A stretch of 47,584 nucleotides of DNA from positions 1 to 47,584 of the forward strand of contig JAAZEZ010000069.1 of assembly GCA_012511975.1 (NCBI GenBank), read 5' to 3'. The stretch comes from Bacteroidales bacterium (GTDB lineage Bacteria; Bacteroidota; Bacteroidia; Bacteroidales; UBA932). Below the pieces are notes generated by a model. It saw only the letters and a program-made list of their open reading frames with translations, searched no databases and had not been told where the DNA came from. A program made the position numbers and the translations under genes. Shown here one piece after another: positions 1-47,584 of this stretch (positions within the stretch are counted from its first letter, which is position 1; each line of letters starts with the position of its first letter).

Positions 1-129
1 AGCTCATATTTGGAGCTTTTACAGAGAAAAAAATCAAATAACAAGGCGATTTCTCGAACCGAAAATGACGAAAATCAGCAAAAAGTCAGCCCAAAACGCC
101 TAAACTCGAATGTGCAACAGTCTCAACAA

Positions 130-378
130 ATGAATGAGCAGACAGAACGAGATCGTAAGCGAAAAGAGCTGAATAAGCCTCGCTGGGATAACTGGCACGT
201 ACGCTTGCCTGACCCGAAAGACCAGCAACGGGCGATTGACTTGTTCCATAAATCAGGGGCGGAAACGAAGTCCGACTTCGTGCGGGCAAGGATATTGGGG
301 GAGCATTTCAAGGTGATAACGGTGGATAAGTCTGCCGTGGAGTACTATCTAATCTTCTATATGATAGAAAATCTCTAA
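130..378 (+). pseudogene. 3'-truncated MobA/MobC-type (ribbon-helix-helix) relaxosome accessory mobilisation gene remnant
   Basis: ORF 10..378; the frame is open from base 1 and the first ATG is at 130. WHVRLPDPKDQQRAIDLFHKSGAETKSDFVRARILGEHFKVITVDKSAVEYY resembles the RHH core of Bacteroides-type mobilisation proteins. The helix expected next (IGxNxNQ-type) is missing. After ...EYY the frame runs into unrelated AT-rich DNA and stops. Confidence 0.5.
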
Positions 379-855
379 TATATTATAACTCAAGGCTTGC
401 TCACCTGATTTAAATTCATTTTTATAAAAACTTTCAGAATTTAACAGATTTATTTGATCATAAAATGCAAATTCTATGGCGATATCAGTTAGTTTCTTAA
501 TCCTTCGCCTTTTAAACTTTATATCATCTTGAAAGATCGACAACTGTTTCGTATCAATATCAACAACATAATCATAAGTCTTAAATACTTCTAAAGGTAA
601 ATTTACCCTTATTTCCCCTCTTGGAGGAATTGGCGTGAAGTGATATAAAACTTGCCATTTATTTATCAGTCGTCTTTCTCCTATGATTAATTTGTCTGTA
701 TAATGTACAGATAAAAAAGGCACCAATGGGAGAAAAGACAATTTGAGTAGATTTCTATTCCTGTTGTATCTGTGAAGCCATTTTGATTTATAGAAATCTT
801 TACATATATAGCTATCAAATAGATAGAGTGTATCTTGGGATACATTAAAAAACAA
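349..855 (-). CDS. Hypothetical protein body (168 codons) lacking its own ATG; probably the mature part of a secreted protein split from its signal peptide by a frameshift
   Basis: The 168-aa ORF contains no methionine codon. Its only start is a TTG placed right where the frame opens. The signal-peptide ORF 845..985 overlaps its 5' end in a frame offset by one base. No recognisable motif; AT-rich codon usage. Confidence 0.4.
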   Translation of the reverse strand: MFFNVSQDTLYLFDSYICKDFYKSKWLHRYNRNRNLLKLSFLPLVPFLSVHYTDKLIIGERRLINKWQVLYHFTPIPPRGEIRVNLPLEVFKTYDYVVDIDTKQLSIFQDDIKFKRRRIKKLTDIAIEFAFYDQINLLNSESFYKNEFKSGEQALSYNILEIFYHIED

Positions 856-985
856 TTTGGCAACATGTATCCTCTTTTAAAACGGTAGCTGTAATTCTCT
901 TCTCCTGTGTTACCTGTGCAGAGTTCTGCGCAGGCAACACAAAAAGACTTATTGCTACATAAAGCATATTAACATACCTTTTCAT
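845..985 (-). CDS. 46-codon signal-peptide ORF (MKRYVNMLYVAISLFVLPAQNSAQ...), likely the 5' part of the 349..855 gene
   Basis: My own translation of the minus strand gives MKRYVNMLYVAISLFVLPAQNSAQVTQEKRITATVLKEDTCCQIVF*. It has a classic n-region, h-region and A-Q cleavage context. Its ATG (985..983) overlaps the TGA (984..982) of the upstream HExxH gene. It ends in the T6 run (plus-strand A6 at 847..852). Confidence 0.35.
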   Translation of the reverse strand: MKRYVNMLYVAISLFVLPAQNSAQVTQEKRITATVLKEDTCCQIVF

Positions 986-1479
986 TTCCTAACCTTGCGA
1001 TTGTGTGTTTCATCATACTGACGCTTCGGCAATTGTAAAATTCCCCTCACAATATTGTTAAAATCAAGAACCTCATGCTGCCCCTTCCCTTCATAAACGA
1101 CATGACCAATCTCATGAAAAGTCAAATCAGTTTGGTTTGTCTGATAAGTAACTTTTTTAAATCGGGCACCATTTTGAGGATCAATCGGTTCTTTATAATA
1201 GGCATCTGTAACTTCCATTGTTTCTCCAATCGTCTTATTCGGATCTACAACTATCAAATTTTGATCATAATTCTCATTTTCGCTTGCCAGCAATATTGCA
1301 GCACCTCCTCCAGATTCTGCCTTGAAAGTTCTTTTATTTCCATACCTATCGGTTATTTGGGTGTCCTTGCCATATTGTATGTTTGTAATGGTCTTGCTAT
1401 ACATTACTTCTTTTAGTCTTTTGAATACTTCGCGTTGTGCTTTGTCCATACCTTTTTTTTCGCCACTAAACACAAGCAT
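982..1479 (-). CDS. Small HExxH zinc-metallopeptidase-like protein, no signal peptide
   Basis: The C-terminal part of ORF 982..1692 carries TFHEIGHVVYEGKGQHE (an HExxH motif). The likely start is the ATG at 1479 (MLVFSGEKKGMDKAQ...) or the one at 1449. The longer N-terminal extension is the alternative frame of the 1502..1765 gene. Family not recognised. Confidence 0.55.
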   Translation of the reverse strand: MLVFSGEKKGMDKAQREVFKRLKEVMYSKTITNIQYGKDTQITDRYGNKRTFKAESGGGAAILLASENENYDQNLIVVDPNKTIGETMEVTDAYYKEPIDPQNGARFKKVTYQTNQTDLTFHEIGHVVYEGKGQHEVLDFNNIVRGILQLPKRQYDETHNRKVRK

Positions 1480-1501
1480 ATCTGATTGTGTGTAAGAGAA
1501 C

Positions 1502-1765
1502 TTATACCGATGTCCCGAAATAGAATCCGGCAAAACAGCTGAGAAATGCCAGACCGAGAAATACGTCAAGAGGACTACCGTAAAAACGTATAAGACAGAA
1601 CACCATTGCAATCGTGAGAATGGTGAGAAAGAGGCCGTCCCCCACTGATGTGTCGTGGAGCAAATAACAGAGGAAAGCATGCGCGAGAGCAAAGAGAAAT
1701 ATTATTAGATTGGCCTTACCGAAATCTCTCCTGCCATTGCCTGTCCTTTTAAAAAATCCTCCCAT
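1502..1765 (-). CDS. Small integral membrane protein (about 3 TM segments), unknown function
   Basis: 87-aa ORF with three hydrophobic stretches: ANLIIFLFALAHAFLCYLL, LFLTILTIAMVFCLIRF and VFLGLAFLSCFAGFYFG. Composition is normal, unlike the AT-rich island that starts just downstream. Confidence 0.45.
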   Translation of the reverse strand: MGGFFKRTGNGRRDFGKANLIIFLFALAHAFLCYLLHDTSVGDGLFLTILTIAMVFCLIRFYGSPLDVFLGLAFLSCFAGFYFGTSV

Positions 1766-1824
1766 ATCGTGACAAATTCGTTAATAATTGTAAATATAAG
1801 TATTTTTTTCAAACAAAAGATGGC

Positions 1825-1832
1825 TATATTTG
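1825..1832 (+). promoter_or_regulatory. Candidate Bacteroides-type -7 box (TATATTTG = TAnnTTTG)
   Basis: Exact TAnnTTTG match 20 nt upstream of the ATG at 1853. Confidence 0.4.
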
Positions 1833-1852
1833 TCATCTGTAACAAACTATCC

Positions 1853-3385
1853 ATGATGAAACGATTGACAATTCTTCTCGTAGCCCTTATATGGCTGCCT
1901 CTTGCCTCTTTTGCGCAAAACACTCTCTCACAGGAGGATATTTCCAATATTGAATCCTATATCGAACAGATACGCTCAGACTGGAAGATCCCGGGTATGG
2001 GCGTTTCCATCCTCAAGGATGGTGAACTTATTCTCTGCAAGGGATACGGAGTCAAAAACCTGGACAACCCTCAGGACTCGGTGGACTCCCACACCCTATT
2101 CCAAATAGGATCGGTCTCCAAATCATTCACCGCATATCTGCTTGCCACCCTGGTGGACGAAGGACTCATCAGCTGGGATAATACCGTAAAAGAGATTCTC
2201 CCCGACTTCAAAATGTACGATCCATGGGTGACAGAACACCTGCAGGTCAAGGACCTGACTTCCCACAAGACGGGAATAGGAAGACAAGTGGGTACCTATA
2301 TCCCAAATCTGGGCTACGACAGGGACGATATCTACAGGATGTTGGAGCTCATAGAGCCCTCATACACCTTCAGGGGCGCATATCAATACAACAACATCAC
2401 CTTTATTCCCGCAGCCAGGATCATCGAGAAGGTAACCGGTAAAAGCTGGGAAGATAATATCCGCGAACGCATTTTCGAGCCCCTTGGAATGGATGAATCC
2501 ACCATCAACGGTGAAGGATTTGCAGAGGCTCAAAATGTGGCGCTCCCCTACGAATTTCTCTCCAAGGAGGGAAAGATGGTGATCAATCCTCTTTACGGCG
2601 AGGAGCAGGCACTCTGGTGGCTCACTGTCATCGGACCCGCCGGATCTATCTGCTGTCCTCCCAAAGACCTTATCAAATGGGCGCAATTCCAGCTCGATGG
2701 AGGTAAAGTGGATGGTAAGGAACTGATATCTAAGAAAAATATGGACTATCTTCACAGAGGAGTCACCATAACCTCTCAGAGCGAATCCAAAACCACTCTC
2801 TACAGCCACTGCTGGTTCATTGAGCAGAGCAAGAAAGGACGCATCTATTTTCACACAGGCACTACCTGGGGAATGACCACCTTGTGCGCATTTGTGCCTG
2901 AATTAGATCTGGGACTCACCATCCAGGTCAACTCGGAAGCTCCCAGTGAGCCCCGCTATGCAGTACTGCGTCGTCTGGTGGACCTCTGTCTCGACCTTGA
3001 AGACTATGACTACAACGCGGAATTCTTGAAAGAATGGTACGCCAATGCTGCTAAAAAGGCTGAAGAAGAGGAAAAAGCTGCTGCCGAAAAGGTAGTAGAA
3101 CCCGCTCCGGACTCAAAACTGCTTGTAGGCAAATATACGAAAGACCCTCTCTTTGGAGAAGCATGGATAACTCTCGAGAAAGGTAAACTATACATCAAAA
3201 TAGGTAAACAGGGCTGGAAACATGAAATGACCCATGTCAGCGGCAACATCTACAAGTTCCGTTCTGATGGTACTGCCTTCGAGATTAAATTCAAATTTGA
3301 GGAGGGACAAAAGAAGGCTGCATCATTTGAAGTTGACTTCAAGGAGGGTGAAGATTTCGGTCCCTGGACTAGATTAAGCAAATAA
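1853..3385 (+). CDS. Secreted serine hydrolase, beta-lactamase/PBP4-like family (class C-type fold) with a C-terminal extra domain
   Basis: Signal peptide MMKRLTILLVALIWLPLASFAQ; SxxK motif in GSVSKSFTA; a YxN-like YQYNN. The start was moved to the ATG at 1853 inside ORF 1769..3385. Confidence 0.85.
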   Translation: MMKRLTILLVALIWLPLASFAQNTLSQEDISNIESYIEQIRSDWKIPGMGVSILKDGELILCKGYGVKNLDNPQDSVDSHTLFQIGSVSKSFTAYLLATLVDEGLISWDNTVKEILPDFKMYDPWVTEHLQVKDLTSHKTGIGRQVGTYIPNLGYDRDDIYRMLELIEPSYTFRGAYQYNNITFIPAARIIEKVTGKSWEDNIRERIFEPLGMDESTINGEGFAEAQNVALPYEFLSKEGKMVINPLYGEEQALWWLTVIGPAGSICCPPKDLIKWAQFQLDGGKVDGKELISKKNMDYLHRGVTITSQSESKTTLYSHCWFIEQSKKGRIYFHTGTTWGMTTLCAFVPELDLGLTIQVNSEAPSEPRYAVLRRLVDLCLDLEDYDYNAEFLKEWYANAAKKAEEEEKAAAEKVVEPAPDSKLLVGKYTKDPLFGEAWITLEKGKLYIKIGKQGWKHEMTHVSGNIYKFRSDGTAFEIKFKFEEGQKKAASFEVDFKEGEDFGPWTRLSK

Positions 3386-3402
3386 TAAAACAGACATACA
3401 AC

Positions 3403-4194
3403 ATGAAACGCATTTCCATCTTCATTTTCACACTGCTCTTTGCAGGTTCGCTTTTCGCACAATCGCCCATTATCGGCATCTCCTCCTACAGGAGTGGTGC
3501 CTCCCATGTGGCCGGCAACACCTATGTCAACTCCGTCCGTATGGCCGGTGGGGTACCCTTAATCATCCCCGTTACCACCGATGACACACAAATAGAGGCC
3601 ATACTTAATGCGATTGACGGTCTTATAATGACAGGCGGCGAAGATTTTGATCCACTTAAATGGTATGGAGAAGAACCCCTGAGAGCCAATGGCGAAATTG
3701 CCCCTGAAAGGGACGATTTTGATGTCAAACTGATCAGAGCAGCTGTGGCCAAAGGCATTCCGGTATTGGGCATCTGCCGCGGCCAGCAACTGATGAGTAT
3801 TGCTTTTGGCGGTTCACTCTACCAGGACATCCCCTCACAGGTCAAGAGCAGCTATGTCAAGCACAGACAGGGTGACACTCCAGGTTATTATGGCACCCAT
3901 ACCATCTCTATAGAAAAGGGCTCCATACTGGCTGATGTGACAGGCAGCGACAAAGCCGTGGTCAATTCATTCCACCATCAGGCCATCAAAGCGATGCCTG
4001 CAGGATTTAAGGTGACAGCCAGATCGGCAGACGGAATAATTGAAGCAGTAGAAAGGGTTGCTCCCCTCAAAGGTTATGCTGACGGTGGCGCAATGATAGT
4101 TGGCACTCAATTTCACCCTGAGATAATGACCAACGCCGGCAATCCCCTCTTCCTGGGACTCTTCCAAAAACTGGTGTCCGAAGCCGCCAAGTAG
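3403..4194 (+). CDS. Gamma-glutamyl-GABA hydrolase-like peptidase C26 / class I glutamine amidotransferase-like protein, with a signal peptide
   Basis: GICRGQQLM (nucleophile Cys elbow) and TQFHPE (His/Glu) motifs. N-terminal MKRISIFIFTLLFAGSLFAQ. Confidence 0.85.
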   Translation: MKRISIFIFTLLFAGSLFAQSPIIGISSYRSGASHVAGNTYVNSVRMAGGVPLIIPVTTDDTQIEAILNAIDGLIMTGGEDFDPLKWYGEEPLRANGEIAPERDDFDVKLIRAAVAKGIPVLGICRGQQLMSIAFGGSLYQDIPSQVKSSYVKHRQGDTPGYYGTHTISIEKGSILADVTGSDKAVVNSFHHQAIKAMPAGFKVTARSADGIIEAVERVAPLKGYADGGAMIVGTQFHPEIMTNAGNPLFLGLFQKLVSEAAK

Positions 4195-4201
4195 GTACTG
4201 A

Positions 4202-5557
4202 TTAAATAAAATTCTTTATCACTTCACGGGCCTGCGCGACTTTCTCTTCGAGAAGGTCTATTGATGTGGCCTCGCAGATAAAGCGGAGGAAGGGTTCTGT
4301 ATTGGAGGGACGTATGTTAAACCACCATTGGGAGAACTCCACTCTGTAACCGTCAAAGTCATAGGATGCGACCGGGCGCTCTTGCGAAACAAACAATTCG
4401 CGCACAGCAATCATCGCATCTTCCTTTTTAGATATAGGGAAGTTGATTTCTCCGGAACTGAAATAACCGTTTATCCTTTCGATAAGCTGCGAAAGCGACA
4501 CTCCTTCCCTCTTGAAACGCGCAATTACATTCAGCGCCAAAATGGCAGCCAGAAAACCGCTATCCGAATAGAAAAAATCTTTAAAATAGTAGTGACCGGC
4601 CAATTCGCCTCCGAACAGGCCATCGATCTCACGCAATTTGCGAGCTGCAAAGGCCCTGCCTACCTTCCAGGTGACAATTTCAGCACCCATGGGTTCCAGA
4701 TACTCTGCCACCGACTTGGAACTGCGTATATCCTGAAGCACGATACGCTTTGCTCCGTCATATCTCTCATTCTCAAAGAAATAATGACCCAGAAGTGCTA
4801 TTACCAGATCAGGTGAGATAAATTTGCCTCTCTCATCCACAAACATAACTCTGTCTGCATCACCGTCAAATATCACACCCACGTCACTACGTTGCGTGAT
4901 GACGGACTTCTGGAGTTCAATAAGGTTTTCAGGGACGAGGGGGTTGGGATCGTGGTTGGGGAATGTACCGTCTAACTCATCGAATAAATAAACAGGATTT
5001 TCTCCGAAAATTTTTCTCGCAAAAAGAGCCGCCATACCGTTGGAGACATCGATGCTTATTTTCAAATCCGAAATATCCTCTTTCCTGGAGTTTAAAAACG
5101 AGATATATTCCTTGGAAATGTCAAACGGGATGATTTTGCCACGGGTTTCCGCCACAGGAGTCTCCCTGCCCTCCTCAATCCATTGACGTATGGTAGAAAG
5201 ACCATTATCAAAACCAACCGGAAGAGCGTTCTTACAGGAGATTTTCATACCGTTGTACTCTTTGGGATTGTGAGAAGCGGTAATCTGTATCGAAGCCGAA
5301 AATCCGTACCTTGCGGTACCGAAGTAAACTATCGGAGTAGTACTCAGACCCAGATCGTAGACGTCAGCTCCGGCATCGTTGATGCCCTTTGCCACATATT
5401 CGAAAATCTCAGGCGAAGAGAGTCTTGTATCTCTACCTACCAATACTTTGTCCGCCTCCAGAAGAATCGGAATAAAATAACCCACCTTGTAGGCGAGGTA
5501 TTTATCGAAATCCACATTATAGATTCCGCGTATATCATATGCGTGAAATGCTCCCAT
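4202..5557 (-). CDS. Phosphoglucomutase/phosphomannomutase family (alpha-D-phosphohexomutase)
   Basis: Active-site loop TASHNPKEYNGMK, Mg-binding FDGDADR, and the typical N-terminus MGAFHAYDIRG. Confidence 0.9.
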   Translation of the reverse strand: MGAFHAYDIRGIYNVDFDKYLAYKVGYFIPILLEADKVLVGRDTRLSSPEIFEYVAKGINDAGADVYDLGLSTTPIVYFGTARYGFSASIQITASHNPKEYNGMKISCKNALPVGFDNGLSTIRQWIEEGRETPVAETRGKIIPFDISKEYISFLNSRKEDISDLKISIDVSNGMAALFARKIFGENPVYLFDELDGTFPNHDPNPLVPENLIELQKSVITQRSDVGVIFDGDADRVMFVDERGKFISPDLVIALLGHYFFENERYDGAKRIVLQDIRSSKSVAEYLEPMGAEIVTWKVGRAFAARKLREIDGLFGGELAGHYYFKDFFYSDSGFLAAILALNVIARFKREGVSLSQLIERINGYFSSGEINFPISKKEDAMIAVRELFVSQERPVASYDFDGYRVEFSQWWFNIRPSNTEPFLRFICEATSIDLLEEKVAQAREVIKNFI

Positions 5558-5562
5558 AGCTA

Positions 5563-6120
5563 TTATTTGTCTGTTTTGACTCTATATGATGTAGTGACGT
5601 TTCCTTTAGAGATATTATTGAGTTTGCTGCCAAGCATTTTCTTGCGAATAGGGGCAGCTCTGTCGGTAAATACCACTCCATCAAGATGGTCCATCTCATG
5701 TTGCAACATCCTGGAAGCAAAGCCGTCGAATTCCTCCTCCTTTTCCTGAAAATTCTCATCAAAATATCTGATGCGAACCACTTTGGGTCTGTCAATGTCG
5801 GCATCGATATTGGGAACACTCAAACAACCTTCAGTGTAAGTACACAGCTCGTCGCTCTTGAAGGTAAAAACAGGATTAATCATTCTACGTATGAAATCGG
5901 CAAGTTCGGGATAGCGGTCAGCCAAATCACTACCGTCCACAATCAGAACTCTTAGAGAATGACCTACCTGTGGGGCTGCAAGGCCGCACCCGTCTGCATT
6001 TTTCATTGTTTCATACATGTCTTCCAGAAGCTTTGTAAGCTCTTCGCGCTGTTCGATGTCTGCTTCAGCAGCTTTCTCGCGCAACACCTGGGATCCATAT
6101 AGGTAAATAGGCAATATCAT
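5563..6120 (-). CDS. def: Peptide deformylase
   Basis: All three deformylase motifs are present: GCGLAAPQVG, EGCLSVP and HEMDHLDG. Confidence 0.95.
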   Translation of the reverse strand: MILPIYLYGSQVLREKAAEADIEQREELTKLLEDMYETMKNADGCGLAAPQVGHSLRVLIVDGSDLADRYPELADFIRRMINPVFTFKSDELCTYTEGCLSVPNIDADIDRPKVVRIRYFDENFQEKEEEFDGFASRMLQHEMDHLDGVVFTDRAAPIRKKMLGSKLNNISKGNVTTSYRVKTDK

Positions 6121-6136
6121 ATTAATAATTTTTTAA

Positions 6137-6559
6137 TCATTGTTGTTTCTGTGTTCTATCTAAATAACTCTGCAGAATGATGGCGGCACTGATCTTGTCC
6201 ACGGAGGACTTGTCACGACGATCCGACTTTTTCATTCCTCCCTCTATCATTGCCCTACGGGCCAGTACCGAGGTAAAACGTTCATCTTCGAGCACAACCG
6301 GAATGGAGGGAAACTTTTTCTTGAGCAAATTGATAAAGGCCTGCACCAACGGGGCGGATTGGGAATTTGTGTTGTCCATATTTAAAGGGAAGCCCACCAC
6401 AAAGAGATCCACCTTTTGATTTTGAAGGTAATTTTGAAGATAATCTATTATCTTTGCGGACGGAACAGTGTCAAGGGCTGACGCAAATATACGCAACGGA
6501 TCGCTCACTGCGATGCCGGTACGTTTGCTACCGTAGTCTATGCCTATTATCCTGTTCAT
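6137..6559 (-). CDS. ruvX: Holliday junction resolvase-like / pre-16S rRNA nuclease RuvX (YqgF)
   Basis: N-terminal IIGIDYGSKRTGIAVSD, a length of 140 aa, and a position directly upstream of def. Confidence 0.9.
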   Translation of the reverse strand: MNRIIGIDYGSKRTGIAVSDPLRIFASALDTVPSAKIIDYLQNYLQNQKVDLFVVGFPLNMDNTNSQSAPLVQAFINLLKKKFPSIPVVLEDERFTSVLARRAMIEGGMKKSDRRDKSSVDKISAAIILQSYLDRTQKQQ

Positions 6560-6563
6560 GATG

Positions 6564-6571
6564 CAAAGTTA
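6564..6571 (-). promoter_or_regulatory. Candidate -7 box (TAACTTTG on the minus strand), 4 nt from the ruvX ATG
   Basis: Plus strand CAAAGTTA at 6564..6571; the ruvX ATG is at 6559. The whole divergent ruvX/M23 intergenic region is only 19 nt. Confidence 0.35.
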
Positions 6572-6578
6572 ATGTTTT

Positions 6579-7430
6579 ATGGCACGTCAAAAAGAAAAAC
6601 ATGGTAAAAAGTTGAGATTTTCGATAATAAACGATGACTCTCACAAGGAGCTTTTCTCGTTTAGAACATCAAAAATCAACATTATACTGATCTCTATACT
6701 GGTATTGCTGGCAATAATGGCAGGCACTTACCTGCTCACTTCACGTACTTTTATAAGACAGACTATTCCCGGTTATCCTTCACCTGAAACCAGACGAATG
6801 GCGGTAGAGAACGCCATAAAAATCGATTCCCTTGAGAGAGCAATGGAGATGTGGGCATTTCAGGTGGCAAATATTCAAAGGATTGTTACAGGAAATAAAC
6901 CTCTTACACCTGATTCTCTCGGCCTGGTTAAGGAGATTCCTCTGATAGATGAGAGTCTAAGTGACCTTTATTTCCGCAACGATTCGCTCCTCAGAGAGGA
7001 GGTGCTTCGCCGTGAGCAATATAATATTTCCGGTATTAGGCAAGAGATAGAGCAGATCGAGGGACTGCACTTTTTTACCCCTGTTAGTGGTATCATTACC
7101 GAAGGATACAACAAGGCAACAGGTCATCCTTATATAGATATTGCTGCTCAGACAGGTACTATAGTGCACTCTGTATTAGATGGCACAGTCATATACGCCG
7201 GATGGAGCGATGACACCGGATATACCCTCCAGATACAACACAGTTACGATATTATATCGGTTTATAAGCACAACGAGCAACTACTCAAGTCAACCGGTGA
7301 CAAGGTTAAAGCCGGCACCCCAGTCGCAATGGTAGGTAACACAGGCAAACTTAGCACCGGCAGTCATCTCCATTTTGAGCTTTGGCACAAGGGAGAGGCA
7401 GTCGACCCCACTCTCTACATCAAGTTTTAG
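6579..7430 (+). CDS. M23 family metallopeptidase (LytM/NlpD-like), membrane anchored
   Basis: C-terminal GNTGKLSTGSHLHFELW (M23 HxH motif) and an N-terminal TM segment, ILISILVLLAIMAGTYLL. Confidence 0.9.
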   Translation: MARQKEKHGKKLRFSIINDDSHKELFSFRTSKINIILISILVLLAIMAGTYLLTSRTFIRQTIPGYPSPETRRMAVENAIKIDSLERAMEMWAFQVANIQRIVTGNKPLTPDSLGLVKEIPLIDESLSDLYFRNDSLLREEVLRREQYNISGIRQEIEQIEGLHFFTPVSGIITEGYNKATGHPYIDIAAQTGTIVHSVLDGTVIYAGWSDDTGYTLQIQHSYDIISVYKHNEQLLKSTGDKVKAGTPVAMVGNTGKLSTGSHLHFELWHKGEAVDPTLYIKF

Positions 7431-7433
7431 AAG

Positions 7434-8600
7434 ATGGAGCAACGAAAAAGATCAGTAGCCATACTCGGATCCACCGGATCTATCGGCACACAGACCCTCG
7501 ATGTCATTTCGCGCAACAGCGACCTCTTCGAGGTGGACCTGTTAACTGCCAATAACAACAGTACACTACTGATAGAACAGGCGCTCAAATTCAAGCCCAA
7601 TAATGTAGTGATATGCAATCCCTCTAGCTATGATGAGGTCAACGACGCACTTGCACCCCACTATATAAAAGTGTTCCAAGGGATGGAGTCCATCTGCGAT
7701 TTGGTTCAAAGTTCTACTGCAGATATAGTTGTAACCGCGATGGTGGGTTTTAGCGGCCTGCAGCCCACAATTTCCGCCATTAAGGCCGGCAAAATCATAG
7801 CGCTCTCCAATAAAGAGACGCTGGTTGCCGCCGGAGAAATTATCATGTCGCTGTCAGCTGAGTACGGCAGCCCCATCATTCCTGTGGACTCAGAACACTC
7901 CGCCATATTTCAGGCACTCCAGGGGGAGCGTACCCGACCGGAAAAGTTGCTTCTGACAGCTTCCGGAGGTCCTTTTCTTCATACTCCCATAGAAGAACTA
8001 TATAAGGTTACTCGCGATGAGGCTCTCAAGCACCCCCGATGGAAGATGGGTCCCAAGGTGACGCTCGACTCTGCCACTCTGATGAACAAGGGACTGGAAG
8101 TGATAGAGGCGCGCTGGCTCTTCAACATGGACCCGGAGTGTATAGAAGTGGTAATTCACCCTCAAAGCATCATCCAGTCCATGGTACTATTTGAGGATGG
8201 ATGCGTGATAGCCCAACTCAGTTCGCCTGATATGCGGTTACCGATTCAATACGCTCTCTCATACCCCTATCGCATCCCTCTGGATACCCCAAGAATCAAT
8301 TTTACAGAGTTGGGCGAGCTGACCTTCTACGAGCCGGACAAAGAGAGGTTTCCCTGTCTGGCTATTGCCGAAGAAGCTCTCCGCAGTGGAGGAAATGCCA
8401 CCTGTGCAATGAATGGGGCTAACGAGATTGCAGTCGAAGCCTTCCTCAGAGAGAAAATCGGATTTATGGAAATACCCGATATCATCAGCAAGGCGATTGC
8501 AAAGGTTCCATTTATTGAGAAACCCACGCTGGATGATATCTATTGCACAAATTTTGCAGCGAGAGAAGCAACAGAACAAATTATTCAAAACAAACACTAA
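7434..8600 (+). CDS. dxr: 1-deoxy-D-xylulose-5-phosphate reductoisomerase
   Basis: ILGSTGSIGTQTLDV (NADPH-binding), LSNKETLV and DSEHSAIFQ motifs. The conserved dxr-rseP gene order supports the call. Confidence 0.95.
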   Translation: MEQRKRSVAILGSTGSIGTQTLDVISRNSDLFEVDLLTANNNSTLLIEQALKFKPNNVVICNPSSYDEVNDALAPHYIKVFQGMESICDLVQSSTADIVVTAMVGFSGLQPTISAIKAGKIIALSNKETLVAAGEIIMSLSAEYGSPIIPVDSEHSAIFQALQGERTRPEKLLLTASGGPFLHTPIEELYKVTRDEALKHPRWKMGPKVTLDSATLMNKGLEVIEARWLFNMDPECIEVVIHPQSIIQSMVLFEDGCVIAQLSSPDMRLPIQYALSYPYRIPLDTPRINFTELGELTFYEPDKERFPCLAIAEEALRSGGNATCAMNGANEIAVEAFLREKIGFMEIPDIISKAIAKVPFIEKPTLDDIYCTNFAAREATEQIIQNKH

Positions 8601-8620
8601 CGAAATAGACTATAAAGATA

Positions 8621-10050
8621 ATGGTTGTACTAATTAAAATTGTCCAGGTGATTTTTGCGCTCTCCATTCTGGTGCTGGCGCACGAATTAGGACATTTTCT
8701 ATTCGCAAAACTTTTTAAAACCAGGGTTAACAAATTCTATCTCTTTTTTAACCCCTATTTCTCCATTATGCGCGCCAAGAAAATCGACGGCAAATGGAGG
8801 TTCAAATTTTTCTCGAGAAATCTTCCCACCTATGAGGGAAATAATAAAATAGATGTCAATACCCTACCTGAAGATGACTGGAGACGTCATCCCGAGAACA
8901 CGGAATATGGAATAGGGTGGCTTCCTCTCGGAGGCTATTGTGCTATCGCCGGAATGATTGACGAGTCTATGGACAAGGAGGCGATGAAGCTCCCTCCCCA
9001 ACCTTACGAGTTTCGCACAAAGCCCGCCTGGCAGAGGTTTTTCATAATGTTTGGCGGTGTGCTGTTCAACTTCATCCTTGCCGTCCTGCTCTACGGAGCC
9101 ATTATGAATGTATGGGGCGACGAATATCTACGTAATGAAGATGCTATTTACGGTATTGCAGTCAATGATCTTTCATACGAGATAGGATTTCGAAACGGGG
9201 ACAGGATTCTTGACTTTGACGGGGTCCCTACTGAAAACTTCGCTATGCTCCAAGTCGATATGGTTCGTTCTCAGGCAGAAAAAGCTAGGGTCCTCCGTGG
9301 CGAAGATACGTTGACCATCAGCATAGACCCGCAGTACATTGCTGCGATACTCAATACTCCCGGAATGTTTGACCTCGCCTTCCCCTTTGTGGTTGGCGGA
9401 TTCGCCGAAGGCTCCATCAATGCTGATTCCGGACTTGAAATAGGAGATGAAATCAAAGGTATTGACTCTATATCTATGTTCCTGGCGCAAGAGATACGCA
9501 AAGAGTTGGCAAATCACAAGGAGAGCTCGGTTTCCGCTACAGTTAGCAGAAACGGCGATTTGATCGATATACCCCTGCAGGTAGATTCGGCTGGTATGAT
9601 TCAGGTAATGCTGGATACCGACTTGACAAAATTCTTTACTATTACAATTCATGATTACAACTTTTTGACTGCCATTCCTGCAGGCTGCAAAAGGGCATGG
9701 AATAACGTAAGAAATTATGTCCAGGAGCTGGGGCTGCTAATCTCGCCTAAAACGAAGGCCTACAAGTCGGTGGGCAGTTTATAGCCATTGGCAAAATATT
9801 CCCCGGCAAATGGGACTGGTACAGGGTGTGGAACCTGACAGCAATGCTCTCCATCATGCTCGGAGTACTCAATCTGCTACCAATACCGGCATTGGACGGA
9901 GGCCATATTCTATTCCTTCTCATTGAGATCATCACCCGCCGTAAACCCAGTGACAAAGTGTTGGAAGTGGCTCAAACAATAGGTATGATCCTGCTGATCG
10001 CCCTTATGATACTCGCCTTTGGCAATGATATACGAGGATTATTCACATAA
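8621..10050 (+). pseudogene. rseP: RIP (site-2) metalloprotease RseP, M50 family, split into two ORFs (8621..9784 and 9826..10050) by an apparent 1-nt frameshift near 9772-9777
   Basis: HELGHF (HExxH) lies in ORF1 and NLLPIPALDGGH (the LDG motif) in ORF2. The ORF2 frame is open back to 9760 and reads ...GGQFIAIGKIFPGKWDWYRVWNLTAMLS, which continues the protein seamlessly. Adding one base in or near the GGG run (9772..9774) fuses both parts. Confidence 0.85.
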
Positions 10051-10062
10051 TATTATATCACC

Positions 10063-11073
10063 ATGAAAACAAGAAACCTTACCACTTTGATTCTCTTTGT
10101 GATGGTGGCATTAGCCCTCACCGCACTCCAGTCTTGTGGAGAGCAATACGGAAAAGCACTTCCCCCGGCAAGCGGTAAGGCCGGAGAAATCGCTGTCATA
10201 TCTCCCAGGTCTCATTGGGAAGCCGAACCGGGCACCACCATAAGAAGCTTCCTTGCTGCCGAATTTGCCCATCTTCCACAGAAAGAGCCTACCTACACCC
10301 TTTTCAATGTGCCTCCCAAGTCATTCAACAAGGTATTCCAGGTGCACCGCAACCTCCTCAACATTGTCATTTCCGACACGGTCTCTAATAATCGTATCGG
10401 GGTAAGCCGCGATGTCTGGGCCAAATCGCAAATTATGATCTCCGTCTATGCCAAAGATGAAGAAAGCTCAGCAAAACTGATAAGCGAAAATGCCGATAAA
10501 CTTCTCTCTTATTATGAGAATGCAGAGCGTGACCGCGTTATCCAAAATGCGAAAAACCACGCAAATCCTACTCTGAAGAAATATGTCACTACTTTGATAG
10601 GTGGCTCTCCCTATTTTCCGAGGGATTACACGGAAAAGATGCATACGAACAACTTTATCTGGATCTCTTACGAAACATCCTACACCAATCAGGGAATATT
10701 TCTATATACATTCCCCTATCAGGGTGAATGGCAGCTAACTCCGGAATATCTCGTAGCCAGAAGAGATGAATTTCTCAAGGAAAATGTACCCGCTACTTCA
10801 GAAAACAGCTATATGATTACCCATCCTACAGCTAAACCGGGCTTTGTCGTAAAGGAATACAACGATCTTCAATTTATCGAAATGAGGGGGCTCTGGGATA
10901 CCCATAATGATTTCATGGGCGGTCCATTTGTTTCCCATACCTATGTTTCTCCCGACAATAAGTATGTAGTGGTGATAGAGGGATTTGTATATGCTCCCAA
11001 ATATGAAAAACGCAACTATCTGCGCCAAGTGGAATATATCATTTCCTCTTTCGAGTGGGGCAAAGAGGAGTAA
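10063..11073 (+). CDS. Conserved Bacteroidetes lipoprotein of unknown function (possibly DUF4837 family)
   Basis: Lipoprotein signal ...ALTALQSCGE; 336 aa. The family assignment is from memory only. Confidence 0.6.
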   Translation: MKTRNLTTLILFVMVALALTALQSCGEQYGKALPPASGKAGEIAVISPRSHWEAEPGTTIRSFLAAEFAHLPQKEPTYTLFNVPPKSFNKVFQVHRNLLNIVISDTVSNNRIGVSRDVWAKSQIMISVYAKDEESSAKLISENADKLLSYYENAERDRVIQNAKNHANPTLKKYVTTLIGGSPYFPRDYTEKMHTNNFIWISYETSYTNQGIFLYTFPYQGEWQLTPEYLVARRDEFLKENVPATSENSYMITHPTAKPGFVVKEYNDLQFIEMRGLWDTHNDFMGGPFVSHTYVSPDNKYVVVIEGFVYAPKYEKRNYLRQVEYIISSFEWGKEE

Positions 11074-11086
11074 TTATTGGAGAAAA

Positions 11087-11117
11087 TTTGCAATCGTAAA
11101 AATTCTTTATATCTTTG
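11087..11117 (+). promoter_or_regulatory. Candidate Bacteroides sigma-A promoter (-33 TTTG, 19-nt spacer, -7 TATCTTTG) for tRNA-Glu
   Basis: TTTG at 11087..11090 and TATCTTTG at 11110..11117. The tRNA starts at 11149. Confidence 0.5.
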
Positions 11118-11148
11118 CACTCCCCAAAAAATAGAAAAAGCGAGCCAT

Positions 11149-11223
11149 GGTGGGTTCGTCTAACGGCTAGGACTCAAGATTTTCATTCTTGCAATAGGGG
11201 TTCGATTCCCCTACCCACTACCA
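11149..11223 (+). tRNA. tRNA-Glu (anticodon UUC), CCA encoded
   Basis: Hand-folded cloverleaf. Acceptor GGTGGGT/ACCCACT (G1-U72 wobble); D stem GTCT/GGAC; anticodon stem CAAGA/TCTTG with loop TT-TTC-AT; T arm AGGGG-TTCGATT-CCCCT; discriminator A plus CCA. It has the same architecture as E. coli tRNA-Glu. Confidence 0.9.
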
Positions 11224-11245
11224 CAAAAAATAAAAAATTATAATA

Positions 11246-11500
11246 ATGGCAAACCACGCATCAGCAGAAAAGCGTTACCGTCAAAGCGAGAAACGCAGAT
11301 TGCATAACAGGTATTATGCAAGAACCACAAGAAACGCCATCAAGGCAATTCGCAACACAACCGACAAAGCAGCAGCAGAGGCTTCATTGCCCAAGGTGTT
11401 TGCGATGATTGACAAACTGGCCAAGACCAATGTTATTCACAAGAACAAAGCAGCCAATCTCAAGAGCGGCATTGCGATTTATGTGAACAAGCTTTCATAA
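11246..11500 (+). CDS. rpsT: 30S ribosomal protein S20
   Basis: [22 protein letters not shown]...; 84 aa, basic, with the typical S20 N-terminus. Confidence 0.95.
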
Positions 11501-11523
11501 AGGTCTTTTTGAGATAAAAAATG

Positions 11524-11551
11524 AAAACCTTTCCGGCGGAAAGGTTTTTTT
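11524..11551 (+). terminator. Rho-independent terminator after rpsT
   Basis: AAAACCTTTCC-GGC-GGAAAGGTTTT hairpin followed by a T run. Confidence 0.8.
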
Positions 11552-11744
11552 ATGCCCAAAAACTTCATTTCCTCCCTGCCAAAAGCCCTTTATCCTACCG
11601 TCTCCGGCAGCTAAAATGCAATGCAACTATGTGGGTCTGAGATGTTTGATGGCATTTTTTTTGCTTATTATTATTGCAAAGTAATAACAACCTTTATCTC
11701 ACAAACATCACAATTAAATTAATTACTTTTAAACAATTGATGCC

Positions 11745-12284
11745 ATGAAAACTCGATTGATATTTGCAATGGCTCTTATTATGATGGGAACCATTTCTTG
11801 TGAGAAAATAGGTGTCGGAAGTTGGGATGTGCAGGAGAATACCTACCAAGATTTAGTATTTCCAAAGGAAGCCACTCTTACTTTTGTTTCTGAAAAAGAG
11901 GGTAAGTTGAATCTGTTATTGACTTTCGGGGTCGAAGTAGATTTTGATAAAAGAGGAGATCGTTGCAGGGCCAATGTAAGCTTTAACCTCAGAGACGCAC
12001 CTTATAAGGTCAATGGGAAAAGATTACGCATTTGTGCCGATAAACTACACGGATGTGTAACCTACACAGAATCTTATTACGGGTTTACCCATGGAAATCT
12101 TGAGACGATTTGCGGCACCTATTCAGGTGACATTAAGCTCACCAGGACTTCTTACACCAACAGTTCCGCTTTCTCTCCCACCGACCGGCTGAGCGGAAAA
12201 TGGACTATCCGCTTTGAAAGTGATAGCGGAGAAAAACTCCTGTTTGAAGTCGTAGACCCCAACCTGAGAGCGCCCGATTTGTAA
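11745..12284 (+). CDS. Hypothetical lipoprotein
   Basis: Lipobox MALIMMGTISCEK; 179 aa; no recognisable motif. Confidence 0.6.
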   Translation: MKTRLIFAMALIMMGTISCEKIGVGSWDVQENTYQDLVFPKEATLTFVSEKEGKLNLLLTFGVEVDFDKRGDRCRANVSFNLRDAPYKVNGKRLRICADKLHGCVTYTESYYGFTHGNLETICGTYSGDIKLTRTSYTNSSAFSPTDRLSGKWTIRFESDSGEKLLFEVVDPNLRAPDL

Positions 12285-12325
12285 AATAGGCTCTATAAAT
12301 TGTCTTTTTGACATAACGAATAAAG

Positions 12326-12356
12326 AAAACTTTCCAATCTTTGGAAAGTTTTTTTT
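12326..12356 (+). terminator. Rho-independent terminator after the 11745..12284 gene
   Basis: 12-bp stem AAAACTTTCCAA-TCT-TTGGAAAGTTTT followed by a T run. Confidence 0.75.
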
Positions 12357-12376
12357 ATATCGTTAAGGAGCAATTT

Positions 12377-13057
12377 ATGACAAAGAACATCAAATTATTG
12401 CATGCAGAAGAGAGACCACGTGAGAAATTGATGTCCAAAGGGGCTTCTGCCCTCACCTGTGCGGAGCTGATCGCAATCCTGCTGAGATCCGGTCACGCAA
12501 ACCTCAACGCAATCGATCTCTCGAGAGAGATTCTCCTGAAGGCGGGAAACAGCCTCAACATACTCTCGACTTTTACGGCACATCAACTGATGAGAATCAA
12601 CGGAGTAGGTCAGGCCAAGGCTCTCTCAATCCTTGCAGCATTCGAACTCGGGAGAAGAATGGCCGCCGAGATTCCCGAACCGATGCCGCAGATCCACAGC
12701 TCAATTCAGGTAAACGGCATAATGTCGCCCATCATCAGCAATCTCCCCCACGAAGAGTGCTGGGTGCTATACCTCAACCGTTCCAACCGTCTCATAGGCA
12801 AGGAACGAGTCAGCCAGGGCGGTATCAGTTCCACCATATTTGATATCAGAATCATCGTCAAAAAGGCCGTGGAACATCTTGCTACGGGTATAATACTGGT
12901 ACACAACCACCCTTCCGGCAATCCCAGACCGAGTGGTGAAGATATGCGTCAGACCGAAGCCCTGCGTGATGCTGCCGCTTTGTTCGATATTTCTCTTACC
13001 GACCACATTATTATTTCGAAAAACAAATTTTATAGTTTTTCCGACGAAAATTTGTAA
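12377..13057 (+). CDS. radC: RadC-family JAB/MPN domain protein
   Basis: LVHNHPSGNPRPSGED (JAMM motif) and an N-terminal HhH-like region, LLHAEERPREKL. The start was set at ATG 12377, because the TTG at 12341 lies inside the upstream terminator hairpin. Confidence 0.9.
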   Translation: MTKNIKLLHAEERPREKLMSKGASALTCAELIAILLRSGHANLNAIDLSREILLKAGNSLNILSTFTAHQLMRINGVGQAKALSILAAFELGRRMAAEIPEPMPQIHSSIQVNGIMSPIISNLPHEECWVLYLNRSNRLIGKERVSQGGISSTIFDIRIIVKKAVEHLATGIILVHNHPSGNPRPSGEDMRQTEALRDAAALFDISLTDHIIISKNKFYSFSDENL

Positions 13058-13093
13058 CTTAGTAGTCGAGTATAAACAAAACGACCACAGCAT

Positions 13094-13747
13094 ATGAAAA
13101 TCATTAACCTAAGCGAAAAAAACTCCCTCCTCAACCGCTATATTGCGGAACTCAGGGACGTAGTTATTCAGAAAGAGAGTATGCGTTTCCGCAGAAATCT
13201 TGAAAGGATCGGTGAAATCTTTGCTTACGAGATCAGTAAAACCCTCACCTATTCACGCAAAGAGGTGGAAACCCCTCTGGGAATAGCCAATTGCAACCTC
13301 TCAGATGACAAGATAGTGCTCAGTACCATTTTAAGGGCAGGACTTCCGCTGCATCAAGGCCTTCTCAACTATTTTGACAAAGCTGAAAACTCCTTTATCG
13401 CAGCATATCGAAAGTACGGCAAGGACAACAAATTCACCATCCAACTCGAATATGCCAGCACTCCGTCTGTAGAGAATAAGATCGTGATCATTTCCGACCC
13501 TATGCTTGCTACCGGCGCATCTGCTGTACTGGCTTATGACAGACTATTAGAGAGCGGTACTCCGATACACACGCATTTCGTATGTCCTGTCGCGTCAAAA
13601 TACGGTATCGACTACCTCTCCAAGAATCTTCCCCACAAAAAGACGACCTTCTGGACGGCAGCCATAGACGAAGAACTTACCAACAAATCCTACATTGTTC
13701 CCGGACTGGGTGATGCGGGTGACCTCGCTTACGGCGATAAGATCTGA
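13094..13747 (+). CDS. upp: Uracil phosphoribosyltransferase
   Basis: PRPP loop VIISDPMLATGAS and C-terminal IVPGLGDAGDLAYG. Confidence 0.93.
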   Translation: MKIINLSEKNSLLNRYIAELRDVVIQKESMRFRRNLERIGEIFAYEISKTLTYSRKEVETPLGIANCNLSDDKIVLSTILRAGLPLHQGLLNYFDKAENSFIAAYRKYGKDNKFTIQLEYASTPSVENKIVIISDPMLATGASAVLAYDRLLESGTPIHTHFVCPVASKYGIDYLSKNLPHKKTTFWTAAIDEELTNKSYIVPGLGDAGDLAYGDKI

Positions 13748-13756
13748 AAGATCTGA

Positions 13757-15343
13757 CTATTTAAATACCAATTCTCCTTCCACATAGGTGCGGAGAACTC
13801 TTGTGGAGAGGATTTCCCGTTCACTGACAGTCATGATGTCTTTGTCAGTGATGATGAAGTCTGCATATTTTCCGGGCTCGATACTGCCCTTTACATCCTC
13901 CTCAAAAGAGACTTTTGCCGCCCAACAGGTCATTGAGCGCAAGGCTTCTTCTCTTATTAAGGCTTCATCCATGCGGTATCCATCTTCGGGAAGAAAATCG
14001 AGATTTTTGCGAAATACCGCCGCATAAAATGTCTTTATGGGACTGATGTCTTCCACCGGAAAATCGGTACCGGTAGGAATCCATCCGAGTTGATCCATTA
14101 ATTGTTTGAAATTGTATGCGTGTTCAATCCTGTCGCCCAGACGTTCTTCTGCCCAGAACATATCTGAAGTGCAGTGTGTCGGCTGAACGGAGGGTATGAT
14201 TGAGAATTTACCAAATTTGTCCATATCTGCAGGGTTGATCACCTGAGCATGTTCGATACGCCATCTGCGGTCGTTCTCCCCCTTGAGGACTTCACCGTAC
14301 ATATCGAGTGCATAACGGTTGGCAGCATCACCGATAGCATGGGTGGCCACTTGGAATCCATGCTCGTCAGCCCACTGAAGGTAGGCGCGGAAAGCAGCGT
14401 CGTCAGTAACGTGAATGCCACGTGTTTTGGGTGCGTCAGAATAAGGTTTTAACAACAGTGCACCTCGGGAGCCAAGAGCTCCGTCCTGAAAGAGTTTGAT
14501 ACCTGCGATGCGCAAACGGTCGTTGCGATAGGTAGAGGTAAAGTGTTCCATATTGGCTTTCGAGGCCGAGAGATATGCGTCTATACGCAATTTGATTTGG
14601 CCACTTGTGGAGAGTAAGTCATATATCAGGAGATTTCTGAGCGACTCACCCATGGATGAGACGGAGGTCAGACCTGCAGTAAAGCACTTTTCCTGTGCCG
14701 TAAGTATGATAGTAGCCAGTTCCTGGGGAGTATATTCAGGTGTAATATTTCCCAGCGGAGCTGCGGCATCCTCCATAAATAGGCCTGTACCGTTGTCCTT
14801 CATCCCTGCGAGGTTAATGGCAGCCTTGTTGGCAACAGTAGCATGATAGTCCACTCTATTGATAATTACAGGAGTATTGGGAAAAGCCTCGTTGAGACGA
14901 TGGTAAGTAGGCATCGAATTGTCGTCCGTCCATAGATTCTGATCCCATCCTTCGCCTATTATACAGGTCGTATTGCCATCCTGCTGTGCTTTTTTTAGGC
15001 GTTCAATAACTTCTGCGTAGGAAGTGGCACCTCTGAGGTTAACGTTTAGCAGCCCCCTGCCATACGAAGTAAGATGGCCGTGGCAGTCATTAAAGCCCGG
15101 ATAAATGGTAACGGTAGTACCCCTTAAGTCAAGTACATTGTCTGACTTGTAGTCCGCCTTGATATATCTTGTGGAGCCTACAGCTACAAATTTTCCGTCA
15201 TTGACGGCAAATGCCTGCGCTTTGGAAAAATCCTCATTTACAGTGTAGATGTTGGCGTTTATTACAATCATATCAACCTGCTTTTTATGGCCACACCCGG
15301 CAGCAACAAGGCAGATGAAAAGAGGGAGGATTATACGTTTCAT
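13757..15343 (-). CDS. Amidohydrolase family (Amidohydro_3 / YtcJ-like) metal-dependent hydrolase lipoprotein
   Basis: Lipobox LVAAGCG and a metal-binding HxH in GFNDCHGHL. 528 aa, typical for the family. Confidence 0.8.
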   Translation of the reverse strand: MKRIILPLFICLVAAGCGHKKQVDMIVINANIYTVNEDFSKAQAFAVNDGKFVAVGSTRYIKADYKSDNVLDLRGTTVTIYPGFNDCHGHLTSYGRGLLNVNLRGATSYAEVIERLKKAQQDGNTTCIIGEGWDQNLWTDDNSMPTYHRLNEAFPNTPVIINRVDYHATVANKAAINLAGMKDNGTGLFMEDAAAPLGNITPEYTPQELATIILTAQEKCFTAGLTSVSSMGESLRNLLIYDLLSTSGQIKLRIDAYLSASKANMEHFTSTYRNDRLRIAGIKLFQDGALGSRGALLLKPYSDAPKTRGIHVTDDAAFRAYLQWADEHGFQVATHAIGDAANRYALDMYGEVLKGENDRRWRIEHAQVINPADMDKFGKFSIIPSVQPTHCTSDMFWAEERLGDRIEHAYNFKQLMDQLGWIPTGTDFPVEDISPIKTFYAAVFRKNLDFLPEDGYRMDEALIREEALRSMTCWAAKVSFEEDVKGSIEPGKYADFIITDKDIMTVSEREILSTRVLRTYVEGELVFK

Positions 15344-15354
15344 ATGGTTGATTT

Positions 15355-16731
15355 TTAAGAAATTACTTCACAAATCAGAGTGGCTGAGGTGCAGGAGAGC
15401 ACCTTTACTCTGACAAAGTCACCGGCTTTATGGCCGGCAGCGGGGAATACACAAGTCTTATTCTGGGAGGTACGACCCATCAGTTCCTCTTCGGAACGTT
15501 TGGAGGTTCCTTCTACCAGCACCTTGTACTCACATCCTACGGTATACCGGTTATTTTGCAAGGAAATCTCATTCTGCAGAGCTATTATCCGGTTGAGACG
15601 CTCAGTCTTAACCTCCTGTGGAACATCGTCCTTAAATTGTCTTGCAGCTCTTGTGCCGGGTCTTTCGGAGTATTGGAACATAAATGCACCATCAAACTGT
15701 ACCTCTTCCAAGAGGGAGAGAGTTTCAAGATGGTCCTGATCGGTCTCGGAGCAGAATCCCGCTATCACATCGGTTGTGATGGCGCAATCCGGAAGTATTT
15801 CGCGAATCTTATCTATACGCTCCAGATAACTCTCACGAGTATACTTACGATTCATCTTCTCCAGCACAGAGTTGCTGCCCGATTGTACGGGAAGATGGAT
15901 ATGCTTGCAGATATTGTCATACATCGCCATAGTGTAGAGCACACTGTTGCCCATATCTTTAGGGTGCGAAGTGGAGAAGCGTACCCTTACTTTACGATCT
16001 ATCAGTGCCACCTGCTCCAGCAAACGCGCAAAGTTGACCTGGCGGGAGGGGTTGTGAGGGTCCAGCCAAAGGTAGGAATCGACATTCTGTCCGAGGAGGT
16101 TTATTTCCTTGTAGCCATTGGCAATTAGAGATTCTGCCTCTCTGACGATACTCTGAGGATCGCGACTACGTTCTGCCCCACGCACATAAGGGACTATGCA
16201 GTAAGAGCAAACATTGTTGCAACCTCTCATAATCGAGATGAATGCAGTTACACCGTTTCGGTCCATCCGCACCGGCGATATATCAGAATAGGTCTCTTCA
16301 TGAGAAAGATGTACATTGATTTGTCCAGTACCCGCTTTTGCTTCCTCCACAAGACGGGGGAGTTCACGGTATGCATCCGGACCGGCAACCACATCCACCA
16401 CCGGATATTCAAACAACTGATCCTTAAGACGTTCTGCCATGCACCCGATAACCCCTACCACAACATCCGGACGGCGCTTCTTTTCCAGACGAAACAGGTC
16501 AAGGCGTCCGAAAACCCTCTGCTCGGCATTTTCCCTGACGGAACAGGTGTTAACAAGGATCACATCGGCATCCTCCATCTTCTCGCAGAGTGAATAACCG
16601 GCATCCTGCATCACGGAGAGCACTACCTCGCTATCGTTGACATTCATCTGACAACCATACGTTTCGATGTACAACTGTGGCTTGTTAGGATCAAGTATCG
16701 GTTTGACGGAATGGAATTTGTTATCTCTCAT
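15355..16731 (-). CDS. miaB: tRNA-2-methylthio-N6-dimethylallyladenosine synthase
   Basis: N-terminal UPF0004 cysteines (YIETYGCQMN), radical-SAM CxxxCxxC (GCNNVCSYCIVP) and a C-terminal TRAM domain. Confidence 0.93.
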   Translation of the reverse strand: MRDNKFHSVKPILDPNKPQLYIETYGCQMNVNDSEVVLSVMQDAGYSLCEKMEDADVILVNTCSVRENAEQRVFGRLDLFRLEKKRRPDVVVGVIGCMAERLKDQLFEYPVVDVVAGPDAYRELPRLVEEAKAGTGQINVHLSHEETYSDISPVRMDRNGVTAFISIMRGCNNVCSYCIVPYVRGAERSRDPQSIVREAESLIANGYKEINLLGQNVDSYLWLDPHNPSRQVNFARLLEQVALIDRKVRVRFSTSHPKDMGNSVLYTMAMYDNICKHIHLPVQSGSNSVLEKMNRKYTRESYLERIDKIREILPDCAITTDVIAGFCSETDQDHLETLSLLEEVQFDGAFMFQYSERPGTRAARQFKDDVPQEVKTERLNRIIALQNEISLQNNRYTVGCEYKVLVEGTSKRSEEELMGRTSQNKTCVFPAAGHKAGDFVRVKVLSCTSATLICEVIS

Positions 16732-16735
16732 ATCG

Positions 16736-16743
16736 CAAAGATA
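16736..16743 (-). promoter_or_regulatory. Candidate -7 box (TATCTTTG on the minus strand), 4 nt from the miaB ATG
   Basis: Plus strand CAAAGATA at 16736..16743; the miaB ATG is at 16731. It is the mirror image of the plus-strand box at 16753..16760. Confidence 0.35.
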
Positions 16744-16752
16744 AGTTTTTTA

Positions 16753-16760
16753 TATCTTTG
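16753..16760 (+). promoter_or_regulatory. Candidate -7 box (TATCTTTG) for the 16780 lipoprotein gene
   Basis: Exact TAnnTTTG match 19 nt upstream of ATG 16780. Confidence 0.45.
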
Positions 16761-16779
16761 CGAAAACAAAAAGGCTGAT

Positions 16780-17298
16780 ATGAGATACAAATCATTGCGC
16801 AACATCCTGCTTTTACTCTCAATATTGCTGCTGATTGGCGGCTGCCAGAACTACAAGAAGCTTCAGTTCCAATCCTACGCTATAGAAAAAATCGACAACA
16901 TATCATTTGGAAAAGGGAGTGTCTGCGCTACTCTCACTCTCAATGTGGGCGTTGCCAACCCCACCTCTACCACCTTTACCGCAAAGGACCTTGAGGCCAC
17001 CATTTATAGCGGCAACGGCGATCCTTTCGCAATTCTGACCTCCGACGAGAAGATGGTCATCCCTCCCAACAGTGAAGACTCCTTAAAGTGGAAGATCAAT
17101 ACGGAACTGCTCAATCCCCTCTCCGTTCTTGCAGCGGGTGGTTTTTCGATGGAAAATCTAGACGTTGAAAATATGACGGTGGACTACAGTATAGTATTTT
17201 CCGGCGGAATCAGAAAAAGATTCTCCGGCAAAGGAGTAGTACTCGGTGACCTGATCCGCGCTTTCAAATCCACTTTACCTGACTCACAATCCCAATGA
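16780..17298 (+). CDS. Hypothetical lipoprotein (possibly LEA_2/NDR1-like beta-sandwich)
   Basis: The start was moved to MRYKSLRNILLLLSILLLIGGCQN (lipobox). The stop overlaps the next start (ATGA at 17295). Confidence 0.6.
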   Translation: MRYKSLRNILLLLSILLLIGGCQNYKKLQFQSYAIEKIDNISFGKGSVCATLTLNVGVANPTSTTFTAKDLEATIYSGNGDPFAILTSDEKMVIPPNSEDSLKWKINTELLNPLSVLAAGGFSMENLDVENMTVDYSIVFSGGIRKRFSGKGVVLGDLIRAFKSTLPDSQSQ

Positions 17299-17840
17299 AA
17301 ATCCTTATGAAAAGAATACTTTCCACACTCGCAATCCTACTTTGCATACCATTGAGCAATCTTCCGGCGCAGAATCGGTTCATCCCGCAAGACACGACTA
17401 TCAATGTCAGCACGGAAGTGGAGGGTGACACTCTGCTTGCAGGCAGACAGATATTCTCGCTGCTCAGTGAATCATTCTCCGGCGGCGGTACGGTCATCGT
17501 GAGACAATCCGGTACCCTACGCAATGCTCTTCTTAGCCATATAAACAGCAACTCAGAGCGTGTAATTATCGGTTATCGTATAAGAATCTATTTTGACAAC
17601 AGCCAGAACGCCAGAGTGCGCTCTGAAGCTATCGCCAACCAGTTTGTAAGAGAGTATCCCCACATAAAGGCCTATCTCAGCCATGTCAATCCCTACTTCA
17701 AGGTGACTGTTGGCGACTTCCGCACCAAATACGAGGCGCAGCAGTTTGCAAGTCAAATAAGTAGCAGATACCCTTCTGTGTTTATTGTAAGAGAGCAAAT
17801 AGGATATCCTATCGTCTCCACCAGCGGTACTTCCCTTTGA
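17295..17840 (+). CDS. SPOR domain-containing protein
   Basis: The C-terminal part, YRIRIYFDNSQNARVRSEAIANQF...YFKVTVGDFRTKYEAQQFASQI, shows the typical SPOR repeat pattern. A signal peptide is present. Confidence 0.75.
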   Translation: MKILMKRILSTLAILLCIPLSNLPAQNRFIPQDTTINVSTEVEGDTLLAGRQIFSLLSESFSGGGTVIVRQSGTLRNALLSHINSNSERVIIGYRIRIYFDNSQNARVRSEAIANQFVREYPHIKAYLSHVNPYFKVTVGDFRTKYEAQQFASQISSRYPSVFIVREQIGYPIVSTSGTSL

Positions 17841-18768
17841 TGTTGTCCTTAAGATTCTTGAGCGATGTAATGTGCCGCTCAATCTTTTCGGGATAGATAT
17901 CCTGAATATTCATCAGTATACCTGTTTCTTCCACTCCCCCGAACTCCCTATTTATAGAAGTGCCGAATACGCGCATACTCGGTGAAAGACTCATGTAAGA
18001 GTTTATCAGCGGAGGTATCAATTCACCCATATCCTTAAGACGCGCTACGAGTTGTTTATACGCCTCCTTATACTCCATCCCCTCAAAAAGAGATGCATAG
18101 TAGGGATTGGCTGCATCTGTGTCTAGCGGATCTATGGGAGTTACAAGAGAATCTTTATCAGGGAAAAAATGGTTGAGGAAATAGAGCAGGATGTTACGCG
18201 CCTTAACATTATAAGTGGAGTACATCGTCACTTTGCCGAAGAAATAGCGGTGAGTGTCATATTTTACAGTGAGTGCCCCAAGACCATCCCAAAGATTGTC
18301 CAGAGCAAAGATACCTTTGCGTTTGAGATTGAGACGATGATATAGTGGCTGCACAAAAGAGCGCCCCAGCTCCATGGTATATGGCAGAACATCCTTTAAA
18401 AAGCGTTTTGAAAAATTAAAAAGCTTACTTGTAGCCATCTTGACGGGGTCCAGGCCACCGGAACAATCGATATAGCGATAACCACCCACAATCTCCATCT
18501 GGTCCGGATCCCAAACTATCAGTTGTCTATAAGGATTGTCAGGATCGGTATCGTATTCGTCGATATCTATATCCTTTCCGGTACCGCCGCCGGAGCTGCG
18601 GAAAGAAATTTCACGCAGACGCCCTATTTCGCGCATTATATTGGGAGAATCCACTGCAGTTACATCATAGAGCATATTACCGCCCCTATTAGTATCCCTA
18701 ATGTATTTGTCCGGAGTAAGTTCGTTGATTATCAGTTTACGATCAACCGGTTGGATTATTGGCTTCAT
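17809..18768 (-). CDS. Hemolysin-like GNAT N-acyltransferase (GlsB/OlsB-like N-acyl amino acid synthase)
   Basis: 319 aa; REISFRSSGGGTGKDIDIDEYD matches the Acetyltransf_5-type family. It is paired with, and overlaps, a lysophospholipid acyltransferase gene, as in the Bacteroides glycine-lipid locus. Confidence 0.75.
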   Translation of the reverse strand: MKPIIQPVDRKLIINELTPDKYIRDTNRGGNMLYDVTAVDSPNIMREIGRLREISFRSSGGGTGKDIDIDEYDTDPDNPYRQLIVWDPDQMEIVGGYRYIDCSGGLDPVKMATSKLFNFSKRFLKDVLPYTMELGRSFVQPLYHRLNLKRKGIFALDNLWDGLGALTVKYDTHRYFFGKVTMYSTYNVKARNILLYFLNHFFPDKDSLVTPIDPLDTDAANPYYASLFEGMEYKEAYKQLVARLKDMGELIPPLINSYMSLSPSMRVFGTSINREFGGVEETGILMNIQDIYPEKIERHITSLKNLKDNIKGKYRWWRR

Positions 18769-19570
18769 AGGCTTTCTCTCTTATAATATCTGTCCATTCT
18801 CGCAGCGATTTTTCCGAAGTGATGCTCTCGATGGGTATCGAGTCACCAAACCAGATCTCAAAACTGCTGTTTTTCTGTTTGAATAATTCGTGGGGAAGGA
18901 AAAGCATCTCAATGTTGAATTTGATACCGAGAAATTTCCTGACCTTAGCCAGAGCGTAAAAGAAATTGGAATTGCGTCCCGAAAAATATATCGGCACGAT
19001 ATCTCTTTTGTGGGCGATGGCCTTTTTAAGAAAATTGGTCTGCCACTGGGGATCTGTTATTTTTCCTTTTATTTTCCTTGAACAGAGTCCTGCCGGGAAA
19101 TAGAGTATCTGAGATTCTGATGAGTATGTATCGTTGATTAGTTGTGCATATTCACGGCTCATCTTTCCCACTTTGTTTACCGGAATAAAAAGCGACTCAA
19201 AAGGCTTGACATGCATTAGAAAATCATTCACGACAAATTTGATGTCGGGAAAGATCTTGCCGATAAGGGCAATCAACACCGAACCGTCCAACCCACCCAG
19301 AGGGTGATTGGAAACAAAGATGTATCTGCCTGACGGATCAATCTTCTCCATTCCGTGAGGCGTGTAGGTGATACCCAGATGTGCAAGTGCGTGCGTAGCA
19401 AACTCAACTCCCTCATAATCTCCATAAAGAGCAAGAATCTCGTTGATCTCATCCTGATGAACAAGTTTCTTAATCCGGTTGATTACAAATCCCGGTAGTT
19501 TCTTCGCCAACGACGGACTTTTAGCAGCAATAACTTGCTTTACATCTATCTTAAGTGGTGTCTGACTCAT
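18743..19570 (-). CDS. Lysophospholipid/1-acyl-glycerol-3-phosphate-type O-acyltransferase (GlsA/OlsA-like)
   Basis: PlsC-type catalytic motif region FVSNHPLGGLDG and FPAGLCSR. The start was set at ATG 19570 (MSQTPLKIDVKQ). The upstream extension of ORF 18743..19648 covers a terminator hairpin. Confidence 0.75.
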   Translation of the reverse strand: MSQTPLKIDVKQVIAAKSPSLAKKLPGFVINRIKKLVHQDEINEILALYGDYEGVEFATHALAHLGITYTPHGMEKIDPSGRYIFVSNHPLGGLDGSVLIALIGKIFPDIKFVVNDFLMHVKPFESLFIPVNKVGKMSREYAQLINDTYSSESQILYFPAGLCSRKIKGKITDPQWQTNFLKKAIAHKRDIVPIYFSGRNSNFFYALAKVRKFLGIKFNIEMLFLPHELFKQKNSSFEIWFGDSIPIESITSEKSLREWTDIIREKAYEANNPTG

Positions 19571-19587
19571 CGTTTCACTTTGATGTG

Positions 19588-19595
19588 CAAATATA
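19588..19595 (-). promoter_or_regulatory. Candidate -7 box (TATATTTG on the minus strand) for the acyltransferase pair
   Basis: Plus strand CAAATATA, 17 nt upstream of ATG 19570. Confidence 0.45.
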
Positions 19596-19611
19596 GACAA
19601 AAATGAAAACA

Positions 19612-19646
19612 CCGGCAATAAAACAAGAGGCGGCCTTCCGGCCGCC
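19612..19646 (-). terminator. Probable terminator at the end of the redox SusC/D operon
   Basis: GC-only 7-bp stem GGCGGCC-TTCC-GGCCGCC (19629..19646). On the minus strand it is followed by TCTTGTTTTATT. It lies 57 nt downstream of the 19703 stop. Confidence 0.6.
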
Positions 19647-19702
19647 ACTTGAAAAAAGAGAAATATTTTATCTACTGAAAAGTCTTGTTAATAATTTCTA
19701 CA

Positions 19703-20881
19703 TCAGTCCAGCAATTCTTGCAGTTTTGCCTCAATCTCTTCATGAGTCAGATTGCCAATTACCCTGCCATCCTTGTCAAGAAGGAAATAACTAGGAATAA
19801 AATGTACCGCGTAACTGCTGATGACTCTTGCCGAACTGTTTTCCACAGGAAATTCGTCAATCACATGTACCCATGGAGTCTGGTCCTCATCTATAGCCTT
19901 TACCCATTTATCATAACTTGTATCATTTGATACTCCTACAATCTCAAAACCTTTGTCGTGGTACTTTTCGTAAAGCTCTTTTAAAGCTGGCATACCGGCC
20001 CTGCAGGGGGAGCACCAGGAGGCCCAGAAATCAACCAGGACATATTGGCCCCTTAGTGAGGATAATGTCACATCATTGTCATCTCTGTCTTTCAATGTAA
20101 AATCGGGAGCAAGATCCCCCGGTTGTACTGCCCTCAATGCTTCAATCTCTTCCCTCAGATCTTTTGCAAGGTATGACTTACGCACTCGTTCAGAAAATTT
20201 AGCAAAAGCTTCTTCCTTCTCCTCAAGGGTTGTAGATGAAGAGGTATATATGTTATAGATTGCAATAGCAGCTTCAACATCAGGATTTGCTAAGCAATAG
20301 GCTAGAATGGCATCTTTTTGAGCATTAAAATATTTCTCCCTTAACTCTTTTCCATATTTCTGCTCGATTTCTGTTCTCATCCGAGTATAGCTATCGTAAT
20401 CTTTGAAGGATAGCTTGTCAGCCTCTTTTACTGCCTTAACATATTCTGCATATTGTTCCTCTGTGTCAATCGCCGAAAGCAATTCAACCATTCCCAGGGT
20501 AAAATCATTATTGGTGCCTCCAGAAACATTGGGGTCGGAAAAATATTTGCCATATTGTCCTTGATCAATGATGCCCTCCAGTTCGGGAGCAAACAGAATT
20601 ACCGCATTTTCTACATAAAACAGCCCTACGATAGGGGTCTCATTCTGCGGTATGACTGAAATCGAACCGCGTACTGGCTCTGCTACATTGCCATTGAACT
20701 CAAAAGCACCTGCAGACATCACAACCGTATCACTTACCTTTGTCTCATCAAGAGGATCGAGATAAGAGAGAACTGCAATTCCATCATATTCACCGCAATT
20801 GCCTTTGATTGTAAAGCCCGGCTGATTTGAGCAAGCAACAAGTGTTAGTGCTGTAATTGCACATATTATCGTTTGTTTCAT
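19703..20881 (-). CDS. TlpA/ResA-family thiol-disulfide oxidoreductase lipoprotein with an N-terminal DUF4369-like domain
   Basis: Lipobox LTLVACSN. N-terminal GFTIKGNCGEYDGIAVLSYLD... matches the DUF4369 pattern. The C-terminal thioredoxin fold has VDFWASWCSPCRAGMP (CxxC). Confidence 0.85.
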   Translation of the reverse strand: MKQTIICAITALTLVACSNQPGFTIKGNCGEYDGIAVLSYLDPLDETKVSDTVVMSAGAFEFNGNVAEPVRGSISVIPQNETPIVGLFYVENAVILFAPELEGIIDQGQYGKYFSDPNVSGGTNNDFTLGMVELLSAIDTEEQYAEYVKAVKEADKLSFKDYDSYTRMRTEIEQKYGKELREKYFNAQKDAILAYCLANPDVEAAIAIYNIYTSSSTTLEEKEEAFAKFSERVRKSYLAKDLREEIEALRAVQPGDLAPDFTLKDRDDNDVTLSSLRGQYVLVDFWASWCSPCRAGMPALKELYEKYHDKGFEIVGVSNDTSYDKWVKAIDEDQTPWVHVIDEFPVENSSARVISSYAVHFIPSYFLLDKDGRVIGNLTHEEIEAKLQELLD

Positions 20882-20886
20882 ATCTG

Positions 20887-22851
20887 TTATTTTACTGTCA
20901 ATGTGAATTCTTTTGTTTCTGGAGCATAGCAGGTCTTATCATTACAACACTGGTATGTGAATTTAATTTTCACCTGGTCCCCATGCTCCAAACCTTCGAT
21001 TTTGTAAATATAGTCACCCTTGTCCCTATAAATGGTGGTTTTCGAACCGGGAAGGCCTATAAATGCGGGTGCAATAAAGTCAACCTGCTTTGCATTTTCA
21101 GGGAGGTATAGCTCTGCTTTTGTTTCTATAAAAGGATCTTCATCAGACACCTTTGCATAAATGTAATGACCTACATGAATGTATTGAGATATAAGCACGG
21201 CAATTGTGCCGTCACCGTGTTCAACCAGTTCAGCCTCTAAGCAAACAGGATTTGCAGGGTCAGTCTTTGGACCTCGGCGGTCGCTTTGTAGAGGATTATT
21301 TATTGCCGCTTTTTTCAATAGATACTCCCTCTCCTGTTCATCCAGTCGTACTTGATAGTCATTACCCGGGACATCCTCAAAAGTATTAATAAGAAAGAGC
21401 CATCCACCCGATTCGGTAAAGAAGAGTTTATCTTTGTATGTTTCATACCAATCTCTCCACTGGACCGGAGTAGCAAAACGACAAAGGGTATAACGTTCAA
21501 GAACTGTCTTTGCGATTTCGACATCCTCTCCATTCTCGAGCATAGAAATCGCCTTGTCCAAAATACGGATATCATTGTTTGCGATACCTATATAGCGTGC
21601 CTCCTCATCAATATCAAGGGTGTATTCCCCAGGCTTACAATAGAAATAGTCCCTATTACGGTCATAGTATCTTGCGTATTCTGTGGCATCGGTGCCAAAG
21701 AAGTGGTATAATTCAGGTACTCTTTGCTTTAGATAATCAGAGAATGTTATGAGTTTCTGCTCGGGAAAATTGAGATAAAGTTTTTCAGTTCCACTAAGTT
21801 CCTCACCTTTATCCTGTTTTTCCTGTGCGGCTTTCTTAAATTCGGCAACTTGTCTGTTAAATTCGGCATTGCTGGCATTATAATCCTCCCAAGCTTCACG
21901 AGTAACAAGATATTTATAACCTTTGAGGTCATCTTTTACTGCTACAGGATCAAATTTCCTTGCAATCGGATGCTGACCTGCAAACTGTGAAATATAGACT
22001 ATAGAATTGACAAAAAGCGCCTTTGCCTCATCTGTCATATAGTCCGGTGAAGCCGAAAACCCCCAATGAAAATAGTTTGCATGACGTCCAATGGCAATGG
22101 CATCAATACTCTTAGCACAGGTGCCGCTTGAAATGACCTCTGTTTCAGGAGAATCCAGATAGCCTCCAGGACGTGAAACCATACCAATCTTGTAACCGGG
22201 ATTGTTTGTATAATTAACTGTCTGCATTGTAAACATCAACGTGGAGTCAGGTAGGGTTACTCCGTCCATTTTTGCATAATCATATGCTAGCGAAGGAGTT
22301 GCTTCCATTTTGATATTCAATTTCACCTTTAAAGGACCTTTGAATATAGGATGGTCACCATTCCAGTTGTGAGCCTTGTCTTCAAGGCATAGACAATACC
22401 AGTCATTTTTAGTACCAACTCTGATACCAATAAGTTCGCCCATAGATGCAATCGTTAATACGGGACGGTTGAAATCAAGTGGCAGATACTGTGCTTTTTC
22501 ATACTTTAACAACTTTCCGTCCGGACTATATTCCAAAATCCGTGGACTAATTGGATTAGGGGTGTGATCAAATATGGTTACGTCATATAGATCTGACATA
22601 TCTACCGTATAATCTGCAGCATCAATTACCTTGTATTTCTTGAAGTTCTTTTTGAGAAACTTATCAAATGAAGTCATCCTGGTCTGAGTACTTTTTGCAA
22701 TTGTCACACTATCCGGTTTGTCATCCAAACCCATCAATTCAATATCTGGGCTTCCACCTACAAACAAGACGCTTACCGACTGCTTTTTCTGTGCATTTAA
22801 ACCCAGAAAACAGTTCAGCAGAATTATTATAAATAAAAGTCTGAGTTTCAT
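20887..22851 (-). CDS. Secreted protein of unknown function (about 530 aa) fused to a C-terminal DsbD-alpha-like (DsbD N-terminal type) redox domain
   Basis: Signal peptide MKLRLLFIIILLNCFLGLNAQ. The last ~110 aa (VGHYIYAKV...KIKFTYQCCNDKTCYAPETKEFTLTV) follow the DsbD-alpha pattern, including the Cx5C pair followed by Y-x-P-E. I could not recognise the N-terminal part. Confidence 0.7.
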   Translation of the reverse strand: MKLRLLFIIILLNCFLGLNAQKKQSVSVLFVGGSPDIELMGLDDKPDSVTIAKSTQTRMTSFDKFLKKNFKKYKVIDAADYTVDMSDLYDVTIFDHTPNPISPRILEYSPDGKLLKYEKAQYLPLDFNRPVLTIASMGELIGIRVGTKNDWYCLCLEDKAHNWNGDHPIFKGPLKVKLNIKMEATPSLAYDYAKMDGVTLPDSTLMFTMQTVNYTNNPGYKIGMVSRPGGYLDSPETEVISSGTCAKSIDAIAIGRHANYFHWGFSASPDYMTDEAKALFVNSIVYISQFAGQHPIARKFDPVAVKDDLKGYKYLVTREAWEDYNASNAEFNRQVAEFKKAAQEKQDKGEELSGTEKLYLNFPEQKLITFSDYLKQRVPELYHFFGTDATEYARYYDRNRDYFYCKPGEYTLDIDEEARYIGIANNDIRILDKAISMLENGEDVEIAKTVLERYTLCRFATPVQWRDWYETYKDKLFFTESGGWLFLINTFEDVPGNDYQVRLDEQEREYLLKKAAINNPLQSDRRGPKTDPANPVCLEAELVEHGDGTIAVLISQYIHVGHYIYAKVSDEDPFIETKAELYLPENAKQVDFIAPAFIGLPGSKTTIYRDKGDYIYKIEGLEHGDQVKIKFTYQCCNDKTCYAPETKEFTLTVK

Positions 22852-22857
22852 TATTCG

Positions 22858-24300
22858 TTATTTATAGTTTTGTTTTATGTTTGGATTGTTGTTGATCACA
22901 TTCAGGGGAAATGGGAATATCCACATTGGGGAGTCATGCCTCAAAGTGAATTTATGACCGGCAAGGTCTCTTGTAAAGTCCTCCTCCCATCCTGAAATCT
23001 GATTCCATCTTTTACGTTGAATAAAATTGTAGCAGGAGTAGTTGTTTTCTCCATGAGATGTCTGTTTCAATCTGAAGATTGCATCCTCCTTGCTTGTTAT
23101 TTTACCTACCAATGGCTCATACACAGAAGGATCAATACGATTTACTCGAATTTTGTCGATAATCTCCCTTGCTGCATTGATGTTCCCTTTGTGTATCTCT
23201 GCCTCAGCCAATATAAGATACATATGAGTTGTTTTCAGCCCCATATGATTCCATCCAGAGTCAAGGTCGTATGTGAATGCATAATCAAGTCCCAGGTAAG
23301 ACATACCCATTCCCATTCCCGGAAAGAAATCATACATCATTTTATCAGTGGACATTTTATCAAGAGATGCATGGCCAGGTTCGAATCTTGCCTCTGACTC
23401 AGGGGTTCTCGCATTGAAGAACTCGGGATTGTGAACGTAGAAAAGATCTTCCTCGCATTTCATCTGAGGACGAAGCACTGCAGGGTACTGGCCCCCGAGA
23501 AGATAACCCTGCACCATTATTATCATTTCATTGTAATTTGCAATGGCATCATTTATGGCAAGTACTGATCTCGCAGCTGCTACAGCTTCATCATACTTCT
23601 GCATTGACATAAGAACCCATGCCTTTACTGCATAAGCTGCAGGTTTGCTGATTCTCATTTTGTTGATTGAAACATCAGGAAGAGCATTCAACGCCAATGC
23701 GGCATCTACATCTGCAAGGATATTATCATATACTTGCTGGACTGTAGCCTGCTCAGAGGGGTGCGAAATATCCCAGTCGTGCATCATGTAGGGGATACCA
23801 CCATCAGACGCAGCTGTTACCGGGTTATATGCTTTTGCAAATTTATTTACTGCAAGGTAGTGGTTATAGGCACGTAAAACCAGAGCTTCTGCCTTGAGTT
23901 GCTTTTTGGTAGATTCTGAACCGGAAGCCTCGTCAACTTTGGATATAACTGGATTAGCCACCCTGCCGATAATTGAATAGAATTCACTATAGTCACTATC
24001 ATTCGAGGTGAGTTCAGCCATCTTGTCCTGATTTGACTCATCCCAAGTCCACATTATCACATCCCTTGTTTTATTTGGCATAGAGAGTTGAGTGGAGACA
24101 TTGCTAAAAGTATAGAGCATATCTCCGGCCATTTGGTTAAAGTCAGAACCACTTTGATAAAACTCTCTATTGAGAAGCAATTCCAGTTCGTCTGTAGTGG
24201 AAAGCAGATTCTTACCTTTCGGCTGAATATCCGTAAACTGGGCACAGGATGTGGCAAACAATATCACACCTGTCAGTAAAAAATGTAATATCTTTTTCAT
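22858..24300 (-). CDS. SusD/RagB-family nutrient-binding outer-membrane lipoprotein
   Basis: Lipobox LFATSCAQ. The TPR-like helical sequence is typical of SusD homologues. It lies immediately downstream of the SusC-like gene (11-nt gap). Confidence 0.88.
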   Translation of the reverse strand: MKKILHFLLTGVILFATSCAQFTDIQPKGKNLLSTTDELELLLNREFYQSGSDFNQMAGDMLYTFSNVSTQLSMPNKTRDVIMWTWDESNQDKMAELTSNDSDYSEFYSIIGRVANPVISKVDEASGSESTKKQLKAEALVLRAYNHYLAVNKFAKAYNPVTAASDGGIPYMMHDWDISHPSEQATVQQVYDNILADVDAALALNALPDVSINKMRISKPAAYAVKAWVLMSMQKYDEAVAAARSVLAINDAIANYNEMIIMVQGYLLGGQYPAVLRPQMKCEEDLFYVHNPEFFNARTPESEARFEPGHASLDKMSTDKMMYDFFPGMGMGMSYLGLDYAFTYDLDSGWNHMGLKTTHMYLILAEAEIHKGNINAAREIIDKIRVNRIDPSVYEPLVGKITSKEDAIFRLKQTSHGENNYSCYNFIQRKRWNQISGWEEDFTRDLAGHKFTLRHDSPMWIFPFPLNVINNNPNIKQNYK

Positions 24301-24311
24301 GATAGTTTCGA

Positions 24312-27300
24312 TTAGAAGTTGATGTTAATACCGAAAATAAATGTAGATGGCAATCTTATGCCCATAGTCTCCGGATCAACTTTGACCTTGTTGCCCATCC
24401 AAAGAGCTCTGGGATTGTCAATCTGGAACTTCAGGGAGGCACGTTGGATGTTAACGGCATCAAGCCAAGATTCGGGAAAATCGTAACCCAGCACGATGTT
24501 CCTGATTTTCAGAAAAGCAGCACTATGGATTGCATTATTGCCATAACGGGGTTCGTTACCAAGTGAGTATGAAGCATATCGTCCGATACCGGGAGTATTT
24601 GTGGGATTGTCGGGGGTCCAGGCATTTACAAAATAACTAGCAACGGCACTATATGGTACTCCGAATGTTTCGACCTCAGGTAACGCACGCATTACATGGC
24701 CACCATAATATGCCATCAACACACTTAGACTGAAACCCTTCCAAGTCAAGCGATTATCGAAGCTGGCTACTACTATCGGCTCACTTTGTCCGGAGTATTC
24801 AAGAATATCTATGCTTTTCCCAGATACGCTGTGAGCTTTGTTGTCATCTTCTATATACCAAAGAGTCATACCCTTCTCACCTTCCTGATCGCTAATGCCC
24901 GCAAATCTGTATGACCATACCGCACTGGTTGGATAATCTACCCTGTACGGAGTACTCACCAACTGATATGCCATTGTAGAAGGATTTTCAATATCAGTCA
25001 CTTTATTTTTGTTAATTGCAAATGTTAGACTACTTGACCATCCAAAATCCTCCCTGCTACTCTCTCTAAACCAGTCAGCCGTCAATGACACTTCTACACC
25101 TCTGTTGACCATATCTGCCATATTCATAAACATTGAGCTGAATCCGGTAGAAGGGTCAAGGGTTTTGTATGAGAAGAGATCTTTGCCCACTTTATTGTAG
25201 AAATCTAACGATCCACTGAACCTGTTCTCAGCAAAGGAGTAATCAATACCGATATTGGTGGTACGTGTCTGCTCCCATTTCAAGTTGGGGTTAGCAGGAG
25301 ATTCGATTACACCGTAAGGAAGGTTGGTCAGCTCGTTAAAGCCTGAACTTCTTGCCGTCATATAACTTGTTGCCCCTTGATAGATGTTGCCAGTCACACC
25401 ATAGCTGATGCGAAGCTTGAGTACATTTATCCAGTTAACAGGGCTCATAAACTCCTCGTTATTGATGTTCCATGAGAAACCTGCTGACCACAACGGTTTA
25501 CCACGGAACTTCACATTAAGACCATATACATCCGCGTAATCTTTTCTAAAAGAACCAAATACATTGTATCTGTTATCATAAGTGTATGTGAAGTTGGCGT
25601 AACCCGATGCGTAGCGATGTTTCTGTTCAATGACGGGAGTCATGTTATTTTTGATATACGGAGTATATATGAACTGATTTGCAGGGTAACTGCCAAGATA
25701 TGTGGAGTAGTTCATCAATGCTAGAGTGGCGAAGTCAATTACCTGGGTAGATGCTGTCTGAAGCTGATCGTCATAACCGAGCATCAAACTACGTGTACCC
25801 TGGCTCAGGGTCTCCCTGAACTCGATACCCGCAAGTGCGGCAATGGTATGTTTACCGAATGTATTGGCATAATTAACCTGACCGCGGCCTGTCCAGTAAG
25901 CACCATCAGTATTGGTCGCCGATTTGAAACCTCCACTTCGTGGTGTAAGATAAGTAAGTGTACCATCAGGATTCTCCTGTGTATAGGCGTTACGCATCAA
26001 TCTAGCAGCATGGCTTTCCTGTGTTGCCAGCCAGTCCGATGTTGTATGGTTGCTCTCATACACAAACTGGGCTGTTGCTGTCAGACCATTAATTATCTTA
26101 AAAAGAAGATCACCGTGATAACGCATATACTGACGTTTTGTAGTCACGGTGTTGTTGTAATGCTCTGCAACGATGTCGGTGCCCAAAGGATAATAACCCT
26201 CCACTTCATTCTTATCCCAGTACTCATTTCCGTCATACCAGTAAAAGAATTTTTTATAGCTTCCATCCTCATTATACATTGTCTCGTATGCTGGTATCAT
26301 CCATGGATTAGTAAAGGATGCATTGTAATCATAACCTTGTGTCCTGCTCTTATCATAAATGCCGTTCACACTCAGGGTCGCTGTCAGCCATTTGGCAATG
26401 TCATAGCTGCCTTTGTAATTAATGTTGATCTGTTTGTAACCGGAGTTAATAACTCCTTGATTATCCTGTTTGTAATTGATTACAAAGTTGCTATTGAAGT
26501 TGTCAGCCCTGGAACGTATGGCAAGATTGTATTGTTGGAGAATCTTTCTCAAATATACAGCATCTGCATACTCCTGCGCAAAATTGTTCTGACTATATTT
26601 GCTGAGTAAGATATTGAGCTGTTCCTTGGAAATCTGTCCTATAGCATTTTTATAGTATGCATACTGGATTGGTGAAATAGCACCTGTGCCACTATTCAAT
26701 GATGATTCAAATGATCCTACAGGGTCAGCTACTTCACCATCGTTGTTGTTAAAGTAGTAATCATAATACTCTGATTCCGTTTTTACCTGTTGAGCGGCAT
26801 TCATATAGAAGTTATCTCCATAATCCATATTTGTTTTCTCGTAAAGAGTGATGTTTGAAGAAAAGTCAACATCGATTTTACCTTTATCCTTCGCACTTTT
26901 GGTATTAATAACGATGATACCATTGGATGCGCGCGCACCATAGATGGCGGCGGCTGCGGCATCCTTCAACACATTAATGCTCTCAATATCGTAAGGGTTG
27001 AGATCATCGAGTGAAGTCTCCACCGGTAGGCCATCAAGCACGATAAGCGGCTGTGTCTCCGAATATATTGAGCTCACGCCGCGAATTGTGAGTTTACCTC
27101 CGTACGTACTCAAACCTGCCACCTTACCTTCGAGACTATTTAGCAGATTGGGGTTATATCGCTCTTCAAGTGCTTTGGAACTTACGGTTGAAATAGATCC
27201 GGTCACCTTTTCTTTTTGAATGTTTTGATAACCGGTTACTACAATTTCATCTATGAAAAGGCGGCTGGAGGTCATTATAACATTCATAACGCTCCTACCG

Positions 27301-27878
27301 TTAGTAGGAATTACCACTGTTTCCATTCCAAGAAGCGTGAACTCAAGTTCAGCCTCATTTACATTTTTCACATCGATTGAATAGTTGCCGTTCTCATCGG
27401 AAATAGCATAAGCATTAGTCTTCTTGTCAACAACGGCAACACCAGCAAGCTTTTCACCATTAGTGTCATAAATGGACCCCTTGACTGTAACTTTTAGTTC
27501 CCTGGTTCCTGCCGATGGTTTTGGAGTTTGGTCTACAGAGGTTGTAGAGGAGGGTGCTAAAGCGATCTGTTTATCAAGGATGGTATAACTGATACCGTTT
27601 GGAATTAAGATTCTATCCAATACGGAGGTCAGCGTTTCATTAGTCACCTTGATGGTAATGATGTTTTTTGCTCCTATAAGCGCGTCATTGTAAACAAAGG
27701 TGTAATCCGTCTGTTTCTGAATTTCGTTTAATACGCTTTTCAAGGGCGCCTTTTCGAAATTCAATGTGATATTCTGAGCACCCGCGATTTGCGCTGATGC
27801 CATCAGTGCCACAGCCATGGCTAGAATCACCTTGACGGACCTGTTTTGGAAGAGTTTTTTTAAAAATCTCATAATCAA
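24312..27878 (-). CDS. SusC/RagA-family TonB-dependent outer-membrane transporter with an N-terminal STN signalling domain
   Basis: 1188 aa. STN-like ITLNFEKAPLKSVLNEIQKQTDYTFVY; a CarboxypepD_reg-like VTVKGSIYDTNGEKLAGVAVV; plug LTIRGVSSIYSETQPLIVLDGLPV; and a C-terminal aromatic residue (…GININF). Confidence 0.93.
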   Translation of the reverse strand: MIMRFLKKLFQNRSVKVILAMAVALMASAQIAGAQNITLNFEKAPLKSVLNEIQKQTDYTFVYNDALIGAKNIITIKVTNETLTSVLDRILIPNGISYTILDKQIALAPSSTTSVDQTPKPSAGTRELKVTVKGSIYDTNGEKLAGVAVVDKKTNAYAISDENGNYSIDVKNVNEAELEFTLLGMETVVIPTNGRSVMNVIMTSSRLFIDEIVVTGYQNIQKEKVTGSISTVSSKALEERYNPNLLNSLEGKVAGLSTYGGKLTIRGVSSIYSETQPLIVLDGLPVETSLDDLNPYDIESINVLKDAAAAAIYGARASNGIIVINTKSAKDKGKIDVDFSSNITLYEKTNMDYGDNFYMNAAQQVKTESEYYDYYFNNNDGEVADPVGSFESSLNSGTGAISPIQYAYYKNAIGQISKEQLNILLSKYSQNNFAQEYADAVYLRKILQQYNLAIRSRADNFNSNFVINYKQDNQGVINSGYKQININYKGSYDIAKWLTATLSVNGIYDKSRTQGYDYNASFTNPWMIPAYETMYNEDGSYKKFFYWYDGNEYWDKNEVEGYYPLGTDIVAEHYNNTVTTKRQYMRYHGDLLFKIINGLTATAQFVYESNHTTSDWLATQESHAARLMRNAYTQENPDGTLTYLTPRSGGFKSATNTDGAYWTGRGQVNYANTFGKHTIAALAGIEFRETLSQGTRSLMLGYDDQLQTASTQVIDFATLALMNYSTYLGSYPANQFIYTPYIKNNMTPVIEQKHRYASGYANFTYTYDNRYNVFGSFRKDYADVYGLNVKFRGKPLWSAGFSWNINNEEFMSPVNWINVLKLRISYGVTGNIYQGATSYMTARSSGFNELTNLPYGVIESPANPNLKWEQTRTTNIGIDYSFAENRFSGSLDFYNKVGKDLFSYKTLDPSTGFSSMFMNMADMVNRGVEVSLTADWFRESSREDFGWSSSLTFAINKNKVTDIENPSTMAYQLVSTPYRVDYPTSAVWSYRFAGISDQEGEKGMTLWYIEDDNKAHSVSGKSIDILEYSGQSEPIVVASFDNRLTWKGFSLSVLMAYYGGHVMRALPEVETFGVPYSAVASYFVNAWTPDNPTNTPGIGRYASYSLGNEPRYGNNAIHSAAFLKIRNIVLGYDFPESWLDAVNIQRASLKFQIDNPRALWMGNKVKVDPETMGIRLPSTFIFGININF

Positions 27879-27895
27879 GATGTTAAGGTTAATTT

Positions 27896-28414
27896 TTATT
27901 TAATTAGTTGTTTAAGAGTCAGATAAAATTCAGGACTTTCACCAAGAGTGACGTTAACAATAGTTCCTTGGGGATCGATGATTATCTTTGTGGGATAACC
28001 CTTAACGAAATAAATCTGTGTGATATCCGGATTTTTTCCATTGACCACATTTATCCAAGGAAGCTCATTGTCAGCGACGGTTTTCCGCCATTTATCCGGT
28101 TGGTCTTTGCACGCTATGCCTACAAATTCAACATTCTTACCTTTGAGTTCTGCATAGGCCTCTTTCATTTCTGGAAAACCTTTAATGCACCATTTACACC
28201 AGCTACCCCAGAAATCGAGCACAACATATTTACCCTTTAGGGAAGAAAGTCTAAATTCATTTCCATGAACATCAGTCGCCGTAAAATCAGGTGCATCCTG
28301 GCCCACAGAAAGAGTTTCCCGCTTACCCTGAATGAGATTTGCTCGTGAAGCAACCTGTGCAAACATAGTTGTTACTGATACAACAATCAAAACAGTGAGA
28401 AGAAGTTTTTTCAT
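27896..28414 (-). CDS. TlpA/ResA-like periplasmic thioredoxin (thiol-disulfide oxidoreductase)
   Basis: VLDFWGSWCKWCIKGFPE (WCxxC). Signal peptide MKKLLLTVLIVVSVTTMFAQ, using the ATG at 28414; the alternative start is at 28438. Confidence 0.85.
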   Translation of the reverse strand: MKKLLLTVLIVVSVTTMFAQVASRANLIQGKRETLSVGQDAPDFTATDVHGNEFRLSSLKGKYVVLDFWGSWCKWCIKGFPEMKEAYAELKGKNVEFVGIACKDQPDKWRKTVADNELPWINVVNGKNPDITQIYFVKGYPTKIIIDPQGTIVNVTLGESPEFYLTLKQLIK

Positions 28415-28465
28415 ACATTTAGATGGTTTCCTTAACATTATTACAATTTTCCACGCTTATTCACT

Positions 28466-28499
28466 AAAAAAAGAGAGAAAATCTCAATTTTCTCTCTTT
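28466..28499 (-). terminator. Rho-independent terminator (minus strand) between dsbD and the tlpA-susC genes
   Basis: Perfect 13-bp stem (plus strand AAAGAGAGAAAAT-CTCA-ATTTTCTCTCTTT). On the minus strand it is followed by a 7-T run. It lies about 100 nt downstream of the dsbD stop. Confidence 0.7.
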
Positions 28500-28595
28500 C
28501 ACTCCAGTAACTTATCCTATGAAACTACATTGCCATCGTAGCGTATAACAAGATGAACGATACCGCAAAAATGTCACCGTTTCATATAATGTCTA

Positions 28596-30659
28596 CTAAT
28601 GTTGTTCATTTTTGTATGCCTTGACTCCCTCTTCAAGCCATTGGATGAAGGATTCCACGTCGAGGTTGTAGCCGCGGGGCTCCACCAACTGTCTGCCGTT
28701 GTTATCCTCCAGAACATAATATGGCTGAGCATTGACTCCGTATCTTGTCAATGCAAAATGGGAGTTGATCTTGCCGAGTGTTTTGAGTACTTTTCCATTA
28801 TCATTCGTCACCCAATTCTCCTCAGGGACCTGTTTCTTGTCATCTGCATAGAGGGCACAGATTACATAATCCCTTTTGAGAATCTCAAGCACCCTCGGAT
28901 CACTCCATACCCTCGCCTCCATCTCACGACAATTGACGCATCCGTGGCCGGTAAAATCTACGAATACCGGTTTACCGACCTTTGCGGCGTGAGCCTGAGC
29001 CTCCTCCAGATCAAAAAAGCCGCTCAATCCATGAGGAAGTTTAAGAAAATCCCCATATTTGACAGTATATGCGCTTGCCGCTTCAGCCTGAGTGGTACGA
29101 CTTCCGTCTGTTGGTATCACAAAATCTTGTGTGCTGATAGGAGGCAAATAACCGGAGAGGCCTTTTAAAGGAGCACCCCACATACCGGGGATCATATATA
29201 CCACAAAGCTGAAGGATGCTATCGCGAGTACCAGGCGAAAAACCCCAATGTGCTGGAGGTCGCTATCGTGCTTGAACTTGAGTTTGCCCAGCAGGTAAAA
29301 TCCCAATAATGTAAAGCAGACAATCCATATCGCAAGATAAATCTCCCTGTCCAGGAGTCCCCAGTGATAGACCTGATCAGCAACGCTGAGGAACTTAAAA
29401 CCAAGTGCCACCTCGATGAATCCAAGCACCACCTTAACGGAGTTGAGCCATCCACCACTCTGGGGAATATTACTCAGCAGAGAGGGGAAGAGGGCGAAGA
29501 TCATGAAAGGGAGCGCAAAAGCCAAAGAGAAGGCCAGCATAGTGATAATTGGGGCCCAAAACTCACCTGCAGTGGATTTTATGAGTACCGTACCCACAAT
29601 GGGGCCTGTACATGAGAAGGATACCAGCACGAGAGTCAGAGCAAGGAAAAACACTCCTCCCAATCCCTGACGTTTACTCGCCTGCTGGTCACTTTTATTG
29701 ACCAGCTTGCTCGGCATTACTATCTCGAATGCACCAAAGAAGGAGGCGGCAAAGGCCATAAATACCAGGAAGAAGAGGATGTTGGGCAGCCAGTGGGTAG
29801 CCAACCAGTTGAAGATATCTGCAGTGACGGCATCTCCTCCTACCAGACGTGTTATGATGATTATAGCCGCAATAGGAACTGTATATAGTAATACTATAAA
29901 TACACCGTACATTATGGCGCGGAACCTGCCTCTTGCTTTGTCCTCAGAACCCTTAATGAAGAATGATACGGTCATCGGCACCATGGGGAAAACACAAGGA
30001 GTCAGTAATGCTGCAAATCCCCATAATATAGCCTCAATGATCATAGCCCAAAGCGAACCGCCCCTTGTAGCCCTTTCGGAGGCCGACATCTGAACTTCAC
30101 TATCAGGTGATGAGACAGCGGCGATCTCGTCAGACTCTTCCTGAGTAAGTCCGGGAGCTTCCTGAGCTGTAGCATTCTGCACTTCCGATGCAAGAAAGGG
30201 TGCTTGCAGCTCTATTTTCATGGTATGGTCATCCGGCGGAGTACAGCTGGTATCGTCGCAGGTCATCCACTCGACCATTACTTCCACAGTGGCTTTCGGT
30301 ACTGCAAGTTTTACCTTCTGAACAAAAGTGACGCTCTTCTCGTAGTAGCCGATTACCATACCGAACATAGGATCATCCACCTTGATCGGCTTCTCAATGG
30401 AACTGGTCTCTCCCACCTTGGTCACACCATTGGGAAGGGTAAAGATAAATGTTGTGGCATTAGGACCGTTTTCATAAGGACCCATATCGTACATATGCCA
30501 TCCCGGGGCAATGGAAGCCGTTATTTTTATATCGAATGTTTTATCACCAACTGCCTCCGAAGCAATTTTCCAGGAAACAAGATCCGACTGTGAATATGCT
30601 AAAATAGAAATTCCTGATAGGAGCGTCAGGACAAAAAATAATTTTTTGATGAATCGCAT
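28596..30659 (-). CDS. dsbD: Thiol:disulfide interchange protein DsbD (alpha domain, CcdA-type membrane core, C-terminal thioredoxin)
   Basis: Alpha domain PGWHMYD...EWMTCDDTSCTPP; membrane cysteines LLTPCVFPMVP and VSFSCTGPIVG; gamma domain VDFTGHGCVNCREME. 687 aa. Confidence 0.9.
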   Translation of the reverse strand: MRFIKKLFFVLTLLSGISILAYSQSDLVSWKIASEAVGDKTFDIKITASIAPGWHMYDMGPYENGPNATTFIFTLPNGVTKVGETSSIEKPIKVDDPMFGMVIGYYEKSVTFVQKVKLAVPKATVEVMVEWMTCDDTSCTPPDDHTMKIELQAPFLASEVQNATAQEAPGLTQEESDEIAAVSSPDSEVQMSASERATRGGSLWAMIIEAILWGFAALLTPCVFPMVPMTVSFFIKGSEDKARGRFRAIMYGVFIVLLYTVPIAAIIIITRLVGGDAVTADIFNWLATHWLPNILFFLVFMAFAASFFGAFEIVMPSKLVNKSDQQASKRQGLGGVFFLALTLVLVSFSCTGPIVGTVLIKSTAGEFWAPIITMLAFSLAFALPFMIFALFPSLLSNIPQSGGWLNSVKVVLGFIEVALGFKFLSVADQVYHWGLLDREIYLAIWIVCFTLLGFYLLGKLKFKHDSDLQHIGVFRLVLAIASFSFVVYMIPGMWGAPLKGLSGYLPPISTQDFVIPTDGSRTTQAEAASAYTVKYGDFLKLPHGLSGFFDLEEAQAHAAKVGKPVFVDFTGHGCVNCREMEARVWSDPRVLEILKRDYVICALYADDKKQVPEENWVTNDNGKVLKTLGKINSHFALTRYGVNAQPYYVLEDNNGRQLVEPRGYNLDVESFIQWLEEGVKAYKNEQH

Positions 30660-30680
30660 TGCTATATTTTATTGTTATTA

Positions 30681-31616
30681 TCAATAGAGGGAAACACGGT
30701 TGTCCTGCACGGATGATCTCACACCACAGGTAAGACGAAGCAAATTGAGCACCTGTCCAAGTGACTCCGAGCTAAAACTTGCCGTAAAAACATTGTCCAT
30801 CACTTTTGTGTTGTTGACAGTAATGACCACTCCATACCAACGCTCGATTTTTTTGATCACCTCCTCGATAGGAGTATTGTCAAATACCAGATATCCATCT
30901 TTCCATGAGGTATTTAGCCTCATATCAGCAATCTTGCGCCCTGCGGAGGAAAGGCCTTCAGTGGAAACAATTATCTCTTCTTTTTCCTTAAGCACTATCT
31001 CCTTGTCTTGACCGTCTGTCATAATCGAAACCCTGCCAGATACAAGGGTGAGTTTAAGATTTTTGTCATTACTGTATGAAGATAGATTGAATTCGGTGCC
31101 GGTGACATTTACTATAACACCCTTCTTCGTGCGAACAAACATTGGCCAGTCACGATTGCTTTTCACTTTAAAGTATCCTTCTCCATCGAGTTCGACTACA
31201 CGCTTGCCATCCTCGAATCTTGAAGGACATGTGAGTCTGCTGTCGCTGTTTAGAATTACCTCGCTGCCGTCAGGAAGTATTATACTGCCCTTAACGCCGG
31301 GATTTACACTATATTTGAGAATGGCATCATTCTGCTCAAGATCGGGTACCACCATTATTAGTTTATACTCCGCTGTGATATTTTCAAGCTGTTTTTCAAG
31401 ACTTCTGTTGTGAAGAATAATAATACCACTAACAACCAGCAACACAGCTGCCGCAACTGAAATTGCCCATACGAAACTACGCTTTAGTGGAGTTCTGTCA
31501 TAGCCGACGGCACATCTAATATCATGCAATGACTCAGGAGAGGGTGCACTGTTAGGCAGATTCGAAAATACCCACTCTGCCTTTTCTTTATAATCTTGTA
31601 TGTTTTTATCTTTCAT
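30681..31616 (-). CDS. FecR-family anti-sigma factor
   Basis: Single TM segment (VWAISVAAAVLLVVSGIIIL), a periplasmic FecR domain and a C-terminal ERWYGVVITV motif (DUF4974-type). Confidence 0.88.
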   Translation of the reverse strand: MKDKNIQDYKEKAEWVFSNLPNSAPSPESLHDIRCAVGYDRTPLKRSFVWAISVAAAVLLVVSGIIILHNRSLEKQLENITAEYKLIMVVPDLEQNDAILKYSVNPGVKGSIILPDGSEVILNSDSRLTCPSRFEDGKRVVELDGEGYFKVKSNRDWPMFVRTKKGVIVNVTGTEFNLSSYSNDKNLKLTLVSGRVSIMTDGQDKEIVLKEKEEIIVSTEGLSSAGRKIADMRLNTSWKDGYLVFDNTPIEEVIKKIERWYGVVITVNNTKVMDNVFTASFSSESLGQVLNLLRLTCGVRSSVQDNRVSLY

Positions 31617-31666
31617 TTCTTACATTTTGTTACAGTTAATACAGAAACACTAAACAGTTCCCTAAA

Positions 31667-32245
31667 TTATTGTTGGAAAATCATCAATTTTTTGCGAAAT
31701 ATTTTCAAGGCTTTAGAGATGTTAAACTCCACTTTTTTTACCGAAATCTCCAATTTGCGGGCAATTTCCTCATAAGAAAGCCCTTCTTTTCTGCTCATGA
31801 CAAAAATCGTTCTGACTAGGTCCGGTAGTTCATTATAGGTAACATCTATGATCCTTTTCATATCCAGCGAATCAATTATGGAAACCAGGCTGTCGTCCGT
31901 CAATGCTCTGATCATATTGTCAAAACCCGAACGTTCAATAGAATCAGTCATTCTTGTACGAAGCATACTTAAATGATTAAGAGCTTTGTTGCGAGCAATA
32001 GTGTATAAATATGAGCGCAAATTCTGCTTAGGATCAATGCGGTGTCTCGTATCCCATAATGTAAGGAATGTATCCTGCGCCAAATCCGCTGCTACATCCG
32101 AATCTCCCGTATAATGGAAAATAAAGAAGCGTATGTTCTCAAATTCCGCTTTAAAAAGCACTTCAAACGCATCCTTGCTCGACGACTTGATCGCAGTCGA
32201 AAGCGAGCGAATAACATCTTGTTCCCATTTGTGATAAGTGCTCAT
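31667..32245 (-). CDS. ECF (sigma-70 family) RNA polymerase sigma factor
   Basis: Region 2 (FIFHYTGDSDVAADLAQDTFLTLW) and region 4 HTH (SYEEIARKLEISVKKVEFNISKAL). It lies directly upstream of the FecR gene. Confidence 0.9.
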   Translation of the reverse strand: MSTYHKWEQDVIRSLSTAIKSSSKDAFEVLFKAEFENIRFFIFHYTGDSDVAADLAQDTFLTLWDTRHRIDPKQNLRSYLYTIARNKALNHLSMLRTRMTDSIERSGFDNMIRALTDDSLVSIIDSLDMKRIIDVTYNELPDLVRTIFVMSRKEGLSYEEIARKLEISVKKVEFNISKALKIFRKKLMIFQQ

Positions 32246-32265
32246 TACTCCGTGATATTATTGCC

Positions 32266-32273
32266 CAAAGATA
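32266..32273 (-). promoter_or_regulatory. Candidate -7 box (TATCTTTG on the minus strand) for the ECF sigma gene
   Basis: Plus strand CAAAGATA, 20 nt upstream of ATG 32245. Confidence 0.45.
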
Positions 32274-32318
32274 ACCAAATTGTCAAAACGATGGAAAAAT
32301 TATTACCTTTGTTATGAA

Positions 32319-33725
32319 ATGTTAAAGCAGACATTACAACAGACACAGACTACAAAGCTCTCTCCGCTGCAGATTCAAACCATCAAGCTTCTGGAGCTGC
32401 CGATGCTGGAACTTGAGCAGAAGATACAGAGGGAGATAGAAGAAAATCCTGTCCTGGATGAAGTTATACCGGAATCCGAGGAAGAGGATGCGGCTGATAT
32501 TTCCCTTGACTCATACGACCAGGACGATCCTACACCCTCATACAAACTTCGTGTCAATAATCAGGGCAAAGACCTCAAGCCTCAGTACAATACATTCTCC
32601 GTTCAGGAAAGTTTTCACCAAAACCTTATAAAACAACTAGGTTTCTACTCTCTTGACAACAGAAAAAAGCAAATTGCCACCTTCATGATTGGAATGCTTG
32701 AGGACGATGGATACCTCAGGCGTGATCTGGACTCCCTTACGGATGATATCGCCTTCCGTCTGGGTATTGAAACCACTGAAGATGAACTGGAGGAGATTCT
32801 ATTTATAATACAGGAGTTTGAGCCTGTGGGCGTCGGCGCAAGAGACCTTAGAGAGTGTCTCCTGCTGCAAATTGCCACCAAGAAACAAACTCCCTCGCAA
32901 CAACTTGCCGAAACCATCCTCAGGGACTATTTCAACGAATTCTCCAGAAAGCATTATTCCAAACTCATGTCCCGGCTGGGTGTCACAAATGATGAGCTCA
33001 AAGAGGCTATCGAAGAGATCCAGCGCCTTAATCCCCGCCCCGGCGGACAGATTGACGACTCCTATTCAGAACAAACTCAACAAGTGATTCCGGATTTTAT
33101 ATTGGAACTCAAAGAGGGCGAATTGGTGATGACAATGCCCAGATACTCCATACCTGAGCTCAGAGTCAACAGACGCTACGCAGATATGCTGATAAAGGGC
33201 TCAAATGCAAACACCAAAGCAGGTAAGGAGGCCGTCACCTTTGTTAAAAAGAAACTTGACGACGCCAAATGGTTTATCGAGGCTATAAAGCAGCGCCAAA
33301 ACACTCTTCAGAACACAATGAACGCCATTATAGACTTCCAGAGAGAATACTTTATGGATGGTGATGAGACCAAGCTCAAGCCTATGGTACTTCGCAATAT
33401 CGCCGAAAAAGCCAATCTGGACATCTCGACCATTTCCAGAGTGGTCAATTGCAAATATATACAGACTCATTTCGGCATCTATCCGTTGAAATATTTCTTC
33501 TCCGAAGGCCTTATCAATGAAGATGGAGAGGAGGTTTCCACCCGCGAAATTAAAAATGTCCTCGTCCGGATTATAGACAACGAAGACAAAACCGCTCCAC
33601 TGACGGACGAGAGCATAGTTGAAGCCCTTTCGGAAAAGGGTTACAAGGTAGCCAGACGCACGGTAGCCAAATACCGCGACCAGCTTGGCATACCTGTAGC
33701 CAAACAAAGAGTGGAATTGTTATAA
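32319..33725 (+). CDS. rpoN: RNA polymerase sigma-54 factor
   Basis: N-terminal MLKQTLQQTQTTKLSPLQIQ and the RpoN box ARRTVAKYR near the C-terminus. The start was set at ATG 32319 within ORF 32280..33725. A TACCTTTG box lies at 32304..32311. Confidence 0.93.
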   Translation: MLKQTLQQTQTTKLSPLQIQTIKLLELPMLELEQKIQREIEENPVLDEVIPESEEEDAADISLDSYDQDDPTPSYKLRVNNQGKDLKPQYNTFSVQESFHQNLIKQLGFYSLDNRKKQIATFMIGMLEDDGYLRRDLDSLTDDIAFRLGIETTEDELEEILFIIQEFEPVGVGARDLRECLLLQIATKKQTPSQQLAETILRDYFNEFSRKHYSKLMSRLGVTNDELKEAIEEIQRLNPRPGGQIDDSYSEQTQQVIPDFILELKEGELVMTMPRYSIPELRVNRRYADMLIKGSNANTKAGKEAVTFVKKKLDDAKWFIEAIKQRQNTLQNTMNAIIDFQREYFMDGDETKLKPMVLRNIAEKANLDISTISRVVNCKYIQTHFGIYPLKYFFSEGLINEDGEEVSTREIKNVLVRIIDNEDKTAPLTDESIVEALSEKGYKVARRTVAKYRDQLGIPVAKQRVELL

Positions 33726-33727
33726 TC

Positions 33728-35212
33728 TTATTTGGTAAGTTCCCACTCGGTACCCTCTTTGGTATCTTTGATCTGAATACCGATGGCTTTGAGTTCGTCC
33801 CGGATCCGGTCGCTTTCAGCCCAGTTCTTTGCAGCTTTTGCTGCATTGCGGTTCGCAAGTATTATACCCATAAGACCACTTATTACCGACTCAGCTGCTG
33901 AATCTTGACGGTCATCAGTTAAACCGAGAACATCTGAAACAATCTCCGTAAAGAGTTTGGTAAGCGTATCATAATCGGCATCTTTGAGCACCTCTCCTTT
34001 ATCTTTGGCTCCATTGACAATCTTCACCGCCTCGAAAAGAGAGGAGAGAGCCACAGGTGTATTCATATCGTCGAGCAGCGCCTCATAGATCTCCTCTTCA
34101 ATGGAGGTCACTTGATTCAATCGGGGAGCTTCAGTCGAATGTTTGAGTGAACGGACATCTTTAGTTGCCTGCATAAGTCGTTTAAGTCCCTTCTCTGCAG
34201 CCTGCAAAGCCTCGTTGCTGAAGTCCAGAGTGCTCCTGTAGTGCGCCTGAAGTATGAAAAACCTGATAGTCATAGGCGAATAGGGTTGATCCAGGGCTTC
34301 ATGTTTGCCTGCAAACAACTCTTCCAGTGTTATGAAGTTACCTTTGGACTTACCCATCTTCTGGCCGTTAATGGTGATCAAATTGTTATGCACCCAATAA
34401 TTGACACCGCCTTTGCCACGTGAGGCTACATTTTGAGCCAATTCGCATTCATGGTGAGGAAATATCAGATCCATCCCGCCGCCGTGTATATCAAATTCCT
34501 CCCCGAGATATTTTTCGCTCATTGCCGAGCACTCGAGGTGCCATCCCGGAAAGCCTACACTCCAGGGGGATGGCCAGCGCATTATATGCTCTGAAGGAGC
34601 CTTTTTCCAAAGTGCAAAGTCGTTGGGAGAACGTTTGTCCTCCTGACCATCCAGCTCACGAGAACCGGCCATCATCTCGTCGAGAATACGACCTGAAAGC
34701 ACTCCATATTTGTGTGCACTGTTATACTTTTCAACATCAAAATAGACTGAACCATTGCTGATGTAGGCATAGCCGGCATCGAGAATTTTTTTGACAAGCT
34801 CTATCTGTTCTATGATGTGGCCTGAAGCCCTTGGTTCGATTGAAGGGCGCAGTACATTGAGTTGCTTCATCGCCTCATGATACCTCAGAGTATAGGTTTG
34901 TACCACTTCCATAGGCTCCAACTCCTCAAGACGGGCTTTTTTTGCAATCTTATCCTCGCCTGTGTCAGCATCGTTTTCGAGATGACCAACATCGGTAATG
35001 TTGCTCACATATCTGACTTTGTATCCCAGATGTCTGAATAGACGGAAGAGCAGATCGAAAGTGATACCGGGCCTGGCGTGGCCCAAATGAGGATCGCCAT
35101 ATACCGTAGGACCGCAGACATACATTCCGACATGTCCGGGATTTACAGGTTTAAAGATGCGTTTTTCCCTTTTGAGGGTATCATAAAGAAATAAGTCACG
35201 AGCCATAATCAT
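33728..35212 (-). CDS. cysS: Cysteine--tRNA ligase
   Basis: HIGH-type motif PHLGHAR, a KMSKS-type KMGKSKGN, and Zn ligands (MYVCGPTVY). Confidence 0.95.
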
Positions 35213-35232
35213 CTGTTTATTGCACTAAACTA

Positions 35233-35240
35233 CAAATTTA
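35233..35240 (-). promoter_or_regulatory. Candidate -7 box (TAAATTTG on the minus strand) for cysS
   Basis: Plus strand CAAATTTA, 20 nt upstream of ATG 35212. Confidence 0.45.
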
Positions 35241-35242
35241 AC

Positions 35243-35280
35243 AACTTTCGGCAATATATGGCTCGCTATTGCCGAAAGTT
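35243..35280 (-). terminator. 14-bp hairpin downstream of ssb (probable terminator/attenuating structure)
   Basis: AACTTTCGGCAATA (35243..35256) pairs with TATTGCCGAAAGTT (35267..35280), with a 10-nt loop. The trailing T run is weak on the minus strand. Confidence 0.5.
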
Positions 35281-35299
35281 GAGCTAAAATGCAAGACAG

Positions 35300-35638
35300 C
35301 TACTCTTCCGGTGGCACTACGGTCACTTTGCTGGCAAGAATCTCCATAAATTGTCGTTCATCACCGCTACTGGATGTGTATCTGACATTGCGTATACGCC
35401 CGATAACCGAAACCAGGAGACCTTTGCGAATGAGCGAAAAGTCATCAATATTACGTCCGCTCCAGGCAGTAATATTGTGCCAGGTGGTCTCCTCCTTAAT
35501 TTCACCTTTTTTGTCCTTAAATGTCTCGTTGGTCGCTAAGGAGAATCTGGCGACCTGAGAGTTGCCCACATCTGTAATTTTCGGATCATGGCCCACATGC
35601 CCTTTCAACTCTACCCGATTGATAAATGTTCTTTTCAT
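35300..35638 (-). CDS. ssb: Single-stranded DNA-binding protein (OB fold only, short form)
   Basis: MKRTFINRVELKGHVGHDP...TWHNITAWS matches the SSB OB-fold pattern. The start was set at ATG 35638. 112 aa; no Gly/Pro-rich linker or DDDIPF-type tip. Confidence 0.8.
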   Translation of the reverse strand: MKRTFINRVELKGHVGHDPKITDVGNSQVARFSLATNETFKDKKGEIKEETTWHNITAWSGRNIDDFSLIRKGLLVSVIGRIRNVRYTSSSGDERQFMEILASKVTVVPPEE

Positions 35639-35775
35639 AATAATTGGTTTTTGTTTCAAATACAAAATAAAGAAGATCAACGCCATCCATCCATACTCTA
35701 AATACTTATATCCGTTTAAGACGCTGTGATCCGTTAAAATTGTTTTTTCAACACCTGAGTGTAAATATTTTCAAG

Positions 35776-35783
35776 TAATTTTG
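35776..35783 (+). promoter_or_regulatory. Candidate -7 box (TAATTTTG)
   Basis: Exact TAnnTTTG match 42 nt upstream of ATG 35826. Confidence 0.4.
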
Positions 35784-35825
35784 TCATTGAAAATAAACTT
35801 TGTGTCAATTTAATGGAAGATCTGT

Positions 35826-36179
35826 ATGGAAACAAAGAGACATTGTAAGAGATGCGGGGAAAGATTCGTCGGTAGAAGTGACAAGATCTTCTGCTGTGAC
35901 AGTTGCAGAAATGATTACCACAATTATCTCCGCAGGGAGCGAAACAAAGGGATGAATCGTGTCAATAGAATCCTCTCACGCAACCGCGAGATTATCCGTT
36001 CTCTGCTTTCCAGGAGCATTGAGAGTATCGACACCAGAGAGTTGAGTATGCTTGCCTTTGATTTCGGGTACTTTACATCTATGGACAAACGAATCCTGGG
36101 ACGCACTTGCTATCACATATATGAATATTGTTATTACTATTCTGCCAACGGTGAGGTTCATTTCTCTCTCAAAGAATGA
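35826..36179 (+). CDS. Hypothetical protein with an N-terminal CxxC...CxxC zinc-ribbon-like motif
   Basis: CKRCGERFVGRSDKIFCCDSCRNDYHN, followed by a basic helical region. 117 aa. Confidence 0.55.
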   Translation: METKRHCKRCGERFVGRSDKIFCCDSCRNDYHNYLRRERNKGMNRVNRILSRNREIIRSLLSRSIESIDTRELSMLAFDFGYFTSMDKRILGRTCYHIYEYCYYYSANGEVHFSLKE

Positions 36180-36201
36180 GTATTTTTTGACTTAAAATCG
36201 T

Positions 36202-36209
36202 TATCTTTG
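36202..36209 (+). promoter_or_regulatory. Candidate -7 box (TATCTTTG) for dcp
   Basis: Exact TAnnTTTG match 30 nt upstream of ATG 36240. Confidence 0.45.
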
Positions 36210-36239
36210 AGAATCAGAAAACAAATTATTATACATAAT

Positions 36240-38333
36240 ATGAAACTCACCAGAACATTCGCTGCGGCATCATTTGCCGCATTGATGCTTATTTCCTGCA
36301 CAATGAAAGAAAATCCTTTGCTACAGACTTCCCCACACCCCTATCAGGCTCCGGCATTCGACAAAATAAAAACAGAACACTATAAGCCGGCATTTATTGC
36401 GGCCATCGAAGAGGCTAAAGCTGAAATCCAGTTTATTGTTGACAATCCTGAAGAACCGACTTTCGCCAATACCATAGAGGCGCTTAACACTTCCGGACGC
36501 ACACTTAATAGTGTTGCAGGCATGTTTTTCAACCTCAACCAAGCCTGCACCAACGAAGAGATGCAGCAGATTGCCGAAGAGGTAGCCCCCATGATGACCG
36601 AATACAGCATGTCCATAATCCTCAACCCTGTACTCTTCCAAAAGGTGAAGGCGGTTTATGAGATGAAAGATGACCTGGGGCTCAACCAGGAAGAGGCAAA
36701 ACTTCTGGAGGAGAGTTACAAATCCTTTACCCGCAACGGAGCTAATCTCCCTGACGATAAAAAGGAGGAATACGCACGATTGCAGGAGGAGCTCTCAGTC
36801 ACCACCCTCGCATTCGGACGTAATGTACTTGGCGCCACCAATGCATATATACTTGAAATTACTGACGAAGCCGACCTGGCCGGACTTCCTGACTATGTAA
36901 AGGAAATGGCCGCTGCAGATGCGCAGGCCAAAGGTAAGGAGGGATGGGTATTTACTCTCGATTATCCAAGTTACGGCCCCTTCCTCAAATACAGCACCAA
37001 TCGAGAACTGCGAGAAGAGCTCTGGAGAGCATACAACAGTAAATGCATAGGCGGAGAGTTTGACAATACCGAAAATATTCGCAAGATAGTAGACCTACGT
37101 ATCCGCGTAGCACAGTTGCTGGGATATGAGACCTATGCTGATTATGCGCTTGAAGATAGAATGGCTAAGAATCCCACCACGGTCAACAATTTCCTTGCTG
37201 ACCTGATGCAGAAATCCCTTCCTTTTGCCAGACGTGACGTAGCCGAGATTCAGGCCTATGCTACAGCCAACGGCTTTGAAGGACAACTGATGCCCTGGGA
37301 TTTCTCATACTGGTCGGAAAAATTCCAGGAAGAGAGATACTCGCTCAACGAAGAGCTGCTCAAGCCCTATTTTGAGCTCTCAAGCGTACAGGCTGCTATT
37401 TTTGATCTTGCCGAACGTCTCTACGGGCTACAATTTGAAGAGAATCCCAACTTACCCGTATATCATCCCGATGTGAAGGTATTTGAGGTAAAAGATGAGA
37501 ATGGCAGGTTTATGTCTCTGCTCTACATCGACTATTTTCCGCGCGAGAGCAAAAGAGGCGGTGCCTGGATGACCTCCTTCAGAGAGCAGGGCTTCTACGA
37601 CGGAGTTGAGGAGAGACCCCACGTATCATTGGTAACTAACTTTACCAAACCCACTTCCGACACTCCATCACTCATCACTTTCTATGAATTCACCACTATT
37701 CTCCATGAATTCGGGCACGCGCTTCACGGAATACTTGCAGAGGGTACTTACAGTACTTTGACAGGCACTAATGTTGCCCGAGACTTTGTGGAACTTCCAT
37801 CACAGATTATGGAAAACTGGGCATACGAGCCTGAGTATCTGAATTCTTTTGCAAAACACTACCAAACAGGCGAAGTAATCCCTCAAGATATTATTGACAG
37901 AATTATTGCCGCCAAGAACTTCCTGGCCGGATATGCCAGCGTAAGACAGCTCAACTATGGCCTCACAGATATGTCCTGGCATACTATAACATCTGTACCA
38001 GAGGCCTCTGTAGTGGATTATGAACAGAAGGTACTTGCCAATTCGACTATAATGCCCACTGTTGAGGGCGTAGTCTTTTCTCCCTCATTTAACCATATCT
38101 TCGCGGGTGGCTATGCTGCCGGCTACTACTCTTATAAGTGGGCTGAAGTGCTTGAAGCTGACGCCTTCTCGCTCTTCAAGGAGAGAGGCATTTTCAACAA
38201 AGAGGTGGCTGCTGAATTCCGCGACAAGATCCTCTCCAGAGGAGGCATAGAAGATGCTGATGTATTATTCCGCAACTTCCGCGGAAGGGATCCTCAGCCG
38301 GAGGCTCTTCTCGAGAAACTCGGTATGAAATAA
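36240..38333 (+). CDS. dcp: M3 family peptidyl-dipeptidase Dcp / oligopeptidase, lipoprotein form
   Basis: HEFGHALH zinc motif and a length and overall pattern typical of M3A. The start was set at MKLTRTFAAASFAALMLISCT (lipobox). Confidence 0.88.
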   Translation: MKLTRTFAAASFAALMLISCTMKENPLLQTSPHPYQAPAFDKIKTEHYKPAFIAAIEEAKAEIQFIVDNPEEPTFANTIEALNTSGRTLNSVAGMFFNLNQACTNEEMQQIAEEVAPMMTEYSMSIILNPVLFQKVKAVYEMKDDLGLNQEEAKLLEESYKSFTRNGANLPDDKKEEYARLQEELSVTTLAFGRNVLGATNAYILEITDEADLAGLPDYVKEMAAADAQAKGKEGWVFTLDYPSYGPFLKYSTNRELREELWRAYNSKCIGGEFDNTENIRKIVDLRIRVAQLLGYETYADYALEDRMAKNPTTVNNFLADLMQKSLPFARRDVAEIQAYATANGFEGQLMPWDFSYWSEKFQEERYSLNEELLKPYFELSSVQAAIFDLAERLYGLQFEENPNLPVYHPDVKVFEVKDENGRFMSLLYIDYFPRESKRGGAWMTSFREQGFYDGVEERPHVSLVTNFTKPTSDTPSLITFYEFTTILHEFGHALHGILAEGTYSTLTGTNVARDFVELPSQIMENWAYEPEYLNSFAKHYQTGEVIPQDIIDRIIAAKNFLAGYASVRQLNYGLTDMSWHTITSVPEASVVDYEQKVLANSTIMPTVEGVVFSPSFNHIFAGGYAAGYYSYKWAEVLEADAFSLFKERGIFNKEVAAEFRDKILSRGGIEDADVLFRNFRGRDPQPEALLEKLGMK

Positions 38334-38363
38334 TTTGAACCAACCCTTAAATATATACTAGTT

Positions 38364-39005
38364 ATGAAGAAAATTTTTTTGTATATTATGACTGCAATGC
38401 TGCTTCTTAGCGGCTGTAACAATAATCAAAACAAGCAAACTCAGAATGATATGAATAATCCTGTAATTGAAACTATTATGGCACGTCGCAGCATCAGGGC
38501 ATACAAGCCTCAGGCTGTTGAACGCGAAATTATGAACCAGATAGTTAAGTGCGGCATCAATGCTCCCAATGGAATGAATGCCCAGCCCTGGGAGGTCCGC
38601 ATTGTGGACAATCCAGAGTTTATCAATGGTTGCACCAAGATTTTTGTGGAACGTATGAAACAGGATCCGCGCGGAGCGAAAATGGTAGAAGACCCTTCTT
38701 TCAAAAACATGTTCAGAAATGCTCCTACGGTGGTATTTATAGCTCTAGGTGAGAGTAGATTCGCTCAGATTGACTGCGGTCTGATGGCCCAGAATATGAT
38801 GCTGGCTGCCAAATCACTAGGAATCGGCTCTATTGCCCTCGGAAGTCCGGTCGACTTCTTTAAGAGCGAAGAGGCCGCAGAGTATTACAACAAGTTGGAA
38901 TTTCCGGAGAATTACACACTGGCACTCGTTTTAGGATTCGGTTATCCCGATGAAAGTCCCGAGGCCAGACCCAGGGATGAGAGCAAAATCCGCTGGATAG
39001 AGTAA
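38364..39005 (+). CDS. Nitroreductase family (FMN-dependent) protein carrying a lipoprotein-type signal peptide
   Basis: The core begins NPVIETIMARRSIRAYKP (classic nitroreductase N-terminus). It is preceded by MKKIFLYIMTAMLLLSGCNN (lipobox). An alternative cytoplasmic start is the ATG at 38451. Confidence 0.8.
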   Translation: MKKIFLYIMTAMLLLSGCNNNQNKQTQNDMNNPVIETIMARRSIRAYKPQAVEREIMNQIVKCGINAPNGMNAQPWEVRIVDNPEFINGCTKIFVERMKQDPRGAKMVEDPSFKNMFRNAPTVVFIALGESRFAQIDCGLMAQNMMLAAKSLGIGSIALGSPVDFFKSEEAAEYYNKLEFPENYTLALVLGFGYPDESPEARPRDESKIRWIE

Positions 39006-39007
39006 GG

Positions 39008-39427
39008 ATGATACCTTATGAAATAGAAGAGACTCTTCCTACGGAGAGTTGGATGGTGGGTGACGTCAAGGCTGGGTTTCCTTCGCCCGCGGAGGATATT
39101 CACGAAAAACTTGATCTGATCAAGCTCCTGGTGCGTAACCCGGCTTCCACTTTCTTTTTCAGAATAGATGGCGTCTCGATGGTGGACGCTGCAATGGACG
39201 AGGGCGACATCATCATAGTTGACAGGAGTATAGAGCCTTTCAACGGCTGTATGGCAGTCTGTTATATTGACGGTGGCTACACAGTCAAAAGAGTGGAAAT
39301 CCACGGAAAAAAATTGCACCTGCTTCCCGCTAACGAGAGCAATGTCTCCTACAAGCCGATTATCGTTACTCCGGACAACCAATTTATGGTCTGGGGATTG
39401 GTAACCTATGTCATTAAAAAAGTCTAA
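39008..39427 (+). CDS. umuD: Translesion synthesis protein UmuD (S24 LexA-like self-cleaving peptidase)
   Basis: VKAGFPSPAEDI (Ala-Gly cleavage-site context), the catalytic Ser in DGVSMVD and Lys in GYTVKRV. It aligns by eye along its length with E. coli UmuD. Confidence 0.9.
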   Translation: MIPYEIEETLPTESWMVGDVKAGFPSPAEDIHEKLDLIKLLVRNPASTFFFRIDGVSMVDAAMDEGDIIIVDRSIEPFNGCMAVCYIDGGYTVKRVEIHGKKLHLLPANESNVSYKPIIVTPDNQFMVWGLVTYVIKKV

Positions 39428-39432
39428 GAGCG

Positions 39433-40695
39433 ATGTACGCGCTGGCAGACTGCAACAACTTTTTTGTCTCGTGTGAACGGGTATTCAGGCCCGATCTCAA
39501 TGGGAAGCCGGTCATTGTGCTCTCCAACAACGATGGTTGCGCCGTAGCGCGCAGTAATGAAGCCAAGGCTCTCGGTATAAAAATGGGAGTTCCCTTCTTC
39601 AAAATACGTCATTTGGTGGAAAAACACGGGGTAATCGTTTTCTCAGGAAATATGGCACTCTACGGCGATATGTCGCGCAGAGTACGTCTGACCCTGCAGG
39701 AATTTGCTCCCTCATTGGAGGTCTATTCGATAGACGAGGTATTTCTTGACCTGCACGGAATGCAAATTGAAGATTTCGGAAGTTATGCAAGGGAAATATC
39801 ACGCATCTGTCTGCGTAATACCGGTATTCCTGTCTCGATCGGCATCTCTCCTACCAAGACTCTGGCGAAAATTGCCTCCAAGCTCTGCAAACAATATCCG
39901 AAATTGCAAGGAGGATGCTATATGCATCGTCCGGAGGATATTGAGAAGGTGCTACGTAAGTTTCCGGTAGAGGATGTATGGGGTATCGGACGCAAGACTA
40001 CACTAAAACTGTATCAGAGAGGCATCCGTACAGCTTTTGACTTTGTAAAAATGGATGAAGAGAGAGTGCGTGCCCTTATGGGCATTACCGGAGTACGCAC
40101 GCATAGGGAATTGCGCGGCATCCCCTGTATCAAATTTGAGGACAGTGTTGTGACCAAACAATCGATATGTGTTTCCAGCAGTTTTTCGAAGGAAATAACC
40201 GATTGCAGGGATTTGTGCAGTCAGGTGGCCAATTTCGCCGCCAAAGCGGCGGAAAAGCTTCGCGGACAGGGATCCGTAGCTTTTGAAATGGTGGTATTTG
40301 CAATGACTAACCGCTTCCACGAAAATTCTCCGCAAGCCTATAAAAGCATACTTGTGCCCTTTGTTGAACCGACCGGAGAGCAACGCACCATAGTTGGGGC
40401 AGCCGTCGCTGCCCTGAGAGAACTATATGATGCCCGAATGTCTTACAAAAAAGCGGGAGTAGTCATAACTCGTCTGGAGCAACGTGACCAAATCACAGGC
40501 TCACTCTTCGAAGATGGCGAAGCGGCCGAACGCGAGTCCCGTATTTCTTACCTTATCGACTCAATAAACCAACAATATGGGCATGGTACAATCCGTATTG
40601 GCGCTCAGGGAGATGGAAGCATACATAAGTTAAGCGAACACCGTTCGCCGCACTACACCACTCTCTGGAGCGATATTCCAATAGCGAGTATCTGA
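39433..40695 (+). CDS. umuC: Y-family DNA polymerase V catalytic subunit UmuC
   Basis: MYALADCNNFFVSCERVFRPDL and SIDEVFLD motifs. 420 aa, immediately after umuD. Confidence 0.92.
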   Translation: MYALADCNNFFVSCERVFRPDLNGKPVIVLSNNDGCAVARSNEAKALGIKMGVPFFKIRHLVEKHGVIVFSGNMALYGDMSRRVRLTLQEFAPSLEVYSIDEVFLDLHGMQIEDFGSYAREISRICLRNTGIPVSIGISPTKTLAKIASKLCKQYPKLQGGCYMHRPEDIEKVLRKFPVEDVWGIGRKTTLKLYQRGIRTAFDFVKMDEERVRALMGITGVRTHRELRGIPCIKFEDSVVTKQSICVSSSFSKEITDCRDLCSQVANFAAKAAEKLRGQGSVAFEMVVFAMTNRFHENSPQAYKSILVPFVEPTGEQRTIVGAAVAALRELYDARMSYKKAGVVITRLEQRDQITGSLFEDGEAAERESRISYLIDSINQQYGHGTIRIGAQGDGSIHKLSEHRSPHYTTLWSDIPIASI

Positions 40696-40866
40696 GAATC
40701 CCGCGGTCTATAGTAATATTCTCACTGCGAACTTGTAAGTAATTCCGTCCCCAAAACGACATTTATAGTGCGAGCACGTTAGTCTGTCCTGCCTTCCGGC
40801 CCAAATATTCAGATAATTGTCGTATTTTCGCGGCTGTTACTGAAATTAAAAAGAACCAACATAATT

Positions 40867-41241
40867 ATGGCACAACTTAAAGTTGGAATGAAATATACCC
40901 TGGAGCATACAGTGAGGGAAGATGAAACTGCTTTCAATTATGATTCGGGAGCAATGCACGTCTATTCCACTCCGGCAATGATCGCGCTAATGGAGTGTGC
41001 TGCACATACAATGTTGATGGATGCGGGTCTGGATAACGTGGGTACCATGGTAAATATCGAACATAAAAAAGCCTGTAAACCCGGCACTATTGTTCTTGCT
41101 GAAGCACTTCTGACAGAAATTGACGGTAAACGCCTTACTTTTGATGTAAAAGTAACCGACAAGGAGGGTAATATTCTCGGTGAGGGCACTCATGGCCGGT
41201 ACATTATAGATCCTGAACGTTTTATGCAGAAAGTCGGGTAA
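40867..41241 (+). CDS. Hotdog-fold thioesterase (FlK/YbgC-like small thioesterase)
   Basis: 124 aa. The YSTPAMIALMECAA pattern is typical of the fluoroacetyl-CoA-thioesterase-like subgroup. Confidence 0.7.
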   Translation: MAQLKVGMKYTLEHTVREDETAFNYDSGAMHVYSTPAMIALMECAAHTMLMDAGLDNVGTMVNIEHKKACKPGTIVLAEALLTEIDGKRLTFDVKVTDKEGNILGEGTHGRYIIDPERFMQKVG

Positions 41242-41244
41242 AAA

Positions 41245-42543
41245 TTACTCCTTTAACATTTCCAGTATCTTCAATCGGAAAGCATATTCGTATTTTGCTT
41301 GTGCCTGTTCACTCAAAACCTGGGTGAGATTGGTCTTCGCCTGAAAGAGTTCATATGCATTGGCACGGCCGTTGTCGAACTTCTCCTGTGCAAACCGAAA
41401 TGCTTCTCTGCCCGATATTTCCGACTTTTGTGCGGCTTTCCATTTGCTTTGAGCACCAACGGCATTTTGGTATGCCTGCTCGATACGTTTTCTAAGCTCA
41501 ATTTTAACCTTGTCCATTTCAATGCGACTGTTTTCTACCGCAAGCTCGGCAGTTCGAATATTATTGCGGGTCTGGAACCTGTTGAAAATGGGAATACGCA
41601 AACTAAAACCTAACGCGTTGCTCATATTGTTACGAAATTGGGAGCTGAATGGATCATTGGGGCGTTCGCTCATCTTATAATAACCGGTACTCATATTGGC
41701 TCCGAACGACAATGTAGGATAGAGCTCCGATTTTGCCATAAGCACACCTTTCTCATTGCTTTTCAGACGATATTCAGATGCGCGAATTTCGGGACGAACC
41801 AGTAATGCTTGCCGGTAAACTTCCGTTGGCGACAACATCATTTCGTTCTTGATTATCTCCTCTACCGGTGGTACAATAACATCGAAATTTAAGAAATCAT
41901 CAAGCTCCATTATTTGCGCCAGGTCGAGCAATGCCAGTTTCAAATTGCTTTCCGCCTGTACCTTGTTTTGCTCTTCACGTGCACGTTGCGCCTCCAATTC
42001 GTATATTTCTCCTTCCGCCATTTTTCCGCTTTGGATAAGCTCATTGCGACGAGAAATGTTTTCATCGGTTAAGGTCAGTTGTTCATTGGCGATTTGCAAT
42101 AGCTCTTTTTGAAGCAAAACCTGCAGAAAAGCGGTAGCCACGCTCATTTCTATATCGTCCTTATATTTTTCCACATCAGCTTCCGCTGCGCTCAGGTCTG
42201 CACGTTTCGCATCTATATTGTGCTTCATACGCAATCCGTCGAAAAGGGTAATATCCGCTCCTAGTCCAAAGGATGTCTGAGCCGAGTTTGTGTTTTGATA
42301 GATATTATCAAGTCCGATAGAACGCCCGAATATGAAGTTTTGCCCCGCTTGTGCGTTAAGACTGGGTAATAAATCATTCCGTGCCTGGGTATAGGCAATT
42401 TTGCGCTGCTCTTTGTTAAGTTCCTGTTGTTTTATTGTGCGATTATTTTGCAACGCAATCTCAATACACTCTTCAAGGGTGTATTGCTGCGCCATTCCTG
42501 TAAAGGAAATCGTGAGAAATATTGCTATTATTATTTGTCTCAT
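41245..42543 (-). CDS. TolC-family outer-membrane efflux protein
   Basis: 432 aa with a signal peptide and two tandem OEP repeats (LTLEECIEIALQNN..., repeated coiled-coil pattern). It is the last gene of the efflux operon. Confidence 0.88.
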   Translation of the reverse strand: MRQIIIAIFLTISFTGMAQQYTLEECIEIALQNNRTIKQQELNKEQRKIAYTQARNDLLPSLNAQAGQNFIFGRSIGLDNIYQNTNSAQTSFGLGADITLFDGLRMKHNIDAKRADLSAAEADVEKYKDDIEMSVATAFLQVLLQKELLQIANEQLTLTDENISRRNELIQSGKMAEGEIYELEAQRAREEQNKVQAESNLKLALLDLAQIMELDDFLNFDVIVPPVEEIIKNEMMLSPTEVYRQALLVRPEIRASEYRLKSNEKGVLMAKSELYPTLSFGANMSTGYYKMSERPNDPFSSQFRNNMSNALGFSLRIPIFNRFQTRNNIRTAELAVENSRIEMDKVKIELRKRIEQAYQNAVGAQSKWKAAQKSEISGREAFRFAQEKFDNGRANAYELFQAKTNLTQVLSEQAQAKYEYAFRLKILEMLKE

Positions 42544-42570
42544 GTTTTAACTCTTAATTACTAATTATTA

Positions 42571-42593
42571 CTCGGAACTCAATACTCAGAACT
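42571..42593. repeat. Junction repeat R1 (CTCGGAACTCAATACTCAGAACT), plus-strand orientation
   Basis: It shares AACTCAATACTC and ACTCAGAACT with R2 (45056..45081). It is the reverse complement of the GAGTTCTGAGT units in R3. It abuts or overlaps the HlyD stop codon. Confidence 0.7.
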
Positions 42594-43698
42594 ATTTCTT
42601 CTTTTTCTCGATTATCTCATTTCCACGAACTTTATTGTCTAATTCCAATCCCTCGATTATTTCGATATTAATACCGTCAGATAACCCTACAGAGACATAT
42701 TTGCGATCGAACTCTTGCGGGTTTTCATTTTTTACCACATAAACAAATGAGGAATCGTTACTGAATTCTATGCATGTTTCGGGAATCATCAGCACATCAG
42801 CTTTTCTCTCCAAAACAATATCGGCATTCGCACTATATCCGGCGCGGATAAAGACATCTTTAGGCATCTCCATTTTGGCTTTCATCTCGAACAAAATGGC
42901 TCCACTCTCCTCAGTGGCTTTTGGCGAAACATATTCCAGCACCGCTGAAATTTTCTTATCCTGAATGGCACCAATCGTTATCTCCATAGGCATTCCTGTT
43001 GAGAGTTTACCAACTTCCGTTTCATCAATTTTTCCCACAAAGAGCATATCGTTAAGATTTGCAATGGAAGCAACCGTGGTCCCGTCATTGAAGTTATTGG
43101 TTTGGATAACCGAATTTCCCACTTTTACAGGAATATCCAGGATAGTTCCGCTCACGGTAGCACGCACCAATGTATTGCTCGATTTCTGAGTACTTTTTGT
43201 CATTCCTGTTTTAACCAAATTCAGGTTGTCAGTGGCCGCCTGTAGCTCTTCCTGGTCGTTTTTATATTGAAGTTGCACTTTTTCAAACTCTTCTTTAGAG
43301 ATTACCAGATTTTCGTAAAGTTTCCGGTCGCGTTCATAATTAATCCTGCTTTGCTCAGCAGCAAGTTGTGCGCGTGCAACACGCGATTCTGCTCCACTCA
43401 AATTGACCATATCCGGAACAACCTGAATCTTCGCGATAATGTCGCCTGCTACAACCTTATCACCTGCTTCTTTGTATACTTCGGAAATTATACCCGACAT
43501 TTGAGGCTTGATTAGAATTTCATTGCGGGGCTCTACCTTACCCGTAGCTACTGTTTTCTTCTCGATAGTGCCTTGAGTTACGGTTTCAATTTGATATGTT
43601 TTTTCTACAGGACGCGACTTCTTATAGAGAAATACGAATGTCCCGATAACCAATAGTCCTAAAAGGGCTAATCCTACGATTTTAAATACTTTTTTCAT
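42592..43698 (-). CDS. Efflux periplasmic adaptor (HlyD/MacA-type membrane fusion protein)
   Basis: N-terminal TM anchor, a lipoyl-like/coiled-coil/beta-barrel pattern (GDIIAKIQ...; VGNSVIQ...), 368 aa, positioned between the permeases and TolC. Confidence 0.88.
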   Translation of the reverse strand: MKKVFKIVGLALLGLLVIGTFVFLYKKSRPVEKTYQIETVTQGTIEKKTVATGKVEPRNEILIKPQMSGIISEVYKEAGDKVVAGDIIAKIQVVPDMVNLSGAESRVARAQLAAEQSRINYERDRKLYENLVISKEEFEKVQLQYKNDQEELQAATDNLNLVKTGMTKSTQKSSNTLVRATVSGTILDIPVKVGNSVIQTNNFNDGTTVASIANLNDMLFVGKIDETEVGKLSTGMPMEITIGAIQDKKISAVLEYVSPKATEESGAILFEMKAKMEMPKDVFIRAGYSANADIVLERKADVLMIPETCIEFSNDSSFVYVVKNENPQEFDRKYVSVGLSDGINIEIIEGLELDNKVRGNEIIEKKKK

Positions 43699-43726
43699 TG
43701 TATGTTGTTGTTATTATTGTTTGTTT

Positions 43727-45040
43727 CTATTCTTCCGCAATTGCCTCGACAGGCTTGATCATCATGGCGCGTTGGGCGGGAATAAGCCCTGCCAACATTC
43801 CGATAACGATTAGAATAATGAGTGAACCCACCGCCATTGTGAAGCTGATTTGCGGATCTTTAAAAAATTGATCACCTTGACTTAGGACTACTCCTACTGC
43901 TGAAAGCAACCCCACACCCAGCACAATTCCGCCAATCCCTGCCAGAACGGTCAGTACAACACTTTCACTCAAAATTTGTCCTATAATATTATTCGGTGTC
44001 GCCCCCAAAGCACGACGGATACCTATCTCTTTGGTGCGTTCGCGCACGGTTACGAGCATGATGTTGCTGACGCCGACGGCTCCCGCGAGCAATGTGCCAA
44101 TACCGACGATCCAGATTAGAAGGGAGATACCAATCTCCAGGTTATTGAACATTTTAAATTGCTCTTCGATGTTCATGCTAAAAACCGCCTCTTTGTCGTC
44201 AGGTGATATTTGGTGCTGTTGTTTTAAAACTTCCGTGATTTTATCCTGAATACTTCTAACAGCTACACCAGGTTTAGCGGTAGCTGCCAAAAAGTGAATT
44301 ACATTACCTTGATTAAATGCCTGCTGCATAGTCGTAAAGGGCAACACTACGGTTTCCGCAGTTTGTCCGCCAATGCTCACACCGGATGTGCTTCGTGCCA
44401 CACCAATAACTTGAAAATAGATCCCATTTACTCGAATCTGCTTTCCTGCCGGATTCTCACCATGAAAAAGCACCTCATATACCCTTTCACCAATAACACA
44501 CACCTTGCGTTTTTCAGCAATATCTATATCATTGACATATCGGCCGTAGAGCATTTTGCTTTTTTCGATCAAATCATATTCGGGATAACAACCTTTTACC
44601 AGATAGGACCCTCCCTTATCTCCTCGCACTACATTTTTCTCACCATTACCACCTCCAAAAAGCACTGGTGACATATATTGCAAATCATCCACTCTATTTC
44701 GAATAATAGGTAAATCACTATTTGTCATATTCCAAACACGCCCTTTTCTGAAACCTTTGTAGGGCTCAGTCGTACGCTCTGCCATAAAAAAGACCGAATT
44801 GGTTGCAAACCCTTCTATTTGCGAGAAAATGCCGGTTTTTAATGCATTTCCCGCACCCACCATAAGCACAAGCATAAATATTCCCCAAAAAACGCCGAAT
44901 GCCGTGAGAAAACTACGCGATTTATTGCTCGTAATGGTAATCCATATCTCCTGCCAGCGGTCAATATCGAAAACAGACATGATCCTTCTCCATAAAGAAG
45001 TTTTTCCAAATTGTGGCAGACTATTTATCTTTTGTTTCAT
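43727..45040 (-). CDS. ABC transporter permease, FtsX/MacB-like (MacB_PCD plus FtsX domains)
   Basis: NKSRSFLTAFGVFWGI N-terminal TM segment, a large periplasmic domain, and a C-terminal FtsX 3-TM bundle with TKEIGIRRALGA. An alternative start is ATG 44980 (MSVFDIDRW...). Confidence 0.85.
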   Translation of the reverse strand: MKQKINSLPQFGKTSLWRRIMSVFDIDRWQEIWITITSNKSRSFLTAFGVFWGIFMLVLMVGAGNALKTGIFSQIEGFATNSVFFMAERTTEPYKGFRKGRVWNMTNSDLPIIRNRVDDLQYMSPVLFGGGNGEKNVVRGDKGGSYLVKGCYPEYDLIEKSKMLYGRYVNDIDIAEKRKVCVIGERVYEVLFHGENPAGKQIRVNGIYFQVIGVARSTSGVSIGGQTAETVVLPFTTMQQAFNQGNVIHFLAATAKPGVAVRSIQDKITEVLKQQHQISPDDKEAVFSMNIEEQFKMFNNLEIGISLLIWIVGIGTLLAGAVGVSNIMLVTVRERTKEIGIRRALGATPNNIIGQILSESVVLTVLAGIGGIVLGVGLLSAVGVVLSQGDQFFKDPQISFTMAVGSLIILIVIGMLAGLIPAQRAMMIKPVEAIAEE

Positions 45041-45055
45041 ATTATTCTAAATCAA

Positions 45056-45146
45056 AACTCAATACTCTGTACTCAGAACTCACCCGCATCTCGTACCCTG
45101 CGACCCCTAATCACCGCGCACCCCGTAACTCGCACCCCGCACCCCA
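45056..45146. repeat. Junction repeat R2: AACTCAATACTCTGTACTCAGAACTC followed by a C-rich tract (G-rich on the coding strand)
   Basis: It contains CGCACCCCGTAACTC (45117..45131), the exact reverse complement of 46445..46459, and repeated CGCACCCC-like units. It fills the intergenic space between the two permease genes. Confidence 0.7.
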
Positions 45147-45149
45147 TAT

Positions 45150-46412
45150 CTACTCCTGTCTCATTGCCTCTATCGGCTTTATCTTAACAGCTTTCCTTGC
45201 GGGTAGATAACCGGCAATCACTCCCGATATAACCAGCAAAACGGTCGCAAAAATGGCGTACCCGATATTTACGGTAGGATTTTTAAATACCGACATTTGC
45301 GGACCTCCGTCAGCGCTTTGCGCCACATTTGCAGCCTGCTCCGTAATAAAGTTCATTATCTCTGTAACCCCTATCCCTAAAAACATACCGATGTATCCGA
45401 AAATGGCGGTAATGATAATGGATTCCAAAATTATGGAGGTCAATATGGAGGCCGGCGGTGCTCCTATGGCTTTACGAATACCTATTTCACGCGTACGTTC
45501 TTTTACCGACACTAACATGATATTACTTACACCCACAATTCCGGCAATAAGCGTGAGAATTCCAACAATAGTTACAAATAGGTTGACTCCACCAAATATT
45601 TTCATCGTTTCGATGTAATCGGATTGCGAGTTGTTTACCCAAAGTGCTTGATTGTCTTCCGGATCAAACTTAAGTTGGCGCCCCATAAGATTACGCAATG
45701 ATTTATTGAATCTTTCATTTTCAACTGTCGTTTCGAGCCCTTCCACAGTAAAGGAAAGTTGATAGAATTTTTTATCGGTATTAAATACGACTTGCATAGT
45801 AGAGAATGGTATATAGGCAACCGGACCGCCCCACTGCTCTTTTTTAGAATTTACACCGATAACTTTAAACATCAGTTGCCCAACCTTTACATATTCTCCT
45901 AATGGTGATTTCTCTTTGAAAAGCACCTCTGCCATTTGTTTGTCAATAACGATTACCTTACTCCTCTGAGTATAGTCAAGATGATTGAAAAATCTACCGT
46001 CACCCGGCTCAAAAATCAGTTTCTCCATTTCGGCATAACTCGGCATGACACCATTAACCTGATACGAGCCATATTCAGTGCCATAGGAAATATTTTGTGT
46101 CCTATTGGAACGGGCGGTAACCAAACGACTTTCCTTTACTTCATCTTCTACAACCGATATTTCCTGTTCGGAAAACTTAAGATTTCGTCCCGATTTCAAT
46201 CCTTGATAGGGTATCGATGTGATTCCGGTCCACATGTTAATACGGTTTACGGCACGGTGTTCAAAATTTGCTGTCACCCCATTTTTCAATCCGTTGCTTG
46301 CACCAAGCAAGACTATAAGGATGAAAATTCCCCAAGAAACCGAAAGTCCGGTCAGGGTGGTGCGCAGCTTATTTTTGCGCAGGGTAGCGAATATTTCTTG
46401 TAAATAATTCAT
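45150..46412 (-). CDS. ABC transporter permease, FtsX/MacB-like (second paralogue)
   Basis: NKLRTTLTGLSVSWGIFILI N-terminal TM segment and a C-terminal TREIGIRKAIGA FtsX motif. 420 aa. Confidence 0.88.
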   Translation of the reverse strand: MNYLQEIFATLRKNKLRTTLTGLSVSWGIFILIVLLGASNGLKNGVTANFEHRAVNRINMWTGITSIPYQGLKSGRNLKFSEQEISVVEDEVKESRLVTARSNRTQNISYGTEYGSYQVNGVMPSYAEMEKLIFEPGDGRFFNHLDYTQRSKVIVIDKQMAEVLFKEKSPLGEYVKVGQLMFKVIGVNSKKEQWGGPVAYIPFSTMQVVFNTDKKFYQLSFTVEGLETTVENERFNKSLRNLMGRQLKFDPEDNQALWVNNSQSDYIETMKIFGGVNLFVTIVGILTLIAGIVGVSNIMLVSVKERTREIGIRKAIGAPPASILTSIILESIIITAIFGYIGMFLGIGVTEIMNFITEQAANVAQSADGGPQMSVFKNPTVNIGYAIFATVLLVISGVIAGYLPARKAVKIKPIEAMRQE

Positions 46413-46510
46413 GTTATAGTTCCGAGTTCTGAGTTAGGAGTTCTGAGTTACGGGGTGCGAGGTATTCTCGAGGTGCGAGTCGCGTGGTGTGGGGTGCGAG
46501 TGCGAGGTGT
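46413..46510. repeat. Junction repeat R3: two tandem GAGTTCTGAGTTA units, then GAGTTACGGGGTGCG and four TGCGAG units
   Basis: 13-mers at 46424..46436 and 46438..46450. GGTGCGAG at 46454, 46472 and 46493, plus TGCGAG at 46501. Orientation is opposite to R1 and R2. It overlaps the 3' end of the ATPase ORF. Confidence 0.7.
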
Positions 46511-47171
46511 CGCTTTCGATCATACCGTCTTTCAGGCGGATTATGCGGTTGGTGGCATCGGCTACCGATTGTTCGTGAGTAACGATGATAGTGGTGATGC
46601 CTTGTTTATTTAAGTCAGTGAGAAGACCTATTACTTCTACGGTAGTTTGACTGTCTAATGCTCCTGTAGGTTCGTCGGCAAGAATAATTTTTGGATTTGA
46701 AATCATAGCGCGCGCAATGGCAACACGTTGTTTCTGCCCACCCGAAAGCTCATTAGGCATGTGATGTGCCCAATCTTTCAATCCCATTTTATCCAGATGC
46801 TCCATTGCAACGATATTACGTTGTCTTCTGCCCACATTTTTATAATAGAGCGGAAGTGCAACATTTTCTAAAGCATTCTTAAAATTTATAAGATTGAATG
46901 ATTGAAATACGAATCCGATCATTTCATTGCGATATTTCGCGGCCTGTTTTTCACTCAAATCTCTGATGAGTGTACCGTTTAGCCGATATTCTCCCGCATC
47001 ATAGGTATCTAAAATTCCTATTATATTAAGTAATGTGGATTTTCCCGAACCGGATGCTCCCATAATGGAGACATATTCGCCCGCTTCAATGTTGAGGCTG
47101 ATACCTTTAAGCACATGCAGCGAAATGGCTTCTGTGTAGTAGGATTTGTGTAAATTTGTAAGAGAAATCAT
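46434..47171 (-). CDS. ABC transporter ATP-binding protein (MacB/LolD-type) with a repeat-encoded C-terminal tail
   Basis: Walker [10 protein letters not shown], signature [14 protein letters not shown], Walker [12 protein letters not shown] and H-loop VTHE. The last ~26 aa ([26 protein letters not shown]) are translated from repeat R3. Confidence 0.9.
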
Positions 47172-47293
47172 TATGTATTAGCTATTTGCTTTTGGCTTAA
47201 AACCATTTTTGTCTTTTAACTAAGAAAGATATTCTGTTGTTTGCTTTGTAAGAATCCATTTTTGATAAAAATTTCATGCCAAAAATGACCATT

Positions 47294-47584
47294 CTACTTT
47301 TGTTGTTCTTCCAAAACATCTTTTAAGCTCTCTACAAAATCATCTAAACTAATCTCGAGCAGGTTTATCTTCTTAGCAATGGAGAGCATTTCCAACCCCA
47401 TAAATTCCTTTTTATACATCTTCTTCACGCTCTTTTTTGCATCGGGCGATGCGAAAAAACCCATGCCGCGTTTGTCGTAAATTATATCGAGCGATTTCAA
47501 ATGGTCGTAGCTTCGCATAACGGTATTGGGATTTACCCCCAATTGTGCCCCCATCTCCCTTATGGAAGGTATTCGTTCATCTTC
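47294..47584 (-). CDS. GntR-family (YhcF-like, short) transcriptional regulator, 5'-partial at the window edge
   Basis: The frame stays open to base 47584 (…EDERIPSIREMGAQLGVNPNTVMRSYDHLKSLDIIYDKRGMGFF), a winged-HTH typical of GntR. It lies upstream of the ABC efflux genes. Confidence 0.8.
   Translation of the reverse strand, partial: EDERIPSIREMGAQLGVNPNTVMRSYDHLKSLDIIYDKRGMGFFASPDAKKSVKKMYKKEFMGLEMLSIAKKINLLEISLDDFVESLKDVLEEQQK

Follow-up and report, generated by a model that had tools for sequence, protein, structure and literature searches.

The window analyzed here, a 47,584-nucleotide stretch of DNA from a gut Bacteroidales bacterium, carries a cluster of eight minus-strand genes. A preliminary description made from the letters of the sequence had proposed eight co-directional genes with small gaps, and reading the open reading frames of the window placed all eight at the same coordinates (Table 1). 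The intergenic gaps are 5 to 50 nt, the exception being the 181 nt that separate dsbD from the adjacent TlpA-like gene. For the latter, the start at 28414 (MKKLLL...) given in that description is likelier than the open reading frame start at 28438.

Table 1. Features of the SusC/SusD thiol-redox locus (positions in the window)
Feature	Position	Strand	Basis
ECF-type sigma-70 factor, 192 aa	31667..32245	-	Sigma70_r2 + Sigma70_r4_2
FecR-type anti-sigma factor, 311 aa	30681..31616	-	FecR + FecR_C
Full-length DsbD, 687 aa	28596..30659	-	DsbD_N + DsbD_TM + Thioredoxin_7
Terminator-like hairpin and U-run in the 181-nt gap	28461..28510	-	Sequence and RNA fold
Secreted TlpA/ResA-like thioredoxin-fold protein, 172-180 aa, WCKWC	27896..28438	-	AhpC-TSA, Redoxin, Thioredoxin_8
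SusC/RagA-family TonB-dependent transporter, N-terminal STN, 1188 aa	24312..27878	-	STN + CarbopepD_reg_2 + Plug + barrel
SusD-like lipoprotein, 480 aa	22858..24300	-	SusD-like_3 + SusD_RagB; lipobox ...ATSC
P654, secreted three-domain protein, 654 aa	20887..22851	-	AF2 model, pLDDT 88.9
P654 residues ~21-300, class-I glutamine-amidotransferase-like/ThuA-like domain	21952..22791	-	Foldseek; model pLDDT 89.8
Codons of invariant C153-L-C155 (CxC)	22387..22395	-	Homologue alignment
P654 residues ~301-520, helical domain, conserved RYT and W..W motifs	21292..21951	-	DSSP of models
P654 residues ~530-654, DsbD-alpha-like Ig-fold domain	20890..21264	-	Pfam DsbD_N and Foldseek
Codons of invariant C636-x4-C641 pair	20929..20946	-	Homologue alignment
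DUF4369 + TlpA-like lipoprotein, 392 aa, WCSPC	19703..20881	-	DUF4369 + AhpC-TSA/Redoxin; lipobox LVAC
GC-rich intrinsic-terminator-like hairpin at cluster end	19629..19646	-	Seven G-C pairs and a T-run; RNA fold

Pfam and NCBIfam analysis of the eight proteins returned the anticipated families (STN, CarbopepD_reg_2, Plug, barrel, SusD, DsbD_N, Thioredoxin_7, AhpC-TSA/Redoxin, DUF4369, FecR and Sigma70_r2/r4). The sigma factor matched TIGR02985, a Bacteroides-type ECF model (136 bits against a cutoff of 126), and the translated FecR protein has a single hydrophobic segment at about residues 48 to 70. DsbD is complete in its alpha, membrane and gamma domains, and none of its six cysteines is missing (TCDDTSC, TPCVFP, FSCTGP and GCVNC); its score against NF001419, 136 bits, is below the model cutoff of 330. 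The secreted TlpA-like protein has a signal-peptide-like N terminus in translation and matched the ResA subfamily at 102 bits, below cutoff. The solved structures nearest to the DUF4369-TlpA lipoprotein are Bacteroides structural-genomics "thiol-disulfide oxidoreductases," ResA, Etrx and TlpA. Every cysteine motif quoted previously, including WCKWC, WCSPC and the CCNDKTC of P654, is readable in the translations. Each accessory gene encodes a thiol-redox protein, in line with the redox-active cysteine pairs noted earlier in every non-transport gene. None of the eight proteins matched a glycoside hydrolase, lyase, esterase or peptidase family, which bears out the proposed STN/FecR/ECF-type SusCD layout lacking a recognizable CAZyme. 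Our literature search likewise found no paper characterizing this gene combination, as had been supposed.

The reductases had been placed either in the periplasm or at the cell surface. No obvious acidic surface-export signal follows the lipobox cysteine in the TlpA-like lipoproteins examined, so a periplasmic location is favored and a surface location is not.

The hairpin between dsbD and the TlpA-like gene folds at -20.9 kcal/mol (z -4.67), and none of 200 shuffled sequences was as stable. This putative terminator probably divides the cluster, with dsbD apparently cotranscribed with the sigma and anti-sigma genes and the TlpA-like protein and SusC belonging to a second transcription unit.

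The signature cargo of the locus is P654. Its sole Pfam/NCBIfam match is to DsbD_N at residues 554 to 651 (28.7 bits against a cutoff of 25), and the C-terminal domain was also recovered by Foldseek (1l6p, E 2.6e-7, plus many other nDsbD structures) and by a PDB profile search (1l6p, E 3.8e-4). The DsbD-alpha-like ending described previously therefore stands. The preceding 500 residues, which had been called unknown, comprise two parts, a GATase1/ThuA-like fold that contains an invariant CxC and, after it, the helical domain. Foldseek matched the N-terminal domain to the ThuA-like protein BACUNI_01602 (4jqs, E 1.1e-4, target-normalized TM-score of ~0.53), PabA (8rp2, E 3.7e-4) and other GATase domains. 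P654 differs from these proteins in its added helical and nDsbD domains and in a CxC that does not share a strand with the canonical nucleophile elbow; identity is only ~12%, and the domain has no Pfam match. The helical domain appears to lack a match among solved structures in Foldseek, as judged by alignment length rather than residue by residue: alignments spanned at most ~340 columns, with targets of 190 to 250 residues, no longer than the GATase-like domain. In the model, a low-confidence linker (residues 519 to 527) tethers the DsbD-alpha-like domain, which is predicted to be flexibly attached.

Alignment of Bacteroidales P654 homologues (40 to 96% identity) revealed that C636/C641 and the newly noticed C153/C155 are each conserved in all 77 sequences. 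C153/C155 were also present in 29/29 members of a set that includes remote short forms (29 to 58% identity), and the CxC is kept even in remote homologues that have no nDsbD domain. C457 occurs in 51 of the 77, leaving two invariant core cysteines. The spacing of C636-x4-C641 is that of the alpha domain of the locus's own DsbD, and the residues that follow are A-P in P654 versus P-P in DsbD. The CxxC of the TlpA-like neighbors was retained in 82/83, so the cysteine pairs proposed earlier do hold in orthologues. Many polar residues are also invariant in the N-terminal part of P654 (R58, D90, H167, E238, K247, R256, N282, Y286, D415 and R453), a pattern that suggests a site for a small molecule or metal more than it does a protein-disulfide reductase.

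P654 belongs to a widespread, uncharacterized family with at least 746 homologues, found across Bacteroidales (Segatella copri, Phocaeicola, Alistipes, Muribaculaceae and others). Gene neighborhoods were surveyed in 44 related loci that have 7 kb or more of flanking sequence on each side, counting neighbors within 9.5 kb of P654. SusC and SusD were present in 43 of the 44, FecR in 33, an ECF sigma factor in 32, TlpA-like (Trx-fold) genes in 31 (about 30% have none) and DsbD in 5. The association of P654 with SusCD is not chance. SusCD and P654 form the conserved core, which TlpA-like proteins usually accompany; since DsbD occurs in just 5/44 loci and, independently, in locus L086, the complete DsbD relay is a lineage feature. 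Such loci have acquired DsbD on two or more occasions, among them once in the clade of the window and once in L086, at differing positions. The predicted co-occurrence was thus upheld for SusC/D, TlpA and the 654-aa family, but not for DsbD.

The redox parts are tied together by fusions and splits. TlpA is fused ahead of P654 in proteins P0155 and P0167 and behind it in P0163; P0155 was confirmed as a single open reading frame within a SusC-SusD-TlpA-fusion-ECF-FecR locus. Conversely, a stand-alone nDsbD-like gene adjoins a short P654 core in L083, L084, L087 and L089, and these nDsbD-like proteins match the C-terminal domain of P654, not DsbD alpha.

In the reductive pathway of E. coli, electrons pass from Trx through DsbD beta, gamma and alpha to DsbC, DsbG and CcmG. 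Apart from its Trx-fold partners (cDsbD, DsbC, DsbG and CcmG), nDsbD is not known to exchange electrons with any protein. The locus resembles this pathway and ScsB/ScsC in its six-cysteine full DsbD, CcmG/TlpA-like acceptors and Ig-fold alpha-type shuttle domain. It differs in having an extra alpha-like domain, which is joined to, or has its gene next to that of, a CxC protein that is not a thioredoxin, and in lying inside a TonB-dependent uptake operon rather than serving cytochrome c maturation or disulfide isomerization. The TlpA/ResA/CcmG and Etrx1/2-MsrAB2 systems share secreted or lipid-anchored Trx folds with CxxC and are the closest solved relatives, but the window locus encodes no partner of the cytochrome c, Sco/CoxB or Msr type, has an N-terminal DUF4369 domain and belongs to a group with up to five Trx domains per locus.

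We tentatively read the locus as a ligand-inducible SusC/SusD importer with a dedicated periplasmic thiol-disulfide electron relay in place of glycan-degrading enzymes, whose cargo would most probably be a disulfide-bonded (cysteine-rich) peptide or small protein; we put the probability of this reading at roughly 45%. Substrate binding to SusCD would cause the STN domain to signal to FecR, releasing the ECF sigma factor, which would drive the TlpA-SusC-SusD-P654-TlpA operon. Reducing power would pass from cytoplasmic thioredoxin to DsbD, encoded here within the locus and in most other carriers presumably elsewhere, and then to the TlpA/CcmG-like proteins and the DsbD-alpha-like domain of P654. 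The tethered domain would keep the invariant CxC of the amidotransferase-like domain reduced, and the imported cargo would be reduced by P654 and/or the TlpA-like proteins.

A peptide or protein cargo is suggested by three observations. No CAZyme family was found in the eight genes or among the sampled recurring unlabelled neighbor families of 80 related loci. An M16 peptidase gene sits near two distant loci of like architecture (L083 and L087). Finally, the nearest solved relative of SusD is ButD (8ypt, E 4.5e-13), part of the non-glycan importer ButCD, which takes up the ubiquitin-like toxin BfUbb (PMC11467351). ButCD and the peptide importer RagAB are likewise SusCD pairs with no CAZymes nearby, but their loci have neither redox genes nor ECF/FecR. 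The resemblance itself is weak: SusC (550 bits against TIGR04056) is nearest to the glycan SusC homologue 8aa4, then to ButC and RagA, and glycan-type homologues score as high, which argues against a protein cargo. The relay is also weakened by the loci that have no TlpA-like gene and by the scarcity of DsbD, and Bacteroidales P654 loci contain no peptidase, M16 included, the M16 genes lying near only 2/80 loci and outside the operon.

The polar residues of P654 bear on a less likely explanation, in which P654 would be a thiol-dependent periplasmic reductase of a new kind, with a mechanism resembling that of MsrA/B, ArsC or PAPS reductase. Its substrate would be a small oxidized molecule that has been imported, for example a sulfoxide, a polysulfide, a selenium species or a mixed disulfide (cystine, GSSG or a coenzyme disulfide), and the enzyme would be regenerated via its nDsbD-like domain and the TlpA-like proteins. 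The invariant CxC is accompanied by a set of invariant charged and polar residues typical of an enzyme pocket, flavodoxin-like/GATase1-like folds are often catalytic, and short P654 forms outside SusCD contexts adjoin small-molecule enzymes (sulfotransferase, luciferase-like monooxygenase and PhyH, with an MFS gene, in L084). Periplasmic Msr enzymes of Neisseria and Streptococcus are reduced by TlpA-like proteins, and Etrx1/2 are among the closest solved relatives. However, a SusD lipoprotein and a SusC of this size are rarely needed for small molecules, P654 resembles no known reductase family in Pfam/NCBIfam and PDB profile searches, and a secondary-structure mapping, which is not rigorous, shows no conservation at the canonical position of the GATase nucleophile.

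Somewhat more doubtful is piracy of a metal or metalloprotein. Here SusCD would take up either a chelated metal or a small protein whose metal is held by Cys ligands (ferredoxin-, rubredoxin- or metallothionein-like), P654 would capture the liberated metal or cluster with its CxC, and the ligand thiols would be kept reduced by the TlpA and nDsbD domains, by analogy with FusA/FusC and TlpA-ScoI copper delivery. Cox11, CCS and ArsR use CxC motifs to bind Cu(I) or As(III), and iron uptake is classically regulated by a Fec-type STN/FecR/ECF circuit, although ECF/anti-sigma SusCD loci of Bacteroides are usually glycan responsive. The M16 genes of L083 and L087 recall the Fus ferredoxin-import paradigm of a TonB-dependent transporter (TBDT) with a periplasmic M16 protease (PMC6071955, PMC6042079), and in some Fus-like clusters redox enzymes have been proposed in place of proteases (PMC6793856). 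A preprint also ties a Muribaculaceae DUF4369-thioredoxin lipoprotein beside TBDTs, speculatively, to iron and ROS. Fus would share with the locus TonB-dependent import of a small folded protein followed by periplasmic processing (PMC6071955, PMC6793856), but it is proteobacterial and has no SusD, TlpA or nDsbD modules, and the window locus has no M16 peptidase. No metal-binding family was matched, and the paucity of invariant core cysteines and the absence of M16 from Bacteroidales loci also count against this explanation.

In E. coli, DsbD-fed systems protect single cysteines from sulfenylation (DsbG/YbiS). The TlpA-like proteins and P654 might similarly act not on cargo but on oxidized envelope cysteines, possibly those of the transporter complex, repairing or protecting them once oxidative conditions have activated the ECF factor; a preprint associates thioredoxin-family genes beside TBDTs with a high-fat-diet, oxidative gut environment. 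We regard this as improbable, as a general stress function fits poorly with tight linkage to one SusCD lineage and an STN-type ligand-signaling transporter, and with several paralogous loci in a single genome (L001 and L075; L011).

The locus shares with Bacteroides ECF/anti-sigma PULs, such as the host O-glycan PULs of B. thetaiotaomicron, adjacent susC/susD genes, STN on SusC, FecR, ECF and lipoprotein genes after susD; it differs in having no glycoside hydrolase, lyase or esterase, its accessories being exclusively thiol-redox proteins and P654. That it is an ordinary PUL with CAZymes encoded elsewhere and redox genes as unrelated neighbors is very improbable: a susC/susD pair suffices under PULDB-style definitions and the ThuA-like fold is loosely linked to sugar metabolism, but the redox genes stay with SusCD across families at 40% identity and in several gene orders, are fused to one another in some genomes, have no CAZyme family among their sampled neighbors, and lie in a cluster delimited by terminator-like hairpins. 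The locus suggests the import of something that needs chemical reduction, rather than of a sugar polymer.

When the translations were read, all eight open reading frames of the preliminary description were recovered at their described positions, every domain that it had anticipated was confirmed with Pfam and NCBIfam profiles, and 7/7 of the cysteine motifs that it had quoted were legible. The genes and other features are listed in the table below. The STN domain on the TonB-dependent transporter (TBDT), together with the FecR-family anti-sigma factor and the ECF sigma factor, represents the sequence hallmarks of Fec-type trans-envelope signaling. DsbD is full length, with alpha, beta (membrane), and gamma domains that each carry a cysteine pair (C-x4-C, TPC, SC, and CVNC in the translation). 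Both TlpA/ResA/CcmG-like proteins combine a thioredoxin (Trx) fold and a WCKWC or WCSPC motif with a signal peptide or lipobox; their assignment as TlpA-like holds at the superfamily level only, because the NCBIfam ResA and TlpA scores fall below the equivalog cutoffs. No peptidase family was matched among the eight proteins.

Genes and sequence features of the cluster and its surroundings, and segments of related loci discussed in the text
Feature	Coordinates	Strand	Domains and remarks
Whole cluster (eight genes)	19703-32245	-	
ECF sigma		-	Sigma70_r2/r4_2; TIGR02985
Anti-sigma		-	FecR (45.9 bits) and FecR_C (68.3 bits)
DsbD		-	DsbD_N, DsbD_TM, and Thioredoxin_7
172-180-aa protein		-	TlpA/ResA-like Trx fold; AhpC-TSA/Redoxin/Thioredoxin_8 matches
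SusC		-	STN (43.4 bits), CarbopepD_reg_2, Plug, and barrel; TIGR04056 (550 bits)
SusD		-	SusD-like_3 (79.7 bits); 11-nt gap to susC
654-aa protein (P654)	20887-22851	-	DsbD_N only, residues 554-651, 28.7 bits (cutoff 25)
392-aa lipoprotein		-	DUF4369 and TlpA-like
Hairpin in the DsbD-TlpA gap	28461-28510		Perfect 14-bp hairpin, then U-run; -20.9 kcal/mol, z -4.67
Hairpin after the last cluster gene	19629-19646		GC-rich, terminator-like
Acyltransferase/GNAT pair	17809-19648	-	Acyltransf_2 (283 bits) overlapping GNAT Acetyltransf_5
rpoN (sigma-54)	32280-33725	+	Divergent from ECF sigma gene
Sigma-70-like match	32286-32257		11/12 positions; directed at ECF gene
253-aa Cys-rich ORF	25848-26609	+	Antisense within susC
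Beta-lactamase-family gene	1769-3385	+	With DUF3471
MacB/FtsX-type ABC efflux cluster	41245-47171	-	With outer-membrane efflux protein
L003, Beta-lactamase-family gene	900-2246		Just upstream of DsbD
L084, stand-alone nDsbD-like gene and short core	7393-9518		
L086, operon with two P654 paralogues	958-17521		
L089 (GCA_030540825.1), SusD-linked array	1-12000		

One flank of the cluster carries rpoN, cysS, and an M3 peptidase gene, and the other carries the acyltransferase/GNAT pair, a radical-SAM MiaB-like gene, and an amidohydrolase gene. Since these are housekeeping genes, the cluster is a chromosomal locus. At 96% protein identity, the window organism is a very close relative of the MAG "Bacteroidales bacterium UBA3543." The cluster's only sizeable gap, between the DsbD and TlpA-like genes, contains the first hairpin, and the layout is likely to be two transcription units, ECF-FecR-DsbD and TlpA-SusC-SusD-P654-DUF4369/TlpA. 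In ECF-type SusCD loci, the regulators usually are expressed apart from the transporter operon. The Acyltransf_2/GNAT pair directly downstream resembles the two-gene module for N-acyl amino-acid (glycine/ornithine) lipid synthesis of Bacteroidota; it was considered as a cluster member and treated as unrelated because the strong terminator-like hairpin intervenes. Rfam and tRNA scans found no RNA elements in the region. On the other side, rpoN and the ECF sigma gene are separated by approximately 35 nt and share a very short intergenic region. The ORF antisense to susC is almost certainly a spurious shadow ORF, and the efflux cluster at the end of the window is unrelated. In the loci of the closest relatives (L003, L004, and L005), a Beta-lactamase-family (serine hydrolase) gene closely precedes DsbD, and the window has a similar family member elsewhere.

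A pattern scan covering one genome per species gave 154 loci encoding P654 relatives, of which 80 were retrieved. Among the carriers are Segatella copri, Prevotella, Phocaeicola, Bacteroides, Alistipes, Odoribacter, Tidjanibacter, Muribaculaceae/Duncaniella, Dysgonamonadaceae, and many rumen MAGs. Neighbors within 9.5 kb of P654 were counted by profile searches at the 44 loci whose flanks extend to 7 kb or more in both directions. SusC and SusD were each found at 43 of the 44 loci, FecR at 33, the ECF sigma factor at 32, and at least one Trx-fold gene (up to four on the same strand) at 31. DsbD, part of the core in the preliminary description, was considered as a conserved member and rejected, since it was present at only five, all in the window's closest clade. 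The interpretation in that description was supported in part, namely, on the redox cargo and its conservation: the cysteine pairs are retained in 77/77 P654 homologues, and CxxC is kept in 82/83 TlpA-like neighbors. The position of P654 varies: it may follow susD immediately, follow one to three TlpA-like genes, or, as in S. copri/Prevotella, immediately precede susC. The sampled recurring unlabeled neighbor families of the 80 loci included no CAZymes and no peptidases. An M16 peptidase was considered as a conserved Bacteroidales partner and rejected, as it occurs near just two of the 80 loci (L016 and L018) and never in the operon. Several genomes hold at least two paralogous P654 loci. In UBA3543 these are L001 and L075, and L011, L031, and L051 also belong to the paralogous P654/SusCD loci at approximately 40% identity; the presence of such paralogues in some genomes implies that the loci would have diversified for different ligands.

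At 90% clustering, at least 746 homologues of P654 exist, and those that have a name are annotated as "hypothetical" or "DsbD N-terminal domain-containing." Residues 1 to 530 had no match in Pfam, NCBIfam, PHROGs, or PDB sequences. An AlphaFold2 model from a 34-sequence alignment (pLDDT 88.9, pTM 0.75) was of low confidence at residues 17 to 19 (signal peptide) and 519 to 527 (linker). Foldseek against the PDB with the full-length model matched only the C-terminal DsbD-alpha-like (nDsbD) domain, whose approximately 120 residues aligned with 1l6p (E 2.6e-7) and about 17 other structures; the nDsbD structures matched include 1l6p, 3pfu, 1jpe, and 6dps (E 1e-7 to 1e-5). The domain has the Ig-like fold and the conserved redox Cys pair that, in nDsbD domains, lies near the C-terminal YQxC...CxPP motif. 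It was considered as a recent copy of the alpha domain of the locus's own DsbD, and this was rejected, as BLAST showed no similarity between the two and the stand-alone nDsbD-like genes described below match P654 instead of DsbD. Residues 21 to 525 were remodeled alone (pLDDT 89.8) to reveal the N-terminal fold, and Foldseek then returned class-I glutamine-amidotransferase (GATase)-like folds in the PDB at target-normalized TM-scores of approximately 0.55, with the ThuA-like Bacteroides protein 4jqs (E 1.1e-4), PabA, and GMP-synthase GATase domains at the top. None of the reported alignments exceeds the GATase-like domain in length, and the helical residues ~300 to 520 therefore appear to lack a PDB match. 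Secondary-structure mapping suggested that the canonical nucleophile elbow (residues ~135 to 137) is not conserved and that the C153-L-C155 (CxC) motif lies on the following strand. P654 thus appears to be amidotransferase-like in fold only. The same mapping places H257-x-N259 at the position expected for His-x-Glu and does not support a canonical Cys-His-Glu amidotransferase or peptidase.

Conservation was assessed in 77 homologues from the 80 genomic loci (40 to 96% identity). C153 and C155 are invariant (77/77), as is the entire C-L-C-L tetrapeptide, and H257 and the nDsbD pair C636 and C641 also are present in every homologue. H167 is kept in 67/77. C457, a candidate third redox cysteine, was rejected because it is kept in only 51/77. 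When the N-terminal 505 residues were run with phmmer against 1.84 billion representatives, relatives were found in 711 clusters (50% identity) at E<=1e-3 and in 195 at E<=1e-30. The family occurs in three architectures: ~650 aa with the nDsbD domain, ~470 to 520 aa without it (the short core), and ~980 to 1,010 aa, fused to a DUF4369/TlpA module at either end. CxC is kept in every form examined, down to 29% identity. Also kept across forms is a polar set (R58, D90, H167, E238, K247, R256, N282, Y286, D415, and R453-Y-T) that looks like an active or ligand-binding site.

The same modules occur fused and split. In locus L081, DUF4369, TlpA, core, and nDsbD form a single 1,009-aa ORF (P0155), and the locus has the gene order SusC-SusD-TlpA-P0155-ECF-FecR. 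At L083 and L087, a short core adjoins a separate nDsbD-like gene of ~170 aa inside ECF-FecR-SusC-SusD loci that also hold TlpA-like genes and a 920- to 940-aa M16 peptidase. At L084 and L085, which possibly come from a non-Bacteroidota organism, a stand-alone nDsbD-like gene overlaps the start of the short core, with no SusCD nearby; the neighbors there are sulfotransferase, luciferase-like monooxygenase, MFS, PhyH, and SnoaL-like genes. The stand-alone nDsbD-like proteins match the C-terminal domain of Bacteroidales P654 (E down to 1e-14) and not DsbD alpha, and the split and fused forms therefore are true equivalents. A single operon at L086 encodes two P654 paralogues, one of 642 aa with nDsbD and one of 506 aa without, along with five Trx-fold domains (two of them in tandem in one gene) and, at its far end, a full DsbD. 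At L089, TlpA-like, stand-alone nDsbD-like, and FG-GAP/VCBS propeller genes alternate before a short core, which points to a modular "nDsbD + X + TlpA" grammar that would allow an unrelated fold as X.

Four independent lines, namely, the invariant Cys pairs, the fusions and fissions, the repeated recruitment of DsbD, and the conserved adjacency to STN-type SusCD, tie these parts into one putative functional system. The Ig-fold alpha domains of the established DsbD pathway have thioredoxin-fold proteins as their sole partners in electron exchange. The relay that follows naturally from this would run from thioredoxin to DsbD and on to the TlpA-like proteins, which would exchange electrons with the nDsbD-like domain of P654 and, through it, supply CxC. 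The terminal reductant could be the TlpA-like proteins or the CxC site. The wiring of the system to a ligand-sensing importer makes reduction of the imported cargo the simplest reading. Our leading guess for this cargo is a disulfide-bonded peptide or small protein, since no CAZyme family occurs in the eight genes, M16 peptidases are found in two distant loci of like architecture, and, among solved structures, the SusD closest to this one is that of the protein importer ButCD (PMC11467351).

The polar invariant pocket of P654 would suit a small-molecule or metal substrate about as well as such a cargo. A small-molecule reductase is one rival reading. Piracy of metals or metalloproteins in the manner of FusA/FusC (PMC6071955, PMC6042079, PMC6793856) is another; a TBDT with a coencoded periplasmic M16 peptidase is the Fus-like signature, and the window locus has the TBDT and no M16. 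Envelope redox protection is a third. An ordinary PUL fares worst: adjacent susC-like and susD-like genes (TIGR04056 and SusD-like_3) match the operational definition, but colocalized CAZymes do not occur, the GH, PL, CE, and CBM Pfam families being absent from the eight proteins.

We give roughly a one-in-three chance to the reading that P654 represents a new class of periplasmic thiol-dependent enzymes and that SusCD-P654 loci are an unrecognized "reductive utilisation locus." In these enzymes, a glutamine-amidotransferase-like fold would bear CxC as its active site, which P654's own DsbD-alpha-like domain would recharge. The locus would comprise SusCD and P654, with or without TlpA and DsbD, and would allow anaerobic Bacteroidota to sense and import an oxidized nutrient and to unlock it by reduction, candidates being disulfide-locked peptides or proteins and oxidized sulfur, selenium, or metal species.

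Full-text literature searches found no characterization of this gene combination. A 2026 preprint refers briefly to a Muribaculaceae lipoprotein of the DUF4369-thioredoxin type, encoded beside TonB-dependent transporters, and offers speculation about ROS and iron. TlpA and DUF4369 genes also appear, with modest changes, in an iron-stimulon study. What is new here is the P654 family and its nearly obligatory linkage to a SusCD lineage, as well as an extra DsbD-alpha-like module that would serve a non-thioredoxin CxC domain. There is a realistic chance that the SusCD/DsbD variant is a new functional class. Since there are carriers in culture and the ECF/anti-sigma switch provides a genetic handle, the system is open to direct testing.

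SusCD loci are the main nutrient acquisition devices of gut Bacteroidota, and to our knowledge nearly all of those studied process glycans by hydrolysis. This analysis delineates a conserved SusCD lineage with a thiol electron relay and an uncharacterized protein family as its dedicated cargo. If reductive import is true, dominant gut anaerobes would have a new nutrient class or detoxification route, the DsbD pathway would gain a new branch and a new type of acceptor, and the large unexplained expansion of TlpA-like/DUF4369 proteins in Bacteroidota would have its first functional context. Were the "reductive utilisation locus" confirmed, the PUL paradigm would reach past hydrolysis to redox chemistry.
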